Part shown: one piece after another, positions 1 through 64,000 of the stretch
How the letters are laid out: each line of letters starts with the position of its first letter
Numbering within the stretch: the first letter of the stretch is position 1
Source of the DNA: a virus
Taxonomy: Duplodnaviria; Caudoviricetes
Strand: one strand, 5' to 3'
Length of the DNA: 64,000 nt
Virus record (IMG/VR): IMGVR_UViG_3300037484_000435
Coordinates: 481,323 to 545,322 of that record
Program-made: the position numbers and the translations under genes
The notes under the pieces: model-generated
The model's input: only the letters and a program-made list of their open reading frames with translations
The model's database searches: none
Told to the model about the DNA's origin: nothing

Positions 1-61
1 CACTTCTTCAGTATCAGGTAAAGCTAGTCGAGTAGTCCGTGCCATTTTGTCCTCCGTTAGT

Positions 62-409
62 TTAGGCTGATGTATTACTCTTGGGCTTGGACCAGTAATA
101 CTTAATCAGCTCGATTGCTGTTTCAACATTCAAGAACGCATAATATCGCCACTTAACCCACAGGGGAGTGTTCTCAAATTTGAATAAAGCTCTGCGTTTC
201 TCAGGGCCCACCACACGATACACCTCGTAAGATGAAAGTATAGTGTCCCAACTTTGGAAATCTACAAAAAGATTAATTTTAATATCTCGTGAGTCGTAAT
301 TATTGAGAGATTCCTTTGATACTAATTCAAATCCATTTTTCATCAAAATATCTGCTACCCTAACCTTCTCCAATTTATAAGGAGATAAGATTGCAGCATA
401 CATTGCCAA
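62..409 (-). CDS. Hypothetical protein (115 aa)
   Basis: ORF with upstream GGAGG-like RBS (revcomp of cctcc near 418-422); no motif recognised. Confidence 0.6.
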   Translation of the reverse strand: MAMYAAILSPYKLEKVRVADILMKNGFELVSKESLNNYDSRDIKINLFVDFQSWDTILSSYEVYRVVGPEKRRALFKFENTPLWVKWRYYAFLNVETAIELIKYYWSKPKSNTSA

Positions 410-673
410 ATTAAGTCGCCTCCTTGAATCACATTTTTAATTGTGATTCCAAATTATTGTCCTGCCTTTTAAAAGTAATTTACATTTTTCTGGTTTTACA
501 TTGCACGGTTCTCCTTTCACGTGGCGAAACGCGATACGAACCTTTATCTAACCTACTCACATATCAATGCGTTGATATTATTATCAACACTAACTCGGGT
601 CACCGATTAATTACTAACCTATTATACACATTAGAGTGATGCTTTGAACTAATTCTTAAAAGGAGATTTTTTT

Positions 674-1783
674 ATGAAATTAACCGTCCCTCTAAAGCTA
701 CTAACCGATGGAACTCAATCTAAAATCCTTCACGATACTATTCTGGAGGCTAATAGGGTAAGTAATTTAATCGCGTCTATTGCTTGGGAACGGCATACAG
801 TAGGTAAGATTGCTCTACAAAAATTAGTTTACCATGATCTACGTAACAAAACTACTCTGTCATCACAAATGTTAATTCATGCGATTCATAAAGTTGCTGA
901 TGCTTATCGGATTAACAAAAAGGTTGTTCCCCAGTTTAACCCCAAAGGTTCTATTGCTTATGATGCACGGATACTTACCGTTCGGAATGAAAAACAATAC
1001 ATCACAATATGGACAACATTGGGACGCATCAAAGTTGCTTACACGTCAGGCACTAAACAGCTTAAGTTATTAAATCAAACTATCAAGATTGGGGAATGTG
1101 ACCTCATCTTGAGAAATAACCGATGGTACCTACATTGCTCTCTAGAAGTTCCTGAGAAGCACCATCAAAAACCCCAAGGCATGTTGGGAGTCGATCTCGG
1201 AATTAAGAATATTGCGGTAACTTCCGACAATAAGGTTTATTGTGGTGCCCAACTTAACAGTTTACGTAAACGCCACTGCCGTTTGCGTGCTAAATTGCAA
1301 TCGAAGGGAACCCGTTCCGCAAAACGGTTGCTACGTAAACGTAGTAAACGTGAATCTCGGATGGCGCGCAACGCTAATCACATAATCTCCAAACGTATTG
1401 TTGCCACGGCTAAATGCACGAAGCGTAGTATTGCCCTTGAAAATCTTAAAGGCATTACTAAGCGGACTAAGGTTTCTAAAGCCCAGCGTAATCAGCAACA
1501 TAGTTGGAGTTTTTACCAACTTAAATCTTTCATTGAATATAAGGCCCGCCTCGTGGGTGTAGAAGTAGTTCTAGTTAATCCTAAAAATACTAGCATCACT
1601 TGCCCTAAATGTGGCTTAATTCGAAAATCCAATCGTCGTGACCGAGATCACTTCGTTTGTAGACGTAAAGAGTGTGGTTACGCTGACCATGCTGATTACG
1701 TGGCCGCTTTAAACATCGCGTCTAAAGCGGCGGTTGTGGGGCATAGCCCTAACGTCAACCAACCCAACGTTTCGGTGGCATAA
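674..1783 (+). CDS. tnpB: IS200/IS605-family TnpB RNA-guided nuclease
   Basis: RuvC-I LGVDLGIKN, RuvC-II IALENL, zinc finger CPKC...CRRKEC, RuvC-III ADYVAALNI; RBS aaggag. Confidence 0.93.
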   Translation: MKLTVPLKLLTDGTQSKILHDTILEANRVSNLIASIAWERHTVGKIALQKLVYHDLRNKTTLSSQMLIHAIHKVADAYRINKKVVPQFNPKGSIAYDARILTVRNEKQYITIWTTLGRIKVAYTSGTKQLKLLNQTIKIGECDLILRNNRWYLHCSLEVPEKHHQKPQGMLGVDLGIKNIAVTSDNKVYCGAQLNSLRKRHCRLRAKLQSKGTRSAKRLLRKRSKRESRMARNANHIISKRIVATAKCTKRSIALENLKGITKRTKVSKAQRNQQHSWSFYQLKSFIEYKARLVGVEVVLVNPKNTSITCPKCGLIRKSNRRDRDHFVCRRKECGYADHADYVAALNIASKAAVVGHSPNVNQPNVSVA

Positions 1784-1826
1784 ACCACTAGAGATAAGTT
1801 CTGGGCTTTAATCCAGAATAGTTGAC
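1740..1826 (+). ncRNA. 3' part of TnpB omega/reRNA and transposon right end (5' boundary approximate)
   Basis: Hairpin ttctgg-gctttaat-ccagaa followed by TAGTTGAC, typical of IS605/IS1341-group right ends; putative guide starts at 1827. Confidence 0.6.
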
Positions 1827-1838
1827 AAATCATTTTAA

Positions 1839-2003
1839 TTAAGATTGATTCTGAGATTTTTCTTTGGGCTTTATATTGGGCCGTTGACGCACGGACAATT
1901 CGCGTCCACAGGATTCACACTTGTAGATGTTTCTTCTACGTGTTCTCCTGTCTAAAACAAACTGACCGCCACAACTTAAGCACTTCAGTCGATCTATTTC
2001 CAT
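1839..2003 (-). CDS. Small zinc-ribbon protein (54 aa; not in ORF track)
   Basis: Manual translation MEIDRLKCLSCGGQ...YKCESCGREL...; two CxxC motifs; RBS ggagagg directly upstream. Confidence 0.7.
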   Translation of the reverse strand: MEIDRLKCLSCGGQFVLDRRTRRRNIYKCESCGRELSVRQRPNIKPKEKSQNQS

Positions 2004-2295
2004 CCTCTCCTAATGAGCACATTTATTGTTATTAGGTAATTTTTACATACAATAGATTTACATTGCACCGAGAATTACCAAACTCGTTAGGGCCTCTTCG
2101 CCAATGTTATAAAGGCTTTTTAGGTAATACACACTACCCCTTACTCTCAGGATTGTTTAATGTATTACAACAGAGCCCACCACTAGAGGAGTATGTTGGG
2201 GGTGTTATGACCTAAATAACGTAGCTTCGTATGAAGCTGAGGCTAGTCAACCAAGGCAGTTTAGTGCCTCCACCATTGAGTGGGAGTTAATTGAC
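2004..2295 (-). ncRNA. Orphan IscB-type omega RNA (HEARO) / non-autonomous IS200/605 element
   Basis: Minus strand reads gtcaa...ttgactagcc...acgttatttaggtcat...attaaaca..ctgagag...aagcctttataac..ggcga.gagg, collinear with the omega RNA upstream of iscB at 9576; no iscB ORF follows. Confidence 0.85.
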
Positions 2296-2358
2296 TCTAC
2301 TCCTTTGCTTACCATAGAAATGTGCTACCCAATATAAAAGGCCAGTTAAACTAGCAGA

Positions 2359-2952
2359 CTATTCTTCGTCGTAGTCCGCTGGGTCAAAATACTCTTCGTC
2401 ATCATCAGTAGGCTCTTCCTCAGCTACTGGAGGTGTAACAGCGGCTGCGGCTGCTGCTGCCAGTGCTCGTGCCTTAGCACGCTCAGCTTTTTCCTCGTCG
2501 GACATCTTGGGCCTGCCCCTTCGCTTGGCTGTTTCCTCAGACGTTTCCTCTTTCGCGGGCGTAACTACCTTGGGAGCGGAAGGTTTAGAAGCAACGGGTT
2601 TAACAGGTTCAGTAACCGCGTCTTGCTTCTCGTATTTTGTTATCAACTCCATGATGCTGGCTTCATCATAGTTGACGTTCATTACTTCAGCCAGTTGCTG
2701 AGCAATAGCAGGGCGGCTAGATTTAGGAACTCCCCCAGCAGCTAACGTTCTGAGAGCAACTGCTTCTCGTTGCAAGCTCAATCTAGTGCTGTCAGCCTTA
2801 TCTAAAGCTTCAAGAGCCTCCTTTCTGGTTGTTTCGTTCGCAACAACCTTCTTCTCCAACCGAATCAATTCCTTTTTGATGTATTCTGGTGTTACTGACA
2901 TTAGTCTCCTCAGACTGTTTTGTGTTCCTCTAAAAATGAGGCAACACTTCAT
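2359..2952 (-). CDS. Hypothetical protein: N-terminal coiled coil, AT-hook-like RRGRPK, acidic tail
   Basis: ORF translation; true start may be the internal MSVTPEY. Confidence 0.65.
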   Translation of the reverse strand: MKCCLIFRGTQNSLRRLMSVTPEYIKKELIRLEKKVVANETTRKEALEALDKADSTRLSLQREAVALRTLAAGGVPKSSRPAIAQQLAEVMNVNYDEASIMELITKYEKQDAVTEPVKPVASKPSAPKVVTPAKEETSEETAKRRGRPKMSDEEKAERAKARALAAAAAAAVTPPVAEEEPTDDDEEYFDPADYDEE

Positions 2953-3217
2953 TTAGCAGTAGGGATTTTTAAATGAACGGCTCCTTTCATTTTTGGTTAA
3001 AAAAATAACCTAATCCCTAACCTTGGTTAAGAAACTCCTTTCTTTCTTTATATAAATTTCTTTCTTTCCCTCCTATACTGACTATCGTCAGATAGGCTGT
3101 ATTAAGGAGGGTAAACCCACCTAAATACTACTGTACCCTGATAAATATATTTATTGATATTGAGGAGGGTTAATAAAAAAACGGACGCCCGCACGCACGG
3201 AAAGAGGAAATTACGAA
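2953..3217. promoter_or_regulatory. Divergent intergenic region between the minus- and plus-strand gene blocks
   Basis: Strand switch, AT-rich tracts, small hairpins; promoter elements not precisely assignable. Confidence 0.4.
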
Positions 3218-3409
3218 ATGTCGAGCGAAAAACCATTGAATGAAAAAGAACTTTATATTTGCTGTCGTTGTGGCTGGATAGGAACGAGGTGGGGAGACTG
3301 TCAACAATGTCCTAATGATGATTTAACGCCAAGGTCTGAGGTTGAACAAACATATCTCAACTGTTTGCAACTACTACAAAAATTTTGGGAATATGACTGG
3401 AATAAGTAA
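3218..3409 (+). CDS. Small zinc-ribbon protein
   Basis: CCRC...CQQC; RBS gagga. Confidence 0.6.
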   Translation: MSSEKPLNEKELYICCRCGWIGTRWGDCQQCPNDDLTPRSEVEQTYLNCLQLLQKFWEYDWNK

Positions 3410-3411
3410 TT

Positions 3412-4203
3412 TTGGAGAGACGGGGAATAACAATGGGATGTTGGAATGGTACTTGTTTGATAAGTAATCTCCCAATCTATGCGGGAGATAAAGTAGTATT
3501 TTTTGTATTAAAGAGAAAACGCTATGCTAAATTAGATGCCGTAGAAGGAGGTCATCATTATGTGGATGACCTGTATGAGCCCTTACTTTACCCTATCGTG
3601 GGGGAGTATGATGACTACGGCTGTATTGAGAATGTGTCCGAAGACTTCTCTTTGATAGAAAAGTATTTTGAAAGCGTTGAATTAACTGAAAACGACTGGG
3701 ACAAAGACAACGATGTTTTCAGAAATATAGAAAGAGGAAATTACAAAGGATACGGCCATGCACTAATTCACAAAGACATCTATGACGCCTTGATCGAGAA
3801 AACCTATGACAGAGGTGAATGGTGGACCAAAGGTAAAAGCCTCAGGGACCATGTAGTAGAAAACATCGAGAAAAAAACAGAGGAATACTTTAGGCATAAA
3901 CAAATTTGGGACAAGGATAACGGGGGCATCCCCTTTAATCTCGTAGGTGGGACGTATGACCTCGTCTGCGGAAGAGATAGTCGCGACTTCTTCATTGCTA
4001 GATACCTCAAGACACAGGATGAAACGCTTCGTAACAAATTGATAGAAACGCACTTAATAAATGTCGTGCTAAGTCAATGTAGGAAATTTTGGTTTACTCA
4101 AACTGGGTCGGGTAGCCAAAGTAGTGAAGTAGAACTGTATGAGATTTTGGCTAATAAGATGATAGAGAAGTGTCAGCGATGGAGTGAAGAGAACGGATAT
4201 TGA
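3412..4203 (+). CDS. Phage hypothetical protein (263 aa; likely start at MGCWNGTC)
   Basis: Long ORF in gene-dense context. Confidence 0.7.
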   Translation: MERRGITMGCWNGTCLISNLPIYAGDKVVFFVLKRKRYAKLDAVEGGHHYVDDLYEPLLYPIVGEYDDYGCIENVSEDFSLIEKYFESVELTENDWDKDNDVFRNIERGNYKGYGHALIHKDIYDALIEKTYDRGEWWTKGKSLRDHVVENIEKKTEEYFRHKQIWDKDNGGIPFNLVGGTYDLVCGRDSRDFFIARYLKTQDETLRNKLIETHLINVVLSQCRKFWFTQTGSGSQSSEVELYEILANKMIEKCQRWSEENGY

Positions 4204-4270
4204 TGTGAGCAATCCAATTAGACTAACCAACTAACACCAACATAACTAAATACTTAGGAGGACTTTTAGA

Positions 4271-4924
4271 TTGAAATTAAAACTACCAATTCTATTTTTG
4301 TTGACCGTAGTGCTGGTAAGTAACGCCAGTGCTTTTCTGTCTTTCGAAGACCACATCATCACGTCTTATCGTGATTCCATAAGGTACGTAGAAAAGGCGG
4401 GAATAAAGGGACCGATAGCCAATGAGATAACCAAATGGGCTATCGTGAGACAACTGCATGAAAATGGGCTTGATCGCCCCGCCACATACTGCATACCTGG
4501 AATAGGGTGCGGTGGTTGGAATGAGGAAAATTTAAAATGGTGCCTTAAACGCATACCTAACAACATACAACTAAGCCAAATCAGAGACTCTGAGGGGGCA
4601 TTAATGTATGTGTTGAAAGGCGAGAAGGCCAACCTTATTTCTACTGCCACTGTGGCACTGTTATTTGATTACTATGTTGAAAAGATGCCGTGGTTCTCAG
4701 CCAAAGAAAAAGAGGCATGGTCCGAATCAAAGAAATATTCCTATCTGATATCCCAAGGTTTTGTATTACCCGATTACGTAGAGGCGTTTGAAAATCTTCG
4801 TGAAGAACGCGAGAAGATTCTCAGGAAGTGCAACGGAGCTTACGGACCAGGAAGAGATAGGATAATAGGAGAGGTTAAGAAACTTGCCCAACTCTTCAAT
4901 CACATATTGGAGACCGGTCGTTAG
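4271..4924 (+). CDS. Secreted hypothetical protein
   Basis: N-terminal signal peptide (MKLKLPILFLLTVVLVSNASA); RBS aggagg. Confidence 0.7.
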   Translation: MKLKLPILFLLTVVLVSNASAFLSFEDHIITSYRDSIRYVEKAGIKGPIANEITKWAIVRQLHENGLDRPATYCIPGIGCGGWNEENLKWCLKRIPNNIQLSQIRDSEGALMYVLKGEKANLISTATVALLFDYYVEKMPWFSAKEKEAWSESKKYSYLISQGFVLPDYVEAFENLREEREKILRKCNGAYGPGRDRIIGEVKKLAQLFNHILETGR

Positions 4925-5646
4925 AGACTGGCAAGAAATTGAGGGAAGAGTAGTCCAACTAACGGGCCCGTGGGAATGTCCTAAATGCAACGGCCATGTT
5001 ATGTTGGACTACGCTTTCTACGAGCATACTGGTGGCTGTGTTGAAAGCAACTCAGACCCAGAAGTTGAACTACAATATGAAGGGCAGGAATATTGCTTCT
5101 GCCCTTACTGCCATGCCAAACTACATTATCCAAAGGATTGGCCAGAACAAAAGGAATCTGTAAAATGATAGTAGGCGATGACATAAAAACAATGGAAGAG
5201 AGTTTGTGTTTCTGCGGCCCATCGTGGGCTGACCGTAGAGCAAAGAGACAATTCTTTATTACAGCGTGGAACCTAGGACCTTACCAAGAGTACCGTTGTA
5301 GCTATTGTGGAAACATGGCTTTGCTTGACACGCGTAACAACGTCTTTATGGTACAAGTGTTAGAGCGGCCCATGTATGACATGAAAGAACAAACAGAGTG
5401 GTATTCTAAACATTGTAGGAGCGTCAAATGAAATTCAAATACTTTGACCCTATTGTCTGTCTCATAACTCTGATGGTCCTAGCCTCCACCTATTACATGT
5501 TCCAAACTTGGATAGCTGTAGTAATTGCCTTTCTACTCATGGTTATTGGACACGATTGGGATTATATCATTCAGCTGAAAAAAGAAATAACCTCTCTGCG
5601 GTATGACTTGGGTAAGGAAAGGCAGACAGGGCCGTGGGATGATTAA
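4884..5646 (+). other. Three small hypothetical CDS (4884-5168 Cys-rich, 5165-5431 CxxC, 5428-5646 membrane)
   Basis: ATGA stop/start overlaps. Confidence 0.6.
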
Positions 5647-5657
5647 GGGGCACTCAA

Positions 5658-6119
5658 ATGAGTAGAGTATCATATTTGAATACCCAGTTTAGTGAAGATG
5701 CTTTTGACACAATCTATTTCACAGACGAGGAGAAAGAGTTCCAAATGCTCCGCCTCAAACAGTTCAGGCGTGAAGGTCTCGTTGACGAGGAGATAATGCC
5801 GTATGTGGATAGGATCAATTTGCTCCCTTGGGCGTTAACTGTCTCTAGTTGCACGGGTCACGGAAAATATGCTTATCATCCTCATTTGGTGATTAGGATA
5901 CGAATGCCCTTTGAAAAGTTTTTTGAAGCAATAGTGAGGCCAGCATCACGTGTTCACCAGAACAACGCACATCTAGGAAGAGTTATTACCGCTGTAACCA
6001 TGCATGGGATTCAAAGAGGGTGGCCAGCTTTTAAGTTTCATTTTCATGAGAGTGCTTGGGAGAGCGAGGTAGAAGATCTAGTAACTACTCTTGAGCAAGT
6101 AGAGTGGAGAAAAGTATGA
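5658..6119 (+). CDS. Hypothetical protein with TYW3-like motif
   Basis: DEEIMPYVDRIN...TVSSCTGH resembles the DxxIxxLLxxIN...TTSSCSGR motif of TYW3 tRNA methyltransferases. Confidence 0.4.
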   Translation: MSRVSYLNTQFSEDAFDTIYFTDEEKEFQMLRLKQFRREGLVDEEIMPYVDRINLLPWALTVSSCTGHGKYAYHPHLVIRIRMPFEKFFEAIVRPASRVHQNNAHLGRVITAVTMHGIQRGWPAFKFHFHESAWESEVEDLVTTLEQVEWRKV

Positions 6120-7049
6120 GAGTATTCACAGAACTGTTTATTGACGAACTCCGTATCTTGGTAGCTGACAGAGATTACGACATCGATATCTATACCTACG
6201 AAGCAGGAGACCCAGAAGGCTCCAACGAACACCCTTATGTATTTGCCTCTACTACTTTGAGTAAGCATAACTGGGTTTACGGTATAGGTGGCACAGCAGA
6301 AGAAGCTCTGCAGGATTTACAAGAAGTTGTAATAATGTTATATGAAGTCGCGATGGAAGACCTAGAAAACAACCTTGAACACTGCCACCAATCCTACATA
6401 GAGCAAATCAAATGGTGGGCAAACCACTGGAGACTTACAACGATTTATGTTCCTGATGAGGTGGCAGATTTAGAACCTAGTAGCCATGAACGTTGGGAAG
6501 AGTGGTACAGAAAATATGACCCAGAACATATCAAGTATATGGTAACGGGCGAATACGAACCAGAGGAAGAGAATGTTACCTACACGTCAGCAGGTGGACG
6601 AAAAACTAAGTTGTCTTGGATATAAGCCGTGGCCTAACTTTTATGGCCAACCACATGGCTGGTTCATGATTTATAACAACAAGAAACTACACTCAGACAT
6701 ACGACTCCATTACCTTGAATTACCAGAGATAGGAATGGGTCCTTATTATGTCGTTAGTTTCCCGCTCGGTAAAAACCTGTTTGGGATGAATCATCAAGGA
6801 ATCGAAACCCTTCATATTGAAACGGAAGGGGACCTAGACAAAATCATAAGCTTTGTGGACGAATACCACTCCCTCTTCGCTTACCGAGAACCTTGGCATT
6901 ATCAGGGAACTGAGTATGAACCCAAGGATGGTGGGCGCGGGTGGGCCCGAATAATGAAAAGTTGGGCGGATACTGTAGCTCAAAGTTCGTTGGAGTCAGA
7001 AGAGGAGTGGCGTGCATGGAGAAATAAACTGAGCGGAACAACACCATGA
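6116..7049 (+). other. Two hypothetical CDS (6116-6625, 6573-7049)
   Basis: Coupled ORFs, no motif recognised. Confidence 0.6.
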
Positions 7050-7222
7050 TTTCAATAAATCAATTCTACAGTTGTTGGGAAATAACTTCATGGAACGGGC
7101 GGGCAAGTTTAATTATTCACCGCCCGATTAACTGTTGGAAACGTAGTTTTTCTAACTTTAATACGCCTTGGTATCGCCGTATACCTTGGAAACTTATCAA
7201 AATAGAGAGGCACTGGTAATAA

Positions 7223-7564
7223 ATGAGATGGACATTTCCTACCTTTGTTGAGAACAGCGATGACTATGATTTGAAAACCATCGACGTTATAAGCCAAATT
7301 ACAGGAATCTCTAAATCGGAAACTCGACGATTAATGAAAGCAGGAGCTATCAAGTTTGATGGTTACACAACAACTCAACCTGTAGAAGAAAGCCTCCTCT
7401 TCTATGAAGCACCACACGACAAGGGTTTGTTAAAAGTTGGAAAAAGAAAGATGTTTGTTTATAACACGCACGTGGAACAAACCCCACTCATGATTGAAGA
7501 TTATGACCCAACAAACCCAGAACATCAAAATTTGCCTACAGATTATTTGCAGAACTGGGTATAG
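7223..7564 (+). CDS. Stand-alone S4-like RNA-binding protein resembling the TyrRS C-terminal domain
   Basis: SKSETRRLMKAGAIKFDG...LLKVGKRK matches the bacterial TyrRS S4 domain pattern SKSEARRLIxQGAVxxxG...xxxVGKRK. Confidence 0.65.
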   Translation: MRWTFPTFVENSDDYDLKTIDVISQITGISKSETRRLMKAGAIKFDGYTTTQPVEESLLFYEAPHDKGLLKVGKRKMFVYNTHVEQTPLMIEDYDPTNPEHQNLPTDYLQNWV

Positions 7565-7576
7565 TAAGGACAAAAA

Positions 7577-8531
7577 ATGGCTAAAGCAGAAACATTCAAA
7601 CCTATTATACACGCTGGGTATATGATTGAAGAAATACTTATGCGTAAAGAAAGTTTTAAAAGTTGGTGGGTTGTTTGGTACAATCACGAAACCATGGAAA
7701 GTGCTGGAATGGAGCACTTCGATTCCTTTGATGAAGCATCTAAGTGGAATGAGGAAAACCCCCCCAAGAAAATAAAGGAAGGGAACTTTACCAGAGCTAC
7801 AATCATATTTGCGGGTTACTAAAAGGAGTTGTAGATGTTCAAAAGCACTTGGTATGAAGGTGAAGGCGATGACATGCAACGCGTTTCGGCCAAAGAGGCC
7901 AACGATGTAGCGTTCTGCACAGAATTCAATAACGAGCAGTTTCTTCGGGTGGCAGTCTGTGATGTGACTGACCAAGGTCTACCCCTGCCAGCCCCCCATG
8001 TCGTTATAGAAGTGGAAGGGAATTTGTACTGGGAAGGATATATAGACGACCTAAAGGATTTACTCAAAAGAAACACACAGCAAGCCAAGAGCTTGTCAGA
8101 TTAAACGGAGCAATTGTATGACAGTTTTAGATAAGGATACAAACGAAACAACCAAACAGGCTGTTATCAGCACGATCCGTAATACCGTAACGGGTATCCG
8201 CGAGGAATGGGGACGCCTGTTTGGAAAGACTGATGACGTTCATTGGGCCCTCTCAAAGGTGCTAGATGAATTAGAGAAATACAACACCGAGTATCATTCA
8301 TGGGATTGGGCTATCCAAAAACTTCAAGAAGGGAAATATGTAACGTGGATAAACTGGTCCCGCGACAGTTTTCTTGCACTGTCGAATGGACTTTTCACCA
8401 GATATAGTATATTCGATGGTAAGCCCAGATGCATGGGAGACTACCGGTTTGACGTGAGCAAGTTTACCCAAGACGGATGGACTTTATGGGAACCAAGAGA
8501 TGAAATTAATAACGAAAGAACTAATTGCTAA
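7577..8531 (+). other. Three hypothetical CDS (7577-7822, 7835-8104, 8118-8531)
   Basis: Each has an RBS; last has a DUF2829-like WAIQKLQEGKYV segment. Confidence 0.6.
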
Positions 8532-8823
8532 ATTCAAAAAACAAGGTGATACCTCTACGAGGAAAGCAGAAAACATAACTGTAATTGCTAAATTCTTTTG
8601 CCCGTGGGGCTCAGCCACATGGTTTGCTACAGACTATTTCCCAAACGACAATACTTGTTTTGGCTATGCCAACGTCTTGGGAGACGACTGTGCTGAACTG
8701 GGTTATTTCAGTATTGATGAGTTGGAAGAACTAACAGGTCCAATGGGACTTAAAATTGAACGTGACCTTTATTGGAAAGAACGAACACTCCAAGAGGTTA
8801 TGGACTGTAAAGGACATTGCTAA
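8500..8823 (+). CDS. DUF2958-family protein
   Basis: KFFCPWGSATWFATD...CFGY...ELGYFSIDEL...IERDLYW. Confidence 0.75.
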   Translation: MKLITKELIAKFKKQGDTSTRKAENITVIAKFFCPWGSATWFATDYFPNDNTCFGYANVLGDDCAELGYFSIDELEELTGPMGLKIERDLYWKERTLQEVMDCKGHC

Positions 8824-9533
8824 TGAACGGAGAAGACATAACTAAAGAATTTGAATGGCAAGACTCACCAGAACCAAATTACTGTGACAAAAAGTGTGAC
8901 CCACGTAACTGTAGTGCCTTGACTCTAATGCTTGAGGTGTTACACGAATACTTTGTTACGTGCGACGGACAAAAGGAGAGGCTCGTCGGAGCTAAACTGT
9001 GGTCCATTATAAGTGTGTACGTGATTCGACCCGAGATTACCGAAGAGCAGAAAGCGTGGGCCACTAAAGCATTTAGAGAATTAGCTAATAAAACGTTTGA
9101 TGACGTAGCTGATCGACACAATTACGGCCCCGACCCTAACTCGGAGAAGAAATGGTAAGAGGAAAAGGCTATGGGACGAATTACTAAATTGCTTAAAGAT
9201 ATACTGTATTCCGTAGAAAAAACAACATATGACCCACTGATGGTTTGTCTACTTGAAAAAACGGAAAAGAATATGTTACAGTGGTATAGAACCACTAAAG
9301 CTGACGGGAGCTACACCACCAAAGACGGAGACCTTACCTTTGAGATCAGACACTATAACGGTTATGAAGACGCATGGAGTGAGATCACCGTGAAGGACCA
9401 CGACAACGTTACAATTAAAACAATGTCCCATGGGGCTGAGCGTCTATACCAAATCCTATACAGACGAGAGATGGCCCCAATGTGGAAATACCAAACAGAA
9501 TGTGTAGATACTTACCTAAAAGAAAACTGTTGA
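8817..9533 (+). other. Two hypothetical CDS (8817-9158, 9171-9533)
   Basis: Coupled ORFs. Confidence 0.6.
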
Positions 9534-9575
9534 TAGTTTAACCTTCCTCATTCCTAATTTATATGGAGGTAACGT

Positions 9576-9800
9576 GTCAATTCCTTGTCTTTATGAGATA
9601 GACTTGAAAAAATTAAGTCTAATTGACTAGCCCCCACCCAATGAGTGGAAACGTTATTTAGGTCATGCTACCTGAAAATGCTCCTCAAGTTTTCAGCCCT
9701 AGCGTTTAGGATTAAACAGTTCTGAGAGGTAGGAACAGTGTTCTAAACTTAACAAGCCTTTATAACTGGGCGATGAGGCTCTAACCCTAAGTTGCATCAG
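9576..9800 (+). ncRNA. IscB omega RNA (HEARO)
   Basis: gtcaa...ttgactagcc...acgttatttaggtcat...attaaacag...aagcctttataac...ggcgatgagg directly upstream of iscB; 3' boundary approximate. Confidence 0.88.
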
Positions 9801-9822
9801 CAACAAGGAGTAAAAACTTATT

Positions 9823-11061
9823 GTGTTAGTTTATGTATTAAACAAATGTGGAAAGCCTTTAATGCCCACTACACCACCTAAGGCTAGAATTTTGCTTAAG
9901 GGAGGCAACGCTAAAGTTACCCGAAGAACTCCCTTCACCATACAATTACTCTATGGAAGTTCGGGCTATAAACAACCTATAATGTTGGGTGTAGATTCGG
10001 GTTACGAGCATGTTGGATTGAGTGCTATCACAGAGAAACAAGAATTATTTTCAGCAGAAGTTTTGCTTAGAAAAGACGTTTCTAAATTGTTAACAGAACG
10101 TCGTGCTTATCGTCGTAATAGGCGTGATAGGAAAGTTCGTTATCGTCAACCTCGGTTTCTGAACCGCGTTAGAACAAAACGTAAGGGCTGGCTCGCCCCC
10201 CCTATTCAGCACAAACTGGATAGCCATATTAAGGTAGTAAATAAAGTTTCTGAAATATTACCAATTACAAACATCATAGTAGAAGTAGCCAATTTTGATG
10301 TTCAGCGTATCAAGAATCCTGAGATTAAGGGTAAAGAGTATCAGGAAGGTGACCAGTTTGGTTTTGAGAACGTAAGGGCGTATGTATTGCACCGAGATGA
10401 GCACAAATGCCAGCATTGTAAAGGTAAATCTGGTAACAAACATCTTAATACCCATCACATTGTTTTCAGAAGCAAAGGAGGGAGTGATAGGCCCGATAAC
10501 CTTATTACATTGTGTAAAACATGCCACGACAAACAGCACAAGGGTTTAATCAAACTCAAGGTTAGCCATAGCCGTAGTTTTAAGACTGAAACTTTTATGT
10601 CTATTGTTAGGTATAAAATTGTTGAGCGATTACGTGAGTTGTATAATAACGCGGATACAACATACGGCTATATTACAAAGGCGTTACGTAAGCAGTTATT
10701 TTTAACTAAATCACATATTAACGATGCTTTCATAATTGCTGGGGCTAACATACAAATCCGCAATACCAAAAATTATCTAATTAAACAGGTTCGTAAACAA
10801 AATCGTAAACTATTCAAGGGTGCCCGTAGTCACACTAAGAACACTGCTCAAAGATTTCTCTTCGGTTTTCAACGTTATGATAAAGTAAAGTTTAATAACA
10901 AAGATTATCACATATTCGGAAGAAGGCAGAGAGGGTGTTTTAAACTAAGTAATCTAGAGTCAGGACTCTTAAAAACTGAACCCACCTATAAGAAACTAAA
11001 ACTTCTGGAAAGCTTCAAAACATTTTTATGGGAGGTAAAGATGGTCCCTAACAATGTTTAG
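9823..11061 (+). CDS. iscB: IscB RNA-guided endonuclease (RRXRR/HEARO-associated)
   Basis: PLMP motif, RuvC-I LGVDSG, Arg-rich bridge helix, RuvC-II IVEVANFD, HNH HHIVFRSKGGSDRPDNLITLCKTCHDKQH, RuvC-III SHINDA. Confidence 0.95.
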   Translation: MLVYVLNKCGKPLMPTTPPKARILLKGGNAKVTRRTPFTIQLLYGSSGYKQPIMLGVDSGYEHVGLSAITEKQELFSAEVLLRKDVSKLLTERRAYRRNRRDRKVRYRQPRFLNRVRTKRKGWLAPPIQHKLDSHIKVVNKVSEILPITNIIVEVANFDVQRIKNPEIKGKEYQEGDQFGFENVRAYVLHRDEHKCQHCKGKSGNKHLNTHHIVFRSKGGSDRPDNLITLCKTCHDKQHKGLIKLKVSHSRSFKTETFMSIVRYKIVERLRELYNNADTTYGYITKALRKQLFLTKSHINDAFIIAGANIQIRNTKNYLIKQVRKQNRKLFKGARSHTKNTAQRFLFGFQRYDKVKFNNKDYHIFGRRQRGCFKLSNLESGLLKTEPTYKKLKLLESFKTFLWEVKMVPNNV

Positions 11062-11081
11062 GTAGACCATTACACAAAGGT

Positions 11082-11282
11082 ATGGATTGGCAGATTGGAG
11101 ACATAGCAGTTATTGACCAAGATTATGATCGCTCAGCAAGCGACAGTCTATTCTATTTACTGGAGTTCTCGAACGATACAGCAAGTGGTTACCTAGAAAA
11201 AGATAATCAGAAAATCGATTATTCCTGCCCCATATCAAAAATCAGAAGAGTTGCAAAAGTAATAAAGTTCCACACACAATAA
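11082..11282 (+). CDS. Small hypothetical protein
   Basis: ORF starting ATGGA right after the IscB element. Confidence 0.6.
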   Translation: MDWQIGDIAVIDQDYDRSASDSLFYLLEFSNDTASGYLEKDNQKIDYSCPISKIRRVAKVIKFHTQ

Positions 11283-11302
11283 CAAACAGAAAGGATGGGT
11301 CT

Positions 11303-11971
11303 ATGGCTCTTAAAGTTGGCGTAATCGGAGGCACATTCAATCCTATTCATAACGGACATTTACGGCTGGCGGAAGTCATGCTGGAGGCAGAGAAATTTGA
11401 TAATATTATTTTTGTTCCCTCTTTTAACCCGCCCTTAAAAGACCAAGACATCGTTTCCTTTGACCAGAGAGTGAGCATGCTTCAACTTGCCATAGAGGAC
11501 AATCCCTCCTTTGTAATCTCTACAATTGAACAAGACCTCTTAGGAAAATCCTATACCTTCAACATGCTACAAAAACTAATAGAAGAGTCCCCCAGTGTAG
11601 AGTTTACTTTTATCCTCGGGGCCGAGTGTTGGAATCAGATGAAGTCTTGGTATAAACCCATTGAAACTCTCGGTCTCTGTGATTTCCTGTTTGTGTGTGA
11701 TTCTGAACGAAGGTGTGCTGGGGATATTGCTTGGTCTGAGGGCGACCCGATGGTAAGACAGGCTCTTGGGGTAGTGCATAATAACAAGAAAGAATTTGTG
11801 CATCCCTCAGGAACTCGGGTAAGGTTCGAGGTTCACCCAACCCCTAAGATACGATCGACAGAGATAAGGTGGATATGTGCAAAGGGAAAAAGTTGTAGAT
11901 ACCTTCTACCAGAGAGTGTCTACAAATATATTCTACAACACAGGCTTTATAATTTATCCCAAAAGTTTTAA
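11303..11971 (+). CDS. nadD: Nicotinate-nucleotide adenylyltransferase
   Basis: GVIGGTFNPIHNGH (HIGH-like), FILGAE, IRSTEIR (SST-like), YLLPESVYKYI. Confidence 0.92.
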   Translation: MALKVGVIGGTFNPIHNGHLRLAEVMLEAEKFDNIIFVPSFNPPLKDQDIVSFDQRVSMLQLAIEDNPSFVISTIEQDLLGKSYTFNMLQKLIEESPSVEFTFILGAECWNQMKSWYKPIETLGLCDFLFVCDSERRCAGDIAWSEGDPMVRQALGVVHNNKKEFVHPSGTRVRFEVHPTPKIRSTEIRWICAKGKSCRYLLPESVYKYILQHRLYNLSQKF

Positions 11972-12027
11972 TTAACTTTCTAACTAAAATAGCTACTAAA
12001 GTTATCTTACACGGAGTTATTTTGTAG

Positions 12028-13113
12028 ATGATTGTGAAACATGCCTATAAATATCACATATACCCTAATACTGACCAAAAGAAACAACTTGAATCTTACT
12101 TTGGATGTTCTAGGTATGTCTATAATCATTATTTAAAACAAAGAATTGATTGCTATATGTTGCACAAAGTCGGTCTCGGGTATGTGGACAACTGTAGTGA
12201 CCTAGTATTTCTAAAGAGACAAAAGCCTTGGTTGTCTGAAGCCATCGCTCAGTCATTACAGGCATCACTCAAGGATCTTGAATCAGCTTACACTAATTTT
12301 TTTAGAGGGACCACAAAATTTCCGAGTTTCAAGAAAAAACACAACAAACAAAGTTTTCGTGTTCCCCAAAAATTCAAGGTCAATTCCACTTCAATTACTA
12401 TCCCTAAGGTGGGCAAGATCAAAGCCAAAATACATCGTCCAATAGGAGACAAGATCTGCAATGTTACTATTAGTAAAACTCCTGCAGGAAAGTATTATGC
12501 TTCTGTGTTATGTGAAGTTTATATTGAGGATCCAAAATTTGAAGGCAATATAATCGGGATCGATTTGGGGATTAGAGATTATTTGGTTGACAGTAATGGG
12601 AATCGCGTCCCTAACCCGAAATATCTTCAAAAGTCCTTAGTGAAGCTTAAACGACTCCAACAAATACTAAGTAGCAAAGTTCAAGGTTCTAGTGATTACC
12701 ATAAATTACGGCGTAAGCTTGCGAAACTACACGAAAAGATTCAGAACCAACGTTCAGATTTTCAGCATAAACTTGCTTTACAACTGGTGCGTGAAAACCA
12801 AACCATCTGTTGTGAAACTTTAGCTGTAAAGAGGATGTTGACTGAGTCTGATCCAGTGCTAGCCAGATACATTTTAGATGCAGGATGGTACCAGTTCATT
12901 TCTTTTTTGAATTACAAAGGACCTTGGTATGGTTGCCACATAAATCAAATAGAGCAGTTTTATCCTAGCAGTAAACGGCATTTCGAATGTGGTTATATTA
13001 ATGAACATCTAAACCTTTCTGATAGAGAGTGGTTATGCCCACAATGTAACTCGATGGTTGATAGAGACCTTAATGCTGCTAAAAATATTCTCGCCGCGGG
13101 GACCGCGGTTTAA
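12028..13113 (+). CDS. tnpB: IS605-family TnpB with N-terminal HTH
   Basis: AYKYHIYPN...FGCSRYVYN, RuvC-I IGIDLGI, RuvC-II CCETL, H/CxxC zinc finger, DRDLNAAKNI. Confidence 0.93.
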   Translation: MIVKHAYKYHIYPNTDQKKQLESYFGCSRYVYNHYLKQRIDCYMLHKVGLGYVDNCSDLVFLKRQKPWLSEAIAQSLQASLKDLESAYTNFFRGTTKFPSFKKKHNKQSFRVPQKFKVNSTSITIPKVGKIKAKIHRPIGDKICNVTISKTPAGKYYASVLCEVYIEDPKFEGNIIGIDLGIRDYLVDSNGNRVPNPKYLQKSLVKLKRLQQILSSKVQGSSDYHKLRRKLAKLHEKIQNQRSDFQHKLALQLVRENQTICCETLAVKRMLTESDPVLARYILDAGWYQFISFLNYKGPWYGCHINQIEQFYPSSKRHFECGYINEHLNLSDREWLCPQCNSMVDRDLNAAKNILAAGTAV

Positions 13114-13160
13114 AGCCAGTTAATACTGGAAATTATTATCCTTGGATGATAATAGTCCAC
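13090..13160 (+). ncRNA. 3' part of TnpB reRNA / right end (5' boundary approximate)
   Basis: 10-bp hairpin attattatcc-tt-ggatgataat then AGTCCAC, paralleling TAGTTGAC of the first TnpB. Confidence 0.55.
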
Positions 13161-13206
13161 CTCGTGCCTGAGCCCGTGTATATATTTATAAAAGAAAAGA
13201 AATTAT

Positions 13207-14865
13207 ATGCGGGCATGTACACATAAGAAAGGAATCACAATGCTACCCACAAAAATCCTAGCAGACGGGATTGAAAGAGCTTTTGAACACCGAAAGTTTC
13301 CATGGGATTTCTATTTTATCGCGATGGCAGAAGCTGATTGGCGGGCTGGTCGAGCAGATTTACCAGCAACCAAGAGTTTTTATATACGAAACGCTCCCTT
13401 TGGCGGAAGTTACTGTCTCCTTGGTGGTATCACTGAGGCTCTAGTAACTATTAAGAATCTGGATTTCCTCAGCAAAGATTTCTTTCACGGTGCTGTTCAT
13501 ATGGGCTCTTCTCCAGATTTTGTGAATTGGCTGGCTGTTCGAGAAAGGTTGCGTATTCGTGTTATTGGTGGGAGAGAGGGAACTGTGTTCTTCCCCAACG
13601 AACCTATCGTAACAGTACAGGGGCCATTAGCAGATATTCGTTTGGTTGAGGGTATTCTGACTTATGCCCTGAACTTTTCTTCTTTGTCGTTAACTAAGTG
13701 GTATCGAGTCGTAAAAGCGGCCCGCCCAGGACAAGTTTTGGATTTCTCTTTGAGAAGGGCACAGAACAGTAGACGTGCATCCCTGAACGCAATGCTGGCA
13801 GGATGCTCTGCCACATCTAACTGCGACATAGCAGAATTCTTTGACGTTCCCGTCCGAGGCACAATGGGACATGAATACCCAATGGGTCATGGAGACGTTA
13901 AGATAGCTTTTGAGCAGTGGTTGGAATATCAACCTAATCGACCTATCGGTTTGATTGACACCCTGCAATGCTTGGAGAACGACTTTCCTCTTTGGCTCGA
14001 CGCTGTATACAAATATCGGGAAAAGATTAAGAATGCAGGGTCTCCTATTTGGGGATGGCGAAATGATTCGGGTGACCTCGGTTACCTAACAGTTGAGCAA
14101 TACAGACGCTTCCTCAACCATGAGTTGGCAAAGGACGAATGGTTCCGAGAGCGGATGAGGGTTATTTTAACGAATGAGCTGGACGAGTATACAATCACAG
14201 CGATTATAAACCAAATAAGAGATGATGCTGAGCCCGCAGGTTTAGATGTCCATGATATCAAAAGTCGGATTATATGGGCGGCGGGCACGCGACCTGGAGT
14301 TTGCGAAGACCAGCCCTCTCTGGGCGGTGTAGCCAAACTTATGGAAGTAGACGGTTGTCCTACTCTTAAACCAGCATTGGATTCGGATGGACATCCTGGT
14401 CCCAAGACGTCGATACCAGGATTTAATCTATCGTGCTTGGTGCCCAATGGAGACAGCAGTATCGCATGTTGTCTAATATATCCTGCACATCATTATAATC
14501 TTGTGTCCGATGGAGCAGGTGGGTGGTCTTTACACAATAAAAAGACAAGCAAGACACCCAAAACAATAGTCACCATGCACAAGGATTCCAGCTCGTCTTT
14601 TATGGAGTTGAAAAATCAAGGTTTGATTGCACAGCAAGATTGCCTCTACGATTCTACCCAAGGTGCTTCCGTGCTAGGTGACGCGTGGCTGGAAACACTA
14701 GATGGAGTTACAAAGCGGATAGAAGATGGTATTGGTAGACTCCACTTCACAATGACATCGAGGCTGGTGAAGCCCCACAGTATGAAAGTATCGGTAACAC
14801 CCGACCTCTTTGAGCTGCGGGATTCTATGTTGAAAAATAAGACCTTGATGGGAGAGAAATCTTAA
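13207..14865 (+). CDS. pncB: Nicotinate phosphoribosyltransferase (likely start MLPTK)
   Basis: FYIRNAPFGGSY, DFSLRRAQ, GTMGH (phospho-His), LIDT, RNDSGDL, TNELDE, GGVAKL: Firmicute/eukaryote-type NAPRTase motifs. Confidence 0.85.
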   Translation: MRACTHKKGITMLPTKILADGIERAFEHRKFPWDFYFIAMAEADWRAGRADLPATKSFYIRNAPFGGSYCLLGGITEALVTIKNLDFLSKDFFHGAVHMGSSPDFVNWLAVRERLRIRVIGGREGTVFFPNEPIVTVQGPLADIRLVEGILTYALNFSSLSLTKWYRVVKAARPGQVLDFSLRRAQNSRRASLNAMLAGCSATSNCDIAEFFDVPVRGTMGHEYPMGHGDVKIAFEQWLEYQPNRPIGLIDTLQCLENDFPLWLDAVYKYREKIKNAGSPIWGWRNDSGDLGYLTVEQYRRFLNHELAKDEWFRERMRVILTNELDEYTITAIINQIRDDAEPAGLDVHDIKSRIIWAAGTRPGVCEDQPSLGGVAKLMEVDGCPTLKPALDSDGHPGPKTSIPGFNLSCLVPNGDSSIACCLIYPAHHYNLVSDGAGGWSLHNKKTSKTPKTIVTMHKDSSSSFMELKNQGLIAQQDCLYDSTQGASVLGDAWLETLDGVTKRIEDGIGRLHFTMTSRLVKPHSMKVSVTPDLFELRDSMLKNKTLMGEKS

Positions 14866-14926
14866 ACGCACGAATAGGTAAGGGCATTTTTTAATGTCCT
14901 TACCTTAACACACGAAAGGATTAGAC

Positions 14927-16783
14927 ATGACTACTACGAGGGTAGCGTTAGCACAAATAAACCCTACCGTTGGGGACTTTGACCTGAACAAAAGTCTCAT
15001 TCTAAACTCTTTGACCTTGGCCCAGCGCGCAGGATGCGACATAATCGTATTTCCTGAGCTTGTTGTTTGTGGCTATCCTCCAGAGGACCTGCTGTTGAAG
15101 CAATCCTTTTTGACAAAATGCCACGAAGCTGTGGAATCTATAGCAGAGGAAGCTACAGATATAGTTGCATTAGTGGGGTCCCCTTGGAAGTTCAATTGGG
15201 GTAAACACAGACACGAATTCAATAGAAATGGGGAAGAACTCTACAACGCGGCAGTAATCTTGGCTGATGGTAAAGTGCAAGATGTCTACTTCAAAACTGA
15301 ACTCCCCAACTACGGTGTGTTTGATGAGAAGAGATATTTCTCTCGACTCGAAACACCCGAGTGTTTAGTGTTTGTCATGAATGGTGTCCGTTTTTGTATT
15401 ACCATTTGTGAGGATATCTGGGTCGAGCAGTCTCCTGTGAGAACACTCGCAGCAATGAATAACGTGGATGTCACGTTAAACTTGTCCGCTTCTCCTTTCT
15501 TCGCAGGCAAATTAACTACGTCCCGTTACGAAGCATTGTCCCAGTATTGCCTGAAAACTGGCACTTCCCTGATATATACAAATTTAATCGGGGGACAAGA
15601 TAGCCTAATCTTTGATGGTACTAGTCTAGTGATGGACCATCGTGGTAAGATTCGTTACGTAGCAAAAAGATTCGAGGAAGATTTTTTGGTAGTGGACCTA
15701 GATGAAAGCTTTATGAAGAACAAGACTGAGGGGTATATGTTCCGTGACTACTACTCTACCACGTCTTCCATTGAAAGGGACTTTGCTCAGAAGTTTGAGA
15801 CCATTGGCAACGCGAAATCCACAATTCAACCTGATACTCCACAACAACATGGACCATTTGATGATTTTACGGATGTTCTGCGTGGGCAAACTGAGGTAGA
15901 AGAAGTCTACTTGGCTTTAAAGAGGGGCCTTATAGATTATGTTGACAAGAATGGATTCCCTAAAGTTGTTGTTGCTGTGAGTGGTGGTATTGACTCAGCG
16001 GTCACTCTTGCACTCGCTGTAGAAACCTTGGGGATCAACCGAGTAGTTGGTATAACGATGCCTTCCAGAATTACATCTGACGATACGCAGGACGATGCAG
16101 TAACGCTGATGGAAAACTTTGGAATTCAGCAAGACACAATCCATATTGAACATCTTGTTAATATGTATATTGAGTCTATTGCACATAGTAAAATCTGGGC
16201 TAATGCACTAGAAGAAAATCCTGTGGTGTGGGAAAACATTCAAGCACGTATCAGGGGTAACGTCTTGATGGCACTCTCCAATCAGTTCGGTTGGTTGGTC
16301 CTCTCCACAGGCAACAAGAGCGAGACCGCAGTTGGATATTGCACCCTATATGGGGATATGGTAGGAGGATTCTCTATCCTAAAAGACGTTTACAAGACGT
16401 TGGTTTACAAAATTGGCCATTACATCAATATGAAGCGCCATGAGAGGGGTCTTCTTGGGATCCCCATAAGTACTTTTGAAAGGCCACCTAGTGCGGAGTT
16501 GGCCGAGGGACAAACTGACGAGGAAGTGTTGGGTCCCTACAGTGTTCTGGATAAAGTTCTCGAAGCTTACATTGAGAAAGAGATGTCCGTAACGGAAGTA
16601 AAGGAATTCTTTGGGGCATTGGCCTTTCCTCCCTTAAAAGACATGAAAGCATATGTTGAAAAGATTGTAAGGATGGTAGACCGAAACGAATACAAACGTC
16701 GACAAAGTTGTCCTGGTGTGAAAATAACTCCGAAAGACTTTGGGAAGGATAGGCGTCTACCAATAACAAACGCCTATATTTAA
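14927..16783 (+). CDS. nadE: Glutamine-dependent NAD+ synthetase
   Basis: Nitrilase triad FPEL / KTELPNYGVFDEKRYF / ICEDIW; synthetase SGGIDS, NIQARIRG, TGNKSE, TLYGDM, PPSAEL. Confidence 0.95.
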   Translation: MTTTRVALAQINPTVGDFDLNKSLILNSLTLAQRAGCDIIVFPELVVCGYPPEDLLLKQSFLTKCHEAVESIAEEATDIVALVGSPWKFNWGKHRHEFNRNGEELYNAAVILADGKVQDVYFKTELPNYGVFDEKRYFSRLETPECLVFVMNGVRFCITICEDIWVEQSPVRTLAAMNNVDVTLNLSASPFFAGKLTTSRYEALSQYCLKTGTSLIYTNLIGGQDSLIFDGTSLVMDHRGKIRYVAKRFEEDFLVVDLDESFMKNKTEGYMFRDYYSTTSSIERDFAQKFETIGNAKSTIQPDTPQQHGPFDDFTDVLRGQTEVEEVYLALKRGLIDYVDKNGFPKVVVAVSGGIDSAVTLALAVETLGINRVVGITMPSRITSDDTQDDAVTLMENFGIQQDTIHIEHLVNMYIESIAHSKIWANALEENPVVWENIQARIRGNVLMALSNQFGWLVLSTGNKSETAVGYCTLYGDMVGGFSILKDVYKTLVYKIGHYINMKRHERGLLGIPISTFERPPSAELAEGQTDEEVLGPYSVLDKVLEAYIEKEMSVTEVKEFFGALAFPPLKDMKAYVEKIVRMVDRNEYKRRQSCPGVKITPKDFGKDRRLPITNAYI

Positions 16784-16909
16784 CAAGCATCCAATATAGT
16801 AAATGTGGGGAAACGTCGTATTCAATTCAGGAATAGACCCCCCCACTTACTTTTAACAAACCAAGAACGTATATTGATAAGGAAATAAGGAGGATGAATG
16901 TAATAAAAA

Positions 16910-17929
16910 GTGAAGAGCACAGAAGTTAAGGAGTGTCTTGAATGTGGTATAATTAAGACACGGGAAGAATTTAGTAAAAATGTTGCATCTACAGATGGCC
17001 TAAATTTAAGATGCAAAGAGTGTGACTCCGCTCTCAAAAGAAAACGTTACGCTGATAGGAAGATGGGCCCAGTTAGGGCGTGGAGTCAACCAAAGATAAA
17101 AGAGGGAGCTAAAGAATGCATTAAGTGCCATATATCAAAATTCTTACATGAGTTTGACCGAGGTTCCAATATGCGTGGTGGGAGACTAAACGAATGTAAA
17201 ACCTGTAGAAGTGCTTACAGGAAAATGTATAGAGATACAAATCCTGATAAGCTACTGGAGCAAGAACGGCGTTCTAAGAAATTACATATTCAAGCAATAA
17301 GAGACAGCGCAAAAGATTACTGCACCAGAAACAAAAACAAAATTAAGTTTTACAACAAGAAAGTACAGGAGGAATTTAGTAAAAAAGTGGCTCTGTTTCT
17401 TGGTGGCAAATGTGAAATGTGTGGGTTGGAAACAGATTGGTATGAGGTCTATGATTGTCACCATAAAAACTCTGAGGAAAAAATGTATAACGTGGCTAGT
17501 TTACGCCACAAGAATTGGACAACGATAGTTATTCCAGAATTACTGAAATGTTCCCTCGTTTGCCGTAACTGTCATAGAGTGTTAACACAACAGATCGCCA
17601 GATCAAAGCCCAACAGAGAAAAATATTGTGATTATATGGATAACAGACGGGACAATCATAAACAAAAATGTGTCGACTACGCGGGTGGTGAATGCCAAAT
17701 ATGTAACTTGAGAACAACAAACTACGCTGTGTATGATTTCCACCATGTGAACCCAGCAACTAAAATATATAATATTGGGCCTCTTAATTCCAAAGATTGG
17801 GAGGAGGTCGTTCAACCTGAGCTTAACAAGTGTGCCTTGTTATGTGCTAATTGTCATGTATCCCTACACACAGGACGCCATAACAGTCTAACTTTAATTG
17901 CTGGACCAATAAAAATCATAACTGACTGA
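16910..17929 (+). CDS. Free-standing endonuclease with two tandem HNH domains
   Basis: Two N-terminal CxxC...CxxC repeats; two GGxCxxC...D(C/F)HH...ELxKCxLxCxNCH units. Confidence 0.85.
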   Translation: MKSTEVKECLECGIIKTREEFSKNVASTDGLNLRCKECDSALKRKRYADRKMGPVRAWSQPKIKEGAKECIKCHISKFLHEFDRGSNMRGGRLNECKTCRSAYRKMYRDTNPDKLLEQERRSKKLHIQAIRDSAKDYCTRNKNKIKFYNKKVQEEFSKKVALFLGGKCEMCGLETDWYEVYDCHHKNSEEKMYNVASLRHKNWTTIVIPELLKCSLVCRNCHRVLTQQIARSKPNREKYCDYMDNRRDNHKQKCVDYAGGECQICNLRTTNYAVYDFHHVNPATKIYNIGPLNSKDWEEVVQPELNKCALLCANCHVSLHTGRHNSLTLIAGPIKIITD

Positions 17930-17956
17930 TTTCACAAAGAAGAGAAAGGGTATCTG

Positions 17957-18838
17957 ATGGAATTAGATATCAGAAATGTTGGATTGATTGTCAAACGAAA
18001 TGACCCACAAGCTATGGGACTTGCACAAAGGGTAATAAACTATATCCTAGACAATAAGCCTTGGGGTATAAACATTCCCCTATCGGACTGCGTGGATATA
18101 CCCAATTACACAAGAGTGAACACACATTTGGAAGAAGATATGTGCCGTTACTCAGACATCCTCATCGTTTTGGGTGGTGACGGAACCATGTTGCAGGCCG
18201 CGTCCTACACCCTACCCAATAAAAGCGTGCCTGTTCTGGGTATTAATCTGGGGAGAGTAGGGTATCTATCAACGATTCCTCCTGAAAGTGTTTTTGATGA
18301 ACTAGATAAACTCTCCAGCGGGTTTGTCAACGTCTACGCACAAAGGAAAATGCTTTGCGTTAACAACCCCGAAAAGGAAGGAGTTTTCTACCCTGTTCTC
18401 AATGAGGTGGTGCTACACTGGTCACAAAAGGCTAGGTTGATTAACCTTTTTCTTTCGATACAAGGTGATGGACAGTTTGAGGTTAGAGCAGACGGAATCA
18501 TCATTTCGACTCCTACTGGTTCCACTGCCTACAATTACGCGGCGGGCGGGCCACTAGTGCACCATGACGTGGGAGCCTTGATAGTAACGCCTATTTGTCC
18601 GTTTTCTGGCCTAAAAGGGTCGTTAATGCTACCTATGTCCTCAACCCTGAAGATTAATTCCGACGAGAGGAACAGTCAAGTTAGTGTAACGATCGATGGT
18701 TATAGGGATTTTCCGTTGAAGTCAACCGATACCCTCTACATTGAGGAATACCCCACACCATTTGTTCTTCTCAATCCTAGGATTTCTAGCTATCTGGAAG
18801 TCCTACAAACAAAACTAAACGTTGTTGGAAAGGCATAG
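17957..18838 (+). CDS. nadK: NAD(+) kinase
   Basis: VLGGDGTML, GINLGRVGYL, LNEVV, DGIIISTPTGSTAYNYAAGGP. Confidence 0.95.
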   Translation: MELDIRNVGLIVKRNDPQAMGLAQRVINYILDNKPWGINIPLSDCVDIPNYTRVNTHLEEDMCRYSDILIVLGGDGTMLQAASYTLPNKSVPVLGINLGRVGYLSTIPPESVFDELDKLSSGFVNVYAQRKMLCVNNPEKEGVFYPVLNEVVLHWSQKARLINLFLSIQGDGQFEVRADGIIISTPTGSTAYNYAAGGPLVHHDVGALIVTPICPFSGLKGSLMLPMSSTLKINSDERNSQVSVTIDGYRDFPLKSTDTLYIEEYPTPFVLLNPRISSYLEVLQTKLNVVGKA

Positions 18839-18842
18839 TGTT

Positions 18843-19748
18843 ATGACTGAGCAATTAGTTTGTTTACGCGCTGACTCATGTGATCGGGGATGTTTCCACA
18901 AGCATCCACATGCACAGAACGAATGGTGTGGTAGGCAATGTCCAGACCATGATGAGGCAGAGTGTATACCGCTCCCCCTCACTCTACTACATGATGACGT
19001 GGAGGAAACAGATGAGTGAAGTTAGAATAATATGCTCACAAGTAGACAAATGTGGTAGACATTGCTCCCACAGGCATTTACATCTCGAAGTAATTAACTG
19101 CACACAAGAAGCATGTCCTAATTTTGACGGACAGGCTCTCTGTATCGTAGCTGAACCTACATTCTTGGGCGACCTTGTGGGGAGGAAGAGGATTAACATG
19201 CAAGTGATATGCCCTAAAGCTAATAGATGTAAAATTGGATTCTGTATACACAAAGTTCCCCATTTAGAGACGCCCGACTGTTTTAGGGGGTGTGCTAGCG
19301 AGGGAGCAGGCGCGTGTGTAGAACCAAAAACTACTTTTCTAGATGACTACACAGAGGAAGAGGATGGGTAATATGAAAGTAATTTGTGCGGAGGCAAGTT
19401 CGTGCAGATTCACATGTGTTCATAAACTTGCACACTACAAGCTATTCGATTGTAATGATAACTGTGACAATCATCCTAATGGCGTTGGTGCATGTATAAT
19501 AGTGGAGGGGTTTCCAACCATACTTTATGATGAAATAGAGGAGGAAGATGAGTAACGTACCCATAAAAACGGTAACCTGTCCCCGTGGTCACTCTTGTTA
19601 TGTAGTAAGGTGTAAGCACCAAGGACCACATTATGAAATAACAGCCGTGTGCTCCCAGAAGCGTAATGTTTGTACTGGTGCCATAGCAACAGGTATAGAA
19701 TGTAAACTTGCCCTGTTGGGCGACGAAATAGAGGAGGAAGATGGATAG
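18843..19748 (+). repeat. Tandem array of five paralogous ~55-65 aa Cys6His2 domains in four ORFs (18843-19019, 19012-19371, 19373-19555, 19548-19748)
   Basis: Shared pattern C-x5-C-x3/4-C-x-H-x3-H-x5/6-C-x3/6-C-x7/9-C then an acidic tail; overlapping stop/start junctions. Confidence 0.85.
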
Positions 19749-20391
19749 AATTAAATATCCGAGAACTCCCCACCTTCCTTGGTCTAGGGGGGCAACCAAT
19801 GATGATAGGGTGTTGTCCTCAGTAGACCACTTTGAAGGGAAGGAAATTGTTATAACAGAAAAGTGTGACGGGGAAAATTTTTCTCTCTACCGAGATTATT
19901 GTCATCCTCGTTCTACTACCTACTCCCCACACCCATCGCGGGATTGGATTAAGAAATTTCATGCACAAATACGACACGAAATACCAGAGGGATGGAGGGT
20001 CTGTGGAGAGAATTTGTTTGCAAAGCACTCAATTCATTATCGAAATCTTCATTCTTATTTTTATGCATACTCTATCTGGGATGACCAAAATATGGCACTC
20101 AGTTGGGACGAGACTACAGAATACTGTGAACTCATCGGAATCAGAACGGTCCCTCTTATACATAGAGGACTATTCCGAGAGGATAAGACAAGACATCTTC
20201 TATCAAGAGCAGTGGATTTTGAGGCTGTTGAAGGATACGTCATCAGATTGGCTTCATCTTTTGCTTTCAAAGATTTTTCTACGTCGGTAGCAAAATATGT
20301 ACGTGCCCGTCATGTACAGACGGATGACCACTGGATGTATCAGCCAGTAATCCCCAATTTATTAATGGAGAATAATGAGACCACCCAATGA
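19741..20391 (+). CDS. RNA ligase family protein
   Basis: KYPRTPHLPWS, motif I ITEKCDGEN, CGENLFAKHSIHY, EGYVIR, KYVR..HVQTD.HW. Confidence 0.85.
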   Translation: MDRIKYPRTPHLPWSRGATNDDRVLSSVDHFEGKEIVITEKCDGENFSLYRDYCHPRSTTYSPHPSRDWIKKFHAQIRHEIPEGWRVCGENLFAKHSIHYRNLHSYFYAYSIWDDQNMALSWDETTEYCELIGIRTVPLIHRGLFREDKTRHLLSRAVDFEAVEGYVIRLASSFAFKDFSTSVAKYVRARHVQTDDHWMYQPVIPNLLMENNETTQ

Positions 20392-23300
20392 AACACTACA
20401 GATAATTGAAAAAGAAATCACACACTGTGAGGAGTTTTGTAACCAATTCGACCGTTGTGCAAAGAGGGGAGAGCCCTTTAATCCCGATGTATTTAAGTAT
20501 TGGATTAACAAGCTTGCAATGCTAGAAGCATTTAAAGAAGTCATTTTAGGTAATAGAGATGACCTAGGAGGACTTAACCAAAATTTATTTGAAAGGAATC
20601 GAAATGCCTGAACTAACTAAAGAAGAATGGTTGGCATTGGCAAACTGCGTTTCTTCTGGGGAGATAGCTTTCAAAAAGCCCCTCAATGAATTAGTAAAAG
20701 AAATGCAGGTGTTGGATAAAGAAAATGAAATGCCTAGGCTACAGTGTTGTTTTACCACTGCAGGTAAATTCTTAATGGACAATTTCAAACCCGAGTGGAC
20801 TGAATAATAAAATTAGCTATAATAGAAGGAAAACAAAATGGAGACATCACCCTATGATTATTTGTTGTCGAATGCTATGTCCGTTTTGTCTGGAGACCAC
20901 GGGGCAGAGATACTCGCTGGTTTTTCTACCCAAGTTGGTTTCCTTAAAGAAGTGTGCAAAAATTGTTTAATTGATTGTTACGGATGTATTGAAGATTGCC
21001 CCCACCCAGAGTGCTGGCCTGACGAAACAATTATGTTTAGCCCCACCCAAGAGCGTGTGGCTCTAGAGGGGTTCGTTTTTGGTACAGGAGAGGACAGGGG
21101 AAAAATGGCAGGCTATTTAATTGTCCGAGACAAAAAAGAAAATAAAATTTATTCCCGACCGTGCGTAATTACTTTACCGCGTGATAATTAATTTCTTAGT
21201 AAAGACATCTAGTTATTAACTTTATTTTTTAGAGATGGATTTGTGTACTATATTAGTACTAGACGTCCAACAGGAAAACCTAGTTATTATCTAACAAGGG
21301 AAATTTTATTTTTTAATTAATAAAATTCCCTGAGAGGTTCGAGGGTAATACATAACAGAGTGCCGAGGAGCTCTCGCAGGTTTACTATTACAAATGACAT
21401 TTCTTGAAGTAATGACACAATTTATTATCCCTGAACGTAACACAGAAATTAAACGTGAAAAGTGGGATGAAAAGGAATGGTGGCATCTAAGTTCATATAA
21501 AATATACCACTTAACAAAAGAAGACATGGAAGCCACTGATTGGGAAATAAGGGAACGTAGACAGTGAAATTAAATATTGCTGTTAAAGAAAGAAAAGACC
21601 AGAGTCGCTGGGATTGTTTAGGTAAGGTGACCAAAGAATTACAGCGAGAAATAAAATCCAGAAATTTCAAAAATGAGGACTCTCTAGAAATGTCATTCGA
21701 CTCTTTGTGTATTGATGTGAGTATGCGTTTAGGAATAAACTTTGACATTATTGATGGGGAGTATATTTTTGATTTCACAAATTTGTGGAGTAACCGAAAT
21801 GAAACACAGGTTAACCATTGATGTTGGTTTGAGTATAGAGGATGACGACCTATCACAACGTGCTTTTACAGATTTGGTCTTGGTCGAAAGTGAATTTGAG
21901 GATAGACTACGAGAGGCTATAATGGGGTCTCTGTTACAATTGTTCAAATCAGTAAAAGTGGAGGACCTACAAATTTATTAATGTCTAAAGAAATCGAAAT
22001 AGTTGATAGGCATGCTTATCAAGAATTTATTTATTGTCCTTATTGCGGACATTGGCACGGGCAAGTCTCTGGGTGGGAAAACTGGGGAATGGTTTTTCAC
22101 GTAATATGCGAGAGATGCTCCTATGCTTTTGTGGTCAGCATTATACAGCTGGTGGTGCTGGATGAGGGAGACCGAGCGTGGTTAGGTATAGGGTTTGACT
22201 CAGAGCGGGATGACACACACTTTTTTAATCGAGACCAGTCGTTCAGTCCCACGGGAAGATTAGTAAAACACAACCCCCCTATACAAAATATTGCTAGGTC
22301 TCTCGCGGACGAACTCGATAAATTACTTTGGAGGTAAACATATGGTAGCACGTTGTAAGAAATGTGGCGAGCTGATTTGGGTGACTGCGGAAGAGGTAGT
22401 TGCCAGAAAGATTCTTAAGTGCGGACATTGTAATTTTCTAAACGAAAACCCCAGTTTCGATTCGATCCATGATTTTATCGAAGCCAATTCCCATCTGGAC
22501 GAGGAAGACCGCTAAGAGGAAACATATGAAAATCCCTAAATCACCAAAAGATGCGTTGAAAAAGAAATGGGCCACCAAAGCTAGTAAACTATTGGTGGGC
22601 AAGAAAATAGTAAGTGTAGAATATATGAACACAGCCGATCTAGAGGAGCTGGATTGGTACCGTGCCTCGCTGGTTATTACTCTGGATGACGGGACCAGTA
22701 TCTACCCATCCCAAGATGATGAGGGTAATGGTCCTGGGTCACTTTTCACCACAGATGAGAAGCTCCCAATAATCCCTGTGGTATGAACAGGAGCTACCAC
22801 GTATGAGTAAAATATACAGCATAGAAATAGAAACTCACCCAAGCATTGGCATGCGGGATGTTTCTGAGATTGTGGACGAGTGTATGTCGACCCTATACCC
22901 AACAATAGCAACCCATGTCAGGTTACTAGATATTACTGAGCGTGAAATTCCTGACGAGTTCGTCCTACGAGATATAGAGGAAGAATAATGGACAACATCT
23001 TTAGGACTTTCAAGAATGACCCTATGTGGTTTTGGTCTACGGACTTGTGCGACGTGGAGATGACATGCTCGGCGTGTCAAAAGAAAATTAAATTGGAGAG
23101 CAGATTCATTAAACCCCTGCTTCCTAAGAAAATCACATGTCCTTATTGTGACACAGTGCACGAAATACAGGGAATAGAAGACCCTAAATGACCCACCATC
23201 AATGAGGAGGATTGATGTTATCAGAACAAGACAAGAAAGTGTTGACAAAAGCTTTCAATCAAATACACAAGGAACTCGAAGTTATAAGGACTTTAACGGA

Positions 23301-26300
23301 TTCCCTTGATGATGAAGTCGCCACCGAAATAACAAAAGAGCTAGAGTTTAACTTGTTAGCCCCCATCAGGCGGTTACGGGCCCACCTAGATATCCCCTTC
23401 GATTAGGAATGGTAAATGCCGAAATTGCTAAGAAGAATGGGGCTCGCTGAACTAATTCTTAACAGAAGCCCCGTCACAATAAAACAAATTAAGGATAATG
23501 ATTCTTACTCGTTCGATAACACTATCATCGAGAATTTAGAGATTACCCAAGACAGAGCGTGCGGCTGCTACCACTTAAGGGGTCAAGAACATCTACACAA
23601 ATTTGTGTGGGGAGACCTACATAACTCTGAAGTAACGGATTTAGAAATCATAAAAACCGTGGATGAAGAATTTGTAAAAGAGTATAATGGGAAAGGTTGG
23701 TTCTCCCCCGCTAACTACAAATACGTGAAAGGGTGGGTTCGCCTAAAGCAACGTAAACTTTTCAGTGCCACACTCTGTGGTGAGCTTTTAATTATTGATT
23801 AGAAAGGAAAACAGGATGTGTATACCACCGGTTTCAGACATCATAAAGGAAAACCCCAACCAAGTACAGAAATTGGTTAACGCGGGGCGAAGAAGGTTAA
23901 TGGAGGAGCACCTGTTCAAATACGGCAAGTCCCCCAAACCAGGAAACAAGTATGAATTATGCTCTTGGGAATTCACCAACAGGGATAAAATGACTAAAGA
24001 ATTTATTGAAGAGGTCCTACAACAATTGACACAAGAATTACTAGCTCTCGGTTACTTAGTTACAAGGGGAACCTATAATCACACAAATATTTACGGGCAA
24101 ACATATGACAAGAGCCCCACACTTATTATTGAGGTGCCAATAAAATGATACTGCGAATTGAAATAGGAGGAATGGCTAAAGAGAAGTCGGCTATAGACAA
24201 AGCGAAACAGGTCTTAGATGGAATCGATTGGCTTGAGCTGATTGGGGAAGAGGTAAGGGAAATTTCTCCCTTCAAGAAGGCAATTGAGGGTGTGTATGTA
24301 AACACAAACGTGGATGGTTACAACGGGACTAGATAGAGACACAACCGCAAATTAAGGTACGAAAATGGATTTATATTGTCAAAAATGTGGTGAACCGTGG
24401 GATATGGATTCCCTATGGGACTTTGAGGAAGATGATTACAAAGGTGCACGTAAGGACTTTATTAAAGGTAAAGGCTGTCCATCGTGCTCTTGGGGAAGTA
24501 AAGCCCCCGCCAAAGCTCCTTCGGAAGCCAGAGCGACAGCAATGCTCGTGGGTGTGCTCGGGGATGATATTGATGGTGTAGCGTGCGAACTGGAGGACCT
24601 AGAATACTTTGGTCGGATGGGAGATTTTTAACCATATGAATGTGAAGGACAAAAAAGAGGAACTCCAAGAAAAAATCCGTGAGTATCAGGCAGAACTCCA
24701 AAGTGTGGAATCTATTGAGGACGACATTCCTGACTTAGAAACAGGTTATGATAGGTGGTCTCACGAATACTATACAGCCAAATCAGTAAATACCCGAGTG
24801 ACTAACGCTCTCTTTAAACATAGTTGTGGTTGCTGTGATGACGCACCACTTCGAATGTGGCCTTATGTTATTCTTGAGGGAAAACAAATATACTCTTCCC
24901 CAATGTACTTCACAATAGGGGAACAGTGCCCCAACTGTTTTGAGAACGTAGCTTACAGCGGGTGGGAAGAGGAGTTACACAAAGCCGGTATACCTGAATC
25001 TGTCATAGACATAGGCCGTAATTATTTCAAAGAGAACGGTTGTGATGGCCATTGTTATGATGACGACGAGGATTAATCAGAATGATAATCTATGAATGCT
25101 GGAACTGTGGGCGGAAGTTAGAAGAGGATGACGACAAAGAAGAAGTCACCGAAAGTAGCGAGATGAACTTCTGCCACGCAAAATGTGCCGAGGATTGGCT
25201 GTTCGACGATGAGGACGAAGAGGAATACTATGGTAGATGAGGGAAGTGGAATATTTTGTTGCAATTGTGACAAGGAAGTTGATGAAAAAGACGTCATCAT
25301 GATGGACTTCGGGGCTATTTATGAGTTTTGCAGTGAAGATTGTTTTTTCGCCTGGGATGCAGATAGACTCGGGAGCATGATAGACGATGCACATGAGAGG
25401 GCTAGAGATGGTAGACTATCCGACCCCCGCTGATTATAAGCAGGAATGCAACACAAACTACAATGATGAAGAACCTCACTTTTGTCGAGGGTGCCACGAA
25501 GAAATCGAGGACTGGGATGAGGCGCAAGAGAGGAACTGGAGAGGTGAGTGTTATCTCTTCTGTTGTTATGATTGTGCTGAGGATACGCCCATAGACTGGA
25601 TGGACGAGGAACGCTCAATGGACTATGACCCTCAAGACAGCTATAATCTGTGCGACTTCAGGGACCCGGGCGGCCGGTCTGCCTTAAGGAATGGCCCCCG
25701 CATCTATCCGTGTCCTAATTGCGGAGAACCAAACATGTTAACCCCAGCAGACAAAGCACACGGTTATCAGTGCGATGCCTGCGCCGACCAATTGGAAAGA
25801 GGTTGGTAATGAAAAAGTTGGGATTTTGTCACACGTGTAAACAGTGGTATGATCTAGGTAAGAGCAGTTGGCTACCGGATCACAATAAGCCTGGTGGCGA
25901 GAAATGTCCAGACTCTAAGTATAGCCACTGGGGCCTTAAATATCAACTTGAAAACAGGGCTGACGCTATAAAGATGGCCAAAATAATAGCAAGTGACAAA
26001 GGTGGCTGTCTGGAGAGCGGTGGCGGCCTGCATTCCATGGGGTGTGGTGACGGTGATCACTGTGACGCAACAAGGCTCAGAAGGTCCCAAGCACTGGCTG
26101 ATTACTTCTTAGCCAACAACAAAAAGGAATAAACTATGGAATGTCCTGAATGTGGGTCTCCTTATGTAGGAGACAGGTGGATGTCTGGAAGAAGACTTCA
26201 GAGGCACTGCGAGGACTGTAGCTGGAAAGAAGCACCGCGCACGCCAGAAATACAACCAATTGAAAATAAGAGGTTCATCGCAGCCAACCAATTCTCTGGT

Positions 26301-29300
26301 TTTCACTACGAAATCTACGATAGGTATGGACACGCGGTAATATTTTCAAGATCTCACGAAACAGCCGAGAAAGCAAGAGCTGAACTACTTAAAGATCTCG
26401 GCAAACTGAACCGACACCCCAACTATGCTCCCTGTACGGGCATCCTCTGGCCTGCCGTGGTAGAGGTAGTTGGGGAAGTAGTTCGAGCGAATGAGGAAAC
26501 AATATGAATAATAAACAGTTCACACAATTTCTTGCTAGAATAGCGAGATTTCCTAACTCACAGATTTGGATATCCGCTAACCCACATGAGGAACAGACAT
26601 TAGCCTCGTGTTATATCTACCCAGTGTATGACGGAACATGGGCAATTTACAATCCCTGTGGAGTAACAAGATTTCCCTGCATGCAGGGGCCTCCTGGGGT
26701 GGAAGGCCTGAGCTTGGAAGAGGTGTTTGAGTGGGTTGTAGATAAGGAAACGTGTAAAGAAGGGCTACACAAAATGCTTCAATCCAAGTTAATGGAGTTG
26801 CAGAAAGCAAAAGAAGCAGAGAGTTATATAGGTGGGTTGTGATGGAATGCCCTATTTGTGGAAGAAGTGATGTGTTTGAAGATACAACTGTGTGGTGCGA
26901 TAATTGTAAGGAATGGGTAGACATAGAAGATTACCACACAACACTGGAGCAAGAGAACCTGAGGTTAAGAGAAGAAAACGAAAAACTCCAAAGTGAGATA
27001 GACTTCCTGCATGAGCAGGCCGCGGGGGCAAGTATATGACTAGGGAAGTGAAATAAAATGCGTGTAATAGAAACTTCAAACAAACATCCAGAGGATAACT
27101 GGCTTGTTCAACCATGTGAGTCTTGCGGGCAACCAGTGTCCACATGTAAAGTGTGGGAGCACGCCCCCATGATACCTCATTTGGTTCGTATGTTGCACTG
27201 GGTAAAGTGTCCCAGTTGCGGAATACTCAATTGGATGGAGGACCCAGATGTGCCTAGATGCTGACGATTACTGCCCATACGAAAATTTGAGCGAAGAGGA
27301 GAAGAGGTTGTGGGAAGAGTCTCAACACTATTGGGAAGGCCAGAAAGCACTTATGCCAGACATATGTGATATGTTTGCCCGCACCCTGCTCAACGAACTG
27401 CCCTTAGACACGGTGGTTTGGAAAACCTCTGGCACCCACATTTGGACAGCTGCAGAGTTAGCACAAGAGGTTCTCAATAGAACGGATGTTGGGGTGCAGT
27501 ATGTCTTTGATGTGCTTAGGGTAGCTAGGGACATAATAAAAAGGAAAGCAGATGCCTAAATGCAACGAATGCGGGCAGGAAATGCCCAAGAAGCTCAAAA
27601 AACCAAAGATAAATAAATTCAAAGGGTCGGAGGAGGATTGGCTAAAAGCTGCGGCTATTCTCGCCTTCAGTTATGTTCCGACGATTTACCACTGTGAACA
27701 TTGTGAGTATCCCGTTGTTGATGGATACTGTTGTACAAACTGTGATTCAGAAAACCCAGGAGACTCGGACAGTGATGGAGAAAGCACACACTATCTATTT
27801 TCATGGCCCGAGGAGTAGACAATGTTACACGCAGAATTGCTGGATAATGCTTGTGCATGGGTTGGTTTCAGTGGAACACTCCGCTCCAATGAGTGGACAT
27901 TAGAAACTTTTGGGGAGAAAGACCCTGTACGTTATCCATGTATAGTCGTAACCAATAAGGAATTCGGTCCAGACCAAAGGGGAATTATGCATTACATCTT
28001 TATTTACTTAACAGATTTTTCTGTGGATTACCCCGTCGCGGGACAGTTGTGGAAACAGGCTTAGTTATGAAAATATATCAAATAATTAAGAATTGGACAA
28101 CCTACGCCGACGCTTATTCTCGTGACCAGCGGCCCGAAAGCGGCCATTATGTAGTTAAAACATTTAAGAGCCGAGAAAAAGCAGAAGCATACAAAGAGAA
28201 ATGTGAAGAAGAGCCTTACTACGGTGGATATCACACCTTCGAAATTGAAGAAATTAACGTGACAGAATAAAGGACCACAAAATGAGAAAACTTGTAATGA
28301 AACCAGATAATTGGGTATGCACGTTAGAGGAGTGTCCGCCTGGATTCTTTGTCGTGGGAAAAAATTTGTGTTTCAAAACAGAATACCGCAAAGAAAACGG
28401 ACAAGTGAGGGCATTTAATGAGGCTGGAGAGTATTTCTGTAGTGAAGACGACAGAAAAGTAATGGTTCAACCAGTAGTGCCTGAATGGGAGGAGTAGGGT
28501 GGCCAAGAAATTTTCTGAGCTAGAAAACAAAATGTCTCCTGAATCAAAGGCCCGCTCCGATGCAAAGTTAGAAGAGTTGAACCAAGAAATGGAAGCACCT
28601 TTTGGGCGGGCGGAAGGCAACGACCAAGAGCATTTCCGTGAGGCTACTTGTGAGGATGCCCTCGAAGCAATCTGGTTGGCGTGGAAGAAAAATGTAAGTG
28701 ATGACGCTGTTTATGACACAGCAAATGAACAGGTAAATGTGCGTGTTAATCGCTACGTTTCTTTCCGAGCTTACGCAAAGCATGAGTCTTACAAGACTAC
28801 AATAATAATCGAGCAATATTGAAATGCCAAAAAAGAAAAAGAAATACAATATACCCGTGGGGTCTCTCGTAGCTGTTAAATCGTACGAGGGTATACAACT
28901 ACGGGTTCTAGAACACTCAACGGATGATTTAGACCAGCCTGTGTATGTGTTGGGAATTCTGGGACTTACAAACCCAGATTTTGAGCATATAGGTTACTCT
29001 GAGGATAGCCTGATACTATTGGAACTACCTCCAGAAGAACCTAAACCACCTAAAGTAAAGAAATTTAAAGGGAGCAACCGAGCTTGGGATAAGGTAGCGT
29101 CTGAGCTGGCCCGTTCTTATGCTCCTGAAATTTATCACTGTGGAACCTGTGGTTATCCGGTGGCCAGAGGTTACATCTGTGTGTTTTGTAACAGTCACAA
29201 CCCAGAGGTAGGAGGATGGTAATGAATGCACAAGAAACTTACGGAAAGAAACGTATCCTCGCGATGCAATGTAGTCAAGAGGATGTAGCTCGTGTTCGTA

Positions 29301-29569
29301 TACTTCTTGAGAAGCTCAGACTCAACACACAAGAGCAACTATTACTTCTACAGGAAAATCAGTTAGATAAATTTGGTTCCCACATTCTAACGAACGCATG
29401 GTTGGACGCGGGAGCTAGTCTAGAATTATATCCCGAGCGTCTACTGAAAAGCCTAGAGTATTCTATTGCGGAGCTCTTGAGGAGCTTAGAGAAGTTTAAA
29501 GAACTGGTAGAGGTGGTGGATGACTTCGCAACTCTTGACGAGGAAACAATTCAAAGCAAAAGTGTTTGA
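20375..29569 (+). other. Dense block of about 35 small hypothetical CDS, many with CxxC zinc ribbons
   Basis: Consecutive RBS-preceded or overlapping ORFs of 57-155 aa, including an untracked 57-aa DUF2829-like ORF at 21394-21567. Confidence 0.65.
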
Positions 29570-29831
29570 GAGGGACAACCACAAGTGCGTTGTGTGCGGG
29601 GCTCCAGCAGTAGACGCCCACCATATAATCGATCGTAAATCATGGCTAGACGGGGGCTATTATCTGGATAATGGTGTGTCCCTTTGTGGAAAACATCATT
29701 GGGACGCCGAACTCAATAAAATCCTGCCTGATGAGTTAAGGCAAATTATCGGAGTAGCTTGCTTACTTCCTCCTGATTTAGAACCTGGTTTCTCCTATGA
29801 TAAATGGGGAAACAGAATACCTACGGAGTAA
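29520..29831 (+). CDS. Small HNH endonuclease
   Basis: VFERDNHKCVVCG...DAHHIIDR...NGVSLCGKHH. Confidence 0.8.
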   Translation: MTSQLLTRKQFKAKVFERDNHKCVVCGAPAVDAHHIIDRKSWLDGGYYLDNGVSLCGKHHWDAELNKILPDELRQIIGVACLLPPDLEPGFSYDKWGNRIPTE

Positions 29832-32800
29832 ATCTATGAATTTCGTTGAGGCTTTAAAAATGTGGGTAGCGTGTGGTCTTCTTAACAACGCCATCACAAA
29901 CAGTACAGAAAGCACTCCTAGACATTACTATGTGCACAGTGGGGGCTTTATGCATTCATGTTATTCTAGTGGTGAAACCGGTAATGCTTTGGCACTTTAC
30001 GCAGAAGAGTTGATTGAGGACAACTGGAAAGTCATTCCAGTATGCCCTGTTTGTTATAAACCAGTACGCCCACATGAGGTTGGTTATCCTTCAGACATGA
30101 TACATGTTCCTAGGTGTGATGGGCAAAAAGTAAGGGCTTGGTTTTGTTGTGAAGACCATAAAGTTTCATTTATGAATACCAAGAACCTAAGTATGGAACA
30201 AACTTATCAGAGACTGGTTCGGGAAGGAAAACGGACTAAATGTCCCCCAACAACAGATTTCTCACCTACAGAACATTCATCCCAAAATTTTGGGGATACT
30301 TTAGGAGAAATCCGAGATATGTTTGTTCAGTTTGCTGCCCAGATGGAACAGATATTGGGTAAGCACCATAAGGTAAGTGACCACGGGTACACCAAGGAAG
30401 TGTGATAATGGAAATTAAAACATTAGAAGTAAGGGACAGAGCAACCTTCATTCCTGTAATCGCAGTGCGGGTTGTCCCACGCAGTTCCTCGGAGAAATAC
30501 TTGTGGAACAGGGCAGGTTTTAATACGGACAGCGGGTCCAGTCTAATCCTGCTAGGAAGGATAAACGACCTACATTTAGAGTTTTTCCCACCTGTTTGGT
30601 CTAACAGAACAATGTCCACAGTACATGAGTATCTACAGAATTCGTGGGACGAGGTGGAGACTGGGCAGGTGCTCGATGTTGAATTCATTCTGGGTGAAAC
30701 GGATAAGCCTAAAACAAGTGAGAGGAAAGATTAATGGCATTAATAGTAGGACCTTCAGGTTATAGTAGAGGTGGTATCATAGAATTTGGGAGATACCAAA
30801 GTGGAGAAATAGCCATTCAAATATTTGGCCCCGATGGAGAGCCCGAGGCCACCGCTACCGTGTCGTTAGTTCCTTACGGAGCCCCCGAGCCAGGCGAACG
30901 TAGCATCTATATCAAGACATGGTCAGAGAATGAAGGGATGTCAGAAGCACTAGTAAAAGCGGGTATTGTGATACTCACAGGCAAGGCAGTCCCCACAGGT
31001 TATTGTATGGCGGATCACGCGATACTTACAGACGTGGCGTGGGAAGAGCTTCAGAGGCAGGAGGGACTCAAATGACTTTCATCGAAGCTATGGAAAAAGT
31101 TCAAAAAGAGGGTGCTTCAGTAAGACCTATCGGGGTATGGTATGAGGGTTATGTGTATGTAACTGTTGTTGGGTCCGAAAACAAACCTACCCTCTTTACC
31201 ACCACAGGAGTTAAAGACTTCGTACCCACATTCTTTGATTTTACTGTGGAGTGGGAGCTTTACGATGATAGGCCTGAAAAACATTACAATGTTGAGATGT
31301 GTCGAATAGGCTATGGTTCCCGCATAATTGTAGTAAAAGCTCGAAGTAGAGAAGAGGCTCAAAATAAGGCCGAAGACCAAGCGGGCGACTATGAATACAA
31401 CGAAAAGCATTCAGAATATGAGGTACAAGGAGTATGGGAAATATAATGATATCAACGGGGCAGGATGTCCTTAAGAAATATTTTGGTGGTGATATTCCTG
31501 GGGTTCGTTACAAGGAAGACGAATACAGAGTTCCTTTGGCTTGTGCCATCGTCCGAGACCTGCCACCCCGAGATGAAGAGTTCGAATATTTCTTAGAGAT
31601 GGGCCGCGGCTATATTGATAGGATATTTGAACAAACTGATTTGGGGCTACCAAAAGATGGTTACATGCACATGGTGTTCCCAGAAAGATGGATGTCCTGT
31701 GTAGAACAACGCTTTATTATTGTTGCTCTCAACAAACACCCACAAGCTAAATTAGTAAAAGGAGTTTACATAATGACATCTTCGCCCATCTTGATCGGAG
31801 AGATGTATGGGGCTGTACGTATGTTGGACTTCCCTGGCAAAAAGAAGCACGTGGACGCGTTTAGTGAGTATAAACCTGCTGTAGAAAAGGACCCATTTGT
31901 GTTATGACCCTACGAGAAGTTAAAACATTAGGCTGTGGGGACGAGGTCTATTGGAATGACCCTGACGCGGGGTCATGTAATAAAATGATAACGATCGGTC
32001 AAGTGTGGGTTATTGGTGAGGTCGTCTGTATACACGGAAAAGATGGTTCCTACTTGGAATGCTTCGCCCACGAGTTATCCTAAGGAGAACACAAATGTGC
32101 TTAGATGCTGATGATTATTGCCCTTACGAGGTACCAGATGCGCAACCGACAAAAAAGGTGGAGCCACAAGGCAGAATTTGGAAATGTCTTGCTTGTGGTA
32201 AGACTTGGAGAAGTACCACATGGCTTGACGACCTCATGAAAATATCTAATATGGACATTTACTGCAAAAAATGTCAAGGTGAACTGGAGGAGGTAATAGA
32301 TGTCTGAAGAGCAAACAAAAGAACGCTTCGAAAAGCTAAAGACGGAGTGGCGGGAAGCCACCTACTTCCACTCCAGCTGTAGTATTATTATGAAACATAA
32401 AGCCTGTCGTGAAATCGCAACGATGGGCACGATAGCAATCCCTTGGATTATCGGCACGATTGAACAGGGGGATACTAGTATAGGTTGGTCCCTGTTGTTA
32501 TCCGAAATCACAGGCATAAGCCCAGATACAACAGGTGGTGTGGACCGAGAAAGTTGGCCGGGAATGGCAGGTTTTAATGTCGCGGGAATGGCCCAATGGT
32601 GGGTTCGTTGGGCACACGAAAAAGAAAAAGGAGAGTTATGAACACAATAACAAAGGTCCGTTTACTGGAAACAGCTTTGATGGAAGTGGACCCAGAGGCC
32701 AAGGTAGACTTTGGCTATAACGCGACTAAGTATCAGTGGCACGCGGGGGCCATAGTAACCCTAGACAAAAAGGGCAATTTAGCAAGTGCAAGTGTTACTG

Positions 32801-33560
32801 TAGTGCCCTCTGCTTTGTCAGATTATGAGCAAGAACAACTCCTGAGTGCTTTACAAACAAAGCTCCAGTGGATACAAAACGATTACGCTGGCAAGGCGAA
32901 AACGGCGGAAAGAATCTTGAAAGCCGTCAACGATAGAGACACGGATTATTAAACACAAGGGTCCCCACTTTAAGACGTTCTTAGGGTGGGGAACCTAACT
33001 TCTTCTCGTGTGTCTAAGTATCAGCATCTAAACTTAATGAATTGTCTATCCTTCTTTGGTTAGTACCCTCTAACCCAAGACTATATCTATGATTTTGAAG
33101 GGTAATTGAATGTATACACACAAAGGAGAAGCAAATGAGTTTGAGTATCGTTGTTGATGACGGAACAAAGGTTTTTACTTTGAGTGTCGGGATGAACCTC
33201 GAAGGTCTCCAAAAGATGTTTGGGGACTACTGGGATAAGTTGGAAGAAGATGTTCAGAACGATATCCGATGGGCAACAATGTCCAGCGACAAAACCAGTT
33301 ACAATCCCGGAGCGGCAACCGCAGTGAATGCTCTCATTTCAGAATTGGCTGATGGTGTCGTGAAGGATAAGGTAACGGCAGACCAAGCAGAATTTCTGTG
33401 GGAGAAAGCCATAGAAACTTTGGGGGAACATGACCTCTTTGGCCCCCGCCTGCACATATTGTTCAAGGATTATTCAAAGGGTGACCCGATGTTAATGTTG
33501 GGACATATTTTGAATGTATCGGAAGATTTTCTGTCGGCCAAAGCAGGAATTCGTAAATAA
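29797..33560 (+). other. Block of about 10 hypothetical CDS (e.g. 30402-30734, 30734-31075, 31434-31907, 32095-32307, 32300-32641, 33135-33560)
   Basis: Coupled ORFs; hairpin-rich gap at 32955-33130. Confidence 0.6.
32958..32998 (+). terminator. GC-rich hairpin, possible terminator
   Basis: Imperfect stem ccccact-t-taaga...tctta-g-ggtgggg after ORF 32596-32952. Confidence 0.4.
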
Positions 33561-33796
33561 ATTAGGACTGCCAAAAGGCTTGGAGGTTTACATGTTTTTA
33601 GAAGAGGTAACTAACAGGGGATAAGAATAAACCCCAACGAGAACGAAAGAAACAGTCAAAGAAAAAGAAGCCCACCGCTGTAGAAAGAGCAATAGAGGCA
33701 ACCAAGAGATTAGAAGAAAAAATGAGGCACCGTCGAGCAGAAAGACGGAAGCAGTTACCAGAAGAATTTGACTGTTGGTAGTTCAAATTTGGATAA

Positions 33797-33872
33797 TGGG
33801 CGATGGGCAAACTGGTAAAGCCGCAACTCTCTGAAAGTTGAGATATTGAAGGTTCGAAGCCTTCTCGCCCAG
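33797..33872 (+). tRNA. tRNA-Gln(CTG)
   Basis: Acceptor TGGGCGA/TCGCCCA, anticodon arm caact-ctCTGaa-agttg, T-loop ttcgaag. Confidence 0.88.
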
Positions 33873-33876
33873 CAAG

Positions 33877-33922
33877 AATTAACTTTCCTCCTCCCTAGGT
33901 TGAAGTTCGACTTAGGGAGGAA
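33877..33922 (+). promoter_or_regulatory. RBS-sequestering hairpin upstream of HNH gene
   Basis: cctcccta...tagggagg stem covers the GGAGG SD; near-copy at 35678. Confidence 0.65.
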
Positions 33923-33927
33923 CAAGA

Positions 33928-34704
33928 ATGGAATTAACAAAAAAACAAAAAGCAGGGTGTGAGAACGGTCGAATATATCGACAAAAAGCCCTCGATCGTT
34001 ATTATGAAAATCCAAGTAGGTGTAAATTTTGTGATAAAATAATTGAGGTTCCTGTTGACAAGAAACCATCTGATATTAGAAATAAGAAATTCTGTGATTC
34101 CTCGTGTGCTGCAAAATTTAATAATCGGGGTGTAGATCGCTGGGATAAAGCACGGGCACATAAACAGCGTGTTCGAAAGACAACCGATGGCACGACGAGA
34201 AAGAATGCCTGCGAAATTTGTGGGTCAGAAATTGTAGTGGCACCTAAAAAGTTACACAAGCAATCTGGCTATTATTTCTATGATCGCCAGTATTGTGACA
34301 AGTGTTTGCCTAGCGTTCGGTCTGCGAACTCTAAAAGGGCCGCAAAAGAGCGTGCAATCAAAAATGGAAAGACATACACAATAGCAACCCAGAAAGATAC
34401 TTTCGAGGAATTGGTCAACAAAGGACTAACTAAGGGTGAACTAAAGGTATTAACGAAAGATTTTGGTTACTATGGATGGAAAGGATCGATAACCAAACAT
34501 GCTAGGAAGGTTTTTGCTGGAAGTAATCAAGATTTAAAGTGTAGAGTTTGTGGTTTTGATTTTCATGTGCATGTATGCCACATCAAAGGGGTTAAAGAAT
34601 TTACAGATGACGTTAAGATATCAGAGATAAATGATTTGAACAATTTAGTTGCTCTATGTCCAAATCATCATATAATGTTTGATAAAAACATTATAAGTAT
34701 TTGA
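33928..34704 (+). CDS. HNH homing endonuclease between two tRNA-Gln genes
   Basis: CKFC...KKFCDSSCAA N-terminal zinc motifs; C-terminal CRVCG..HVHVCHIK...NNLVALCPNHH. Confidence 0.85.
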   Translation: MELTKKQKAGCENGRIYRQKALDRYYENPSRCKFCDKIIEVPVDKKPSDIRNKKFCDSSCAAKFNNRGVDRWDKARAHKQRVRKTTDGTTRKNACEICGSEIVVAPKKLHKQSGYYFYDRQYCDKCLPSVRSANSKRAAKERAIKNGKTYTIATQKDTFEELVNKGLTKGELKVLTKDFGYYGWKGSITKHARKVFAGSNQDLKCRVCGFDFHVHVCHIKGVKEFTDDVKISEINDLNNLVALCPNHHIMFDKNIISI

Positions 34705-34706
34705 AA

Positions 34707-34789
34707 TGACAGGTACTCGAATGGTACAGAGGCCAGATTTTGAATCTGGTGCCGAAAGGTCGTAGGTTCGACCCCTACCCTGTCAGCCA
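34707..34789 (+). tRNA. tRNA-Gln(TTG) with enlarged variable region, encoded CCA
   Basis: TGACAGG/CCTGTCA-G-CCA; ccaga-ttTTGaa-tctgg; variable tgccgaaaggtc. Confidence 0.88.
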
Positions 34790-34797
34790 AAAAATAC

Positions 34798-34897
34798 GCC
34801 GTAGTTAGGTACGCGACTATGAACAAAGGTGCTACGATGCTAGCTTATGTGAACTGGAGTGATTAGTTCCGTGGTTCGAGCCCACGGTGCGGCCCCA
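34798..34897 (+). ncRNA. Degenerate tRNA-like RNA (100 nt)
   Basis: gccgta/tgcggc acceptor-like stem, ccgtgg-ttcgagc-ccacgg T arm, 3' CCA; no canonical anticodon arm. Confidence 0.5.
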
Positions 34898-34902
34898 TCT
34901 AT

Positions 34903-35077
34903 ACCATGCCCCTCGGAAGTTAGCCAAATGTTAAAATAGCTTGAAGGTCGGTCGACAGACTGGATGGTGTTCACAAGAGGTGGGACTGGGGAAACAATGA
35001 GGGACTCGACAGCTTTACTAGTAAGGGCTTAGAGGGAACTATGAGTTTCGGGGGTTCAAATCCCTCGCATGGTACCA
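34903..35077 (+). ncRNA. tRNA-like RNA A (175 nt): acceptor + T arm + CCA enclosing a large insert
   Basis: ACCATGC/GCATGGT-A-CCA; ggggg-ttcaaat-ccctc. Confidence 0.65.
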
Positions 35078-35084
35078 AAATTAT

Positions 35085-35213
35085 ACCTCGCCCCGGAATG
35101 TAGGTAACCGTTAACTTGAAGGTCTGTCGACGGACTGGAGAGCGTTTGCGGGGAAGTAGTCAGGGAAAATACAATAGCGTGTTTGCAAGGTTCGATTCCT
35201 AGCCGAGGTAACA
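35085..35213 (+). ncRNA. tRNA-like RNA B (129 nt), paralogue of A
   Basis: ACCTCG(C)/(C)CGAGGT-A-ACA; caagg-ttcgatt-cctag; shares cttgaaggtcNgtcgacRgactgga with A. Confidence 0.6.
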
Positions 35214-35226
35214 AGAAAGGAAAAAA

Positions 35227-35675
35227 ATGGAAAAAACTCAAGCCGAAGAATTTTCACAGGACATAAAAAATCTGACACAAACAGGGCTGAAGGTCCAAGA
35301 GGCCATATTTACGGAAGGGATTCTCAGAAAGTATTTTGATGCTCGGCTGGGAGACGATGAAGTAATTTTCCCTGATGGAAGTAAAGCTCTCTATACTAGC
35401 GAAAAAGAAGGGTTCAGAGCGAAATAATGGAAACAGAATTAAAACCGGGGTATTATTGGTGGAAATACAAAATTCATCCTTGGTGGTGTGGTATTATTCA
35501 GATTTACGGTGTCCCTCCCTTTTGTAAATGGGCCATCATTTGTGGTGGGAATAACTGTGGGGACCCAAGTATTGTTAGGATTGGTGAATTAGATTTTCCG
35601 ACACTTGGTAGTTCAAAAATAGAGATAGGCCCTCGTATTGAGATGCCTCCTGAAGAAAGACAGGCTAGTAGATAG
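35227..35675 (+). other. Two small hypothetical CDS (35227-35427, 35427-35675)
   Basis: RBS gaaagga; TAATG overlap. Confidence 0.6.
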
Positions 35676-35677
35676 TC

Positions 35678-35728
35678 AATTAACTTTCCTCCTTCCTATA
35701 AATCGAAATTCGTTTCTTATAGGGAGGA
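35678..35728 (+). promoter_or_regulatory. Second copy of the RBS-sequestering hairpin
   Basis: aattaactttcctccttccta...tagggagga. Confidence 0.6.
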
Positions 35729-35735
35729 GTGACAA

Positions 35736-36179
35736 ATGGAACAAAAAGAAGTTAAGGAATCTGCATCTAGATTTACACGCTTCGCCAAGTGGACTGCACG
35801 TGCCACTGGTCGACCGGCAACCTTCGTGTTTGCAGTGTTGGTAATCGTGGTGTGGGGCCTAACAGGGCCAATATTTGGTTTCAGTGATACTTGGCAACTA
35901 GTAGTCAATACCAGTACGACGATCGTGACCTTTCTCATGGTATTCCTCATTCAAAATACTCAAAATAGGGATTCCGAGGCTGTACAAGTCAAGTTGGATG
36001 AACTGATTCGTGCTATGGGAGGTGCACACAATGCACTCCTGAATCTAGAGGAACTGGATGAAAAGGAGATAGGTCTCATACGAGCCAACTACGTAAAATT
36101 GGCGGAAAAAGAAAAGGACTCTGTAAAACAGGGAAATGTTGATACAGGGGCACCAGAAGTTGAAGAACGGATAGATTGA
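35736..36179 (+). CDS. Low-affinity iron permease family (Fet4-like) membrane protein
   Basis: FSDTWQLVVNTSTTIVTFLMVFLIQNTQNRD..AVQVKLDELIRA. Confidence 0.85.
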   Translation: MEQKEVKESASRFTRFAKWTARATGRPATFVFAVLVIVVWGLTGPIFGFSDTWQLVVNTSTTIVTFLMVFLIQNTQNRDSEAVQVKLDELIRAMGGAHNALLNLEELDEKEIGLIRANYVKLAEKEKDSVKQGNVDTGAPEVEERID

Positions 36180-36235
36180 CGCTATCCGAATTACATGCTT
36201 GACTCCTTAATTAGAAGAAGAAGGAGAAAAAGAAA

Positions 36236-36565
36236 TTGTTTACAGTAAAAATAAAGAAACTCGACCCATTTTCATTGATCGGAACACCAGACGATGATGG
36301 AAAAGGTACAGTGTGTTACCGACATTGTACCAAACTTATTGAAGCCACTGATGTGGCTATCCACACCCTGAGACCTGGTGAACTATATGGCATTTCTGGA
36401 ACAACAGGTGATGGAAAAAAATTCTATTATTATATTGCTGACCCAGATGTACCCCAACCAGCTGATATAACGAAAGCGGATTCTGTTACAGGTGAATCAC
36501 TATTTGGTTACGAAGCCTACATTGAAAATTCAGCAGGTGCTACAACCGAAGTAGTAAAGTTCTAA
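36236..36565 (+). CDS. Hypothetical protein
   Basis: RBS aaggag. Confidence 0.55.
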   Translation: MFTVKIKKLDPFSLIGTPDDDGKGTVCYRHCTKLIEATDVAIHTLRPGELYGISGTTGDGKKFYYYIADPDVPQPADITKADSVTGESLFGYEAYIENSAGATTEVVKF

Positions 36566-36587
36566 ACTAGAACATCAACTGAGTCAG

Positions 36588-37058
36588 GTGTGTAATTACA
36601 AGAAAGGAGTAAAGACATTGGAAAGAAGAGATGTATTAAAACTAGGAGTAACAAGTCTGGCCGTTTTGTCACTACCCTCAGCAGTTCTTGCTGTTGTTAA
36701 CCCAATCACTCCCCACGAGTTAATGGATTTGAAAGACCTTATGTCGGGTACGTGTGAATGGCTATCAACAAATGATTGGCATTATCAGGGGCCTTATAAA
36801 TCTTCAAAGGGAGAGACGGATCTGGTCAAGTTAGTAATTGACCCCTACGTTTTTGAAGTTTCGCGTTGCAACAAAGAAGGTAGGTGCTCCTATCTAACTC
36901 AAGTACGTAAAACCCATCCAGAAAGACCCACGAGACAGGTATCTTCTTATATTGCTTTTTGGCGACATGGGACCGACAGCCGTAAAGTGAGGCAAGCCCT
37001 GTCAAAACAGCTCAAGCGAAGCTATATTTGGCTCGCTTCAGACCAAGGAGTGGTATAA
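36588..37058 (+). CDS. Putative Tat-exported protein
   Basis: ERRDVLKLG twin-arginine motif followed by hydrophobic stretch and AxA-like site. Confidence 0.55.
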   Translation: MCNYKKGVKTLERRDVLKLGVTSLAVLSLPSAVLAVVNPITPHELMDLKDLMSGTCEWLSTNDWHYQGPYKSSKGETDLVKLVIDPYVFEVSRCNKEGRCSYLTQVRKTHPERPTRQVSSYIAFWRHGTDSRKVRQALSKQLKRSYIWLASDQGVV

Positions 37059-37913
37059 TGGTAATTCAACCTAGAAAGAAGACTTGCCCTCATTGCGGGG
37101 GCACAGGTAAAAATTCACTCTTGTCAAGGTGCATGCCTCGTTATGGCCTTGACCCTCTCAAAGAAGGACACGAAGATTGGGCCCCAGCCGATGAATGTAT
37201 TCATTGTGACGGGAAAGGATATATTGAGGTGATGCCTCGAAATATTCCTCATGGTCCTTGTCTCTGCTGTTCAGGAAAGGATTGTCAATGTTAAACTTAA
37301 TACCAGATTGGAGTGAGTCAGGCACTATAGAGGAGTTGTCAAAGAGAATAGAGGATTTTGCGTTCAGCGGTCCTGGTTTTTATTTAACAAAAACCGACAC
37401 CCTTCTTGTCATTCCGAAACAACGCGGTGACCAACTTGAGGTAGACTCAGAAAATATTTGGCATAGAAAACAACCAGAAGGAACTATCTTTGTGGCTTAC
37501 TGCTACAGGACTCCTTACCACGTAACAGCCCTTTCCGCTATAGCGTCTGCACCAGTGAGAGATGACAAACGATGATGTGTCCCAAGACCATTTATCTCCC
37601 TTTTTAACTTAGACAGGGTAATAATTTCTCATTTCACTTACGAAAGGAAGTAGTTATGCCACTAGATTACAAATGGGCTCTGACACAAATAAAAAGCGGA
37701 AAGAGTGTGGAACAAGTTGAACAGGCAGCGGAGCAGTGCATCGCGGAAGCTAACCAAGAACTGCTCCATAAGCAGATTATGACCTTTCTGGTTTCAGGCA
37801 GGTCTTTTGTTAGTTGTGCTAGACACTTGTCAGATGAACAAATCAGGAGAGTAATCAAAGGTGTGGGTGAATCCTTCGTTATTCATGTGAGACAATACGA
37901 AGAAACACACTAA
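37028..37913 (+). other. Three hypothetical CDS (one with a DnaJ-like CxxCxGxG motif)
   Basis: CPHCGGTG...CIHCDGKG in 37028-37294. Confidence 0.55.
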
Positions 37914-37992
37914 GGAGGAAGCAAGTATGCCCTTTTACGTTATGGACACCTTCATGCGTCACTATTAAATTACGACGCAATGGAGGTAAAAG

Positions 37993-38814
37993 ATGAATGA
38001 AAAACGCGTAATGGATGCCTTTCACGCTATGGGCTGGGGTATCGAAATCCAAGAACGAGTTACCCGTGACCTTTGGGATGGTCGCCGTGACCGAGGCACC
38101 AGCCGAATCGACGTCAAGGGTAAAATCGGTAAACAGTGGTTTGAAGCAACCGTTGCTGAAGGCACGGAGTGGGTTATTCTCGATTCGAATCAAAAAGAAT
38201 CAGGAATACTCATCATGCTGAAAGACTACGAAGCCCGCTACGATCGTCAGAATGTTTCTAAAATGTTGGTGGGCCATGATGAGCGACAATTGTTTGTTGC
38301 GGCGGTTCCTGTTAACACCAAAAGTGTTGCAGAAGCTAAGGACCGTTTAAAACCAGCTATTGTGCAGAATGCTGAACGTCGAGCAGGTGTCCGAGCTAAG
38401 GACAAGAATAAGCATCGTAACACCGCTTGGGCACGCCAAGGGGATTTTTTCTTTGTCCCCGCCCCTAACGCCGATATCGACGAAAAACTTATTCACCGAA
38501 ACGAGCCTATTAACCAAAGAGGTGGGCGTTCCCATATTGTTCAGGAACTATACCGCGTTGGTGGTCACTCTGGATATTGGGATGGTAGCCGTTGGATTAC
38601 GATCGGGCAGTATATGCGACTTCCCGCCATGGACAGGCTTCGTTGGGAAGCTCGCACTAGAGGAGCCCGTGTTTACGCTCGTGGAAGAATAACGCATCCA
38701 CAGCACGCGACCCTAGTGTTGAAGGGCTGGCACCTAGTCTGCCCCAATACGGAAGCAGCCGCCCGAGATCGCTTTGGGCGTCCTGTGTGGAGAAATATGG
38801 CTTTCATTGATTAA
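37993..38814 (+). CDS. Hypothetical protein with RQGDFFFVP motif
   Basis: 273-aa ORF followed by a strong hairpin. Confidence 0.7.
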   Translation: MNEKRVMDAFHAMGWGIEIQERVTRDLWDGRRDRGTSRIDVKGKIGKQWFEATVAEGTEWVILDSNQKESGILIMLKDYEARYDRQNVSKMLVGHDERQLFVAAVPVNTKSVAEAKDRLKPAIVQNAERRAGVRAKDKNKHRNTAWARQGDFFFVPAPNADIDEKLIHRNEPINQRGGRSHIVQELYRVGGHSGYWDGSRWITIGQYMRLPAMDRLRWEARTRGARVYARGRITHPQHATLVLKGWHLVCPNTEAAARDRFGRPVWRNMAFID

Positions 38815-38822
38815 GCCAACCC

Positions 38823-38850
38823 GCTGGGTGTCTACCAATAGGCACCCAGC
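38823..38850 (+). terminator. Hairpin gctgggtgtcta-ccaa-taggcacccagc
   Basis: 12-bp stem after the stop codon; no U-tract. Confidence 0.45.
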
Positions 38851-39115
38851 ACAAGGGAAAAACTAATGAGTTTCTTAGATTACCATACACGGTATACTTT
38901 CGGAAAACTTTCTATCGATGTGGAGTCTTTTATACTTTACAACAGTTTGTGGTTTGGTGGGGGTTTAAATTGGGAACGTTCTCCTGATTATTTATCCCTC
39001 GATTTTCATCTTAATGTAGGAGTCGTAATGATTAAGCTGGACTGTTTCTATGTTTATACCGTTGCACAAACTACAAATAAAACAGAATAACAATTCTTAA
39101 CCATCTAAAAAATAT

Positions 39116-39237
39116 ACCGAGATAGCTCAGATTCCTAAGGCATGCCGTAAAGACCCAAAGTACACGGGTTATATAAGCAAAGAGCGTTAGGCTGATAACC
39201 TAAAGGTCTGAGAGACTGGGGAACTCTCATCTCGGTA
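39116..39237 (+). tRNA. tRNA-Ile(GAT)-like gene with large D-loop insertion and aberrant T-loop
   Basis: ACCGAGA/TCTCGGT-A; TAGCTCAG...AGAGCG D stem; ttagg-ctGATaa-cctaa; tgagag-actggggaa-ctctca. Confidence 0.7.
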
Positions 39238-39244
39238 CCGCTAT

Positions 39245-39397
39245 TTACCACATCTGGGGGGCTTCAAGGAAGCGTGTTCTTTGGTGTTGTTTCTTTGAGG
39301 TAGTACTACTTAAGGAACAAGATACTTCTCTTACGGCAACGACATAAGCTGGGGGAGTTAGTGTAGCCAAGTGCTTGCTGTCCCCCAAATGTGGTGA
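39245..39397 (+). ncRNA. Unknown structured RNA (153 nt) closed by a 15-bp terminal stem
   Basis: ttaccacat-c-tggggg / ccccca-a-atgtggtga plus internal hairpins. Confidence 0.5.
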
Positions 39398-39424
39398 ATA
39401 ACTTTTGAAAGGAAACTAAATAAG

Positions 39425-39907
39425 ATGTTTATACACAGTTGGGGTTGTAACTTTTGTGGTGCTCTACAGTCTGACAAAGTTAAGGCTAAGAAGCACGAAG
39501 ATGAGTGCCGACAGAAATTCTGGGCAGAACAAGAGTTTGACGAACCCGATGAACAATGTGAATACTGTAAGTGGGAAGGTCGCGTTGATGGCTCAGGAGA
39601 GCCTTGCTATCACTGCAAACGGCACTGGGAAATGCCCACCAAGTTAGAGTGCTGTAGTGGTTTGGAACCTCGAAAATTTTTCTCATGATGATTTAAAGGA
39701 GACAAGACAATGAAACATCCTCTTGATAAATTTTCAGCTGTCTACAGTTTTCTGCTTTCCGAGAAGGACACACTGGAAAAAGAACTTGCTCAAGGTGTAA
39801 CAGGTTCTGAAGCGGTGGCCCTCTCAAATAAAATAACCTTCTTGGAAACCCTCATGGATAGGGCGATAGTAAAGTATCGTGGAGAGGCGAATGCGGCCAA
39901 AGCTTAA
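39425..39907 (+). other. Two small hypothetical CDS (39425-39688 Cys-rich, 39710-39907)
   Basis: RBS-preceded ORFs. Confidence 0.6.
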
Positions 39908-39928
39908 GGGAATTAAGTTTTTACATAC

Positions 39929-40004
39929 GGAGTACTAGCTCAAACGGATAGTCAGCAAGGCCCTCTTAAGGCCGAGGTTCTGGGTTCGAGTCCCAGGTAC
40001 TCCA
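39929..40004 (+). tRNA. tRNA-Lys(CTT)
   Basis: GGAGTAC/GTACTCC-A; ggcc-ctCTTaa-ggcc; ctggg-ttcgagt-cccag. Confidence 0.88.
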
Positions 40005-40020
40005 CAAGAAAGGAAAGATA

Positions 40021-41737
40021 TTGAATCTAGAACAAGTCAGAGCAGATTTTGCTAACTTTTATTCTGCCTGCTATACAGACGCTCTTGAGTGTATGCGTGC
40101 AGATGGTTATAGCGTTAACTTTCACACCCGCCCTATCCCCAGTTCTTCTGACCCTGAAGATTTGACTATAGTTCAGGTAGTAAGTTTCTTTCGACCTAAT
40201 GACGGAACCACGATAGAATTTGCGGTACTGTGTAGGTACTCGTCTGAAGGGGCGGATAGGAAAGCGTGGTTTGTGTATGCCGTTGGAGAACAATCAGCTT
40301 CATTGTCTGCGGAGAAAGCACAGGCTGTTATGCAGGCTTCCGTGGGCTGTTATAATTCCAACTTCCACAAGCTAGATAGTGAAAAAGAAAACTATCTGAA
40401 CTAATAGCAGGAGTCAGAACCATGATTAGCAAAAGCGAAGTTATTGTCTCCCAAAAAGAAAAGTTGGAACCCTATCTGAAAAAGGCAGAAAAATTCATAG
40501 ATGAGCGACTTTTGACCTATGAGCCAGGTGGCCGTGTTTGTGTGAGTAGAGCCCAACTATTCGCTGGGCTTAGCTCAGATTTCTATGACATAGCGGTTAA
40601 GTGGATTATAGAACGCTACGAAGTAGAAGGGAAATGGAAAGTAACTCTTAAGCAAGACCAGCGAGATGGAGATACTCTAACCTTTGAGTAGAAAGGAAGT
40701 AATATGCCAACATCTAAACTCCGTGACCTGCTTTCGGATGTGGAAAAGACAGCTGAAGTTTCACAGTTCGGTCCAAACTGGAATCTGGCAAGAAAACACA
40801 TACAACACATATCTTTTGAAATTGGCCCCTGCCTAATCAACTACACCTACAACCCTGAAGAACAAACCTGTACCTGTGAAACGATCGACATAGACTTAGG
40901 TGAGACGATTGGCACGCAGATATTCTCCAACGTGAGTCCTGCTCTCTGGGCTCGAATCACGGATAAGTTCTGTGTTTATGACGATCTGGATGATTGTGCG
41001 GAGTGGGGGGAGGATAGTGAAACAATACATAGTTGACGGAACAATTTTGTTCATCAGAGAAGCCACAGGAAACAAACTAAACTGTTTGCGTATTCCTTCC
41101 TTTAAGGGGGATGGTACAGCTGATGTGTCGACAACCATCCCCGATCCCGTGATAGTAGAAATAGATGAGTATCGTCTGCGTCCAGCGACTGAGGCGGAAT
41201 ATCGTGAATGGCAATCTCTCGGTGATTTTGAGAGGTCGCATCGTACTACAGTGTGGCCTAGCGGTTGGGGTGGACATACAGAAGAAGGGGACCACCGAGT
41301 TCCAATATTCGGTGTCACAGTTGACTGGCTATTTGACTGGCAACAGTTTCCCAATGAACGTACTCCTGATGTGAGACACACATCATTCGGAAGGAGATAA
41401 AATGAGCATTACACTCGAAGAAGTATTGAAGTTGGTTGAGGACTGTGAGTGGAAGATAGATAAAAGAAGCGATATCTTGACAACTTGTAGCACCTCCAAA
41501 GGGCCTTATACGTTCAGCTTGACCTACGGCACTGGCATAGGTCCAATACCCTCCCACACAGATCTTGAAGTTTATAACTACAAAAAAGATAAGGTAGCTG
41601 AGTTTAATGATAACGGCTATTTTGGGCCGTTAAAGAATCTTTTCGGAGCAATACAAGCTACACAGAGAAAAACATCTCAGGATTTACACCGAAAAGAGGT
41701 AGACGCCTTTGAAGAGTTTGTGAAGGCACAAAGGTAG
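40021..41737 (+). other. Five hypothetical CDS (40021-40404, 40422-40691, 40704-41036, ~41020-41400, 41402-41737)
   Basis: RBS-preceded, tightly packed. Confidence 0.6.
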
Positions 41738-41739
41738 GT

Positions 41740-42891
41740 TTAGGTAAAATCCCCACGCCTCTTCTTTCTTATTTCCTTCTGGCTATCCAAGAATAATTTT
41801 ACGAACTTATCACTCGCCTTGCGTTTTCGTAAAACATATTTCTCATGAAAACGCAAGGAAACGAGTTCTTTCCATAGGAGGAACTCCACTTGTTTTTTGG
41901 TTCTGAGAGGATATTCTGAAAAAATTGGTATAAGAATGTTATACACGTCCTGTATTTTTGAACAACTCCAGTCCACAAATGGCTTGGCATTTTCTTTTCG
42001 TTTTGTCCTTTCTTCAATTGAGGTGGTTCCAATACCGAGAAAATTCTGTATACCATAGATCATGTTGGCATCGTCAATTCTTGACCCAGCTCTAATTCCA
42101 AGTCTAAAAGACCGACCTCTTGACTTAGAGGGGGCGACATATTGTAGACCGAATGAACCGTCTCCATCGATAAATCCAACAAACCAAGGTTTTGGGAGTA
42201 ATTTACCTCTGTTGGTTATCAAGCCTTGTGGCACATGCTCTGTATCATAATTCTTGGGATGCCGAATCTTTAAAATTTGTTCTGAAAACTGTCTAAAGAG
42301 TTCTTTAGAATTATCAGAGGTGGCTATTCTACTTCTCCCTCCTAGGGTCTCAGTATATCTTAACATGACTGCCTGTTTCCACAACTGAAATTCTCTATAC
42401 TTCTTGCTACAAGGAGGGTAATCAGAAAATAAAGGGACAATTACCTCAGCTAAATCTTTAATATTCTTAACAGTCCATCCAACGGCTCTGTTATTGCCTG
42501 ACTTACCAATTTTCGTAAAAACTCCAACCTTTAAGTATGATTGGATGAACTCAAGTACTTGGATGTCATCTCGTCTTAGTGCGACACTAAATCTCAGCAC
42601 AAGTCTTGGATTAGGACGATTGGGAGTATTATTGATCGAAATACCGAAATAACCTTCAGCATCAGTAAAGCCTGTCAACCAAGAGTTTATTATTGGATCT
42701 TTTGGCATACGCTTTGGTATGTCATTACGTTCGACACGTAGTCTAAATGCTTCATATATGTCTACATGGTAATTGTCACGATTCCTCTTGAAAATATTAG
42801 GAGTGTCTCTTCCAGTTAATTGGGTTATTTCATTATAGGTCAAACCTGATTCAAGCATTTGTTTCTCTTCAGTTTGTAGTTTAATCAACAC
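41740..42891 (-). CDS. Free-standing double-motif LAGLIDADG homing endonuclease
   Basis: WLTGFTDAEGYF and WFVGFIDGDGSF motifs, each followed by F..YP..(S/T)KK..EF.LWK; GTG start with gaggagg RBS. Confidence 0.92.
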   Translation of the reverse strand: MLIKLQTEEKQMLESGLTYNEITQLTGRDTPNIFKRNRDNYHVDIYEAFRLRVERNDIPKRMPKDPIINSWLTGFTDAEGYFGISINNTPNRPNPRLVLRFSVALRRDDIQVLEFIQSYLKVGVFTKIGKSGNNRAVGWTVKNIKDLAEVIVPLFSDYPPCSKKYREFQLWKQAVMLRYTETLGGRSRIATSDNSKELFRQFSEQILKIRHPKNYDTEHVPQGLITNRGKLLPKPWFVGFIDGDGSFGLQYVAPSKSRGRSFRLGIRAGSRIDDANMIYGIQNFLGIGTTSIEERTKRKENAKPFVDWSCSKIQDVYNILIPIFSEYPLRTKKQVEFLLWKELVSLRFHEKYVLRKRKASDKFVKLFLDSQKEIRKKRRGDFT

Positions 42892-42959
42892 CGTGGTAAC
42901 CTCCTCACATGGTTATTTACCCTCTGCACTAAGGTAGTTAATAGAAAGGATTAACATAA

Positions 42960-44675
42960 ATGAAAACTCAAGTATTTTTAGCAATTCTCTTGGTAATGGT
43001 ATCCATGATAGTTTCGGCATTCGCAGGATCAACCCTTCAACCCTTGGATAGCATAGTCAAAACCCCCGTAGGTGATGTTAAGGTAGGGGGACCCATCACT
43101 CTTCCTCTGATTACATGGGGGGCTGAATTTTCGATGATCTACGCTAATGGAAACTCAGTGCTTACTACTCCCGACAGCATTTTTGGGAAGAAGGGCCTGA
43201 AATTTAAGTTAGATCGCATTGATGATTTCCAGAAACAGGTTGATTTGTATATGTCTGGAGGAACGCCCTATCTTAGGGGGACCTTGGGCATGATTAACAC
43301 CGCAATGGATGTTCTGTCCCGAGACCCCCGTACCAAGCCCATTGTCATTTATCAGTTGACTTGGTCTTCTGGGGGTGACTGTCTAGTGGTTAAACAAGGT
43401 ATAAACTCCGTAAAAGACCTCAAAGGTAAAACCATCAGCCTTCAAAGTTTCGGGCCCCATATGATTGATTATGTTGGTACAGTCCTAAAAGATGGTGGGC
43501 TCACCATGAAGGATGTTAAGATTATCTACACCAAGGATATTACGGGCACTGAGGATTCTCCTGGTGAAGTCTTTAGGAAACCTGAGGTATCCGCAGCGTT
43601 CGTTATCTCGTCTGATGCGTCTGTCTTGACATCTAAGGGTACAGTTGGTTCGGGCGCGGACGCTTCTGAGAAGGGTGCTCGTATTTTGATGTCCACTAAA
43701 ACTGGTAACAGGATTATTGCTGACGTCTACGCGGTAAGGTCAGATTACTTTAAGGCTCACCAGAAAGAAGTTCAGAACTTCGTACATGGACTTATGTTAG
43801 CCACACAGGAAGTTCAGAATATATTTAAGAACAAAGCTACTCGCACGGAAGATTATAAGAAGACGGTAACCGCGGCGGCTACCATTCTTTTGGACAGCCC
43901 GCAAGCGGTGGGCGATGCTGATGGCCTCTATGGGGACTGTGAGTTTGTAGGTTTTCCTGGTAACGTAAAATTCTTTACGGACGCTAACTGGCCGAGAAAC
44001 TTTACCAATGTGACTGACGAACTTCAATCAGTGTTGGTAAGTTCAAATATGTTAAAGAAAAAGTATACATTGGAACAAGCCAAATGGAACTATGCGGACC
44101 TAAAGGCCGGTATCACGGGCACTGAGCTGGTAGAGTTGCCGAAGTTTCAAGCCGAGGAAGTTTCCAAAATCGTAGCAAAGAAGCAGTCGATGGGAACCTT
44201 GAATGAAGGTGAACTCTTCTCCTTCGAGATTTTCTTTCAACCAAACCAGAATGAGTTCGGGGCAGACCTTTACGCAGACGCCTTTAACAAAGCGATTGAT
44301 TTGGCCTCTACTTATGGTGGAGCCTTGTTGCTGATTCAGGGGCACAGCGATCCGTTGGGCTATCTTAAGAAGAAACAAGCAGGAGAGTCCGATATCGTTC
44401 TGAAGAAGATAGAGCAGGCTGGTAAGAACCTTAGCTTGACACGTGCGTTGGCTGTACGAAATTCCTTGACCGATTATGCGAAGACAAAAGGGATAACCTT
44501 GGATGCCAGCCAATTCACTGTAAACGGAGCAGGATTCTCCAGTCCGAAAACAGGAATGTGTAAAGGAGACCCATGTCCTCCAAAAACAAAAGACGAGTGG
44601 CTCTCCAATATGCGGGTTGTGTTCAAGATTATACAAATCGAGGCTGAAGAATCGGCCTTCTCACCAATGAAATAA
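42960..44675 (+). CDS. Secreted NMT1/SsuA-like substrate-binding protein fused to an OmpA-like C-terminal domain
   Basis: Signal peptide; WSSGGDCLVVKQGINSVKDLKGKTI; IQGHSD...NLSLTRALAVR. Confidence 0.8.
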   Translation: MKTQVFLAILLVMVSMIVSAFAGSTLQPLDSIVKTPVGDVKVGGPITLPLITWGAEFSMIYANGNSVLTTPDSIFGKKGLKFKLDRIDDFQKQVDLYMSGGTPYLRGTLGMINTAMDVLSRDPRTKPIVIYQLTWSSGGDCLVVKQGINSVKDLKGKTISLQSFGPHMIDYVGTVLKDGGLTMKDVKIIYTKDITGTEDSPGEVFRKPEVSAAFVISSDASVLTSKGTVGSGADASEKGARILMSTKTGNRIIADVYAVRSDYFKAHQKEVQNFVHGLMLATQEVQNIFKNKATRTEDYKKTVTAAATILLDSPQAVGDADGLYGDCEFVGFPGNVKFFTDANWPRNFTNVTDELQSVLVSSNMLKKKYTLEQAKWNYADLKAGITGTELVELPKFQAEEVSKIVAKKQSMGTLNEGELFSFEIFFQPNQNEFGADLYADAFNKAIDLASTYGGALLLIQGHSDPLGYLKKKQAGESDIVLKKIEQAGKNLSLTRALAVRNSLTDYAKTKGITLDASQFTVNGAGFSSPKTGMCKGDPCPPKTKDEWLSNMRVVFKIIQIEAEESAFSPMK

Positions 44676-44684
44676 GGAGACCCT

Positions 44685-45443
44685 ATGTCACCCAAAGCAT
44701 TGATAGTTGCTATTCTGGCAATTTTCGTGATAGGCTGTGAAGCGGGTCCTCCTGTGCAAACAAATACAGCACAAGCTGAACCTGTAGCCAAATCTACAAC
44801 CAAGAAACAAGTGTGGCCCGATGTTTTACAAAATGTGAAGGTTACCTCTATTTCCCCTAAACTTACTACCAAGAACTACGTATTGGTGTTTGATGGTTCT
44901 GGCAGTATGGCAGATTCTTGTGGTCGGATTACAGACCGTAAAATTGCGGTCGCTAAAGAAGCGGCCCGTGCTTGGATAAAGTCTGTACCAGCGGATGCCA
45001 ATGTTGGTCTGGTTTCGTTTCATAGCCAACAAGGACACTGGACTAAACTGTCCCTTTCTAAAGATCGTCAAGCTTTCGTTAACGCTATAAATTCTGTACG
45101 TGCAGGAGGGAACACTCCTCTCGCTACAGCGTTTAAGCAGGCATTTAGCGATCTGACCCTCGAGGGACAGGCACAGCTAGGTTACGGAGAATATGTTATC
45201 GTTACCATTACTGACGGGGAAGCGGATGATATTAAGGCCTTGAGTGAGTGGGTTGAGTATATCCTGAAGACTTCCCCTATACAGATATATACGATAGGCC
45301 TTTGTATAAAGGCTAATCACACCCTCTATCAACCAAAGAAAACAACCTACCGATCCGCTGAGAGCCCAGAAGAATTATCTAAAGGGCTACAGGATGTCTT
45401 GGCGGAATCTGAAGATTTCGTGATGCAAGACTTCAAAAAGTAA
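44685..45443 (+). CDS. vWA-domain lipoprotein
   Basis: Lipobox-like VIGC; MIDAS DGSGSM...GGNTP...ITDGE. Confidence 0.88.
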   Translation: MSPKALIVAILAIFVIGCEAGPPVQTNTAQAEPVAKSTTKKQVWPDVLQNVKVTSISPKLTTKNYVLVFDGSGSMADSCGRITDRKIAVAKEAARAWIKSVPADANVGLVSFHSQQGHWTKLSLSKDRQAFVNAINSVRAGGNTPLATAFKQAFSDLTLEGQAQLGYGEYVIVTITDGEADDIKALSEWVEYILKTSPIQIYTIGLCIKANHTLYQPKKTTYRSAESPEELSKGLQDVLAESEDFVMQDFKK

Positions 45444-45452
45444 AAAGGAGAC

Positions 45453-47012
45453 TTGCCGATGAACAAACGAGTGGTGGGAGCCCTAGTGCTGTTGGTGCTG
45501 GGGCTCATCGTTATAGCAGGGTTATATTATGCTCTTCCTCTACTCCTAGACAAAGAGCAGAGAGAGACAAGCAATGCAAAGGACACACGTGGTAGCATTT
45601 CTTTAGCCTTGGATAACTGGACTGGCTATTTTATCCTAAGGTCACCAGAAATGAAGCAACAACTTCGTCGGCAAGGGTGGTTATTGAAGATAGAAGATGA
45701 TAATTCTGACCTACCCGGACGAATGAAAAAGCTATCTGAAGGTCAGCTAGATTTTGCTGTTGCCACTATAGATTCCTATATCCTGAATGCCATGAAGCTA
45801 AACTATCCTGGAATCATCATAAGTGTAATCGATGAGTCTAAGGGTGGTGACGCTATATTGGCACGTAAAGAAAAAGTGTCTAACCTTGACCAGATAAAGG
45901 CAAACCCAGATTTGAGGGTAGCCTATACTCCTGATAGCCCCAGCCATTTTCTAGCAAAGGCTACATCGTATCACTTCAATATACCAGAACTCCTGCCGAA
46001 AGACAAGTTCAAAATCGAAACGAAGGGCTCAGAAGAAGCCCTAAAGAAACTTTTGGCAGGAAAAACAGATATAGCAATATTGTGGGAACCGGATGTGTCC
46101 AAGGCTCTGCGAAACAAAGAGATTGTGAAGATACTCGGAACTGAAGACACAGAAAGGTTGATTGTTGATGTGTTGTTAGTTAGTAGGAAGTTTTCAAAAG
46201 AAAACCCCTCAACTGTAAAGCAATTTCTGTCAACATACTTCCAAGTATTGAAACTCTATTCTGACGACCTGCCCCTGCTCACAAAACATCTGATGCAAGA
46301 CAGCGGACTGCCCGAGGAGAGTGTTGTACCAATGCTGAAGGGTGTAAGGTGGGTGAATCTCACAGAAAACTGTGAAAGATGGTTTGGTATTTCATCTCCT
46401 GGCATGAAGGGAGACGAGGATATAATATCGACTATCGAGTCTACGGTAGGGGTGCTAAAGGCGGCGGGTGACTTTACTAGCTCACCTTTGCCCAATGGAG
46501 ACCCCTACAGGATAGTCTATTCAAATTACTTGGAAGAGTTGTTCTTGAAAGGAGTTTCTGGGTTTACTGCAAAGAAGGGGGCCGAAACAGAAAATTCTTT
46601 GGAAGCAAAGTTTAGTTTGCTTAACCCCGCGGAATGGGATAAGTTAAAGGAAATAAGGACACTTAAAGTAGACGTAAATTTCCAACACGGCGATAGTCAA
46701 CTGGATCTACTAGCCCGAGAGGCAGTTGACAAATCTGTCGAAATGCTTAAACATTACCCACACTTTCGCGTAATTATCAGGGGACACACAGATACTCGTG
46801 GAGACCCTGAGGAAAATATGAAGATGTCGCAAGAGCGGGCTGACACCGTAGAAAAATATCTGGAGGTTACCTACAGCATCAATCCTAATCGCTTACGAGC
46901 AATTGGGCTAGGAGGAACAAAACCTCTATCTAAAGAACCAGGAGAGACTCTACGTAAATGGTCATACAGGCTCCCCCGCGTGGAACTCGTCTTGGTACGG
47001 GAGGAACTGTAG
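45453..47012 (+). CDS. Membrane-anchored substrate-binding/OmpA fusion protein
   Basis: N-terminal TM; DESKGGDAILA; RGHTDTRGDPEENMKMSQERADTV...GLGGTKPL. Confidence 0.85.
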   Translation: MPMNKRVVGALVLLVLGLIVIAGLYYALPLLLDKEQRETSNAKDTRGSISLALDNWTGYFILRSPEMKQQLRRQGWLLKIEDDNSDLPGRMKKLSEGQLDFAVATIDSYILNAMKLNYPGIIISVIDESKGGDAILARKEKVSNLDQIKANPDLRVAYTPDSPSHFLAKATSYHFNIPELLPKDKFKIETKGSEEALKKLLAGKTDIAILWEPDVSKALRNKEIVKILGTEDTERLIVDVLLVSRKFSKENPSTVKQFLSTYFQVLKLYSDDLPLLTKHLMQDSGLPEESVVPMLKGVRWVNLTENCERWFGISSPGMKGDEDIISTIESTVGVLKAAGDFTSSPLPNGDPYRIVYSNYLEELFLKGVSGFTAKKGAETENSLEAKFSLLNPAEWDKLKEIRTLKVDVNFQHGDSQLDLLAREAVDKSVEMLKHYPHFRVIIRGHTDTRGDPEENMKMSQERADTVEKYLEVTYSINPNRLRAIGLGGTKPLSKEPGETLRKWSYRLPRVELVLVREEL

Positions 47013-47031
47013 CAAAAAGTTAGGACACAAT

Positions 47032-47865
47032 ATGACAAATTTGCCTACACTCCAAGATTTTTCCAAAGGATCAATAAGTAAAGCAGTAGTTAAAGAGGCC
47101 CTTACACACCCAATAACACTTTACCCGAGTGTTATGGCGGTACTGTGTGGTGTGGCTGGGGTGCTCTTTACATCTCCAGCGTGGTTGCTCGTCGCTGGTG
47201 GATGTTTACTAGCGAGTACTGGTGGTGCTGTGGTGAACTACTGCTTTAGATTTGACTCTTTTGGAAAACAATATTTGAACAACTTATCTCAGAGCATGCT
47301 TCAACAAAAAGACAACCTAATCAATTCCCTAAAATCTGAACTCCTTAGCTGTGAATCCATAGACTCAGACCGGAGCGGTCAAGGTCTTTCTCAATTCTCT
47401 ACCGCAAAAGAAAAGTACGCTGATGTAAAAGAGGAACTTGGGAAGAAGCTAAACAGCGGGGAATTGATGTATGGAAGATTTATGGGATCGGTCGAACAAG
47501 TATACCTTGGTATTCTGGATAACCTTCGTGAAGTAGTCGGAATTCTGCATGGGTTACCAGATGCGGAAGGAAATGAGCAAAACCTTAGAAAAGCCTTTGA
47601 CAAAACCAATGATGAGAATGAGAGACGCCAAATAGGTGCTATTCTCAAAAGGTCTGATCTACGACGGAACCAACTAAAGAAAGCGGACGCCCTTTTGGCC
47701 CGAAATGAAGAAGCTATAACCGAATTGGAATCAACAATGATTACGGTTTCTGAAATGAAGACGGAAGAACGTCTGTCAGAAGTTGATCACGAAGAATCTA
47801 TAAAACAGCTGAAAGAAATCGCACAGAGAGTTTCATCTTTGTACGAAGACAAAGACAACCTTTAA
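47032..47865 (+). CDS. Two-TM coiled-coil protein preceding telA (XpaC-like position)
   Basis: Hydrophobic hairpin near the N-terminus, helical remainder; position upstream of TelA. Confidence 0.55.
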   Translation: MTNLPTLQDFSKGSISKAVVKEALTHPITLYPSVMAVLCGVAGVLFTSPAWLLVAGGCLLASTGGAVVNYCFRFDSFGKQYLNNLSQSMLQQKDNLINSLKSELLSCESIDSDRSGQGLSQFSTAKEKYADVKEELGKKLNSGELMYGRFMGSVEQVYLGILDNLREVVGILHGLPDAEGNEQNLRKAFDKTNDENERRQIGAILKRSDLRRNQLKKADALLARNEEAITELESTMITVSEMKTEERLSEVDHEESIKQLKEIAQRVSSLYEDKDNL

Positions 47866-47888
47866 CTTATAAGAAAGAAGGAAAAGAC

Positions 47889-49085
47889 ATGGAAATAATG
47901 ACACAGACTGCACCGCAGGTGGATCTTCTTATCCCTAACCCAAATGCCATAAAAGAGGAACTTCAAACTGTAGCCACCCCAATAGATCCCGCACTCGCTA
48001 CTAAAGCAGAAGATTTTGTGAAGATAGTATTGTCATATGACCCAAATGACCCATCAAAAACAAATCTGCGCGGACAGACTACTTCGTCAGTGGATGGTTT
48101 TGGTTCACGTCTTCAGGAAGAGTCAGCCAAGAAAGGTGCTATGCTAGCACAACCAATCAAGGCTTTGGCATCAAGGGGAGCTGATGGTGGTCCGGTCGCT
48201 ACTGCTTTGGTTGATTTGAGCGTAAAGCTGGACGAGCTGGACCCAGGAAAGTTTGATTTCAGTCCCGGATGGTTTGGTAATCTTGTCGGTAGATTGCCTT
48301 TTATTGGCACACCCGTTCAAAAGTATTTCACTATGTATGAGTCAGCACAGACCATTATTGCGCACATAATGCAATCTTTGAAAGATGGTAAAGAAATGTT
48401 GAAGCGCGACAATGCGGCTCTGATGCAAGACCAAGCGGACATGCGTAACCTTACGATTAAGCTGGCTGAGTCAGTTAAGTTGGGAATACTGATTGACCAA
48501 AAGATTTCTGACTCGTTGAATACCGACGCGCTGTTGGACGAAGATAAGCGTCGTTATATGGAGGAGGAGCTTCTTTTTCCGTTGCGACAGAGGATACAAG
48601 ACCTACAGCAACAACTAGTCGTGAATCAACAAGGTGTTATCGCGACTGAGGTCGTTATTCGTAACAACAAAGAGCTGGTCAAAGGTGTTGATCGAGCCGT
48701 AAACGTTACCGTTAATGCTCTTAGCGTGGCTGTAACAGTTTCTTTGGCCCTAGCAAACCAGAAGATTGTTTTGGACAAGATTGATGAGGTCAATAAGGTC
48801 ACGAATAATCTGATTGCTTACACTGCACGAGAACTGAAGACAGTCGGAACAGAGATACACAAACGAGCATCTAGCGGGGCCCTCGATATGGATACCCTGA
48901 AAAATGCCTTTACTGATGTGCGTGATGCGATGGATCAGATATCTACGTATCGTCGTGATGCTCTGCCGGTTATGGCTCAGGCCATTGTAGAGATGGATCG
49001 ACTGACCACAGAAGCAGAGAAGGCCGTTCAGAAGATGGAGAAGGGTAACCAAAGTGGGGACCTATTGTCTTTGGATATAGCATAG
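47889..49085 (+). CDS. telA: Toxic anion resistance protein TelA family
   Basis: LDELDP...GRLPFIGTPVQKYFTMYESAQ..I..I...L...K..L.RDN; RIQDLQQQ..V..Q.......IRNNKELV.GV.RA.N.TV.AL. Confidence 0.85.
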   Translation: MEIMTQTAPQVDLLIPNPNAIKEELQTVATPIDPALATKAEDFVKIVLSYDPNDPSKTNLRGQTTSSVDGFGSRLQEESAKKGAMLAQPIKALASRGADGGPVATALVDLSVKLDELDPGKFDFSPGWFGNLVGRLPFIGTPVQKYFTMYESAQTIIAHIMQSLKDGKEMLKRDNAALMQDQADMRNLTIKLAESVKLGILIDQKISDSLNTDALLDEDKRRYMEEELLFPLRQRIQDLQQQLVVNQQGVIATEVVIRNNKELVKGVDRAVNVTVNALSVAVTVSLALANQKIVLDKIDEVNKVTNNLIAYTARELKTVGTEIHKRASSGALDMDTLKNAFTDVRDAMDQISTYRRDALPVMAQAIVEMDRLTTEAEKAVQKMEKGNQSGDLLSLDIA

Positions 49086-49115
49086 TTAGTACTTCTCGAC
49101 AGAAAGGAATTTAGT

Positions 49116-50165
49116 ATGAAAGCAATGATAAAAGTATTCGTGGTGTGCCTTGTTGTTATGAGCATGTTCGCCAGTATTACCTATGCTGGCCAAACCTTTA
49201 AGATAGCCAACTCTCACTATACTGGTTGGGAACCGTGGTGGTTGGCACAGGAGAAAGGCATCCTGAAAAAGTGGGCCGATAAATACAACATCACGATTGA
49301 GTTGAGTGCTCCCATGGATTATATAGAGTCCATTAACCTGTATACTGCTGGGTCATACCACGGTGTAGCCATTACCAACATGGATGTGCTTACTATTCCT
49401 TCATCAGGAGGAATAAAGTCTGAGGCAATCATCATTGGAGATTTTTCCAATGGGAATGATGGTATTGTTTCAAGAAAAGCTAAAACAGTAAAGGAGTTGT
49501 TGGGAGCAGACATTAAGTTGGTCCAGCTGACAGTCTCACATTATCTGTTGGCACGTGCCTTGGATATAAATAAGATGAGCGAGAGAAACGTCACACTGAC
49601 CAATACCTCAGACTCAGATATCGCCGCCCTTTTTGCGTCAGACTCAAAAGGCACAGTAGTAACGTGGAACCCACCGCTCTTGCTATGTAAAAGCATAAGA
49701 GGTGCCACTTTACTGTTTGACTCCAGTCAGATACCGGGGGAAATAGTTGATATGCTCTGTGTGCGGTCAGATAGCCCTCCCGAACTCAAGGCTGCTCTAG
49801 TAGGGGCTTGGTACGAGACGCTTTCATTGATAAATAGCAAGAGTAAAGAGAGTAAAGATTCCGTGGCATTCATGGCGAAGTTTGCTGGTGGAACTGAAGC
49901 TGAATTTAGAGCACAGTTAAAAACTACTAGGATGTTCTACGATCCGAAGGAAGCTTCAGAGTTCACAAGTAGTTCCGACTTGAAAAAGACCATGGAGTAC
50001 GTAAGACAATTCTGTTTCACCCATAACTTGTTTGGAAACGCAGCCAAATCTGTGGATTACATTGGGATCCAGTTTCCTGACAAGTCTGTTATTGGTGATC
50101 CAAAAAATATTCGTCTGTTTTTCAATGATGAATATATGAGAAAGGCCGCGGAAGGTAAACTGTAA
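49116..50165 (+). CDS. ABC substrate-binding protein (NitT/TauT, urea-carboxylase-associated type)
   Basis: Signal peptide; YTGWEPW, DYIESINLYTAG, GDFSNGNDGIV, SVSH-like TVSHYLLARAL, TWNPPL. Confidence 0.8.
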   Translation: MKAMIKVFVVCLVVMSMFASITYAGQTFKIANSHYTGWEPWWLAQEKGILKKWADKYNITIELSAPMDYIESINLYTAGSYHGVAITNMDVLTIPSSGGIKSEAIIIGDFSNGNDGIVSRKAKTVKELLGADIKLVQLTVSHYLLARALDINKMSERNVTLTNTSDSDIAALFASDSKGTVVTWNPPLLLCKSIRGATLLFDSSQIPGEIVDMLCVRSDSPPELKAALVGAWYETLSLINSKSKESKDSVAFMAKFAGGTEAEFRAQLKTTRMFYDPKEASEFTSSSDLKKTMEYVRQFCFTHNLFGNAAKSVDYIGIQFPDKSVIGDPKNIRLFFNDEYMRKAAEGKL

Positions 50166-50190
50166 TCTGGGCTAATAGAATATTAAATAA

Positions 50191-50249
50191 CTAGGTAGAG
50201 TTATTAGAGAACTTGTCTAATTGAGAGCTCTTTTATAACTCTAACCTAG
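50191..50249 (+). promoter_or_regulatory. Long hairpin abutting the RBS of the HNH gene
   Basis: ctaggt-agagttat...ataactct-a-acctag. Confidence 0.5.
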
Positions 50250-50258
50250 GAAAGGAAA

Positions 50259-51122
50259 ATGGATGAAATAAAAACGAAGAAATGTGTTGGGTGCAACAAA
50301 ATAAAACCTATAGATGCTTTCGGCAAACACATGGCTACTAAAGATGGATTACGCCATAGATGTAGAAGTTGTAGACGTCTGGAGTCGAAAGATTACAGAG
50401 AAAACAATTTAGACAAAATTAAAGAGAGTAAAAGTAGGCGGTATCGGGCTAATTTAGCTAAAATGAAGGAAAGCAAAAAGGAGGAATATCAGAGAAACAT
50501 TGAAACATACAAACAGTATAACCTGAAGAACAAGGAAAGGATAAAAAATAGGAACAAACTATCTATTGCTAAATTTAGCAAGAAAGTAGCTTTATTTCTA
50601 GGAGGCAAATGTGAAATCTGTGGGTTAGAAACTGTCTACTGGGAAGTATACGATTGTCATCATAGACATCCTGAGGAAAAGAAATATAAAATCTCGGATT
50701 TACATGACAAAGATTGGGAGAGTATTACTATTCCAGAACTTAGAAAGTGCTCTTTGCTTTGCCGTAATTGCCACAACTTCCTTAGATGGCGAGATAATCG
50801 ATCCAAATCTGACAGAACACCCCAACAAGTATATCATCAAAATCATTTTGATAAGTATAAGGATAAATGTGTGAGCTACTTAGGCCAGAAATGTCAAATA
50901 TGTGGTCTAAAAACAGATGCTCGCGCAAAGTATGATTTCCATCATGTTGGCCCAATTATAAAAGTTTACAATATCGGGTGTATTATATTCAAGGATTGGG
51001 ACACAATTCTTAAACCAGAACTTGATAAGTGTGCCCTCTTATGCGGAAATTGCCATCGATCATTCCATTTTGGTCGATTCAATGATATAACTCTAATCGC
51101 AGGTCCAATAAAACAAACATAA
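50259..51122 (+). CDS. Double-HNH endonuclease, paralogue of 16910-17929
   Basis: FSKKVALFLGGKCEICGLET...YDCHH...IPELRKCSLLCRNCH; second unit; C-terminal LIAGPIK shared. Confidence 0.87.
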   Translation: MDEIKTKKCVGCNKIKPIDAFGKHMATKDGLRHRCRSCRRLESKDYRENNLDKIKESKSRRYRANLAKMKESKKEEYQRNIETYKQYNLKNKERIKNRNKLSIAKFSKKVALFLGGKCEICGLETVYWEVYDCHHRHPEEKKYKISDLHDKDWESITIPELRKCSLLCRNCHNFLRWRDNRSKSDRTPQQVYHQNHFDKYKDKCVSYLGQKCQICGLKTDARAKYDFHHVGPIIKVYNIGCIIFKDWDTILKPELDKCALLCGNCHRSFHFGRFNDITLIAGPIKQT

Positions 51123-51135
51123 AGAAAGGAATAAG

Positions 51136-51969
51136 ATGCAGTCTTATCCCAAGTTATTTGGTTTGCATGCCAAGCCCGAGGGTTTGTTTAGGGTAGTGGT
51201 AGGACTAGCACCGGTTCTGGTGCTGGTCCTTCTTTATTTAACAACATCACACATACGTCTACAAGAAAACCCAGACGATAAATTAACACCCTCATTTTCT
51301 AAAATAGTCGAGGCTGTTAAACAAGTAACCATAGTGCCAGATGCTAGGACAGGCCAGTATACATTACTAAATGATACACTTTCTAGCCTTAGAAGAATTC
51401 TTATTGGTCTAGGTGCCGCCGCAATTGTGGGGCTATTCCTTGGAATTAACATGGGTTTATTTCCAGGATTTAGTGCGATAACCGAACCAATAATCAAGTT
51501 CTTCTCGATTGTTCCCCCGCTTTCTATTCTTCCTGTTCTGTTCATTTTGTTTGGGGTGGGGGAGTTCGGAAAGATTGCTTTGATTTTCATTGGTTCAACC
51601 TTCATCATAACCAGAGACATCTATAGAGCAACAAAAGAAGTGCCCAGCGAACAGGTGGTTAAAGCGTTAACGTTGGGAGCCACTCAATTTCAAGTAGTCT
51701 ATATGGTTATACTGCCTCAAATTCTTCCTAAGCTACTCTCGACGTTGAGAATATGTCTGGGAGGAGCGTGGCTCTTCTTAATCGCGGCTGAAGCAATAGC
51801 GTCCACGGACGGACTAGGTTATAGGATATTCCTAGTGAGACGTTACCTGTCGATGGATATCATCATACCTTACGTGTTGTGGATTACGTTCCTAGGATTC
51901 ATCATGGATACTCTGCTGCGGTGGAGTATTAAGAAATTCTTTCCGTGGTACTTAACGGAAGAGGAATAA
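51136..51969 (+). CDS. ABC transporter permease (NitT/TauT family)
   Basis: Multiple TMs; EQVVKALTLGATQFQV EAA-like loop; WLFLIAAEAIASTDGLGYRI. Confidence 0.9.
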   Translation: MQSYPKLFGLHAKPEGLFRVVVGLAPVLVLVLLYLTTSHIRLQENPDDKLTPSFSKIVEAVKQVTIVPDARTGQYTLLNDTLSSLRRILIGLGAAAIVGLFLGINMGLFPGFSAITEPIIKFFSIVPPLSILPVLFILFGVGEFGKIALIFIGSTFIITRDIYRATKEVPSEQVVKALTLGATQFQVVYMVILPQILPKLLSTLRICLGGAWLFLIAAEAIASTDGLGYRIFLVRRYLSMDIIIPYVLWITFLGFIMDTLLRWSIKKFFPWYLTEEE

Positions 51970-52671
51970 CAATGGAAAAAATGAGTTTGGATGACGAAGT
52001 CAGGTTACTGCAAGAAAAGGAGGAAGAGAAGTTTAAAGAAGCTATCAAACCTTCTCTAGCTACTTTTGACGAAGCATTACAAGAAGTCTCAGAACTTCCT
52101 GTAGAAGAGCAAATTGCAGCGTTATGGGGCACAGTTCGTGCTTTATTAGAGCGTTCAATGCGTCTGGAATATGAACTACAGCGAGGCAAAGGTGGATTTT
52201 TTGGTTTGGGACCGTGGTTCTGAAAGAAGGGATTAAGTAGATGGAAAAAATACTCATAATTCTATGTTTGGTTTTGGTTTTGACCAGCCCCGCAATAGGT
52301 AGTGGTTTTGGCATGACCTACTTTGTAGACCCAAGCACAGTAATCTGTTTTAGTGTGGTTTCGGCTACTGGCTTCCACAGTACCACCTGTGTACCTTGTG
52401 ACAAGATTCCAATGAGCAGGCTAAAGTTTGTGCTTACAGATTCAGGTTGGAAACCACTAAGAGAAATGACTCCGGAGGAACGGGACAGCATTCGGTCCAG
52501 AATAAAGGAAAAATATGGGAGAGTGACGGGGGAATAACAATGGTATACTGGTTTTTGGTTTATCTAGGAGGTATTATCACTGGACTGTTCCTTTTACCTC
52601 GTTTACAACAAAGTTACCAGTCTTACATGAAGAAATTAGAAGAGCAAGACAGAGAAAGGTGGGGACGATGA
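51945..52671 (+). other. Three small hypothetical CDS (51972-52223, 52241-52537 secreted, ~52540-52671 membrane)
   Basis: ORFs between permease and ATPase. Confidence 0.55.
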
Positions 52672-53342
52672 ACCAATGCCAGATAGAAGAAAAGTATAAG
52701 AATGGGCACTCTGTGTTCGTCCAAGACATGTACAAACTCTACGGAGAGAAAGTTGTCCTAGACAACATTGACTTAGCTGTATCCACAGGAGAGCTCTGCA
52801 CTGTAGTTGGCCCCAGCGGATGTGGTAAATCTACTCTGCTAAAGATAATCGTGGGGCAAGAACAAGCAACAAGAGGGACAGTGTGTATCGATGGTGTTGA
52901 TGTTGATTTCCCGAACAACTCACGGGGGATCGTCTATCAAAAGTATTCACTGTTTCCTAATCTCCGCGTGATCGACAACGTTATGTTAGGCAGGAAGCTG
53001 ACTAGTAGCTTGCGTAACCGCCTATTCAACAATAAAGAGTTGACCAGTGAAGCACAAGAGCTATTGGAAAAGGTAAGGTTAGGGGAGCACTTACAGAAAT
53101 ACCCCCATGAGCTCTCTGGCGGCCAACAACAGCGTGTAGCCATAGCCCAAGCAGTAATCATGCAACCCAAGATATTGTTGATGGATGAGCCCTTTGGGGC
53201 ATTGGACCCAGGAACTAGAGAACATATGCAGACTCTTCTCCTAGACCTGTGGGAACACTACAAAATGACTGTGTTCTTTGTTACCCATGACTTGGAGGAG
53301 GCCGTCTTTCTAGGAACGCGGATTATTGTTCTCTCCCAGTAA
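52659..53342 (+). CDS. ABC ATP-binding protein; reading frame continues past an internal TAA to 53567
   Basis: Walker [17 protein letters not shown], Walker B LLMDEPF, VTHD; 74 further in-frame codons after the TAA. Confidence 0.9.
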
Positions 53343-53575
53343 TATGAAGATGGCCGCGGGGAGAAGTGTAACAACCGCGGGGCTAGAATAGTGGCGGATT
53401 ACCCTCTAGAAAAGAAGGTATCAACAACAGACGTGAAGAAGGAAGCCGAATTCGGAGCACTTATACAAGACATTCGGCAAAACTGTTTTGACCCAAACCA
53501 TTTGCAACGAATCGAGAAGTTCAACTTAAAACACCAAGATTCGTTCGCAACTGAGGCTACGTTGTAGGAGGCACT

Positions 53576-54354
53576 ATGCTTTCATTTCAAGAGTGGGTGG
53601 ATTTGATACAAACTGGCTTAGATGCTCCTGAGGATTCATTCCCTAACGTGGGAGCCAAAGGTTCACAGAAGAAGGCTTGGATATGTAACTGGTTAGTTAT
53701 GAGTGCCGAGCCACAAGGCTATGACGCCAGAAAGATTATTGAGGCTTTGAAAGACCCCCCAGAATGGCTCATTGAGTGGTTAGACCTAAAAGGGAACAAG
53801 GAAAGACTCAGAGAAATTTTACGGTAGGAGTCTTATAGGAAGAAATAATGAAACTGGAACCAAGGGAGTCCCTTCTACGATTATTACAAGAAAAAAATAA
53901 GATAAGTGATATATCAGTAGAAGGGGCGGAAATCGCGTTTGACTTCTGCCTCGCATCAGGTATCAAACACATTAATGTCGTAATGCCAGCAGAGCTCATT
54001 CGCGATTCTCCTACGTATCAACCTTATTTACGGGCAAAAAGAGAAGAGTGGGTGTTGAGTTCTTGTTATGAAGCGTTGCTAGAAGAAGGTGACAATGAGG
54101 AGTTATTCAATCTTTTTCACGAAAGATGTTATTTTGTTTGTCCTTGGTGCGGGGACTGTTCGGGACCCTACCTAGACGGAACTGAACACCCCTACATAAA
54201 AGTGGATGATTTAACAAAGATTTGTTTTGGGTGTGGTATAAAAGAAGTAGCGAGAATAGGGAGGATAAAAGAAGTTGCCAAACAAAAAGGAGGAATATGG
54301 CAGAAACTTGGAAAACTATTGCGATTGAAAAATTGCAGAAAGGAGAAACAGTAA
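53576..54354 (+). other. Two hypothetical CDS (53576-53827, 53848-54354)
   Basis: RBS-preceded ORFs. Confidence 0.6.
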
Positions 54355-54605
54355 AAATCAGGGGACATGGGAATTCAATGACTCCTAGATTTAAAAGCGG
54401 TGACCTGATCACTTTAGAGCCTATAACAGAGCCCCCGCAGGTGGGTGATGCTGTATTCTGTAAAGTGAGGGGCACTATCTTTACACACCTGATAACCGCC
54501 ATCCAGGGTGACCGATACCAGATTAGCAATAATCACGGCCACGTTAATGGGTGGATTACCATCCGAGCAATTTTTGGAAGAGCGGTTGGTGTAGAAAGGA
54601 AGTAA
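54297..54605 (+). CDS. S24/S26-like peptidase-family protein
   Basis: RGHGNSMTPRFKSGD...VGDAVFCKVRG...HLI...NN. Confidence 0.7.
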   Translation: MAETWKTIAIEKLQKGETVKIRGHGNSMTPRFKSGDLITLEPITEPPQVGDAVFCKVRGTIFTHLITAIQGDRYQISNNHGHVNGWITIRAIFGRAVGVERK

Positions 54606-54718
54606 AATGTCTTTTCAAGAAGATGAAGTTTGGCAAGGGTTAATTGATCAATCTTGGGAGAAATTTATCTTGGAGGATATCAAAAAGCGTTATCCAGATG
54701 ACACAGAAGAGGATAAAG

Positions 54719-55306
54719 ATGAAACCACAAGTCATTTCGGTGACAATATTTAAAGGACCTATGGCTAAAAGGGTGCGGAAGCATCAATTGGACTTTCAAC
54801 TCGGGCCTAACCTGATTATAGGCCCCAACGGAAGTGGTAAGTCATCAATATTTGACCTGCTAACCAATCCCTCAAAAGAAGTCAAAGAAACTGTAAAAGT
54901 CGAATCCGTTGCTGGAAAATTCTATAAATTTGACTTCGAGAAGGACAACCCACGTAAGGCTGGCTACGTGGATAAACTATTCCAAGTTGCTTCCATGTTT
55001 GCATCCCACGGCGAATCCAACCAAGCAATTATAAAGATGGTTGCTAAGGATGACGCGAAAGATTGTATAATTTTCATGGATGAGCCTGAACAGGCATTGG
55101 ACATGGAGGGGATTGAACTTCTCATAGAGTGTGTAAAGAGGTCACCTGCTTCGCAGATTATAATCGCAACACATCACCCCGCCTTGATTATGAGTGATAT
55201 GTTCCACGTTGTGGAGTTGGAGGATGGGTACCAAGACGAGGTAAGAGATTTTATCTTTAATCTTGCTGTAGAAGAAGGGTTTAGAAGGATACAACATGGG
55301 AAGTAA
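54719..55306 (+). CDS. ABC/AAA-type ATPase
   Basis: GPNGSGKS, SHGES signature, FMDEPEQALD, IATH. Confidence 0.85.
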   Translation: MKPQVISVTIFKGPMAKRVRKHQLDFQLGPNLIIGPNGSGKSSIFDLLTNPSKEVKETVKVESVAGKFYKFDFEKDNPRKAGYVDKLFQVASMFASHGESNQAIIKMVAKDDAKDCIIFMDEPEQALDMEGIELLIECVKRSPASQIIIATHHPALIMSDMFHVVELEDGYQDEVRDFIFNLAVEEGFRRIQHGK

Positions 55307-55781
55307 CAAATGTCCTAAATGTGGGGCTATCTGTGGGGACTACAGGAACCCGTTTCCTACTGTGGATATTCTCCTGCTACGTGGTCGCAGTATCGCGATT
55401 ATAAAAAGAAAGAATCCCCCTTATGGTTGGGCTTTGCCTGGAGGTTTCATTGATTACGGGGAAACCGCAGAACACGCGGCGATTCGTGAAACAAAGGAAG
55501 AAACTAATCTCGATATAGTAAACCCACAACTATTCGGAGTATATTCCGACCCCGCCCGCGACCCACGTGCTCATACGATGAGTATAGTTTACCACGCAAA
55601 AGCCGAGGGCGAGGCTAGGGCCCAAGACGACGCCACAGAAATAAAGTTTGTAGAGATTGAACATCTTGTATTCGGGGTCTTCGAGGGTGTTGTTACGTGG
55701 GATAAACCAACATTCGAATACGACTTAGCCTTCGACCACAAGAAAATCATAACAGACTTCTTTAACACGTTTTTCACATGA
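55296..55781 (+). CDS. NUDIX hydrolase (ADP-ribose pyrophosphatase-like)
   Basis: WALPGGFIDYGETAEHAAIRETKEETNL Nudix box; YSDPARDPR; LAFDH. Confidence 0.88.
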   Translation: MGSNKCPKCGAICGDYRNPFPTVDILLLRGRSIAIIKRKNPPYGWALPGGFIDYGETAEHAAIRETKEETNLDIVNPQLFGVYSDPARDPRAHTMSIVYHAKAEGEARAQDDATEIKFVEIEHLVFGVFEGVVTWDKPTFEYDLAFDHKKIITDFFNTFFT

Positions 55782-55791
55782 GCAAAAATAA

Positions 55792-56540
55792 ATGACAAAA
55801 TACACGAAACAAGACCTACTAGACCTCAGCGAGTCATGTCCTTCTGACAAACACTTTGCTAAAATGCAAGAGAAGATGTCCGGGGAAGGGTTTGTGGAAA
55901 CGCTGGAGACGATGACCAAGATGTTAGTTGAGTTACAGTATCCTCCAAAAGACCTTCACCGCCACGGAGTTTTGTTAGGCATTCTACTAGCAGAACAAAA
56001 GAGCAACAAAGAAAAAACTCTCTGGAGCGATTGGGAGTAACTATGGCCACAGAATATTACTGGAAAGAATGTTTTGGAATATGTCTGGAAGGTGCCTCGG
56101 AAAGGCACTGGCTTATCCGTAATGACGATGACTGTGAAGATATTATAGCTGAAGTGAGCAGGCCACGAGTAGGCGATCGTAATGTTGGGCTGTGGAGGGG
56201 CGAAGCTTTCCGAAGTTACACAAAGGAATGCGAAACTCTGGAAGAAGCCCAAAAACTTACACTTAAACTGGTCCAGAAGGCTGCGAAATCCATGTCAAAG
56301 ATACAGATAAAGGGATAAACCATGTATGAAAAAACAACTGCGGAATGGCAAGACCTTGTTAGTGCAGAAAAAATACGTGCAAGAGATATGGAAACACGTT
56401 GGCGAGACGAACAACGGACATCTGCAGACCTCCGTGAGACCATAAAAATCATGAAAGCACAAATGAAAGACCTAGAAGGGACCCTGTTTGATAAGACTCT
56501 TCTGGTGGAACTTTTGAAAGAGAAGTGCGGTGTGAAATAG
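55792..56540 (+). other. Three small hypothetical CDS
   Basis: 55792-56040, ~56043-56318, 56322-56540. Confidence 0.55.
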
Positions 56541-57119
56541 ATGGGCCCGATCATAGGAAAGAAGAGTAAAACTGTTGGAGTTGCCCCCGCTATCATCCTC
56601 TCCAATCCCAAGTACGCACATAACGTTGGTCACATTGTTCGAGCGGCCTCCTGTTTTGGAATCACACAGGTGTGGTACACAGGAGACCGCGTCCGGTTGG
56701 ATATAGAGGAGAAAGGGAGACTACCACGAGAGGAGAGAATGAAGGGCTACAAAGAGGTTAATTTGATTAACTTTGATTATCCCTTTGACCAGTTCCCTGA
56801 CGCCACCCCAGTCGCTATTGAACTGAGACCCAATGCAGAAAACCTTTTTGAGTTTGAGCACCCAGATAATGCTGTATACGTATTCGGTCCTGAGGACGGG
56901 AGTATTGGTCAGGTAGACCGTAAACATTGCCATAGGTTTGTATACATTCCCACACACTTTTGTGTAAACCTATCCGCGGCGGTATATATGGTCCTGTGGG
57001 ATAGAAAACTGAAAGGTTATCTGAATGGGACGGAACAACCTTTACACATCAGTGAAGTCCTCAAAGAAGAACGTGCGTGGAACAGTATGGGACTTCATGG
57101 GGCAGGAGGAAGTGTCTAA
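56541..57119 (+). CDS. SpoU/TrmH-family RNA 2'-O-methyltransferase
   Basis: NPKYAHNVGHIVRAASCFG, YVFGPEDGSI, CVNLSAAV (SPOUT motifs 1-3). Confidence 0.85.
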   Translation: MGPIIGKKSKTVGVAPAIILSNPKYAHNVGHIVRAASCFGITQVWYTGDRVRLDIEEKGRLPREERMKGYKEVNLINFDYPFDQFPDATPVAIELRPNAENLFEFEHPDNAVYVFGPEDGSIGQVDRKHCHRFVYIPTHFCVNLSAAVYMVLWDRKLKGYLNGTEQPLHISEVLKEERAWNSMGLHGAGGSV

Positions 57120-57462
57120 TGTCGAAATGTAGTTATTGCGGGGCCACATTGGCTTTCATTGTAGAGAAATGGGACTTCGAGCGGGGAGGGGCTTGGTGGG
57201 GTTACAATAAAGCCAACGGTTGTTGGCAAAGTTCGAAAGCAACGGATTTTGAACCCTTCAAAGAGCTAAAAGACGCGGAGGAATTCTTTATGGAGTGCCT
57301 ACAGCACCCACACTTTTTTCATCTCCGCATTCGAAAAGTAGTGTTCTATCAGGATGAGTGTGTGGTTCAAGAATTCAAAAGGTGTTGAGAGAAGGAAACA
57401 AAATGGGGTTTGAGGTGTCTCAATTTAAACTACAGATGTGGTGGGAAGGCCAAAAAGTAAAT

Positions 57463-57551
57463 GCCCTCGTAGCCTAAGGGATAGGCAATAGACTCCTAAT
57501 CTATCTGGCTAACTACGCCTTATGCAGGTTCGAGTCCTGTCGAGGGCTCCA
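57463..57551 (+). tRNA. tRNA-Arg(CCT) with long variable arm, encoded CCA
   Basis: GCCCTCG/CGAGGGC-T-CCA; ataga-ctCCTaa-tctat; variable ggc-taactac-gcc. Confidence 0.87.
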
Positions 57552-57555
57552 CGAC

Positions 57556-57646
57556 GCCCACGTCGCACAATGGATAGCGCAAGAGTCTTCTAAACTCTCG
57601 GACTGAAATATCGTCCATGTAGGTTCGAGTCCTACCGTGGGTGCCA
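57556..57646 (+). tRNA. tRNA-Arg(TCT) with long variable arm, encoded CCA
   Basis: GCCCACG/CGTGGGT-G-CCA; agagt-ctTCTaa-actct; variable ggac-tgaaatatc-gtcc. Confidence 0.87.
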
Positions 57647-57988
57647 CAAGAAAGGTATAATATGAGAATAGTTTCTCGTAAAGGAGAAGATGAAAACGGA
57701 CGAGAGTTCGTTGCTTGGGAAAAGGGCACGATCATAGGATATGCGAGTATAAGGGGTCTTGAGGAGAAGTGTCCCTACGTGCATAGTGTGTGGGTGGATG
57801 AACCATTTCGGCAACGTGGGGTAGCCTCCAAGCTGATGAAAAAGCTTGTAGATTTTTGTCCTGATAAACCTATGTATCTTCATGTGAGCAGAGGAAAGCA
57901 AAATATTCCTGCTGTGACACTCTATAGGAAATTTGGATTTAGGTTTCTAGCAACAACTCGAAAAGACGAGATGCGGAGAAAACCTTAA
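57641..57988 (+). CDS. GNAT acetyltransferase
   Basis: VWVDEPFRQRGVASKLM (motif A), NIPAVTLYRKFGF. Confidence 0.85.
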   Translation: MPQERYNMRIVSRKGEDENGREFVAWEKGTIIGYASIRGLEEKCPYVHSVWVDEPFRQRGVASKLMKKLVDFCPDKPMYLHVSRGKQNIPAVTLYRKFGFRFLATTRKDEMRRKP

Positions 57989-58013
57989 ACCCACAGGAAA
58001 GGAATTCATTTCA

Positions 58014-58764
58014 ATGTTTGTAAAAGTTTATAATTCCGGAAAATGTATTGCACAATACAAGGTGCCTTCTGGGGCCTATGTAGATGTGACGGGAGCGGGA
58101 CAATCGGTTAGGATGAGAGTAATGTCAAGCATAAATGGTCAACTTTTGTTTCCTATCTACGGTAGCGAGGCTGTTGTTTTAGTGGACTCTTATGAGGACC
58201 AAGACATTCATGCACCTACTGTTTTTGATTACTCACAGTAATAACGGAGATTCATATGAGAAAAGTAATTGCCTTTGAATACATCGAAATCTTTGGTGAC
58301 TTACGCAATACTGTAAAATCTTTCTGGTTGTTTTTGATGTATTATCCAGAAAAGATTTACCTACATAGGCCCTTTGTAGTAAAAGGACGTTCTTCTCAGT
58401 CTTTTGATAACCTAGCTGACGCGGTAGAAACGTATGAGGCTGAACTGAAACGTTACAAGATAAACACTTGGGAAACACTTGTGTAAGAAAGGAAATACTC
58501 ATGGCTAAGTTTCTGAAAGTGTACCAGTACGGGGTATGTGTGAGCCAGTATAAGGTTCCTGATACTGTATGGATTTCACAGCGAAGGCACAACGGTATGG
58601 GTGAAAAAGAGGAGGACATCCTCTGTGTCTATAAATCGGTAGCCAGCACGAACAAACCTATGTTCACAATATATGGTACAGACCGCATCTGTATTATTGA
58701 CGATTTCCCTGACGTAGACCCAGTGCACCGCTGTAGGGTATTGGATTACACTGAGGATGTATAG
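58014..58764 (+). other. Three small CDS; 58014-58241 and 58501-58764 are paralogues
   Basis: KVY..G.C..QYKVP...IYG......D...D.D shared. Confidence 0.6.
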
Positions 58765-58776
58765 AAAGGTAACAAG

Positions 58777-59049
58777 ATGAGAAATCAAAAGGGTTTTACA
58801 CTGATTGAGTTGATGATTGTTGTAGCAATACTGCTTATAGTGGTCTCCATAGGTGTGGGTATGTTGGGTGGTATTGGTGGAACTAAAGTTGTAGATTTGC
58901 CCGCAGGACAAACTTTAGAACAGATCACCAATCTGTATCCGTTATCGTATACTACACGGTTGCGGGCGGAGGGTGAGCCTGTCGGCAAGAAGGAATTTCG
59001 AGAAACAGGGCATATCTGGGATACCGTAGTGATATTCCAAGAAAGGTAG
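58777..59049 (+). CDS. Type IV prepilin-like protein
   Basis: MRNQKG|FTLIELMIVVAILLIVVSIG class III signal with G-1, F+1, E+5. Confidence 0.88.
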   Translation: MRNQKGFTLIELMIVVAILLIVVSIGVGMLGGIGGTKVVDLPAGQTLEQITNLYPLSYTTRLRAEGEPVGKKEFRETGHIWDTVVIFQER

Positions 59050-59055
59050 GAATAG

Positions 59056-59388
59056 ATGGCGACTACTGAGGTGTGTTGCCCCTCTTGTGGCATGAAGGGG
59101 ATATATCCCTATGAAGAGGGAGACCAATACATATTACAACCCTGCGTAGGTTGTGGGGAGCCTTTGTGCATAAACATAACAATAGACACGGTGGTATTAA
59201 CTGCCAATGCAATCGCACGTATGACTATTGTGGAAATACTGAACGCGACCACTGCTATAGGGGCGTTTCTCGTTGAGACTGAAGGACAAAAACATGAAAT
59301 GACCGCTGGTTCGTGGGAATACGCCAGTCGTGCCGTTGATAAGTTGGAAGCGTTCGCAGAAAAAATAAGGACTATAGCAAAACAATGA
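59056..59388 (+). CDS. Zinc-ribbon hypothetical protein
   Basis: CPSC...CVGC. Confidence 0.55.
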   Translation: MATTEVCCPSCGMKGIYPYEEGDQYILQPCVGCGEPLCINITIDTVVLTANAIARMTIVEILNATTAIGAFLVETEGQKHEMTAGSWEYASRAVDKLEAFAEKIRTIAKQ

Positions 59389-59559
59389 GAAGAGGAAGAT
59401 TCAAGGAAGAGCCTATTCCAGGACGCAAGAGTGAAAAAAGAAAAAAGAGGCGGTGGGACCGTACACCAGAGGTGATTGAAGATTACAAGTATGGGAGATT
59501 TGAGATAGACTGGACTGTCCCCCACCTTACTTTTCGAGACAAGCCTAAACGCTAAACTT

Positions 59560-59634
59560 GCCCTCATAGCTCAGTGGAGAGAGCGCCACGCTACGGACGT
59601 GGGACACGCGGGAGTTCGAATCTCTCTGAGGGCG
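59560..59634 (+). tRNA. tRNA-Arg(ACG)
   Basis: GCCCTCA/TGAGGGC-G; ccacg-ctACGga-cgtgg; gggag-ttcgaat-ctctc. Confidence 0.9.
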
Positions 59635-59652
59635 CAAGAAAAGGAAATTTAG

Positions 59653-60463
59653 ATGAATGAAATCATCGCGGATATACAAGTAGCCTTGGTTGCTGGACAT
59701 GACGTTAGGACCAGCAATAGCAAAGCTACAATCTATGTCTCTAATGAGTGGGAATACAGCCATCACTATGCGTGGGATCGCCTGAAAGGGCGGGTTAACG
59801 CAAAGTACTACGAGAGACCGGCTGGGGGAGCTACACAAGAACTTAAAACCTCTACGGAACGTTTTGAGAACATAACAACAGAAGACTGGCAAGAACTTCT
59901 CAAGTTGGTGCCACCCGAACCCAACAAGGAACTTACTTGGGTAGACATGGCTGGTAGAAGAGGCCGAGAAGAAGACCGTAAACGGAATAGAGAAACTCCC
60001 CACAATATTCCTGTTGGGGCTCTGGTTGAAATAGTGCCCGACCTAGAATACGCATCCATTGCTGATGGTATTCGTCTACATGTCGTCCATCGAGGGCGTG
60101 ATTGTGATGAAACCCCTTTGTACTGGCTAGGTGTGGCGGGCGATTCACGGAATGAAGAAGGTTATATGGTCAGGGGGTTTGGTGGTTATCCTGAACACGA
60201 CCTCCGAATGATTGCTCCTCCTACGGAAGAAATTCTGAAAGCCATAGAAAAGGAGAATGTGGATGACTGAATACAAATCACAGGAGATGGATTATATACA
60301 TCGAGGTTCGTTACTTTATGTCCTCCACAAGATTGGCCCTATCTGGGCAATTGAATATCCCCAATTGGATAGGTCCGCTCTCTGGGGATATTTCGACGAG
60401 GAAGGTGTTAAAGTGGAATGGGAAAAACTGAAGAGGATTAAAAGAGTCCTAGTAAAGGAATGA
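59653..60463 (+). other. Two hypothetical CDS (59653-60270, 60257-60463)
   Basis: Coupled ORFs. Confidence 0.6.
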
Positions 60464-60492
60464 ACACCGAGATAACTAAGTATTCGATTAAC

Positions 60493-60532
60493 TAACTAGG
60501 TTCCAGTAGTAAAATCACTGGAGGGCTAGTTA
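60493..60532 (+). promoter_or_regulatory. Hairpin sequestering SD and start of the HNH gene
   Basis: taactag/ctagtta and tccagt/actgga stems cover GGAGGG and the A of ATG. Confidence 0.6.
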
Positions 60533-61191
60533 TGGATGCAAAAATCTGGGGAAACGCTGGTGGAGAAATCATAAAACAAAGGTACCACGATCGGTACAAC
60601 GCGGATCCCAACTACTGTAAGTTTTGTGGTAAAAAAATAGAAATTGCTGATGGGTCAACTCCCGCCGCAACAAAGAAGAAAAAGTTTTGTGACCATTCTT
60701 GTGCTGCGTCTTACAACAACCTAGCTTCACCAAAACGTAAGCCCGAGGTAACACACTCTTCATGCTTAGAATGTGGTAAACTGGTAGAGGTAAAAAGACA
60801 CCCATCTGGGGGATTTTCTCGTAGGAAATATTGTAATAAGTGTAGACAAGAAGTAAGGTACAGAAAAGGGGCGAAATTCTCTACTGATTACTTATCCTCA
60901 TCTTTTAGCCAATTAACTAAAGGTGAAATAAGGAGTAGAACTCAGGACGCACATAGGACAAGAACCGCAATTACAAGGCATTCCCGTCTTGTATACAGAC
61001 GATCTGGAAGGCCTTATGTCTGTCTTGCATGTGGGTATACTCTTCATGTGCATGTTTGTCATATTAAGGACATACAGGAATTTGGCCCCAATGCATTTAT
61101 CTACGAAATTAACGACCCCGATAACTTGATCACACTTTGCCCAACACACCATTGGGAGTTCGATCATGGTTATTGGAAAATGCCCAAATAA
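60532..61191 (+). CDS. HNH homing endonuclease, paralogue of 33928-34704, overlapping tRNA-Arg(TCG)
   Basis: CKFCGKKIE...KKFCDHSCAA; CLACG..HVHVCHIK...EINDPDNLITLCPTHH. Confidence 0.87.
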   Translation: MDAKIWGNAGGEIIKQRYHDRYNADPNYCKFCGKKIEIADGSTPAATKKKKFCDHSCAASYNNLASPKRKPEVTHSSCLECGKLVEVKRHPSGGFSRRKYCNKCRQEVRYRKGAKFSTDYLSSSFSQLTKGEIRSRTQDAHRTRTAITRHSRLVYRRSGRPYVCLACGYTLHVHVCHIKDIQEFGPNAFIYEINDPDNLITLCPTHHWEFDHGYWKMPK

Positions 61192-61255
61192 TTCAATGGA
61201 TTAGAAATTTTGCCTTCGAAGCAAAAAGTTGGGGGTTCGAACCCCTCTTTGGGCA
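61182..61255 (+). tRNA. tRNA-Arg(TCG)
   Basis: GCCCAAA/TTTGGGC-A; tttgc-ctTCGaa-gcaaa; ggggg-ttcgaac-ccctc. Confidence 0.87.
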
Positions 61256-61276
61256 CAAGAAAAAGAAAGGACAGAT

Positions 61277-61885
61277 GTAATGTCAGTTTCATGTTCTATT
61301 TGGCATCATGGTTTGGCGGGTTCTTTTGAGATGAACGAATCAGAATTTGAGGAACTCAAACAAATATGTGAAGGAACACCTGTAAAGGTACAGCAAGCTT
61401 TTGTTACTAAAAAGAAATGGCGACAGCATCAACTTCCATTCGGGCACGTTAAATCGCTGGTATTAAACATTCTGGCCACCCCGCCGAAGAGACGCAAACC
61501 TCTCTACGACAACAACGAGCTGTTCACACCACCTCCTGAGGACTTCTTTCTGACTGAACCGATGGAACGACATGAGGACGTGGGATAAAACATGACACCA
61601 CAAGATATCAGAAAGCTACGAATCAAAAATCTCAAACAGTATGTGGACCCCATCCATTTTGTCCGAACAATATTGGGGGAAAAGACTACCTACTTGAAGG
61701 ATGTAGAGGACCTAACTGACGACGATCTCGCACTTGTATGGGAACAAAAATGTACATACGGGATTGAAAGACAAAACATCCTAAATCAGTTAGACCGTTT
61801 GATTGAGGACGCGTATACCAAAGGAAAAAACTACCGTGGAGAAGAGTTGGGCAGACTCGCAAGGGCAATTGAAAGAGAAACTTGA
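61277..61885 (+). other. Two hypothetical CDS (start near MSVSCS to 61588; 61592-61885)
   Basis: RBS gaaagga; start coordinate of the first is approximate. Confidence 0.55.
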
Positions 61886-61958
61886 GAAGTTGGTGACTAC
61901 GCGCAAAGAAAGGGAACCCAACGGAACCTTAGGTGTCTAAAAAAGAAACAAGTACAAT

Positions 61959-62036
61959 CGCGGGATAGGGGAGAGGCCGTCCCCACCAGTTTCATATGCT
62001 GGAGATCGCAGCGTTCAAATCCTGCTCCCGCTACCA
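61959..62036 (+). tRNA. tRNA-Met(CAT), initiator-like, encoded CCA
   Basis: CGCGGGA/TCCCGCT-A-CCA with unpaired C1; ccagt-ttCATat-gctgg (lacks the fMet triple G-C anticodon stem). Confidence 0.75.
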
Positions 62037-62046
62037 TATTCAAAAA

Positions 62047-62164
62047 CCAAAGATTATCTGAAGGCTGAAGAAGCCGGGTAGTGGTATCAATTCCCGAAAA
62101 TCTTTGGGCGGAGGAGAGGGACGCCTCAAGTGGGTGCTAAGCAGTGTCAATCCCACCCTCCGTA
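62047..62164 (+). ncRNA. Two back-to-back mini tRNA-like units lacking an anticodon arm (62047-62107, 62108-62164)
   Basis: 9-bp and 7-bp closing stems, each with two hairpins ending ...gtRtcaat(t)ccc. Confidence 0.4.
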
Positions 62165-62172
62165 ACGTCTAT

Positions 62173-62327
62173 CCTGGGCTAGTCAAGGATGATAGACTAG
62201 TGCATTCTGAGTAAGGGAAGAAACGAAAGTTGGCGAGTAACTAGGAAAGCGCGCCTAGCGGAAGTCAATGAGTAAGGTCCAACAGAAAGGAATGTAGCAG
62301 GGTTCGATCCCCTCGACCCCGGGACCA
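62173..62327 (+). ncRNA. tRNA-like RNA C (155 nt) with anticodon loop replaced by a large structured insert
   Basis: cctggg/cccggg-A-CCA; D-like agtc/gact; gcattc/gaatgt stem enclosing the insert; aggg-ttcgatc-ccct. Confidence 0.55.
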
Positions 62328-62452
62328 AAAAATAGTGGGTAAATCTACTACACACGGAGGGCCGTAAGGTATCGCTCCACCAGAGTAGGTTTCGTAAGTC
62401 CCCCTCGGGCGTCGTTTGGGGGAGCCCTGCTTTTGAAGATGTGCCTCACGAT

Positions 62453-62529
62453 GGGGGTGTAGCTCAGTTGGCTGGAGCGCGGTCCTGATAAGGCCGAGGA
62501 CGGAGGATCATGCCCTCCCACCCCTACCA
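62453..62529 (+). tRNA. tRNA-Ile(GAT) with non-canonical T-loop, encoded CCA
   Basis: GGGGGTG/CACCCCT-A-CCA; cggtc-ctGATaa-ggccg; ggagg-ATCATGC-cctcc. Confidence 0.85.
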
Positions 62530-62578
62530 CAAAAACTAACCATTCTCCTTTGGTAAGAATACGAAAAGGAGATTTACA

Positions 62579-62653
62579 ATGACTACATTACTTATTATTA
62601 TTTTGCTTATCTTTCTTCTAGGTGGTGGAGGATTCTGGTACCGAAGGAGGTAA
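62579..62653 (+). CDS. 24-aa membrane micropeptide MTTLLIIILLIFLLGGGGFWYRRR
   Basis: Manual translation; RBS aaggag. Confidence 0.7.
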   Translation: MTTLLIIILLIFLLGGGGFWYRRR

Positions 62654-62656
62654 ACC

Positions 62657-62734
62657 ATGGACTTAACAACCTTGTTAATTGTGATTTTGATTATCATGCT
62701 GGTTACTGGGGGTGGCTTCTGGTACAGAAGGTAA
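62657..62734 (+). CDS. 25-aa paralogous micropeptide MDLTTLLIVILIIMLVTGGGFWYRR
   Basis: Manual translation; RBS aggagg formed by the upstream Arg codons. Confidence 0.7.
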   Translation: MDLTTLLIVILIIMLVTGGGFWYRR

Positions 62735-62739
62735 GATTT

Positions 62740-63290
62740 TTGGGTACCACTGGTTTATACGTATGTGTGCTCCAGTTGAAACGCAAGCGGATGGACAGAC
62801 CTATACTACGATAAGCTGGTGCATGGTTTGGGGAGCTACCAGGACCCCATTAGCCCATGTTTTATGCAAACAGGTAGGCACTGGGACCTACCTATTTAAT
62901 TTAAGTACCGTTCCTAGAGACCAGTGTTTGACAGCTGGAGTCAAATGTCATCCCCAGCGTAAGCTGGTAGGTCTAATCTCTTGGCCCTGTAGAGAGACGC
63001 CGACTACAGGCTGAAAAAATATCGGGCGCTTTTATCCTCCCCAAAGCGGTAGGGTATATTTCTAGGAACAAACAAAATAACCAGTTGGATCGGAAAACCG
63101 TCAGAGCGGGAGGGAGACTTTTTTCTCTGGCAATAACCCCCAACAAACTAGGGAGGGCGGTAACCTTCCACAAGAAGGCATCGTGCTGATGTCACGAAGA
63201 AGCTCGACTTGCCCTTAACGAGCTGCTTTAAAATAACCTAAGGTGCCCCCTCGGCCACGAGAGGGTTAGAATAGTGGCACAAGGAAAGGA
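62740..63290 (+). ncRNA. Candidate large structured ncRNA region (~550 nt)
   Basis: No convincing RBS-led ORF; many stems (gtagg/cctac, tttgac/gtcaaa, ccagc-gtaa-gctgg, ctgtag/ctacag). Confidence 0.35.
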
Positions 63291-63296
63291 GGACAG

Positions 63297-63725
63297 ATGT
63301 TTGGAATCCTAATTAGAGTTATGGCAGCATCCGTAAGAATCATACCCGCCACCGCTATTGTGGGGGTATTAGGCTATCTAGGTTTTGATGGCCTAAGAAA
63401 ATATTTTGATTCTAAACCAGAAAAATTCGAAGATTACAACCTCATGGATGAGGCTGAAAGAAACAAGCGAAAGGAAGAGGAGAAAAAGTAAATGTGGCCA
63501 TTGTTAGTTAGGTGGGCCGCTGTAGGAGCGGCGATGTATGTAGGTTCAAAGATAGCAGAGCATGTTTGGGCATCTGCTAACGAAGATGGTTGGATCAGTG
63601 ACGGTGTAAAGGAAACTCTGGAAGGGCTAAAATACACCCACACAGGTCGTAAACCAGACGTGTCGGCGGTACCCGAGTCAAAAGGCTATGTGCCTATGAA
63701 AGATGTGCCGAAAGATAAAGTATAA
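63297..63725 (+). other. Two small hydrophobic-N-terminus CDS (63297-63491, 63492-63725)
   Basis: RBS-preceded, abutting. Confidence 0.6.
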
Positions 63726-63731
63726 ATAACT

Positions 63732-63807
63732 GGGCCTTTAACTTTGGTGGTCAAAGTGCCCGCCCGAAGAGCGGGAGAATCACGTTCAACTCGTGGAAGG
63801 CCCACCA
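63732..63807 (+). tRNA. tRNA-Phe(GAA) with C33, encoded CCA
   Basis: GGGCCTT/AAGGCCC-A-CCA; cccgc-ccGAAga-gcggg; tcacg-ttcaact-cgtgg. Confidence 0.82.
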
Positions 63808-63883
63808 ACACTTCTTATTTAATTTTTGTTTGAAGGCTAGTCGCAAGTCTATTTTTGTGTTTGAAAAAGGAAAGGATTAGAAA

Positions 63884-64000
63884 ATGAAAAAGCCGGTTTT
63901 GTTGTTTGTCGCGTTTATTCTCGCAATAGCGTGCGTCGTAAATGCAGGAGGGCCAATACACAAAGTATTCGTTCCCCCGCCGCCACCCCCCAGAGGAAGT
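63884..64000 (+). CDS. Secreted protein, truncated by window end
   Basis: MKKPVLLFVAFILAIACVVNAG signal peptide; RBS aaagga. Confidence 0.6.
   Translation, partial: MKKPVLLFVAFILAIACVVNAGGPIHKVFVPPPPPPRGS

What the first reader, a model, noticed from the sequence alone, without database searches (positions are those of the whole stretch)
2004..2295. Orphan IscB omega RNA with covarying scaffold, 7 kb from an intact IscB
Seen: the minus-strand element shares exact blocks with the iscB omega RNA (ttgactagcc, acgttatttaggtcat, aagcctttataac). Paired segments differ in sequence but keep complementarity (gtttagga/ttctaaac vs gtaataca/tgtattac), so the fold appears to have been under selection. 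Only a trace resembling the iscB start (ctattgtatgta) follows, then a terminal hairpin. Established: stand-alone omega RNAs can load IscB in trans. Inference: the IscB at 9823 may have two guides, the second being the flank ...ctatggtaagcaaaggagtaga, which could target related phages lacking this insertion.
Basis: partly seen in the sequence, partly recalled or inferred. Interest (0 to 1): 0.68.

Follow-up and report, generated by a model that had tools for sequence, protein, structure and literature searches.

The report
Orphan IscB guide-RNA mini-transposon in phage
A 292-base jumping-gene remnant in a 545-kb phage still carries an intact guide-RNA gene of an IscB nuclease (a Cas9 ancestor) but no nuclease gene. 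It sits exactly between the ribosome-binding site and start codon of a small phage gene. It is a clean, well-bounded example of a kind of element that is already known.

Summary
Window 2086-2295 (minus strand) is a full-length HEARO/omega RNA at 129.3 bits against a gathering score of 83, the best of four in this 545-kb phage. The other three each precede an IscB gene.

What I added:
- Four related phage loci with DNA in hand (54-71% identity in the neighbouring protein) carry the uninterrupted site.
- The element is therefore exactly window 2004-2295. It was inserted N|ATGG, without duplication, between the Shine-Dalgarno sequence and the ATG of a conserved 54-aa zinc-ribbon gene.
- It starts with GTCA and keeps a subterminal hairpin shared with two IscB-bearing copies.
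- Its 16-nt guide is the ribosome-binding-site flank. The sampled empty alleles differ from it at 4-5 of 16 positions and have the same ATGGAA next to the target.

What does not hold:
- The "trace of the iscB start" is not above chance.
- Covariation shows descent from a working lineage, not selection after the nuclease was lost.
- The four omega RNAs are only 59-68% alike. The orphan's nearest nuclease-linked relatives have IscBs about 50% identical to the phage's, so use by the IscB at 9823 is untested.

In this RNA subfamily 48 of 79 assessable external copies are orphans, and the kind is published. This scan has also noted such orphans on other DNA. Verdict: a new member of a known kind, of modest interest.

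The parts
2004..2295 (-). Whole protein-less ISC/IS200-IS605-type mini-element (292 nt)
   Evidence: Four related loci (L258-L261) read straight from the Shine-Dalgarno flank into ATGGAA. The window has 292 extra bases at that point and no target duplication.
2086..2295 (-). Omega RNA scaffold (HEARO, RF02033), full length, starting GTCA
   Evidence: 129.3 bits, E 1.7e-26, model positions 1-211. It is the best-scoring of four copies in the genome.
2296..2311 (-). Guide position: 16 nt of flanking DNA (TAAGCAAAGGAGTAGA), which contains the original Shine-Dalgarno of the 54-aa gene
   Evidence: It lies directly 5' of the scaffold. It is unique in the genome at up to 2 mismatches. The homologous stretch of the empty sites differs at 4-5 of 16 positions.
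2069..2086 (-). 3' hairpin just after the Rfam model (4-bp stem, 10-nt loop)
   Evidence: The closest omega RNA (L072, also an orphan) has the same hairpin and near-identical loop, with two compensatory stem changes.
2009..2036 (-). Subterminal hairpin CCTAAT...ATTAGG at the far end of the element
   Evidence: A CCTAA...TTAGG hairpin also lies at the far ends of the IscB elements at window 11046-11062 and genome ~134.8 kb, and in inverted order in L072.
2004..2011 (-). Element-borne replacement Shine-Dalgarno (AGGAGAGG) directly before the ATG
   Evidence: Read from the sequence. It partly overlaps the hairpin arm. That it works as a ribosome-binding site is inferred.
1839..2003 (-). 54-aa zinc-ribbon gene whose start codon (ATGG, 2003-2000) is the insertion target and presumed TAM
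   Evidence: Weak zinc-ribbon Pfam hits. A 62%-identical homologue was found, and the gene is conserved in the same position in L258-L261.
9576..9785 (+). Nearest nuclease-linked omega RNA
   Evidence: HEARO, 127.5 bits.
9823..11061 (+). IscB (412 aa), apparently intact
   Evidence: RRXRR and HNH domains. E 1e-47 to OgeuIscB chains with catalytic motifs aligned.
674..1783 (+). TnpB element on the other side of the 54-aa gene (a separate insertion, not part of the orphan)
   Evidence: OrfB_IS605 and Cas12f1-like TNB domains. It is absent from the same position in L258-L261 and in three further gene tables.

Best explanation
Shown: window 2004-2295 (minus strand) is a protein-less, non-autonomous derivative of an ISC (IscB-type, IS200/IS605 superfamily) transposon, that is, a PATE-like mini-element. 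It keeps a complete omega RNA gene at one end and the subterminal hairpin at the other. It entered this phage lineage after it split from all sampled relatives except near-identical strains. It inserted at N|ATGG, between the ribosome-binding site and the start codon of a conserved 54-aa zinc-ribbon gene. The genome has no Y1 transposase, so the element cannot move by itself here. Inferred: it is transcribed in the leader of the 54-aa gene, on the same strand as both neighbouring genes. The RNA would then be a 5' guide equal to the old ribosome-binding-site flank, followed by the scaffold. If any IscB accepts that scaffold in trans, the complex would cut only genomes with the uninterrupted site (16-nt match followed by ATGG). 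The break would be repaired from the element-bearing copy, or the rival genome would be destroyed. This is the known selfish 'homing/retention' logic of OMEGA elements, applied to co-infecting phages. I put the identity and insertion history at about 0.9. I put present-day trans use by one of the three phage IscBs at about 0.3. The overall confidence below is for identity, history and the selfish-element reading taken together.
For: Full-length HEARO match, the best of four in the genome. Empty sites in L258-L261 fix both boundaries, and three further relatives without DNA have gene spacing that fits the empty layout. The GTCA terminus and the N|ATGR target match the published ISC1-type pattern of 5'-GTCA termini and N|ATGA (PMC4810608). 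The CCTAA/TTAGG far-end hairpin is shared with two IscB-bearing copies. No PF01797 transposase in the genome. No IscB coding remnant at the locus. A strain variant from another sample (L262) carries the identical element. Orphans are common in this RNA subfamily: 48 orphan and 26 IscB-linked among 79 assessable external hits. Three apparently intact IscB genes are in the same genome. Trans use of stand-alone omega RNAs is reported (PMC9581776; Meers preprint).
Against: The orphan scaffold is only 65-68% identical to the resident omega RNAs. Its nearest nuclease-linked relatives have IscBs about 50% identical to the phage IscBs, so cross-loading is uncertain. The sampled empty alleles have 4-5 mismatches to the guide. 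The element is a single copy in the genome, so nothing shows that it moved as a mini-element rather than losing iscB in place. The intact structure may simply reflect a recent insertion.
Confidence: 0.8

Rival explanations
1. Inert relic. The element is a recent, neutral or slightly harmful insertion whose RNA is not used by any nuclease. Its intact fold reflects youth, not selection.
For: The insertion is absent from every relative sampled at 54-86% neighbour identity. It is identical in the one strain variant, so there is no divergence from which to read constraint. The scaffold lineage differs from all resident IscB lineages. There is no transposase. The tail shows no significant similarity to anything.
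Against: It has the highest covariance-model score of the four copies, with no broken conserved block. Orphans with intact folds are the majority in this subfamily, and published work shows some are functional.
Confidence: 0.5
2. A second guide specifically for the IscB at window 9823. This would give that nuclease two targets and a weapon against related phages lacking the insertion.
For: The two lie 7 kb apart. Both elements are followed by ATGGA, whereas the other two IscB elements are followed by ATGAC. All the single-stranded blocks of the scaffold are identical between the two RNAs.
Against: The TAM inference rests on one insertion per element. The orphan's nearest nuclease-linked relatives sit at ATGA. 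The orphan core is 77% identical to the genome-136-kb copy but 71% to the 9576 copy. The empty alleles carry 4-5 mismatches.
Confidence: 0.2
3. Exapted cis-acting leader. The structured RNA now controls translation or stability of the 54-aa gene's mRNA.
For: It lies inside the 5' leader. It separates the old Shine-Dalgarno from the ATG and supplies a new one that is partly buried in the terminal hairpin.
Against: Relatives manage without it. The same layout is the ordinary consequence of N|ATGR targeting, seen at all four phage elements and at 16 of 28 cyanobacterial mini-elements. Nothing suggests a ligand or a switch.
Confidence: 0.05
4. The RNA is loaded by an IscB of the host cell rather than of the phage.
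For: The exact 16-nt core block of this subfamily is frequent in filamentous cyanobacteria and other bacteria. The orphan's nearest linked relatives are non-phage metagenome contigs.
Against: The host is unknown, and there is no host sequence to test.
Confidence: 0.1

Closest known systems
HEARO RNA (Rfam RF02033), the omega RNA of IscB, e.g. OgeuIscB-omega RNA (PDB 7utn, 7xht)
   Same: Full-length match to the covariance model, including the long-range helices and the pseudoknot arms. The guide position is directly 5' of the GTCA start.
   Different: No iscB follows. The 3' hairpin after the model differs from that of the resident IscB-linked copies.
Stand-alone omega RNAs that work with IscB in trans (Altae-Tran et al. 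2021, as cited in Hirano et al. 2022, PMC9581776), and PATE-like elements encoding omega RNAs (Meers et al. 2023 preprint, 10.1101/2023.03.14.532601)
   Same: A protein-less element with both transposon ends and a guide-RNA gene, in a genome that also holds intact nuclease genes.
   Different: It is on a 545-kb phage, is a single copy, belongs to a scaffold lineage unlike the resident nucleases, and trans activity is untested here.
ISC1-type transposons with 5'-GTCA termini inserted at N|ATGA (Kapitonov, Makarova and Koonin 2016, PMC4810608)
   Same: GTCA terminus, insertion immediately 5' of an ATGR tetranucleotide, no target duplication, subterminal hairpin, and verification by empty orthologous loci.
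   Different: The fourth target base is G here (ATGG) rather than A, and no IscB is encoded.
Free-standing homing endonucleases of T-even phages (localized marker exclusion; reviewed in PMC13565253)
   Same: The proposed outcome is the same: cutting of a co-infecting relative that lacks the insertion, then repair from the carrier genome.
   Different: Recognition would be by an RNA guide plus a nuclease encoded elsewhere. This is entirely inferred here.

Membership tests
HEARO / IscB omega RNA (RF02033) | Score at or above the curated gathering threshold over the full model | tested here: met
   129.3 bits against 83, model 1-211 of 211, no truncation.
HEARO / IscB omega RNA (RF02033) | Helices supported by compensatory changes among relatives | tested here: met
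   22 of 37 RNAalifold pairs show double changes that keep pairing across seven RNAs, including this one.
HEARO / IscB omega RNA (RF02033) | Lies directly upstream of an IscB/HNH ORF | tested here: not met
   No IscB-like sequence at the locus. The next ORF is a 54-aa zinc-ribbon gene. This is what makes it an orphan. 48 of 79 assessable external members of the subfamily share the state.
HEARO / IscB omega RNA (RF02033) | Binds IscB and guides DNA cleavage | not testable with these tools
   Needs biochemistry.
Non-autonomous ISC / PATE-like mini-element (IS200/IS605 superfamily) | Discrete insertion relative to an empty orthologous site, without target-site duplication | tested here: met
   L258-L261 are empty, and the flanks join precisely.
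Non-autonomous ISC / PATE-like mini-element (IS200/IS605 superfamily) | Family-specific terminus and 4-bp target (5'-GTCA; N|ATGA type) | tested here: met
   It starts GTCA and is inserted N|ATGG. The other three phage copies sit at N|ATGG or N|ATGA. The published pattern is in PMC4810608.
Non-autonomous ISC / PATE-like mini-element (IS200/IS605 superfamily) | Subterminal hairpins of the kind bound by the Y1 transposase | tested here: inconclusive
   A far-end hairpin is shared with two IscB-bearing copies. Binding by a transposase is not testable, and no matching hairpin was defined at the omega RNA end.
Non-autonomous ISC / PATE-like mini-element (IS200/IS605 superfamily) | Multiple copies or other evidence that the protein-less form itself transposes | tested here: not met
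   It is a single copy in the 545-kb genome. No close copy was found in the loci fetched. There is no Y1 transposase in the genome. Loss of iscB in place cannot be excluded.

The most novel reading that the evidence does not exclude
The megaphage uses this orphan RNA as an extra, trans-acting guide for one of its three IscB nucleases. The complex would cut the ribosome-binding-site/start-codon junction of the zinc-ribbon gene in co-infecting relatives that lack the insertion. That would be RNA-guided marker exclusion between phages, and a natural case of one IscB served by several unlinked guides.
Probability: 0.22. Interest if true: 0.6.

Novelty: new member of a known kind. Interest (0 to 1): 0.3.

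Why it matters
The kind is already described: stand-alone omega RNAs, PATE-like derivatives and the N|ATGA target are all published. This example is unusually well resolved. Both boundaries are fixed by four empty alleles, so the natural target (16 nt plus ATGGAA) is known exactly, and three candidate partner nucleases lie in the same genome. That makes it a ready test case for two open practical questions. How far can IscB orthologues and omega RNA scaffolds diverge and still cross-load? Do phage-borne OMEGA elements act in phage-phage competition? If the RNA is inert, the locus is just a dated transposon scar.

Tried and rejected
2. An 18-nt guide-flank search of viral contigs gave one hit (L017). 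It lies inside unrelated coding sequence and is a chance match.
3. The neighbouring 197-aa and 54-aa proteins found no relatives in viral contigs. Relatives came only from the large protein collection.
4. 'Remnant of the iscB start': local alignments of the tail to iscB 5' regions are no better than shuffles. A blastn-short search of the tail against all fetched loci found nothing.
5. The 9-mer TAGTTTAAC upstream of both the orphan and the 9576 copy looked like a shared promoter or an extended end. It occurs 5 times in the genome against about 8 expected, so it is chance.
6. Homing footprint: strain contig L262 is 100% identical over window -1006..3480, with diverged flanks, roughly centred on the two insertions. 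A control contig (L264, window 6866-15533) is likewise identical except for one 500-nt patch. Identity is therefore the baseline between these strains, and the tract is not evidence of co-conversion.
7. Assigning the partner nuclease by TAM (ATGG against ATGA) or by scaffold similarity: the two criteria point to different IscBs, and each rests on very little data.
8. Relatives of the gene upstream of the 9576 element, sought to verify that element's empty site: none were found apart from the same phage.
9. The closest relative (86% identity; sample 3300075153) has no DNA available. Its 290-nt gap fits the empty layout, but its match to the guide is unknown.

Full report
**Setting.** The window is the last 64 kb (bases 481323-545322) of a 545,322-bp virus record that CheckV rates as complete. 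Earlier notes of this scan describe it as a sediment megaphage.

**Observation.**
- cmscan against Rfam finds two HEARO (RF02033) matches in the window. One is at 2086-2295 on the minus strand (129.3 bits, E 1.7e-26, model 1-211 of 211). The other is at 9576-9785 on the plus strand (127.5 bits).
- The second is followed by a 412-aa ORF with RRXRR and HNH domains. That ORF aligns to OgeuIscB chains at E about 1e-47, with the RuvC and HNH catalytic positions conserved.
- The first is followed by no IscB-like sequence.
- On an alignment of seven omega RNAs, RNAalifold predicts 37 pairs, and 22 keep pairing through changes on both sides.
- The observation therefore stands, except for the "trace of the iscB start". 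Local alignments of the 82-nt tail to the iscB 5' regions of the two nearest resident copies are no better than shuffled sequence (p 0.11-0.55).

**Genome context.**
- The whole phage has four HEARO RNAs. Three stand directly upstream of IscB-size ORFs of 412, about 401-420 and about 408-414 aa. The fourth is the orphan.
- Pairwise identity among the four RNAs is only 59-68%, so none is a recent copy of another.
- There is no Y1 transposase (PF01797) in the genome.
- A TnpB gene (window 674-1783, plus strand) converges on the orphan. A 54-aa zinc-ribbon ORF (2003-1839, minus strand) lies between them.

**Boundaries and insertion history.** This is the main new result.
- The 197-aa neighbour and the 54-aa protein have relatives in the large protein collection.
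- Their contigs all show the same order of genes: neighbour gene, about 60 nt, 54-aa gene, a 113-116-aa gene, then a poly(A) polymerase gene wherever the contig reaches that far. None has an omega RNA or a TnpB.
- In the four with DNA (L258-L261), the conserved intergenic sequence runs through a Shine-Dalgarno AAGGAG and 4 more bases straight into ATGGAA, the start of the zinc-ribbon gene. In the window the same two flanks are separated by 292 bases that begin GTCA.
It is inserted N|ATGG without target duplication.
- This matches the published ISC1-type pattern of 5'-GTCA termini and an N|ATGA target, which was itself verified by empty loci (PMC4810608).
- The far end carries a CCTAAT/ATTAGG hairpin (2036-2009). 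A CCTAA/TTAGG hairpin also lies at the far ends of two IscB-bearing copies, and in inverted order in L072. The orphan thus appears to keep both ends.
- Its last 8 bases form a new Shine-Dalgarno in front of the displaced ATG.
- A 5.2-kb contig from another sample (L262, 98.7% identical overall) carries the identical element and TnpB.

**The guide.**
- The 16 nt 5' of the scaffold are unique in the genome at up to two mismatches.
- Against the empty alleles they mismatch at 5 (L258), 5 (L259) and 4 (L260, L261) positions. For L259-L261 only one mismatch falls in the ten scaffold-proximal bases. The adjacent ATGGAA is identical in all.
- The empty allele therefore exists in nature. The sampled ones are imperfect targets, and the closest relative (86% identity) has no DNA available.

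**How ordinary is an orphan?**
- I scanned metagenome and genome contigs for the 16-nt core block and searched the fetched loci with nhmmer. This gave 89 external omega RNA hits.
- tblastn with the three phage IscBs on 1.8 kb downstream of each hit gave these classes:

| Class | Hits |
|---|---|
| IscB-linked | 26 |
| Orphan (at least 500 nt downstream, no IscB) | 48 |
| Partial IscB match | 5 |
| Too close to a contig end to assess | 10 |

- Orphans dominate in Microcoleus, Tychonema, Nostoc and their kin. There they form mini-elements of about 420 nt that start at the scaffold's first base and end just before ATGA or GTGA. In 16 of 28 such elements that triplet opens an ORF of at least 50 codons.
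- A 14-kb phage contig (L015) has two orphan omega RNAs in tandem upstream of a tail-sheath gene.
- The literature already states that stand-alone omega RNAs can work with IscB (PMC9581776). It also states that PATE-like elements often encode omega RNAs that need a nuclease in trans (Meers et al. preprint).
- Earlier reports of this scan reached the same verdict on other genomes.

**Which nuclease, if any?**
- The orphan's core is 77% identical to the copy at genome 136 kb and 71% to the 9576 copy.
- Its closest relative is another orphan (L072, 76%).
- Its closest nuclease-linked relatives (77-79%) have IscBs only about 50% identical to each of the phage's three, which are 56-67% identical to one another.
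- The bases after the far end are ATGGA for the orphan and the 9576 element, and ATGAC for the other two. This weakly favours the 9823 IscB. However, it rests on one insertion each, and the orphan's linked relatives sit at ATGA.
- The partner is therefore open, and cross-loading is plausible but unproven.

**Selection.** Covariation between the orphan and the other copies shows only that it descends from a lineage in which the fold mattered. The only orthologous copy (L262) is identical, so there is no divergence since insertion from which to infer constraint. The high model score fits a recent insertion as well as it fits selection.

**Rejected leads.**
- A shared upstream 9-mer is chance.
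- A 4.5-kb tract of perfect identity around the insertions in L262 looked like a co-conversion footprint. A control contig elsewhere in the window (L264) shows that near-total identity with small diverged patches is the baseline between these strains.

**Conclusion.** This is a real, precisely bounded, protein-less ISC mini-element carrying an intact omega RNA. It inserted in the leader of a small conserved phage gene after this lineage split from all sampled relatives. Its most likely mode of action, if it has one, is the known selfish one: a guide against the empty site, used in trans by an IscB. I rate the identity at about 0.9 and present-day trans use at about 0.3. It is a new member of a known kind.

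Noticed in passing
window 2295/2004 and 9576/11081; genome 27045/~28520 and 136267/~134770: All four ISC elements of the phage sit immediately 5' of an ATGR that opens the next ORF. Each 16-nt guide flank holds a Shine-Dalgarno-like run 4-8 nt before the junction, so each reconstructed empty site reads SD-spacer-ATG. Insertion at start codons seems to be what survives from N|ATGR targeting.
   Followed up: partly
window 674-1783 (+) and flanks ~404-673 and 1784-1822: A TnpB element is inserted on the other side of the same 54-aa gene. It is absent from all related loci. Two unrelated OMEGA-type insertions therefore bracket one small gene.
   Followed up: partly
window 12028-13113 (+): A further TnpB-like ORF (361 aa). 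The gene table of the 99.8%-identical contig L264 gives OrfB_IS605 and Cas12f1-like TNB for it. The tblastn search with the first TnpB did not find it.
   Followed up: no
L010:943-1962 (-), i.e. genome ~470976-471995: A 339-aa protein with the RRXRR domain only (IsrB-like, no HNH). It is preceded by about 180 nt of non-coding DNA that matches no Rfam family even at E 1.
   Followed up: partly
L015:4362-5261 (-): A 14-kb viral contig has two orphan omega RNAs in tandem, each about 340-360 nt with a CCCCT...AGGGG far-end hairpin. They lie between small ORFs upstream of a tail-sheath gene.
   Followed up: partly
loci L139-L257 (Microcoleus, Tychonema, Nostoc and others): Orphan omega RNA mini-elements of about 420 nt are abundant in filamentous cyanobacteria. 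They end just before ATGA or GTGA, and in 16 of 28 cases that triplet starts an ORF of at least 50 codons.
   Followed up: partly
window 2312-2345 (-) and the homologous stretch of L258-L261: A block of about 19 nt (GTGTAGCACATTT and neighbouring bases) upstream of the 54-aa gene is nearly invariant in relatives whose neighbouring protein is only 54-71% identical. It may be a gene-specific promoter or operator. It is not repeated elsewhere in the genome.
   Followed up: partly
genome 334806-334821 (-): The guide flank of the genome-136-kb IscB element has a 15/16 (17-nt extended) match here. It encodes the same AKEIF peptide and is followed by ACAA, not ATGR, so it is probably a paralogous coding motif and not a target.
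   Followed up: partly
L262 against window -1546..-1007 and 3481-3597; L264 against window 13812-14313: Strain-variant contigs from another sample are identical to the window except for short patches of 4-29% divergence. This is a mosaic typical of recombination among co-occurring strains.
   Followed up: partly
genome 1-145 and 545178-545322: The first 30 bases of the record recur 145 bases from its end, suggesting a terminal overlap or repeat. The two ends are not identical over the full 145 bases.
   Followed up: no

Follow-up and report, generated by a model that had tools for sequence, protein, structure and literature searches.

The elements and their surroundings

The window, a stretch of 64,000 nucleotides from a 545-kb phage record, contains two elements of the IscB type on opposite strands, each ending directly before a gene that starts with ATGGA (Table 1). 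The larger one, element B, is preceded by ggaggtaacgt and opens with GTCAA (G at 9576); the smaller one, element A, is preceded on the minus strand by aaaggagtaga and opens with the same GTCAA (G at 2295). Matches to the HEARO model of Rfam (RF02033; gathering score 83 bits) fix these 5′ ends, the match in element A running from 2295 to 2086 on the minus strand (129.3 bits). The omegaRNA of element B probably extends to about 9822. The IscB protein of element B carries the Pfam domains RRXRR (5.6e-66, residues 3–176) and HNH (2.1e-10, residues 196–240), and matches the solved IscB structures 7xht, 7utn and 11hr with E values down to 7.7e-50. Element B thereby has the IscB architecture (N-terminal PLMP/RuvC-I region, arginine-rich bridge helix and inserted HNH domain) and a HEARO scaffold directly upstream of it on the same strand, as in OMEGA elements of the IS200/IS605 type. 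The preliminary description, which had called both elements IscB-type, is thus upheld by a HEARO omegaRNA in each of them and by an RRXRR and HNH IscB in element B.

Table 1. Elements, flanks and neighbouring genes (positions in the window; SD, Shine–Dalgarno motif)
Feature	Positions	Strand	Description	Basis or remark
54-aa zinc-ribbon gene	1839..2003	−	Begins ATGGAAATA	Start ATGGA (2003–1999) adjoins element A
Element A	2004..2295	−	292-nt gene-less derivative	HEARO match; both ends via empty allele L109
5′ flank of element A, presumed guide	2296..2311	−	Native SD AAGGAG (2305–2300) and spacer taga	
Gene upstream of element A	2359..2952	−	197 aa; 62% identity to L109:685–1254	Anchor for empty-site comparison
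5′ flank of element B, presumed guide	9560..9575	+	16 nt; native SD GGAGG (9565–9569) and 6-nt spacer taacgt	
Element B	9576..11081	+	1,506 bp; complete, non-autonomous IscB–omegaRNA element	Ends from HEARO 5′ end and empty alleles L110/L111
omegaRNA scaffold of element B	9576..9785	+	HEARO RF02033, model positions 1–211 of 211	cmscan, 127.5 bits
iscB	9823..11061	+	412 aa, GTG start	Intact ORF
Subterminal hairpin of element B	11041..11070	+	Imperfect, atggtc-cctaa / ttagg-ta-gaccat	Overlaps last iscB codons
Tail of element B	11062..11081	+	iscB stop to start codon; ends aaaggt	Absent from L110
Conserved 66-aa gene	11082..11282	+	Begins ATGGATTGG	First bases ATGGA are the 3′ flank, presumed TAM
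Copy D			Third copy, same genome; AAGGAA with spacer on one side, RNase HII (start ATGG) on the other	Empty sites L107/L108

The scaffold region of element A is 74% identical to that of element B and the two share a CCTAA/TTAGG end motif. No IscB ORF was found in element A, in which a trace of the iscB start is left. Element A is a PATE/MITE-like derivative that keeps both ends of its parent and has no coding gene; it would be an internally deleted copy and would need IscB in trans. The whole record holds four HEARO elements and one IsrB element. Apart from A and B, these include copy D and copy C, the fourth IscB copy of the phage, with its right edge at the ATGA that opens the next ORF. Across the 545-kb record there is no match to the Y1 (HUH) transposase TnpA (PF01797; control genomes were positive). 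An autonomous IS200/IS605 status is ruled out for these elements by the missing TnpA; they are non-autonomous, like most iscB elements (Meers et al., 2023, bioRxiv 10.1101/2023.03.14.532601). The explanation that we favour, taken as a whole and with elements A and B as non-autonomous IS200/IS605-type OMEGA elements, is likely to be correct. The kind of element is already known, and the phage elements add members to the IscB–omegaRNA group.

The two elements had been described as ending with similar hairpins. The shared motif is real (cctaa-caatgt-ttagg at 11047–11062 in element B, cctaat...attagg at 2036–2009 in element A), but its folding is less convincing: the 11-bp interrupted stem of element B gives a DNA fold of −6 kcal/mol with a z-score of −1.3 to −1.6, which is weak support, and the CCTAAT/ATTAGG pairing of element A is missing from the minimum-energy fold. 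Copy D ends at its iscB stop and a terminal hairpin is not evident; a candidate 'cctag...cttagg' was rejected, as it belongs to the RNase HII coding sequence and also occurs in the empty alleles.

Empty sites in related phages

Two related loci, L110 and L111, are empty at the site of element B and read ...tggaggtaacgt|ATGGATTGG.... When the flanks of element B are joined (9576–11081 removed), they align with L110 with no gap at the junction. The same is true of the joined flanks of element A (2004–2295 removed) and L109, which reads ...gaaggagttat|ATGGAA... at the empty site and has homologous genes on both sides (62% identity). At the site of copy D, L107 and L108 have UDG and then RNase HII, with nothing between them. 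Target-site duplication is absent, the joined flanks matching the empty alleles without duplicated bases. Elements A and B and copy D sit, to the base, between an SD with its spacer and the ATG of a gene. The empty alleles fix both ends of each, for A and B at the boundaries predicted in the preliminary description, and the features that it had read at the junctions (SD and spacer in the 5′ flank, ATGGA gene starts at 11082 and 2003, tails aaaggt and ggagagg) are all present. Comparison with empty alleles had been chosen beforehand as the test that could refute it; the test was passed for A and B and also for the third copy, D.

The genes following the elements also have relatives: the 66-aa protein has five homologues, with alignment from residue 1, and the 54-aa protein has a homologue (P0063; 62% identity, 96% coverage, aligned from residue 1) at the empty site in L109. 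In the phage GenBank collection, a near-mode search came up empty and a distant-mode search gave only weak hits of short length. Flanking proteins used one at a time as queries for related loci (those of the 120-aa ORF, UDG, NMNAT and the gene preceding copy C) returned nothing, and the 120-aa ORF, which lies upstream of element B, has zero homologues among 5.8 billion proteins.

Two candidate ends were discarded. An alignment of the C-termini of the IscB proteins of B and D had suggested that element B ends on the right at 11040|11041 (with ATGGT as TAM); L110 moves this end to 11081|11082. For copy C, for which no empty site was found, a right end at tatcc|ATGAGG that would fuse genes in frame was rejected because the same TGAGGAAT tail stands before unrelated genes in L005 and L030, from which we infer that the tail with TGAGGAAT belongs to the copy C element. 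Copy C and L005 have a common tail, TGAGGAATATTYG, followed by ATGA, and their downstream genes are unrelated. In another pair of relatives (L081 and L084) the elements are 98% identical and diverge right after ...attatgATGAA, the ATG of which opens both downstream ORFs. Relatives show independent insertions, with related elements at different sites in many genomes.

Guide, TAM and homing

In IscB systems the guide lies 5′ of the scaffold and the TAM lies 3′ of the target (Meers et al., 2023). After this established layout, the guide of each element is predicted to be the SD with its spacer; the empty alleles L110, L109 and L107 stop precisely at HEARO position 1, so that the presumed guide is flank sequence. 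The 3′ flank reads ATGGAT in element B, ATGGAA in element A and ATGGCG in copy D; in copy C and the IsrB element it is ATGA. HEARO elements are reportedly inserted 5′ of ATGA or GTGA. A TAM of ATGGA had been proposed at the outset, of which the initial ATGG holds for the 3′ flanks of A, B and D; because copy D has ATGGC, the TAM is probably ATGG(N), close to the one measured for GstIscB. The background on which the proposal had drawn, that ATG-containing IscB TAMs are known, is sound: the TAM of GstIscB, TTCAT in the left-end orientation, becomes ATGAA when read along the strand of iscB (Meers et al., 2023). The same study makes no link between TAM and start codon, the words 'start codon' appearing in it once, in the methods.

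In the mechanism that we propose, the 16 nt that precede the element, with SD and spacer, would be transcribed as guide and the ATGG(N) after the element would be the TAM, such that the RNP would recognise the intact ribosome-binding site of the same gene in an element-free phage. It would cut the element-free site, and recombination would copy the element in (homing). The presumed guide of element B is identical to L110 over its last 12 nt and at 14 of 16 positions overall, and the adjoining flank is ATGGA. The TAM-proximal bases of the empty alleles of A and D differ from the guides, so homing into those phages today is unlikely. The near-match in L110 would also suit immobile, fixed relics whose IscB RNP would now be chiefly a phage weapon against co-infecting relatives with a guide-matching ribosome-binding site, with no copying. 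The genome is without TnpA, and copy D, with the iscB stop as its end and no visible terminal hairpin, would also fit. We regard such relics as improbable: element A has lost its gene yet keeps both ends, like mobilisable mini-elements, and the differing sites of related elements in many genomes speak for movement. Moreover, a cut co-infecting genome with homologous flanks would normally be repaired from the element-bearing copy, which makes exclusion and homing hard to separate.

Translation of the downstream genes

The preliminary description had each element supplying a replacement ribosome-binding site, with the insertion phenotypically silent. A replacement is found in element A, whose tail AGGAGAGG (2011–2004) includes ggagagg and places AGGAG at a distance of 3 nt from the ATG, and in copy C, where GAGGAA lies 7 nt before the ATG and is conserved in L005. 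It is weak in element B, where AAAGG makes a poor SD at 1-nt spacing and 20 nt separate the iscB stop from the ATG. In A and C, downstream translation would rely on the element's own SD. In copy D, with its stop codon 1 nt from the ATG, and in the IsrB element, with a stop codon overlapping the ATGA of the following ORF, the abutting or overlapping stop may permit translational coupling. Such coupling requires overlap or a very short distance, and termination–reinitiation is nearly abolished at 20 nt (PMC10666635). Lacking both a good SD and a nearby stop, element B may lower expression of the 66-aa gene, and the silence of the insertion is doubtful for this element, the carrier of IscB. The ways of keeping the downstream gene translated would vary among the copies, as the junction sequences show in part.

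A competing reading is that insertion is not silent: in element B, if not in others, it would lower or uncouple the translation of the 66-aa gene and be simply tolerated, or it would be regulatory, with the SD-like tails as by-products of ends required for transposition and not as adaptations. The loss of GGAGG and its 6-nt spacer in favour of AAAGG at 1-nt spacing and the stop 20 nt upstream point this way, as do a strict scan of the tails, which finds no SD in B or D, and the modest enrichment of tail SDs in the family (10 of 32 loci, p 1e-3). This reading is rather unlikely in view of the intact, conserved downstream genes, the AGGAG of element A, and the GAGGAA that copy C, L005 and L030 keep at its proper spacing across elements that are 70% diverged. 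In about ten relatives, furthermore, the iscB stop codon and the ATG overlap or adjoin.

Start codons in the phage and in the family

All four HEARO elements of the phage and its IsrB element end at an ATGR start codon. ATGR occurs 9,488 times genome-wide on both strands, and 323 ORFs of a crude set (n = 633) begin with ATGA or ATGG, so that start codons are only a few percent of ATGR sites and the placement of the five elements exceeds chance. Across the family (32 non-redundant loci), an ORF of 40 aa or more begins at the first ATGR past the iscB stop at 23 loci, compared with 31% for other ATGR (p 3e-6), and an SD motif lies 3–12 nt before the 5′ boundary at 12 loci, compared with 10.5% at random positions (p 5e-5). 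At 20 of the 32 loci the 5′ flank lacks an SD. Not every member of the family shares the start-codon niche: this SD is present in only about a third of the relatives, and in a large L007-like cluster of 37 loci there is no nearby ORF with an ATGR start.

The preliminary description held that the element targets translation-initiation sites. That the elements lie at start codons is confirmed; recognition of the site is another matter. Insertion machinery that itself recognises SD and ATG, by built-in specificity and not by selection, would account for the SD found 4–9 nt before the boundary in four of four HEARO copies of the phage and for its enrichment in the 5′ flanks of relatives. We consider it very improbable. 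The TnpA of IS200/IS605 elements reads only the short TAM beside the element end (Meers et al., 2023), which suffices for insertion, and the guides are passively copied from the flank; SD and spacer also vary by copy (GGAGG+6, AAGGAG+4, AAGGAA+8 and GAGAGGA+4). Given short-TAM insertion, passive guides and the 20 of 32 relatives without a flank SD, selection in a 90%-coding genome together with homing explains the pattern better.

The phage elements seem to persist with start codons as landing pads. Read along the iscB strand, the TAM of the clade would include ATG. With about 90% of the genome coding, most of the ATGR sites at which an insertion spares reading frames would be start codons; insertions there would survive and would later spread through homing. 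A start-codon TAM would also impose the orientation of the operon on the element, and the guide would depend on that read-through transcription. An orientation bias of iscB, in the same direction as the upstream gene, has been described (Meers et al., 2023). More tentatively, and with somewhat less than even confidence, we suggest that IscB/IsrB clades with an ATG TAM are adapted to start codons, through insertion at SD|ATG, use of the operon promoter for a guide that spells the ribosome-binding site, and continued translation of the displaced gene from either an SD built into the last 10–15 nt or an iscB stop fused to the TAM (ATGA, TGATG).

Relation to known systems and significance

The closest likeness is to GstIscB (ISGst family, Geobacillus stearothermophilus; Meers et al., 2023), which shares a HEARO-type omegaRNA upstream of IscB, a guide from the outside flank, an ATG-bearing TAM on the other flank, mostly non-autonomous elements, an orientation bias with respect to the upstream gene and gene-less PATE-like derivatives. 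The phage elements differ in their flank (ATGG(N), with ATGA for copy C), in their host, a 545-kb phage without TnpA, and in their proven insertion at SD|start. OgeuIscB–omegaRNA (7XHT, 7UTN and 8CSZ) is homologous to the phage IscB (E 1.7e-47) and has the RuvC, bridge-helix and HNH architecture with an omegaRNA; it is longer (496 aa against 412 aa), and we know of no start-codon context for it. Its TAM is NWRRNA, without ATG (PMC12660989).

Two further systems invite comparison. IStrons, which combine a group I intron with an IS200/IS605-type element (PMC4227781), belong to the same transposon family and likewise make insertion harmless to the gene, but by RNA self-splicing inside genes, whereas the phage elements would act at translation initiation, through their own SD or stop–start coupling. 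The free-standing homing endonuclease genes of large phages (seg and mob type of T4) are also wedged between conserved phage genes, spread through cleavage of the allele that lacks them and have empty sites in relatives; their target is recognised by a protein, whereas here it would be recognised by a guide RNA spelling the ribosome-binding site, together with a short TAM.

Three elements with exact ends, guides and empty targets, one of them near-cognate (14/16 and ATGGA), are suited to work on homing and TAMs, with a compact IscB of 412 aa. For annotation, ribosome-binding sites parted from their genes by 0.3–1.5 kb become recognisable and can be rejoined. The start-codon adaptation, if true, would be a translation-level counterpart of IStron self-splicing and would explain the orientation bias of iscB. 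More generally, the finding offers a testable rule for the persistence of RNA-guided IS200/IS605 elements in gene-dense genomes, namely that an ATG-containing TAM would make the gap between SD and start codon a safe site, one that would set the orientation of the element, provide transcription of its guide and let the next gene be re-coupled.

The elements and their setting in the phage genome

The window, which is the final 64 kb of the 545,322-bp virus record (G+C 42%), contains two full-length matches to the IscB omegaRNA scaffold HEARO, scored against an Rfam gathering score of 83 (see table). Their first model position coincides exactly with the 5' boundaries in the preliminary description, all of whose motifs and coordinates were found in the sequence. 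The ORF of element B is homologous to solved IscB structures, for example OgeuIscB (PDB entry 7XHT). No nuclease ORF was found behind the HEARO match of element A; the approximately 80 nt that lie 3' of its scaffold with AGGAGAGG at their end, hold a CCTAAT/ATTAGG motif and a remnant of an iscB start. The scaffold regions of A and B are 74% identical. Genome-wide, there are four HEARO copies (labelled A-D), of which B, C and D carry one iscB each (412-420 aa), together with three TnpB genes; Y1 TnpA is absent from the 545-kb record searched. Judged by sequence, the elements have all the features of non-autonomous IscB-omegaRNA elements, and A those of a gene-less derivative.

Features of the IscB-type elements and neighbouring genes (window positions unless marked; G000 is the whole record)
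Feature	Position	Strand	Remarks
HEARO (RF02033), copy B	9576-9785	+	Rfam, full-length model match, 127.5 bits; IscB element
HEARO (RF02033), copy A	2295-2086	-	Rfam, full-length model match, 129.3 bits; gene-less element
iscB of element B	9823-11061	+	412 aa; RRXRR (5.6e-66) and HNH domains
HEARO, copy C	G000 27045	+	with iscB
HEARO, copy D	G000 136267	-	with iscB
IsrB element	G000 470976-472200	-	about 9 kb before the window
TnpB gene	12028-13113	+	OrfB_IS605 and TNB domains
NMN-adenylyltransferase-like gene	11303-11971		flanks TnpB 12028-13113
NAPRTase-like gene	13207-14865		flanks TnpB 12028-13113
Second TnpB gene	674-1783	+	convergent on the 54-aa gene downstream of A

Empty sites define the boundaries to the base

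The 66-aa protein starting at 11082, downstream of element B, has five homologues that align from residue 1. One of them, P0064 (60% identity), is encoded in the related contigs L110 and L111, where its gene starts with ATGGATTGGCAA directly downstream of ttcctcattcattctgtggaggtaacgt; in the window, element B lies between ttcctcattcctaatttatatggaggtaacgt and ATGGATTGGCAG. When 9576-11081 is deleted in silico, the resulting junction aligns gap-free to this empty allele. The 54-aa zinc-ribbon protein downstream of element A has a single homologue, P0063 (62% identity), whose gene in contig L109 is preceded by that of a 189-aa protein 62% identical to the product of the window's 197-aa gene upstream of A. 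The intergenic sequence of L109 runs from gtagcacatttttatggttagcgaaggagttat straight into ATGGAATTA, and the window has gtagcacatttctatggtaagcaaaggagtaga and ATGGAAATA on either side of 292 nt; the joined flanks show no gap at the junction. The junctions first proposed for A and B are thus borne out. For copy D, RNase HII comes directly after the UDG homologues of L107 and L108 (junction aaggaaatattag followed by ATGGCTTGG), and the flanks of D are aaggaaatattta on one side and ATGGCGTGG on the other. Elements A, B and D sit to the base between an SD with a 4-8-nt spacer and an ATGG start codon, and no bases are duplicated at their insertion points, as IS200/IS605 insertion predicts. The TAM initially read as ATGGA is probably shorter: ATGG begins the 3' flank of all three elements, and the TAM of B would be ATGG(N).

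In the syntenic contig L112, the NMN-adenylyltransferase-like (3243-3929) and NAPRTase-like (3929-5578) genes directly adjoin, so the TnpB element between their counterparts in the window also occupies a gene junction. The second TnpB gene is absent from L109, which has a 113-aa gene instead.

Start codons in related elements

Approximately 100 loci with an IscB of 38-64% identity were retrieved, 32 of which remained after redundancy removal, and HEARO starts were set with Rfam. Counting from the iscB stop, the first ATGR begins an ORF of 40 aa or more in 23 of 32 loci, compared with 31% of other ATGR sites (p = 3e-6). An SD motif occurs 3-12 nt upstream of the 5' boundary in 12/32 (p = 5e-5) and within the element tail in 10/32 (p = 1e-3), against a background of 10.5% for each. 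The iscB stop abuts or overlaps the ATGA(A) starting the next ORF in L041, L046, L047, L066, L079, L081 and L084, and lies within about 50 nt of such an ORF in L036, L037, L048, L052, L077, L078 and L098. The elements of L081 and L084, 98% identical, are the same until caattatgATGAA and diverge beyond, and the ATG at this point begins the downstream ORF in both (one of them GTPase-like). Copy C and the L005 element (71% identical) have the tail ggggtatcc-RTGAGGAATATTYG in common; ATGA comes next in both, and the genes beyond it are unrelated, which makes the GAGGAA 7 nt upstream of the ATG part of the element; a similar tail precedes ATGGCACG in L030. The start-codon pattern is enriched across the family, not universal: in the L007 cluster (37 loci), no ATGR-starting ORF lies closer than 260 nt to the iscB stop. 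The phage genome contains 9,488 ATGR sites, and ATGA or ATGG starts 323 of the 633 ORFs of a crude set; given this scarcity of ATGR start codons, four to five elements all located at start codons are far from chance.

L007 and the 36 similar loci (IMG/VR 3300045988, human-gut assemblies) represent a widespread phage lineage with an IscB element at one site; L007 and L020 are unlike in the first 50 nt of the omegaRNA region. Relative to its L084 counterpart, the first omegaRNA stem of the L081 element (L081:1845-1900) is longer by about 28 nt, through insertion or duplication; GTCAACTACCAC lies 36 nt ahead of the start called by Rfam, and the guide-scaffold junction may be damaged. The elements of L072 and L073 (97.7% identical) have about 50 nt in common upstream of the HEARO start (L072:1466-1516 and L073:780-830), which read as the end of an ORF; the flanks diverge farther out. 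This stretch could be a co-converted flank or a longer element end.

Translation of the downstream gene

The genes downstream of all elements are intact and conserved, and an SD is present for 460/633 long ORFs of the phage. The proposal that the insertions are silent, each re-supplying a ribosome-binding site, fares unevenly. In element A, the native AAGGAG (4-nt spacer) is exchanged for an element-borne AGGAG (3-nt spacer) that plausibly replaces SD function; copy C plausibly supplies a working SD, GAGGAA with a 7-nt spacer, kept across diverged elements. Copy D has no SD, and its TGA stop lies 1 nt from the ATG. No convincing SD could be made out in the putative 5' flank of the IsrB element, whose stop shares bases with the ATG of the small CxxC-type ORF downstream (tcATGAtt). 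Termination-reinitiation coupling requires an overlapping or near-zero stop-start distance and is reportedly almost abolished at 20 nt (PMC10666635). In element B, a native GGAGG with a 6-nt spacer gives way to AAAGG with a 1-nt spacer, and the iscB stop is 20 nt upstream of the ATG; with this poor tail SD and distant stop, the claim of silence is weakest for the IscB-bearing element.

Presumed guide, TAM and homing

The IscB omegaRNA guide derives from the sequence that flanks the scaffold on its 5' side, and the TAM, which serves both TnpA and IscB, adjoins the opposite end; that of GstIscB is TTCAT in left-end orientation, or ATGAA on the iscB strand (Meers et al.). The ATGR class that we infer for the phage elements is close to this measured TAM. 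The guide of element B would be tatatggaggtaacgt, that is, SD and spacer, and its RNP would recognize the intact ribosome-binding site in front of the 66-aa gene. In the L110 allele, 14/16 positions agree with this guide, both mismatches are distant from the TAM, the 12 TAM-adjacent bases are identical and the flank is ATGGA; the allele is a plausible homing target for B. At A and D, the empty alleles (L109:1300-1320 and L107:2845-2863) differ from the respective guides (window 2296-2311, minus strand; G000 136268-136283, minus strand) mainly in the 2-3 bases beside the ATG, in the SD-ATG spacer and presumed seed. They therefore look resistant to these guides; the differences could reflect escape from cleavage or simply a weakly constrained spacer.

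At 9565-9633 (plus strand), the native SD GGAGG is followed after 4 nt by a GTG (9574-9576) created by the insertion, which opens an 18-codon frame through the first omegaRNA stem, ending in TAG. Ribosomes loading at this GTG could disturb omegaRNA folding or processing.

Why start codons are occupied might be answered in two ways. The preliminary description had the elements target initiation sites; their position between SD and ATG stands, but recognition of the SD itself is disfavoured, since flank SDs and spacers vary among copies and two thirds of the relatives have no flank SD. We favour a chain in which the TAM would contain ATG, only insertions leaving reading frames unbroken would survive, and homing would then spread the survivors, because the genome has no TnpA and is about 90% coding.

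Elements of this kind are known, and the phage offers a very clean natural example. Their bias toward the orientation of the upstream gene, as the guide requires read-through transcription (Meers et al.), and the homing model are already published. A literature search that did not cover the two founding papers found no link of IscB TAMs to start codons or SD re-supply; PMC13565253 may tie OMEGA elements to ribosome-binding sites in a parallel way. The recurring start-codon insertion niche seems undescribed so far, and it is directly testable.

Follow-up and report, generated by a model that had tools for sequence, protein, structure and literature searches.

What a phage-borne route for the synthesis of NAD is used for is the question raised by the locus described here. 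Depletion of NAD is among the commonest anti-phage strategies of bacteria. To our knowledge, three phage-encoded routes of NAD rebuilding have been proven experimentally and none of them proceeds via deamidated intermediates. Preiss-Handler gene sets of huge phages have been catalogued, but we know of nobody who has asked whether they provide rescue from NADases or feed the phage's own NAD-hungry enzymes. We analyzed a stretch of 64,000 nucleotides (the window; positions 481,323 to 545,322) of the 545,322-bp IMG/VR virus record of a sediment phage. Coordinates refer to the window unless the genome is named.

Four NAD enzymes in one co-oriented cluster

Between positions 11303 and 18838, the window encodes NadD, a NAPRTase-type phosphoribosyltransferase (PRTase, PncB), a glutamine-dependent NadE and a NAD kinase, all on the plus strand and with intact motifs (Table 1). 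Family matches and motifs confirmed what a sequence-only reading of the window had proposed, namely a co-oriented cluster of four NAD enzymes with intact catalytic motifs, comprising the deamidated (Preiss-Handler) set plus NAD kinase. It had also recommended an HMM check of each enzyme. Here, NadD and NadE scored above the NCBIfam cut-offs, but the PRTase and NadK remained below every equivalog cut-off. For NadD, 145 bits were obtained against a TIGR00482 cut-off of 112. The protein carries the motifs GGTFNPIHNGH (HxGH) and IRSTEIR (SxTxxR), and its top PDB matches were NaMN adenylyltransferases (NadD) throughout. NadE reached 611.6 bits (NF010588 cut-off 479) and combines a nitrilase-type glutaminase with a PP-loop synthetase carrying the SGGIDS motif; its best PDB match was 5KHA (E 1.1e-118). 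For NadK, both Pfam domains (PF01513, PF20143) scored above cut-off, and GGDGTML, NEVVLH and TPTGSTAY can be seen in the alignment with PDB 7MH7 (E 3.2e-35). Nine NadK homologues were found (50-97% identity), and at least five of their contigs are shared with PRTase homologues.

Table 1. Features of the NAD locus (window coordinates)
Feature	Product	Position	Strand	Evidence
nadD	nicotinate-mononucleotide adenylyltransferase, 222 aa	11303..11971	+	TIGR00482, Pfam CTP_transf_like, PDB
TnpB-only IS200/IS605-type element between nadD and pncB	TnpB, 361 aa (ORF 12028-13113)	11972..13239	+	
pncB	pncB-type nicotinate phosphoribosyltransferase, 541 aa	13240..14865 (open from 13207)	+	NCBIfam, PDB, RBS
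nadE	glutamine-dependent NAD+ synthetase, 618 aa	14927..16783	+	NF010588, Pfam CN_hydrolase + NAD_synthase
HNH insertion between nadE and nadK	HNH homing endonuclease, 339 aa (ORF 16910-17929)	16784..17956	+	
nadK	NAD kinase, 293 aa	17957..18838	+	Pfam NAD_kinase + NAD_kinase_C, PDB 7MH7
Nudix gene	stand-alone Nudix hydrolase, possible accessory	55296..55781	+	only PF00293 match in genome

In related phages the four genes form a contiguous nadD-pncB-nadE-nadK operon, in which neighboring genes overlap or are up to 13 nt apart (12 nt between nadE and nadK). These loci were read from contigs of 84.9 kb and 381 kb, and the same proteins are also present on contigs of 647 kb and 658 kb. Since the genes are contiguous in related megaphage contigs, their arrangement is not due to chance. 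The flanks of the operon are alike in independent assemblies, with a DUF2958 gene upstream and RNA ligase and DnaJ genes downstream.

A nicotinamidase-like gene outside the window

The sequence-only reading had named host PncA as the probable source of nicotinate and had advised a search for pncA elsewhere in the genome. This search was successful in that a divergent nicotinamidase-like gene was found outside the window (genome positions 19668-20732), and the host enzyme is likely to be unnecessary. The gene encodes a protein of 354 amino acids, whose family is named 'nicotinamidase-related amidase/isochorismatase' by the sources. The best PDB match of the family profile was M. tuberculosis PncA, and this match spans the D8, WPxH71 and C138 motifs. 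When the AF2 model of the protein (pLDDT 88.8) was compared with the PDB by Foldseek, the top 11 matches were nicotinamidases (best E 3.6e-9, target TM ~0.76). Six residues (D52, K213, C274, D100, H102, H179), which would make up the Asp-Lys-Cys catalytic triad and the Asp/His metal site, are invariant in 20 members of the family. In the alignment with M. tuberculosis PncA, D52, H179 and C274 correspond to D8, H71 and C138, and the equivalences of K213 (triad Lys) and D100/H102 (metal ligands) were assigned by motif inspection. Neither the genome scan nor a direct hmmscan (E<=1) yielded a match to PF00857 (Isochorismatase), and no NCBIfam model matched. Because these curated family models do not match, we filed the protein as nicotinamidase-like and not as proven PncA. 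Taken together, sequence and structural model suggest that the phage probably encodes its own divergent nicotinamidase.

In a bacterial MAG, a member of this family is encoded 2 kb from PncB, NrtR and an ADP-ribosylglycohydrolase, and two other huge phages carry the family together with NadE or with PncB and NadE. In the present phage, some 65 kb would separate the gene from the operon even on a circular genome, and thus it is tied to the pathway by association. The genome has two NADAR genes (for ADP-ribose erasers), and one of them lies about 800 nt downstream of the nicotinamidase-like gene.

Proposed pathway and biological role

We consider it probable that nadD-pncB-nadE-nadK, ancestrally a single operon, constitutes a phage-borne NAD(P) supply module, and we infer its substrate preferences, flux, timing and biological role from its genes. 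The divergent nicotinamidase would probably convert nicotinamide to nicotinate, which PncB would join with host PRPP to form NaMN. This intermediate would be adenylated by NadD to deamido-NAD, which NadE would amidate with glutamine to NAD+, and NadK would finally phosphorylate NAD+ to NADP+. Whatever the drain, the module would sustain the level of NAD(P) in the infected cell. Possible drains are host NADase defences or the phage's own enzymes, since the genome encodes LigA (NAD-dependent DNA ligase), PARP, Tpt1 and, as NAD(P)-dependent sugar enzymes, four SDR epimerases/dehydratases. In view of LigA, PARP and Tpt1, it is no less likely that the module serves the phage itself than that it has an anti-defence function. 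The Nudix hydrolase may be an accessory of the pathway. Its best NCBIfam matches (about 1e-10, far below the cut-offs) were the Nudix halves of bifunctional NMNAT/Nudix enzymes and NtrR, and it appears closest to the Nudix domains of NadM-Nudix and NrtR (ADP-ribose type).

Three types of phage-encoded systems that raise NAD+ invite comparison with the present module: NARP1 (Adps + Namat), NARP2 (Nampt + NMNAT/Nudix) and NARP3 (PnuC + NadR). Their hallmarks are absent from the 545-kb genome. For NARP1, there was no Pribosyltran_N (Prs/Adps-like) match and the sole PRTase is NAPRTase-type; for NARP2, neither Nampt nor a second PRTase nor NMNAT was found, and the Nudix hydrolase is stand-alone; for NARP3, PF04973 (PnuC) and a NadR-type adenylyltransferase were missing. 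PF01467 matched only NadD and an RfaE-like gene. Thus, the cluster is distinct from NARP1 and NARP2, as the sequence-only reading had stated, but its designation as a third NAD-reconstitution pathway has to be withdrawn, since NARP3 has already been published (PMC13464706). Nicotinamide is the likely entry metabolite of the present module, as in NARP1 and NARP2, whereas deamidated intermediates, the requirement for NadE, the number of enzymes (five instead of two) and the additional formation of NADP distinguish it from NARP1-3.

By analogy with these systems, the module might be dedicated to counter-defence, mainly rebuilding NAD+ and NADP+ after host NADase effectors (Thoeris ThsA, DSR1/2, SIR2-HerA, TIR/SEFIR) have cleaved NAD+ and recycling nicotinamide via the deamidated route. 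It would then be a functional analogue of NARP1-3, which is compatible with a supply module, but we consider such a dedicated function rather unlikely. NAD reconstitution by other routes is a proven anti-defence strategy (bioRxiv 10.1101/2024.02.11.579819; PMC13464706), but phage NadE, PncB and NadD are mentioned neither in the NARP1/2 preprint (bioRxiv 10.1101/2024.02.11.579819) nor in the NARP3 paper (PMC13464706). With its own probable nicotinamidase, the phage could start from nicotinamide, the product of NADases, and both the NADAR gene about 800 nt from the nicotinamidase-like gene and the stand-alone ADPR-type Nudix hydrolase are in line with counter-defence. However, the route needs five enzymes, PRPP, at least three ATP and glutamine and does not reuse ADP-ribose, and therefore it would be slower and costlier than NARP1. 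Moreover, the NAD consumers encoded by the phage are reason enough for a supply module, and no Tad2-like anti-Thoeris genes were found with PF11195. That the five enzymes represent a fourth, deamidated class of phage NAD reconstitution, by which NAD+ and NADP+ are recovered after NADase attack, and that the Pfam-invisible nicotinamidase family is a recurrent counter-defence gene of huge phages, appears unlikely to us. If the operon counters defence, phages and hosts would be seen to compete for a broader range of metabolites than is now known; if it does not, the supply module would join the other auxiliary metabolic modules of giant phages.

Substrate specificity of the PRTase

The reading start of the PRTase is probably 13240 and not 13207, since an AAAGGAA ribosome-binding site precedes it, the called product has 541 residues and the alignment with the relatives begins there. 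All 11 NCBIfam matches of the protein were NAPRTase models (best PRK09243.1-2, E 1.8e-70), but each remained below its cut-off, and in Pfam only NAPRTase_N was recognized, the cut-off of the catalytic domain being missed. When the family profile was run against the PDB (E<=10), eight sequences were retrieved, seven of which are named NAPRTase and one (2I14) nicotinate-nucleotide pyrophosphorylase; 2F7F gave 3.2e-64 and human NAPRT 1.4e-43, and Nampt was absent among these matches. The PDB matches of the PRTase include 2F7F and 4YUB. The GTMGHE motif carries an invariant His. These data support the earlier assignment of the enzyme as NAPRTase-type and not Nampt.

Bacterial homologues of the PRTase (40-52% identity) adjoin pncA, nadE and NrtR, and their location in pncA-pncB-nadE-NrtR or NrtR neighborhoods marks a nicotinate-salvage enzyme. 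The PRTase and NadD would be expected to prefer nicotinate and NaMN over nicotinamide and NMN, and the genomic context is consistent with this preference. The scores of the PRTase below the curated cut-offs and the lack of a significant Pfam catalytic-domain match would also suit a nicotinamide enzyme (Nampt/NadV-like or Namat-like) of an amidated pathway in which NadE does something else. We regard this alternative as highly improbable, given the NCBIfam and PDB matches and the co-operonic location with NadE and a NadD-type adenylyltransferase. The canonical PncA and NadE next to the bacterial homologues also argue against it, and a Namat-like enzyme would have no Prs/Adps partner in this genome.

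Comparison with related gene clusters

The gene set as such is not novel, contrary to what had been assumed from the sequence, since pncB-nadD-nadE has already been described in NAD-jumbo phages (PMC11662467) and is annotated in phage G. NAD-jumbo phages are defined as phages with genomes >200 kb encoding all enzymes of at least one NAD+ pathway (PMC11662467), and with PncB, NadD and NadE on its 545-kb record the present phage is one of them. Like our phage, Kuafu_71 and Kuafu_19 (Microbiome 2024) are jumbo phages with clustered pncB, nadD and nadE, which were read as independent NAD+ synthesis beside NAD-consuming enzymes, but they are gut phages of Bacteroidota and the evidence is in silico only (PMC11662467). 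NAD kinase and NADP are not mentioned in the main text of that paper.

The megaphage Bacillus phage G (NC_023719, about 0.5 Mb) is annotated with genes for a complete deamidated route (PncA, PncB, NadD, NadE), and it also resembles the present phage in its Nudix and Tpt1/KptA genes. Its region gp273-gp283 comprises Nudix, a PncA-like isochorismatase (gp275), NAPRTase (gp277), KptA (gp280), NadD (gp281) and NAD synthetase (gp283). The PncA-like gene has been discussed before (PMC12484599). In phage G all four genes of the route are clustered, including a canonical short isochorismatase, whereas the nicotinamidase-like gene of our phage is far away. Its NAD synthetase is short (275 aa) and presumably NH3-dependent, unlike our glutamine-dependent NadE, and no match for NAD kinase was found in phage G. 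The phage G PRTase shows an identity of only about 28% and has a very long branch in the tree, and therefore it was acquired independently. The analogous cluster of phage G points to a cultured test system. In Sinorhizobium phage Phosso (PV764938), a cultured jumbo phage, a gene annotated as NAD kinase lies a few kb from genes of NAD salvage; these are PnuC and NMNAT (NARP3-like) and not Preiss-Handler genes, and the kinase is located outside their operon.

Bacterial pncA-pncB-nadE-NrtR regulons (one locus shows that order) have a PRTase and a NadE of orthologous type and share the three-step chemistry. The phage operon differs by lacking NrtR, by the addition of nadD and nadK and by its non-canonical, distant nicotinamidase candidate. 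What the locus adds is modest: a compact, conserved four-gene operon that includes NadK and would reach NADP, and a candidate new nicotinamidase family, unrecognized by Pfam and recurring in huge phages, that would complete the route from nicotinamide.

Insertions into the operon and origin of the DNA

In the present genome, two insertions that the sequence-only reading had not mentioned interrupt the cluster, namely a TnpB element and a gene for an HNH homing endonuclease. Since the operon is tight in the relatives, these interruptions are lineage-specific insertions. TnpB scored above cut-off with NF040570 (guided_TnpB, 303 bits) and carries the Pfam domains OrfB_IS605, Cas12f1-like_TNB and HTH; the element is missing from the relatives, where nadD abuts pncB. 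The HNH endonuclease (phrog_2255, E 2.2e-44) is missing from the relatives as well. Two selfish elements inside former 0-13-nt spacers might indicate a decaying operon, a relic whose genes have been uncoupled or silenced. However, both insertions are intergenic, which is typical of tolerated homing elements, and none of the four ORFs is truncated; their motifs are intact, and they show 45-66% identity to the proteins of the relatives along their whole length. Decay is therefore very improbable.

The sequence was present in one DNA run only, and the record (CheckV 100%, terminase present) confirmed the phage-type genome that had been recognized from the sequence. In the phylogenetic tree, a single clade (SH-like support 99) unites the ten closest PRTases and is placed within bacterial sequences. 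Outside the phages, the nearest homologues come from bacteria (Saccharibacteria and other MAGs), as would be expected for cellular DNA introduced by contamination or misassembly, but the single virus record, the same operon and flanks in independent assemblies and the separate clade of phage PRTases (<=57% identity to bacterial ones) make this explanation practically negligible.

A AATTAACT box at 11970-11977 shares nucleotides with the stop codon of nadD. In this genome, the selfish elements that split the operon might perturb co-expression of its genes.

Cluster genes and phosphoribosyltransferase identity

Six ORFs in one orientation occupy window positions 11303-18838, and HMM searches assigned four of them to NAD enzymes (see table). 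Alignment to solved structures confirmed what had been proposed from the sequence alone, four co-oriented NAD genes with intact motifs: in addition to the NadD motifs, NadE carries SGGIDS and a complete nitrilase-type domain, and NadK contains GGDGTML, NEVVLH and TPTGSTAY. The two remaining ORFs (TnpB, HNH), which the sequence-only reading had left out, are selfish elements. Megablast searches of the INPHARED phages yielded zero matches to the cluster. HEARO was the sole Rfam family found at window positions 8500-21500, where no NAD riboswitch was detected, and a scan for sigma-70 promoters and terminators returned no more sites than in shuffled sequence.

Features of the NAD cluster and of related loci (window coordinates unless marked)
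Feature	Position	Strand	Evidence and remarks
HEARO/omega RNA	9576-9785	+	RF02033, 127.5 bits
IscB ORF	9823-11061	+	NF040563, 377 bits
nadD	11303-11971	+	TIGR00482, 145 bits (cut-off 112); GGTFNPIHNGH and IRSTEIR motifs
TnpB	12028-13113	+	NF040570, 303 bits
NAPRTase-like PRTase (pncB-type)	ORF 13207-14865, likely start 13240	+	NCBIfam NAPRTase models, below cut-offs
nadE, two-domain, glutamine-dependent	14927-16783	+	NF010588, 611.6 bits (cut-off 479)
HNH homing endonuclease	16910-17929	+	phrog_2255, E 2.2e-44
nadK, NAD kinase	17957-18838	+	both Pfam NAD-kinase domains
RNA ligase	19741-20391	+	PF09414, E 1.2e-31
Stand-alone ADPR-type Nudix	55296-55781	+	sole Nudix gene of the 545-kb genome
Nicotinamidase-like protein, 354 aa	genome 19668-20732, outside the window		best PDB profile match M. 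tuberculosis PncA

The PRTase scored below every curated NCBIfam cut-off and Pfam detected its N-terminal domain only. Its NCBIfam matches were NAPRTase models without exception (11/11), and phmmer searches of the PDB matched it to E. faecalis NAPRTase (2F7F) and human NAPRT (4YUB). When we searched the PDB with a profile of the 25-sequence PRTase family, eight sequences were retrieved at E<=10. Seven of these are named NAPRTase, with 2F7F as best match (3.2e-64, full length), the eighth was the nicotinate-nucleotide pyrophosphorylase 2I14, and Nampt was not found at this threshold. The His of the GTMGHE motif, which we take to be the phospho-histidine position of PncB-type enzymes, is invariant across the family. 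Bacterial homologues (40-52% identity) are located in pncA-pncB-nadE-NrtR or NrtR gene surroundings, the signature of nicotinate salvage. Although the scores remained below the cut-offs, all these signals point to a NAPRTase, and the NCBIfam matches, the PDB profile and the bacterial neighbourhoods bear out the earlier classification as PncB-type rather than Nampt. Translation likely starts at 13240, since a ribosome-binding site is present, this start fits the called product of 541 amino acids and the alignment to the relatives begins there.

Phage origin and conservation of the operon

The window forms the final 64 kb of a 545,322-bp IMG/VR virus record, which encodes a large terminase and for which CheckV indicated 100% completeness; these data uphold the phage origin of the cluster. 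In a search of sequencing runs the sequence was detected in one DNA run (a sediment metagenome) and in no RNA run.

Two megaphage contigs (658 kb and 647 kb) encode PRTase homologues sharing 65-66% identity with the window PRTase. In loci that encode these homologues nadD-pncB-nadE-nadK are strictly contiguous, either overlapping or 12-13 nt apart, and therefore TnpB and HNH in the window are lineage-specific intergenic insertions. The same genes also border the operon on both sides, with DUF2958 upstream and genes for RNA ligase and DnaJ downstream. The nine homologues closest to NadK (50-97% identity) are located on five contigs shared with the closest PRTases, and beyond them the matches are bacterial proteins with some 40% identity.

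In a phylogeny calculated with FastTree only, the ten closest PRTases formed one clade (support 99), which nests among sequences including Candidatus Saccharibacteria MAGs. The PRTases encoded by three further IMG/VR contigs fall outside this clade, as does that of phage G, the very long branch of which makes its placement unreliable. From these separate placements it follows that pncB was captured more than once by large phages. Searching viral contigs with the single PRTase yielded no related loci, and with the PRTase alignment three loci with pncB-nadE pairs were obtained, with no nadD or nadK nearby.

A nicotinamidase-like protein

The sequence-only reading had assigned nicotinamide deamidation, as a probability, to host PncA and had called for a search for pncA elsewhere in the genome. 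A PF00857 scan detected no canonical PncA, but a divergent nicotinamidase-like gene was found. Its product matched neither Pfam (PF00857 scan, direct hmmscan) nor NCBIfam. It belongs to a family of >2,800 proteins, some of which are named "nicotinamidase-related amidase" or "isochorismatase" in their sources. When a 20-member family profile was compared with the PDB, M. tuberculosis PncA ranked best (E 0.0085), with three collinear blocks spanning D8, the WPxH71 motif and C138; residues D52, K213, C274, D100, H102 and H179 of the phage protein do not vary across the family. AlphaFold modelled the protein with high confidence (pLDDT 88.8), and in Foldseek searches of the PDB the best 11 matches were all nicotinamidases. 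The 658-kb relative carries a copy with 80% identity, and the family profile also matches LR756511 (595 kb; glutamine-dependent NadE present) and a 467-kb IMG/VR phage with PncB and NadE. In a bacterial MAG a family member is located 2 kb from PncB, NrtR and an ADP-ribosylglycohydrolase; the gene context in Spirulina provided no informative neighbours. In the present genome some 800 nt separate the gene from a NADAR gene downstream of it. We consider the protein a probable nicotinamidase. In that case the phage can do without host PncA, and the profile match, the Foldseek result and the invariant residues likely make the host-based proposal unnecessary.

The gene, a 101-aa ORF and the NADAR gene (PF08719, E 1.4e-29) stand in a row at genome positions 19668-21911 (L006:669-2921 in locus coordinates), and further downstream a nucleoside 2-deoxyribosyltransferase-like (SLOG-type) gene and archease follow. 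These genes form a small NAD/ADP-ribose-themed neighbourhood. Some nicotinamidase-like family members (P0014, P0049, P0082; about 580 aa) are some 235 residues longer than the rest; neither part matched Pfam, and thus the extra residues are a fused domain of no recognised family.

Proposed pathway and its purpose

We consider the NAD gene cluster genuine and its assignment to the deamidated pathway correct. The nicotinamidase-like protein would convert nicotinamide to nicotinate, which PncB would couple with host PRPP to NaMN. NadD would then form NaAD, NadE would amidate it with glutamine to NAD+, and NadK would yield NADP+. The enzyme assignments are established by homology, and we infer the substrate preferences, flux and timing of the pathway. 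The stand-alone Nudix, for which the weak best matches were ADP-ribose pyrophosphatase halves of NadM-Nudix enzymes and NrtR/NtrR regulators, could cleave ADP-ribose to AMP and ribose-5-phosphate, feeding PRPP.

The module would serve to keep NAD(P) up in the infected cell. The pool may plausibly be drained by host NADase defences, by NAD(P) users that the phage itself encodes, or by both. These users include an NAD-dependent DNA ligase, PARP, Tpt1/KptA and four SDR epimerase/dehydratase genes. The genome also carries two NADAR genes; macro domain and DHFR genes are absent from it, and a PF11195 search gave no Tad2-like genes. A putative anti-defence role of the module is a reasonable idea, but we regard a dedicated counter-defence against host NADases as rather unlikely, because the deamidated route is long and lacks ADP-ribose recycling and because the gene content of the phage openly offers a reason for self-supply.

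Comparison with known systems

No Prs/Adps-like gene, second PRTase, NadR/NadM or PnuC was found genome-wide, and therefore NARP1 (Adps + Namat), NARP2 (Nampt + NMNAT/Nudix) and NARP3 (PnuC + NadR) are excluded. With these hallmark genes missing, the claimed distinction from NARP1 and NARP2 holds. The cluster can no longer be called a third pathway, since NARP3 was published in 2026 (PMC13464706), an in silico study of 2024 (PMC11662467) described physical pncB-nadD-nadE clusters in jumbo phages and for the cultured Bacillus phage G the GenBank annotation lists, within 7 kb, a Nudix gene, the isochorismatase hydrolase gp275 (discussed in PMC12484599), NAPRTase gp277, KptA, NadD gp281 and NAD synthetase gp283. 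The deamidated route goes unmentioned in the NARP papers, a 2022 survey of viral NAD/ADPr systems covered NadV, NadM and NadR only (PMC9503650) and the text of the 2024 jumbo-phage paper (PMC11662467) does not mention NAD kinase. In five other large phage records checked, nadK was absent; Sinorhizobium phage Phosso has an annotated NAD kinase near PnuC and NMNAT. Agrobacterium phage Atu_ph07 and LR756511 encode NadE with no adjacent pathway cluster. What is new is thus confined to nadK lying within the operon, NadE being glutamine-dependent and the nicotinamidase family being non-canonical; otherwise the cluster belongs to an already described kind and the twist is modest.

INPHARED holds many human-faecal "Bacteriophage sp." and multi-contig "Listeria/Staphylococcus/Acinetobacter phage" records with NadE, NadK or PncB. 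These appear to be bacterial contaminants, and INPHARED counts of "phages with NAD genes" therefore need care.

Neighbouring elements

A complete IscB element (window 9576-11061, + strand) ends 240 nt upstream of nadD. A second IscB is present at about 27.2-28.5 kb of the genome (L006:8237-9484), and the 647-kb relative (L009) carries an IscB with 57% identity at the equivalent position. A AATTAACT box at window 11970-11977 overlaps the nadD stop codon upstream of the TnpB gene. The 126 nt 3' of TnpB (13114-13239) had no Rfam match and may contain the guide-RNA scaffold of TnpB.

In this genome and in the two large relatives alike, the gene after nadK encodes an RNA ligase. An RlaP RNA-repair nucleotidyltransferase is encoded ahead of pncB-nadE in other viral contigs (L016, L018), and KptA is located within the NAD cluster of phage G. 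Thus, NAD-synthesis and RNA-repair genes repeatedly adjoin in big phages. Elsewhere in the window (42960-50165, + strand), three large ORFs are paralogues that match phrog_25518 (unknown function), with a TelA-like protein (phrog_5890) among them.

Follow-up and report, generated by a model that had tools for sequence, protein, structure and literature searches.

Phage tRNA clusters that carry extra stable RNAs, such as RNAC and RNAD of T4, have been known since the 1970s, and giant phages possess large sets of tRNA and RNA-repair genes whose logic is debated. The locus described here raises the question of what is encoded by two adjacent genes that have the ends of a tRNA and a shared interior of another kind. 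They lie within the tRNA cluster of a phage genome of ~545 kb from sediment. A pair of RNAs in a tRNA cluster that is unrelated to T4 RNAC and RNAD would give a testable handle on such RNAs. The two genes, here called elements A and B, are rather probably paralogues in a small family of tRNA-derived, non-decoding structured RNAs, so far seen only in this clade of giant phages.

The locus and the anatomy of the two elements

The window, that is, the whole stretch of 64,000 nucleotides that was analysed, forms the final 64 kb of an IMG/VR virus record of 545,322 bp. The genome has 40 tRNA genes sorted by amino acid, and the cluster spans the ends of the record. A and B are arranged head-to-tail with the tRNAs on the + strand and are separated by 7 nt, in a run whose spacers are 5-7 nt long and A/U-rich. 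The canonical tRNA just 5′ of elem0, A, and B is tRNA-Gln(UUG). The run consists of the following genes.

33797-33873, + strand: tRNA-Gln(CUG), the first in the run of RNA genes
33928-34704, + strand: HNH endonuclease gene, between tRNA-Gln(CUG) and tRNA-Gln(UUG)
34707-34789, + strand: tRNA-Gln(UUG), 83 nt, with a long variable arm (ARAGORN; Rfam tRNA, 53.8 bits)
34797-34897, + strand: elem0, a non-canonical tRNA-like gene (T-arm scan; ARAGORN only at a relaxed threshold)
34903-35077, + strand: element A, a tRNA-shelled RNA of 175 nt (sequence, fold, T-arm scan, and profile)
35085-35213, + strand: element B, a tRNA-shelled RNA of 129 nt, paralogue of A (sequence, fold, and profile)
after element B, + strand run: an ORF of 66 aa with its own Shine-Dalgarno sequence

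The gene elem0 has a 6-bp acceptor, a T arm CGUGG-UUCGAGC-CCACG, discriminator C, and an encoded CCA, and it is kept in relatives (X2 record 2 and X9 record 8). Its similarity to A or B is not significant and the interiors are not homologous; an origin of the 3′ half of A from elem0 was rejected on the same ground. Many other odd tRNA-like pieces are present in the genome, and many tRNAs of the phage carry extra arms. A 65-nt mini tRNA-like gene (genome positions 34088-34152) has GGGGAAACAAT in common with A; it is missed by the family profile and was set aside. No ORF longer than 61 aa overlaps A or B on either strand. A consensus scan for promoters and terminators around the two elements found none above the shuffle background, and a search for antisense targets of A or B elsewhere in the genome found only chance-level 11-mers. 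A U at position −1 is present in 15 of the 40 tRNAs of the phage; it is not general and thus is not usable as an argument about RNase P.

In a first-pass annotation, A and B had been described as a tandem pair of tRNA-shelled RNAs with a shared interior, and this description is confirmed by the coordinates, the conserved 25-mer present twice, and the common blocks. Within the window there are exactly two occurrences of the 25-mer CTTGAAGGTCnGTCGACrGACTGGA, starting at 34940 and 35115, against none in 100 shuffles; a profile search found it nowhere else in the 545-kb genome. Mean column identity between A and B is 73% over the aligned columns and reaches 23 of 25 positions in the 25-mer, and the blocks cggaa and g(g)ggaaa..caat are also common to both. 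In each element, an acceptor helix is stacked on a T arm and ends in a single-stranded A-CCA or A-ACA tail. The decoding part of the tRNA is replaced by a family domain comprising a helix H2, a tiny GG/CC hairpin, and the hairpin H3 formed by the 25-mer. The parts of element A are listed below.

34903-34909, + strand: acceptor 5′ strand ACCAUGC, pairing with 35067-35073 in 7 Watson-Crick pairs
34909-34914, + strand: H2 5′ strand, the C-tract CCCCUC, pairing with GAGG-U-GG at 34977-34983 (assigned manually and script-checked)
34915-34925, + strand: small GG/CC hairpin at the D-arm position, loop AAGUUAG
34940-34964, + strand: conserved 25-mer, with H3 at 34946-34961 and the palindrome GUCGAC at 34951-34956
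35004-35033, + strand: long hairpin at the anticodon-arm position, with the 7-nt loop ACUAGUA at 35017-35023 (fold)
35035-35049, + strand: hairpin H5, GGAACU-AUG-AGUUUC, adjoining the T arm on its 5′ side at the variable-arm position
35050-35066, + strand: T arm GGGGG-UUCAAAU-CCCUC, with one G-U pair
35067-35077, + strand: acceptor 3′ strand GCAUGGU, discriminator A, and encoded CCA

The base at 34909 serves both as the first base of H2 and in acceptor pair 7. The corresponding parts of element B are as follows.

35091-35095, + strand: H2 5′ strand CCCCG, pairing with CGGGG at 35149-35153 (centroid fold)
35094-35110, + strand: D-arm-like hairpin CGG-AAUGUAGGUAA-CCG, corresponding to tRNA positions 10-26
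35115-35139, + strand: conserved 25-mer, with H3 at 35121-35136 and the palindrome GUCGAC at 35126-35131
35167-35184, + strand: hairpin H5, AAAUAC-AAUAGC-GUGUUU, adjoining the T arm on its 5′ side
35186-35202, + strand: T arm CAAGG-UUCGAUU-CCUAG, with an A-A mismatch and 6 pairs when G35185-C35203 is counted
35204-35213, + strand: acceptor 3′ strand CGAGGU, discriminator A, and ACA (CCA is not encoded)

The top half of a tRNA (a 7-bp acceptor on a 5-bp T stem, a UUCRANY loop, a discriminator, and CCA) is found complete in A, whereas B has 6 + 6 pairs with two mismatches and an ACA tail. The 7-bp acceptor that had been attributed to each element is therefore correct for A, with its seven Watson-Crick pairs, and not for B, in which ACCUCG/CGAGGU forms 6 pairs followed by a C-C mismatch at pair 7. 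The discriminator A, the T arm with a TTCRA loop, and the CCA or ACA end are present as described, CCA in A and ACA in B. The accompanying statement that both elements lack D and anticodon arms was too strong. A short GG/CC hairpin lies just 3′ of the first strand of the closing helix in all copies. In B it resembles a D stem, being readable as a stem of 3 bp with GG in the loop, and its outer pairs compete with the last pair of H2; a diverged copy (X2 record 3) has UAG...CUG at this place. As for the anticodon arm, the statement does not hold for A, which has the hairpin with the ACUAGUA loop and then a variable-arm-like hairpin. The former is restricted to A and is without counterpart in B.

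Relatives of the elements and the conserved domain

Homologues of A and B exist but are rare. Three other metagenomes, from sediment or freshwater, yielded short contigs with near-identical copies. The diverged copy just mentioned is B-like and aligns over 39 nt at the motif with 5 differences; both of its flanks are other sequence. In a close relative (X9 record 8), positions 34899-35080 are missing, a segment of 182 nt that equals A plus spacer exactly, and elem0 is followed directly by B. The copies in other phages resemble B more than A. A further homologue, R1, was reached through homologues of the 141-aa protein encoded 1.3 kb upstream, which led to long contigs from related giant phages; this neighbour protein is 57% identical in the L071-L074 lineage. 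R1 (L071:11274-11460; 187 nt) occupies the syntenic place, with three tRNA-Gln genes upstream of it, and can be aligned to A and B along ~100 nt. When A, B, and R1 were combined in an nhmmer profile, it detected these three and no further member in the 545-kb genome or in any locus examined. The existence of homologues, on which the first-pass annotation had made its proposal depend, is thus borne out by R1 and by the metagenome contigs.

In two other related lineages (L076-L078), the family is absent. A different, strongly structured RNA of 164 nt is found at the same place in L076 and L077. With the locus as query, blastn matched none of 50,697 phage records. The motif was also sought, in exact and in loose form, through IMG/VR, JGI metagenome contigs, and GTDB genomes, and all that emerged were chance matches in coding DNA. 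Neither tRNAs nor a copy are present on four IMG/VR contigs whose terminase is 50-61% identical. The neighbouring nadE and iron-permease genes, used as search baits, yielded no useful relatives, and the homologues of an 82-aa neighbour protein come from one JGI sample only. The one RNA-library contig that corresponds to the locus (run X3) covers only tRNA-Gln and derives from another phage. As it is absent from the other related lineages examined and from the pattern scans of IMG/VR, JGI, and GTDB, the family is dispensable.

The structure was compared in three full sequences (A, B, and R1) and one fragment, a set below the size for covariation statistics. In these sequences, pairing is kept through compensatory changes in the acceptor, the T stem, the motif hairpin, and a further helix, as had been anticipated for a genuine RNA family. 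The pairs A1-U, C2-G, and C3-G of the closing helix are invariant, and pairs 4-5 change from A-U and U-A in A to U-A and C-G in B. In R1, the closing helix has 4 pairs only (ACCU/GGGU) and a GCCCC/GGGGU pairing competes with it. In the T stem, two pairs differ between A and B (G-C to C-G and G-C to A-U); B and R1 have in common a stem of 6 pairs with the second pair mismatched. Because of the mismatches of B in acceptor pair 7 and T stem and of the 4-pair helix of R1, the tRNA shell is not uniformly well kept.

H2 is formed by the C-tract that comes right after the closing helix and by the conserved block CGGGGA(A/U)GUA. Its core CCCC/GGGG is common to A, B, and R1 and reads UCUCU/AGGGA in the partial copy, while its extensions covary: UC/GA in A, G/C in B, and AG/CU in R1. 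RNAalifold, run on a MAFFT alignment that puts the acceptor and H5 strands in wrong columns, finds the closing helix and the T arm again, H3 in part, and for the C-tract an alternative helix. H2 is thus tentative, since the C-tract can also pair with a second G-rich tract. The stretch between H2 and the T arm is variable: A has two hairpins there, B has one, and R1 has a single long one. The folding energy of the single sequences is not better than that of shuffles (z of −0.9 for A and +0.5 for B).

The base of H3, AAGG...CUGR, is conserved. In A and B, the stem consists of G-U, G-C, U-A, and C-G, then G.A in A or U.G in B, and then G-C around a UCGA loop; in R1, it consists of G-U, G-C, A-U, C-G, G-U, U-G, and G-C around UGCA. 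The third pair is therefore swapped from U-A to A-U, whereas the basal G-U is the same in all three, and the wobble kept at the base together with the swap favours RNA pairing over DNA symmetry. The hexamer GUCGAC of A and B becomes GUGCAC in R1 and is self-complementary in both forms. The palindrome had been presented as exposed in a loop. The hexamer is indeed there and stays palindromic; its exposure is in doubt, as the minimum-energy fold of A and B places it inside a 6-bp stem with a UCGA tetraloop, in which a G-C pair closes the hexamer. The exposed hexamer is consequently one of two possible states. GTCGAC is rarer than expected genome-wide (43 seen against 88 expected), and so are other palindromes; for this reason its occurrence at A and B is not informative in itself.

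Competing explanations and the proposed role

In keeping with the new family inferred at the outset, ARAGORN and Rfam gave no match to any known one. At the default threshold, ARAGORN calls neither A nor B; at a relaxed threshold it gives inconsistent calls only, and with the option -i no sensible call. Neither element has a match in Rfam 15 at the gathering threshold, and at E<=10 the sole match is the tmRNA model RF00023 on the T arm of A (18 nt, 12 bits; gathering threshold, 47). The Rfam tRNA model (RF00005) has no match over 34790-35213 at the gathering threshold or at E<=10. An intron-containing tRNA or a tmRNA fragment, the two identities named beforehand as speaking against a new family, was sought by deletion and in Rfam with negative results. 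Every single contiguous deletion that leaves 66-100 nt was submitted to ARAGORN at the default threshold, and no full-length call was obtained from A or B, so that an intron-containing tRNA is rejected; a control in which tRNA-Lys received a 50-nt insert returned 888 full-length calls, of which 243 were tRNA-Lys(ctt). A class of tRNA-derived genes in giant-phage genomes thus escapes the standard tRNA and Rfam scans.

A and B might be functionless, that is, decaying tRNA pseudogenes left over from tandem duplication in a large, loose genome. The mismatches in the acceptor and T stem of B, the 4-bp closing helix of R1, the folding energies no better than those of shuffles, the loss of A in one close relative and of the family in other related lineages, and the many odd tRNA-like pieces elsewhere in the genome all agree with decay. 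Nevertheless, the 25-mer is almost identical in A and B while the remaining aligned columns are far less alike, and R1, from phages in which the neighbour protein is 57% identical, aligns over ~100 nt with H2 and H3 kept by compensatory changes. Moreover, no deletion restores a tRNA, which indicates that the insert is not a recent disruption, and decay is accordingly judged unlikely. It has also been considered that at least A is a working, though aberrant, class II tRNA-Leu(UAG) with a giant insert in the D-arm region, charged and used in translation. A has A73, the ACUAGUA loop in the anticodon position, and then a variable-arm-like hairpin; relaxed ARAGORN reads A without positions ~9-94 as a class II-like tRNA-Leu(tag), with nothing coherent for B, and extra arms are common among the tRNAs of this phage. 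However, the loop has C33 and U37 instead of U33 and a purine, B is devoid of such an arm and the long hairpin of R1 at that place is no evident match to that of A, though both copies share the domain, and a canonical tRNA-Leu(UAG) is already present in the genome. Since, in addition, no deletion gives a tRNA at the default threshold under conditions in which the tRNA-Lys control is recovered, a decoding role for A is very unlikely.

Under a further reading the RNAs would dimerise: their loops would kiss in the style of the retroviral DIS, and the tRNA mimics would form A-A, B-B, and A-B dimers. Each of the three full copies has a palindromic hexamer although the sequence differs, and the loop-closing position differs (G.A in A, U.G in B and R1). 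The change from GUCGAC to GUGCAC thus fits the dimerisation that the first-pass annotation had suggested, albeit weakly: once the centre changes, a palindrome is kept by chance in about one case in five, and there is one independent change only. Furthermore, the minimum-energy fold closes the hexamer by a G-C pair and a 4-nt loop, and palindromic hexamers are common by chance (~1 per 64 positions). Dimerisation as the explanation of A and B is judged unlikely. A combined version, in which the tRNA shell would serve for processing and stability only, and loop-loop dimers formed via the covarying palindrome would act as a bivalent tRNA mimic sequestering or bridging a tRNA-handling protein, appears distinctly unlikely. 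Candidate partners of a bivalent mimic are a host anticodon nuclease and the phage repair set of Ro60, RtcB, and the CCA enzyme. A DNA-level element (an operator, a homing-endonuclease target, or a recombination site) is suggested by GTCNGTCGACNGAC, a near-perfect DNA palindrome, and by the HNH endonuclease gene 200 nt upstream; however, the basal G-U and the compensatory changes of H3 fit RNA pairing, and the homology spans ~100 nt rather than one site. A tmRNA-like decoy for SmpB, considered along with it, has in its favour the alignment of Rfam tmRNA to the T arm. Yet the resemblance to tmRNA once noted in the motif fails, and the Rfam hit is one of 18 nt and 12 bits only. The short open frame of A is without counterpart in B and R1, so that no common tag frame exists, ARAGORN finds no tmRNA at the default threshold, and A, B, and R1 all have C-G at 3:70. 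The last observation confirms that the G3:U70 alanine determinant of tmRNA is absent, as had been stated. Either of these two roles is extremely improbable. Finally, the elements could be a second, Y-RNA-like partner of the phage's own Ro60, given that Ro60 is encoded and that two weak matches to the YrlA model (38-39 bits) lie at 65.6 and 66.2 kb, just upstream of the Ro60 gene. The GGUC/GACU pairs of H3 are presumably shared with the metazoan Ro-binding helix. The YrlA Y RNAs mimic tRNA, and some are cut by RNase P and given CCA (Chen et al. 2014, PMC4201824). Bacterial Y RNAs have a GNCGAAN0-1G motif, a terminal Ro-binding stem, and a permuted tRNA-like module (PMC4201824). Against this proposal, the YrlA model (RF02553) has no match at the A/B locus even at E<=10, although it scores 38 bits at two other places in the genome. 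The GNCGAAN0-1G motif is not conserved either: A and B carry GUCGAC(A/G)G, one base off, and R1 carries GUGCACGUG. The tRNA order is not permuted, and the locus is separated from the Ro60 gene by ~450 kb along the record as written, or by ~94 kb with the ends joined. A partnership of this kind is highly improbable.

The preferred reading, that of a family of tRNA-derived, non-decoding RNAs, allows a mechanism to be outlined. As no promoter or terminator of their own was found, A and B would be transcribed together with the neighbouring genes. The tRNA machinery would recognise the tRNA shell and excise them: host RNase P would cut, the 3′ ends would be trimmed, and CCA would be added by an enzyme of the host or of the phage. 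In this way the shell would free the RNAs from a polycistronic transcript, and it would lend them stability as well. The internal domain that the family conserves probably does the work, since the strongest constraint falls on H2, the small hairpin, H3, and the flanking blocks. The phage is richly equipped for such biology: besides its 40 tRNAs and the weak YrlA-like matches, Ro60, RtcB, and a PolyA_pol/CCA-type nucleotidyltransferase (genome 480.9-481.3 kb) were found among its genes. With this set at hand, the most economical guess is that the domain is a mimic, sponge, or scaffold that engages a protein dealing with tRNAs or with damaged RNA. Alternatively, the domain may pair with a second copy through the palindromic loop; such self-pairing, to which one covariation event points, is a possible addition to the preferred reading. 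The family is rare, and these functions are suggested by analogy.

Relation to known RNAs

By arrangement, the nearest precedent is the pair RNAC and RNAD of phage T4, an analogy that does not imply homology. RNAC (species 1, 139 nt) and RNAD (species 2, 119 nt) stand in tandem a few nucleotides apart at the end of a tRNA cluster. In both phages the pair is encoded on the strand that also carries the tRNAs, and the cluster includes a homing endonuclease gene; A and B likewise follow each other as small genes other than tRNAs (100-200 nt) where a phage tRNA run ends. A T arm of consensus type, CCGGG-UUCGAAU-CCCGG, is found in RNAC and is missing from RNAD, and T4 has neither the H2/H3 domain nor the palindromic loop of A and B. 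Local alignment of A and B with rnaC and rnaD is at chance level (p of ~0.05-0.1 against shuffles), the nhmmer family profile has no match on the T4 locus, and a likeness to RNAD (AAGUCGUCGGACUGAUGGU) was rejected as chance. The role of T4 RNAC and RNAD is still not known (PMC3014915, PMC9697503).

By principle, the nearest RNAs are the YrlA Y RNAs and the tRNA-like domain of tmRNA; the defining features of both were looked for and are lacking in A and B. Like A and B, the YrlA RNAs (RF02553) are tRNA-mimicking non-coding RNAs that occur also in phages. In YrlA, however, the T arm comes before the D arm and the ends form the Ro-binding stem, whereas A and B have the normal tRNA order and their ends are those of a free acceptor helix. 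In the tRNA-like domain of tmRNA, as in A and B, the acceptor and the T arm are present and an anticodon arm is missing; a large domain stands in as replacement, and its closing helix begins where the acceptor strand ends. In contrast to tmRNA, A and B are far smaller and have neither G3:U70 nor a common tag reading frame.

Class II tRNAs (Leu, Ser, and Tyr, including the phage's own tRNA-Leu(UAG)) also resemble A and B in A73 and the T arm; a closer likeness, with UAG in a 7-nt loop at the anticodon position followed by a variable-arm-like hairpin, is limited to A. They differ in that A and B have a conserved foreign domain of ~70 nt in the D-arm region, that the loop of A is without U33 and purine 37, and that B has no anticodon-type arm, none being evident in R1 either. 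The kissing loop of the HIV-1 DIS is a hairpin loop with a 6-nt self-complementary sequence and unpaired flanking bases, and GUGCAC, the hexamer of R1, is one of its two common hexamers; with A, B, and R1, the retroviral DIS has a likeness of form only, being an unrelated RNA. The family of A and B belongs to no described RNA family. It is not categorically new and takes its place within the tRNA-mimicking small RNAs of phages, which are already known in kind.

The tRNA-Gln locus and its variation among relatives

Between the gene for tRNA-Gln(UUG) and element A, the first of the two paralogous tRNA-shelled RNAs, lies a further tRNA-like gene, elem0, which ARAGORN called at a relaxed threshold only.

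Window 34797-34897: elem0, tRNA-like gene, 101 nt
L076:11849-12012: different 164-nt RNA after tRNA-Gln in related giant phages; also in L077, with its 3′ part in L078:1160-1205

In elem0 the variable arm forms a long hairpin, the discriminator is C and the CCA end is encoded; the central hairpin presents a 6-nt loop (CGAUGC) where the anticodon loop is expected. It is kept in relatives, in one case preceded by a different tRNA. Two modules, window 34899-35080 and 35227-35426, are present in some relatives and missing from others. The former, 182 nt which correspond exactly to element A plus spacer, is absent from one relative; in a contig from the run of that relative, element B directly joins the 82-aa ORF, without the 66-aa ORF (window 35227-35426). 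The 164-nt RNA of L076 contains a 9-bp helix (GGUCCUUGG/CCAAGGACC) and has a folding z-score of -4.7, and its first bases recur after a tRNA-Gln in a contig of the metatranscriptome run X3.

Unusual tRNAs and tRNA-like genes of the phage

Long variable arms are found on many class I tRNAs of the phage (83-91 nt), namely Gln-UUG, Arg-CCU, Arg-UCU, His, Trp, Pro and Gly-UCC. These examples, two further odd RNAs and two small elements elsewhere in the genome (G000:C1) are as follows.

Window 34707-34789, 57463-57551 and 57556-57646: class I tRNAs with a long variable arm
Window 39116-39237 and 39245-39397: pair of odd RNAs
G000:C1:34088-34152 (L035:14288-14353): mini tRNA-like gene, 65 nt
G000:C1:1223-1280: 58-nt element with a T arm

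Both odd RNAs start with ACC, end with GGU and are preceded by U, as are A and B. One resembles tRNA-Ile(GAU), with a D-loop insert of roughly 50 nt and a ACUGGGGAA loop replacing the T loop, and the second (153 nt) is closed by a long helix; GACUGGGGAA is common to element A and the first of the pair. The mini gene has no anticodon arm, its 7-bp acceptor and T arm being separated by just 33 nt, and it shares GGGGAAACAAT with element A. The 58-nt element, directly preceded by a small membrane-protein ORF, looks like a D-armless tRNA-like gene: its acceptor spans 7 positions with one mismatch, and its hairpin has a 7-nt loop (GUCAUGA) containing a CAU anticodon.

RNA-handling genes and likeness to known RNAs

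ARAGORN reported a 518-nt "tmRNA" in two contigs which lack tRNAs and encode a terminase 61% identical to that of this phage; the size and the tag (ASSPGYEAKLTWWRHAGNRVP) look doubtful.

G002:C1:215104-215621 and G001:C1:47198-47715: 518-nt "tmRNA" call
G000:C1:480894-481271, minus strand: PolyA_pol/CCA-type nucleotidyltransferase, close to the window on its upstream side
G000:C1:473977-475053, minus strand: RtcB RNA ligase
G000:C1:67310-68026, plus strand: Ro60 (TROVE) protein

Weak matches (38-39 bits, under the Rfam threshold) at 65.65 and 66.2 kb of the phage genome resemble YrlA, the bacterial and phage Y RNA whose protein partner is Ro60.

Follow-up and report, generated by a model that had tools for sequence, protein, structure and literature searches.

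A tRNA-Ile-Derived RNA with an Enlarged D Loop and an Altered T Loop in the tRNA Cluster of a Large Phage

RESULTS

Genes and RNAs at the Locus

The DNA that was analyzed, denoted here as the window, is 64,000 nucleotides in length and lies at the end of an IMG/VR virus record of 545,322 bp, which is rated 100% complete by CheckV. Using ARAGORN, 41 tRNA genes were found genome-wide. They occupy the two ends of the linear record, an arrangement that suggests one permuted cluster and a record that may be read as circularly permuted. Ten of the 41 are found inside the window, all on the + strand and with small ORFs between them. Between the genes for tRNA-Gln (34707) and tRNA-Lys (39929), and on the same + strand as the 10 tRNAs, is the element of interest at positions 39116–39237, which we refer to as the look-alike RNA. 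It is present as one copy per genome and is overlapped by no table-11 ORF on either strand; promoter and terminator scans were uninformative. The genome also contains a canonical tRNA-Ile(GAU) at 62453–62529 (ARAGORN), the anticodon stem of which differs from that of the look-alike RNA.

Upstream of the look-alike RNA is gene X (37993–38814, + strand), which encodes a protein of 273 amino acids. The closest relatives of this protein in a large protein collection are P0002 (67% identity) and P0003 (62% identity), from a 658-kb contig. No match to gene X was found in Pfam, PHROG, the PDB sequences, Foldseek, or VIA, and the Atlas contains only “hypothetical” clusters. The AF2 model is confident (pLDDT 85), and the invariant motifs are GHD(E/D)R, RQG(D/E)(F/W)FF, and H-x2-H-x-T. 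Homologues of gene X (approximately 90 loci, L130–L220) are widespread in the tRNA clusters of jumbo phages, often less than 100 nt from a tRNA gene.

Two further proteins of the phage are pertinent to tRNA-like RNAs. A nucleotidyltransferase of the CCA-adding/poly(A)-polymerase type is encoded just upstream of the window (genome positions 480894–481271, − strand, in a 531-aa frame). A Ro/TROVE protein (538-aa frame) is encoded at genome positions 67310–68026 within the tRNA-rich region, and this gene would be about 92 kb from the look-alike RNA if the linear record is circularly permuted.

Several other features of this genome were recorded. A CUA suppressor tRNA is found at genome position 47126, and two HEARO RNAs in the window adjoin IscB/TnpB genes. 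The T loop ATCATRC occurs in the otherwise canonical tRNA-Ile(GAU) at 62453–62529 and in a tRNA-Lys(CUU) of another contig (L210, positions 6984–7062). These loops have A54 and U58 instead of U54 and A58, a swap of the reverse-Hoogsteen pair that may be characteristic of the lineage. A long variable arm or extra length is found in tRNAs that are normally of class I, both in the window (57463–57646) and genome-wide: Arg-CCU (89 nt), Arg-UCU (91 nt), His (90 nt), Trp (87 nt), Pro (86 nt), and Gly-UCC (87 nt). Just 3′ of tRNA-Gln(UUG), a tRNA-like element that was not called (34797–34893) combines a noncanonical interior with 6 of 7 acceptor pairs (GCCGTAG/GTGCGGC) and with a T arm of canonical form (CGTGG-TTCGAGC-CCACG), after which comes CCCA. 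The sequence CTCGAG occurs once in the whole genome, against an expectation of 47, and CGGCCG, GGCGCC, and GCCGGC are also strongly depleted genome-wide, which suggests avoidance of host restriction sites.

Anatomy of the Look-Alike RNA

The first-pass annotation had described a tRNA-Ile(GAT) with an insertion in the D loop and a replaced T loop, and all of the features that it listed were found by direct reading in 39116–39237 (+). The 5′ strand of the acceptor stem (ACCGAGA, 39116–39122) forms 7 of 7 pairs with the 3′ strand (TCTCGGT, 39230–39236), which is followed by A73 at 39237. The next bases are CCG, and thus the terminal A of CCA is not encoded. U8-A9 (TA, 39123–39124) precedes the D stem, in which GCTC (39125–39128) is paired with GAGC (39182–39185); G26 is found at 39186. 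The anticodon arm, TTAGG-CTGATAA-CCTAA (39187–39203), has a 5-bp stem and a 7-nt loop with U33, the anticodon GAT for isoleucine (39194–39196), and A37. It is followed by the variable loop AGGTC (39204–39208).

The D and T loops are the altered parts of this RNA. The D loop is enlarged to 53 nt (39129–39181), relative to 7–11 nt in canonical tRNAs. The bases that follow the D stem are AGATTCCT, and the G18-G19 context is absent. Included in this leader is TTCCT (39132–39136), which is complementary to GGGAA (39219–39223) in the T loop and is the proposed D-loop strand of a helix between the two loops. The remainder of the insert contains the 8-nt palindrome GGCATGCC (39139–39146) and a hairpin, ACCC-AAAGTACAC-GGGT (39153–39169), that was identified by direct reading and by folding. 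The T arm (39209–39229) consists of a 6-bp stem, TGAGAG/CTCTCA, and the 9-nt (nominally 11-nt) loop ACTGGGGAA (39215–39223), rather than a 5-bp stem and a 7-nt TTCRANN loop, and T54-psi55-C56 is not present. Another register is possible, with an acceptor stem of 8 bp and a T stem of 5 bp; the coaxial stack is 13 bp in both registers.

It had also been noted earlier that a 10-mer that spans the T loop recurs in RNA A. The sequence GACTGGGGAA does occur exactly twice in the window (34984 and 39214), where about 0.1 further exact copies would be expected by chance. The link to RNA A is nevertheless weak because the 10-mer is kept neither in RNA B nor in the L210 homologue of RNAs A and B, and the shared sequence is probably a coincidence. 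Palindromes of 8 nt occur at a density of 3 per kb in this genome; those of the inserts do not stand out statistically, and the genome shows no avoidance of the hexamers in question.

Results with tRNA Finders and Isoleucine Ancestry

The look-alike RNA was not called by ARAGORN, even at 80% thresholds, and no Rfam family, including RF00005, was matched at E ≤ 5. The models for Y RNA and tmRNA (Rfam, ARAGORN) also gave no match, and a distant relative could escape such models. When the central 27 nt were compared with 660 tRNAs from jumbo phages, the best matches were to tRNAs of the Ile type, with 24 of 27 positions identical to a CAU tRNA that resembles Ile2 and 22 and 21 of 27 identical to tRNA-Ile(GAU). 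The flanks of the insert (TA-GCTC-AG...GAGC-G), the CTGATAA loop, and AGGTC together form the standard pattern of bacterial tRNA-Ile. Judged from these matches, the ancestry is clear, and the look-alike RNA is derived from a bacterial-type tRNA-Ile(GAU). A chance resemblance to tRNA is ruled out by the match to Ile-type tRNAs together with the compensatory changes in the homologue described below.

A Homologue in a Metagenome Contig

Searches with DNA patterns and with single neighboring proteins returned no relatives of the look-alike RNA. Relatives were sought through gene X with an alignment-based scan, which gave 80 viral loci (mostly 22–41% identity) and 11 metagenome loci. The best of the metagenome loci is L210, a 35-kb contig with a gene X that is 48% identical. 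The order tRNA-Gln, tRNA-Gln, an A/B-type RNA, gene X, and tRNA-Lys is common to the window and L210. Gene X is the only ORF shared by the two loci, and the flanking sequence is not conserved.

The homologue of the look-alike RNA is found at L210:7071–7199, about 300 nt downstream of gene X and directly after the tRNA-Lys(CUU). Its 5′ part reads ACCAGGA-TA-GCTC-AGATTTCT, and it continues through a D loop of 67 nt, in the same place as that of the window copy, to an invariant D stem. From there, the 3′ part reads GAGC-G-TCTACCAAGG-AGGTC-CGGGG-AAATGGGAAAC-CCTCG-TCCTGGT-A, in which the variable loop is identical to that of the window copy. The anticodon arm is absent. In place of the 17-nt arm of the window copy is a 10-nt linker, TCTACCAAGG, which looks like a remnant of the 3′ strand of the arm. 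This copy is not recognized by Rfam either.

With these, two members were found. A covariance model (R1) identified no further member in 46 jumbo-phage records with gene X, where its 2 matches were both not tRNA-like, and it gave no member in the T4 locus or in the locus L157 and no paralogue in the genome of the window phage. A loose pattern of CTGATAA...ACTGGGGAA gave at least 118 chance matches in viral contigs, none with paired stems. Patterns based on the D-arm leader, AAGTRCAC, and GAGCG...AGGTC gave only chance matches in coding sequence (viral contigs and GTDB genomes), and a loose structural descriptor with 1177 matches was useless. The motif AAGTRCAC was also considered as a general companion of gene X and discarded, since it is near gene X in only 4 of about 40 loci.

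Other RNAs with unusual features were encountered in the course of these searches. A 140-nt tRNA-like gene at L157:4811–4950 (− strand, IMGVR_UViG_3300018080_000098) has a D-loop insert of about 62 nt, which contains the palindrome GGTGCACC and in which CCAC...GGGTGG forms a closing stem. Its T arm is canonical, and its anticodon loop, with CTGAAAG, is oversized. A distant relationship to the L210 insert is possible as judged by eye; R1 gives no support, however, and the alignment is ambiguous, so the gene was not counted as a member. At L173 (− strand, reverse-complement positions 11316–11417), a 102-nt gene resembling tRNA-Val(GAC), with an otherwise canonical body, carries the clean hairpin CCAGGC-TTCG-GGCCTGG in its D loop, and thus D-loop inserts occur in other jumbo phages too. 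Immediately downstream of gene X homologues, L211:6822–6985 and L213:6817–6980 encode a “closed” tRNA-shaped RNA that is surrounded by an outer stem, TTTAGGG/CCCTAAA. Within this stem, the T arm is followed in turn by the 3′ acceptor strand, TCCA, a linker of 7 nt, the 5′ acceptor strand, and the D arm. The acceptor stem of the closed RNA covaries between the two loci (ATCCCCC/GGGGGAT and ATCCCCG/CGGGGAT), and the 9-mer AAAGTACAC is common to this RNA and to the loop of the insert hairpin in the look-alike RNA.

Compensatory Changes

The two members were aligned with MAFFT (alignment A3, two sequences), and 18 pairs were scored: the 7 acceptor pairs, 6 pairs of the T stem, and 5 pairs of the proposed loop–loop helix, the D-loop strand of which is formed by bases 17–21. 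In this alignment, 97% of the cells are paired, compared with 39–61% when the partners are slid by 1–3 columns. Double changes with pairing kept were found at five pairs, compared with 0–1 in the slid controls. They are distributed over the three helices, with two in the acceptor stem (G4:C to A:U and A5:U to G:C, from the window copy to L210), two in the T stem, and one in the loop–loop helix. With RNAalifold, the acceptor and T stems were recovered independently, with 4 compensatory pairs.

Both copies keep 7 of 7 acceptor pairs, 5–6 T-stem pairs, the D stem, and a hairpin in the insert. The L210 hairpin, CTTCT-AAGTGCAC-AGGAG, has a stem that is different in sequence from ACCC/GGGT and a nearly identical loop, AAGTRCAC. 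The L210 insert also contains a different perfect 8-nt palindrome, AGGTACCT, upstream of the hairpin and in a comparable place. The joint chance of a palindrome upstream of the hairpin in both inserts is roughly 0.03, and the palindromes are only suggestive because of their density in this genome.

The first-pass annotation had proposed selection rather than decay and had pointed to covariation in homologues as a means of examining this. Selection is supported by the L210 copy, in which all of the helices common to the two RNAs are kept in a diverged phage and the stems remain paired through five double compensatory changes, rather than decaying at random. These stems were kept while the neighboring protein diverged to 48% identity and the flanks and other ORFs were not conserved, which argues for structural selection and rules out simple decay. 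This comparison supports the conclusion that the look-alike RNA is a conserved, working RNA derived from tRNA-Ile and not a decayed gene.

A Proposed Helix between the D and T Loops

The elbow of canonical tRNA is locked by the G18-G19/psi55-C56 contacts, with the purines in the D loop and the pyrimidines in the T loop. In the two members of this family, the T loops are ACTGGGGAA (window copy) and AATGGGAAA (L210), which both conform to A-N-T-G-G-G-R-A-A, and the 8 nt that follow the D stem are AGATTCCT and AGATTTCT, respectively. Five of five pairs can be formed between the loops in each RNA, TTCCT/GGGAA in the window copy and TTTCT/GGAAA in L210, with one G-U pair included. The T loops differ at only two positions, and one of these (G to A) is opposite the sole substitution in the D-loop leader (C to T), so that Watson–Crick pairing is restored. 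We estimate the chance of such a matched change in leader and T loop at about 0.07, and the helix rests on this single covarying pair. These observations suggest that the elbow is rewired and not absent, with the leader TTYCT of the D loop paired with GGRAA of the T loop. The earlier designation of the RNA as “elbow-less” is probably wrong, given the complementarity of TTCCT and GGGAA and the covariation of the pairing (C:G to T:A) in L210. If the loop–loop helix is real, the canonical contacts are replaced by a helix of opposite polarity, and the remainder of the D loop projects from the corner of the molecule.

The calculated energy of the loop–loop duplex is −3.7 kcal/mol. The minimum free energy of the window copy is −35.9 kcal/mol (z = −2.2), compared with −28.7 kcal/mol for the constrained cloverleaf, and folding does not favor the cloverleaf. 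In the competing structure, CCUAA and UCAG of the D loop are paired with UUAGG and CUGA of the anticodon stem; this is possible in the window copy only and may be an accident of the origin of the insert. As judged from these models, nearest-neighbor folding neither supports nor excludes the loop–loop helix.

DISCUSSION

We consider it somewhat probable (approximately 0.58) that the look-alike RNA is a stable small RNA in a tRNA shell, which has been selected in at least two distantly related large phages and in which the domain displayed at the elbow is the working part. Decoding is not the shared function of the family because the L210 copy has lost the anticodon arm and keeps the rest. The proposal in the first-pass annotation of a tRNA mimic is therefore supported in the sense of a tRNA-derived RNA with a nondecoding shared function. 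The flawless anticodon arm in the window phage suggests, however, that the arm may still be under selection there, and a nondecoding role leaves its perfectly canonical form unaccounted for.

It is conceivable, though unlikely, that the window copy still functions as an isoleucine tRNA and serves the ribosome as a second Ile(GAU) isoacceptor after charging by the host IleRS, with an odd elbow that might confer resistance or invisibility to a host tRNA-directed nuclease or another defense. The identity elements of tRNA-Ile are known from work with Escherichia coli, and the look-alike RNA has the canonical form of bacterial tRNA-Ile in the anticodon arm, U33, A37, A38, A73, U12:A23, G26, U8-A9, and the variable loop of 5 nt. 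No stem contains a mismatch, a CCA-adding enzyme is encoded by the phage, and odd T loops are found in other tRNAs of the phage, including ATCATGC in the canonical tRNA-Ile at 62453. That same gene, however, already provides the genome with a tRNA-Ile(GAU), no phage-encoded IleRS was found in the genome, and the L210 homologue is kept without an anticodon arm. The structure itself is also unfavorable: the T loop lacks T54-psi55-C56, and a domain of about 40 nt occupies the elbow, a site of contact for both the ribosome and RNase P. The helix made by the acceptor and T stems is 13 bp long, a length that disfavors EF-Tu in tRNA-Sec. We regard as rather doubtful the related proposal of a chargeable tRNA-Ile in which the elbow lock has been swapped for a 5-bp Watson–Crick helix of reversed polarity and which carries a displayed RNA domain. 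If this were true, such a tRNA may escape or act as a decoy for host factors that read the elbow, or may bring a protein or a second copy of itself (through the palindromes) to IleRS or the ribosome.

The same canonical tRNA-Ile(GAU) would make a damaged second gene redundant, and a tRNA-Ile pseudogene that was disabled by an insertion and is now drifting would be consistent with the failure of every tRNA finder to detect the look-alike RNA, with the loss of the anticodon arm from one member, and with the absence of other relatives from our searches. We judge this to be very unlikely in view of the five compensatory double changes and the retention of the acceptor, T, and D stems and the hairpin in both copies, despite the 48% identity of gene X and the lack of conservation in the flanking sequence and neighboring ORFs. 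Least probable of all, and ranked after the displayed-domain RNA, a special decoding tRNA-Ile, and a pseudogene, is the suggestion of an intron in the D loop, the excision of which from the transcript would leave a tRNA-Ile of normal size. The removal of about 42 nt would leave a plausible length for the D loop, and unexplained inserts have been reported in the tRNA genes of megaphages (Devoto et al. 2019, PMC6784885). The insert is, however, in the D loop and not at position 37/38, it is too short (about 45 nt) for a group I core, it matches no Rfam intron family at E ≤ 5, and by eye no bulge-helix-bulge can be read at its boundaries. The T loop is also noncanonical and covaries with the D-loop leader, so that removal of the insert yields no normal tRNA. 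When the insert was deleted in silico, none of 210 deletion variants were called by ARAGORN at settings from the default to 80% thresholds, which places both the D loop and the T loop outside the tRNA model. No excision could turn the L210 member into a tRNA. The spliced or processed intron that had been offered in the first-pass annotation thus finds no support.

For the tRNA-shelled RNA with a displayed domain, the following pathway may be envisioned. The look-alike RNA would be cotranscribed with the tRNA cluster and cut by RNase P at its 5′ end (39116), guided by the stack of the acceptor and T stems. The 3′ end would be trimmed, and the encoded A73-C-C would be completed to CCA, for which the CCA-adding-type enzyme of the phage is available. 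Of the parts relevant to RNase P and to 3′ processing, the RNA has the acceptor stem and the T stem, both with covarying pairs, but its T loop is changed. The role of the tRNA shell is probably in processing and stability. We infer that UUCCU of the D loop pairs with GGGAA of the enlarged, purine-rich T loop in place of the G18-G19/psi55-C56 lock, and that the D-loop domain of about 40 nt, with its 8-nt palindrome and the hairpin with an AAGURCAC loop, projects from the elbow and may be bound by a protein or by another copy of the RNA.

One concrete idea is RNA–RNA dimerization through the GGCAUGCC palindrome and the loop of the hairpin. The hairpin loop of L210, AAGUGCAC(A), is identical to the dimerization-initiation loop of HIV-1 (Mal-type), the GUGCAC palindrome of which forms a kissing dimer. 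This idea is weaker for the window copy because its loop holds only GUAC. The partner could alternatively be a protein; gene X is the only conserved neighboring gene, and Ro/TROVE is encoded elsewhere in the phage genome. In the window phage, the isoleucine anticodon arm would probably still be used, for example through binding by IleRS or by another factor that reads the anticodon.

Few RNA tertiary motifs are as conserved as the tRNA elbow, which RNase P, the CCA-adding enzyme, T-boxes, and the ribosome all recognize. If a natural RNA derived from tRNA and kept by selection has exchanged the elbow lock for a loop–loop helix and displays a further domain there, it would illustrate the extent to which the tRNA fold can be reworked. 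The tRNA clusters of megaphages hold such genes, and these are missed by the tRNA finders.

Comparison with Known Systems

The bacterial tRNA-Ile(GAU) (RF00005) is similar to the look-alike RNA in its 7-bp acceptor stem that begins with A1:U72, in U8-A9, in the GCUC/GAGC D stem, in G26, in the 5-bp anticodon stem with a CUGAUAA loop, in the AGGUC variable loop, and in A73. The look-alike RNA differs by its 53-nt D loop, its T loop that is not of the T-psi-C type, and its 13-bp stack of acceptor and T stems. The stack of 7 + 6 (or 8 + 5) bp in the window copy is reminiscent of tRNA-Sec, but the look-alike RNA has a GAU anticodon and a 5-nt variable loop rather than UCA and a long variable arm, and the stack in L210 is of 7 + 5 bp.

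YrlA and other bacterial Y RNAs are tRNA-like noncoding RNAs that work with a protein (Ro/Rsr), and the phage encodes a TROVE/Ro protein; the presence of Ro in jumbo phages has been noted (PMC7824862). In Y RNA, the ends form a long stem that binds Ro; in the look-alike RNA, they form an acceptor stem. The tRNA genes of Lak megaphages have been described as having “enigmatic introns”, conserved extra sequence with no known mechanism of removal, which were predicted as introns by tRNAscan with eukaryote settings in genes that are otherwise normal tRNAs (Devoto et al. 2019, PMC6784885). The look-alike RNA departs from these in the position of its insert, which is the D loop, and in having an altered T loop. 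In the literature that was searched, we found no paper on D-loop insertions in tRNAs.

The closest parallel in kind, and not in family, is provided by rnaC and rnaD of phage T4, which are 119–139 nt in length and annotated as small stable RNAs in a tRNA cluster; the record gives no function. To our knowledge, their function has stayed unknown since they were first described. Like the look-alike RNA, they are small, tRNA-shelled, noncoding RNA genes within a phage tRNA cluster, and rnaC has a tRNA-type T arm and acceptor strand at its end. With the filters off, R1 gave only noise at the T4 locus (best score 13.2 bits, not on rnaC or rnaD). No D stem or anticodon arm can be read in the sequences of rnaC and rnaD, whereas the look-alike RNA keeps the full cloverleaf and is modified only at the elbow. 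The look-alike RNA is thus of one kind with the phage tRNA-like stable RNAs, which would ride on tRNA processing, and it would add a defined, testable member to this poorly understood class of phage tRNA look-alikes.
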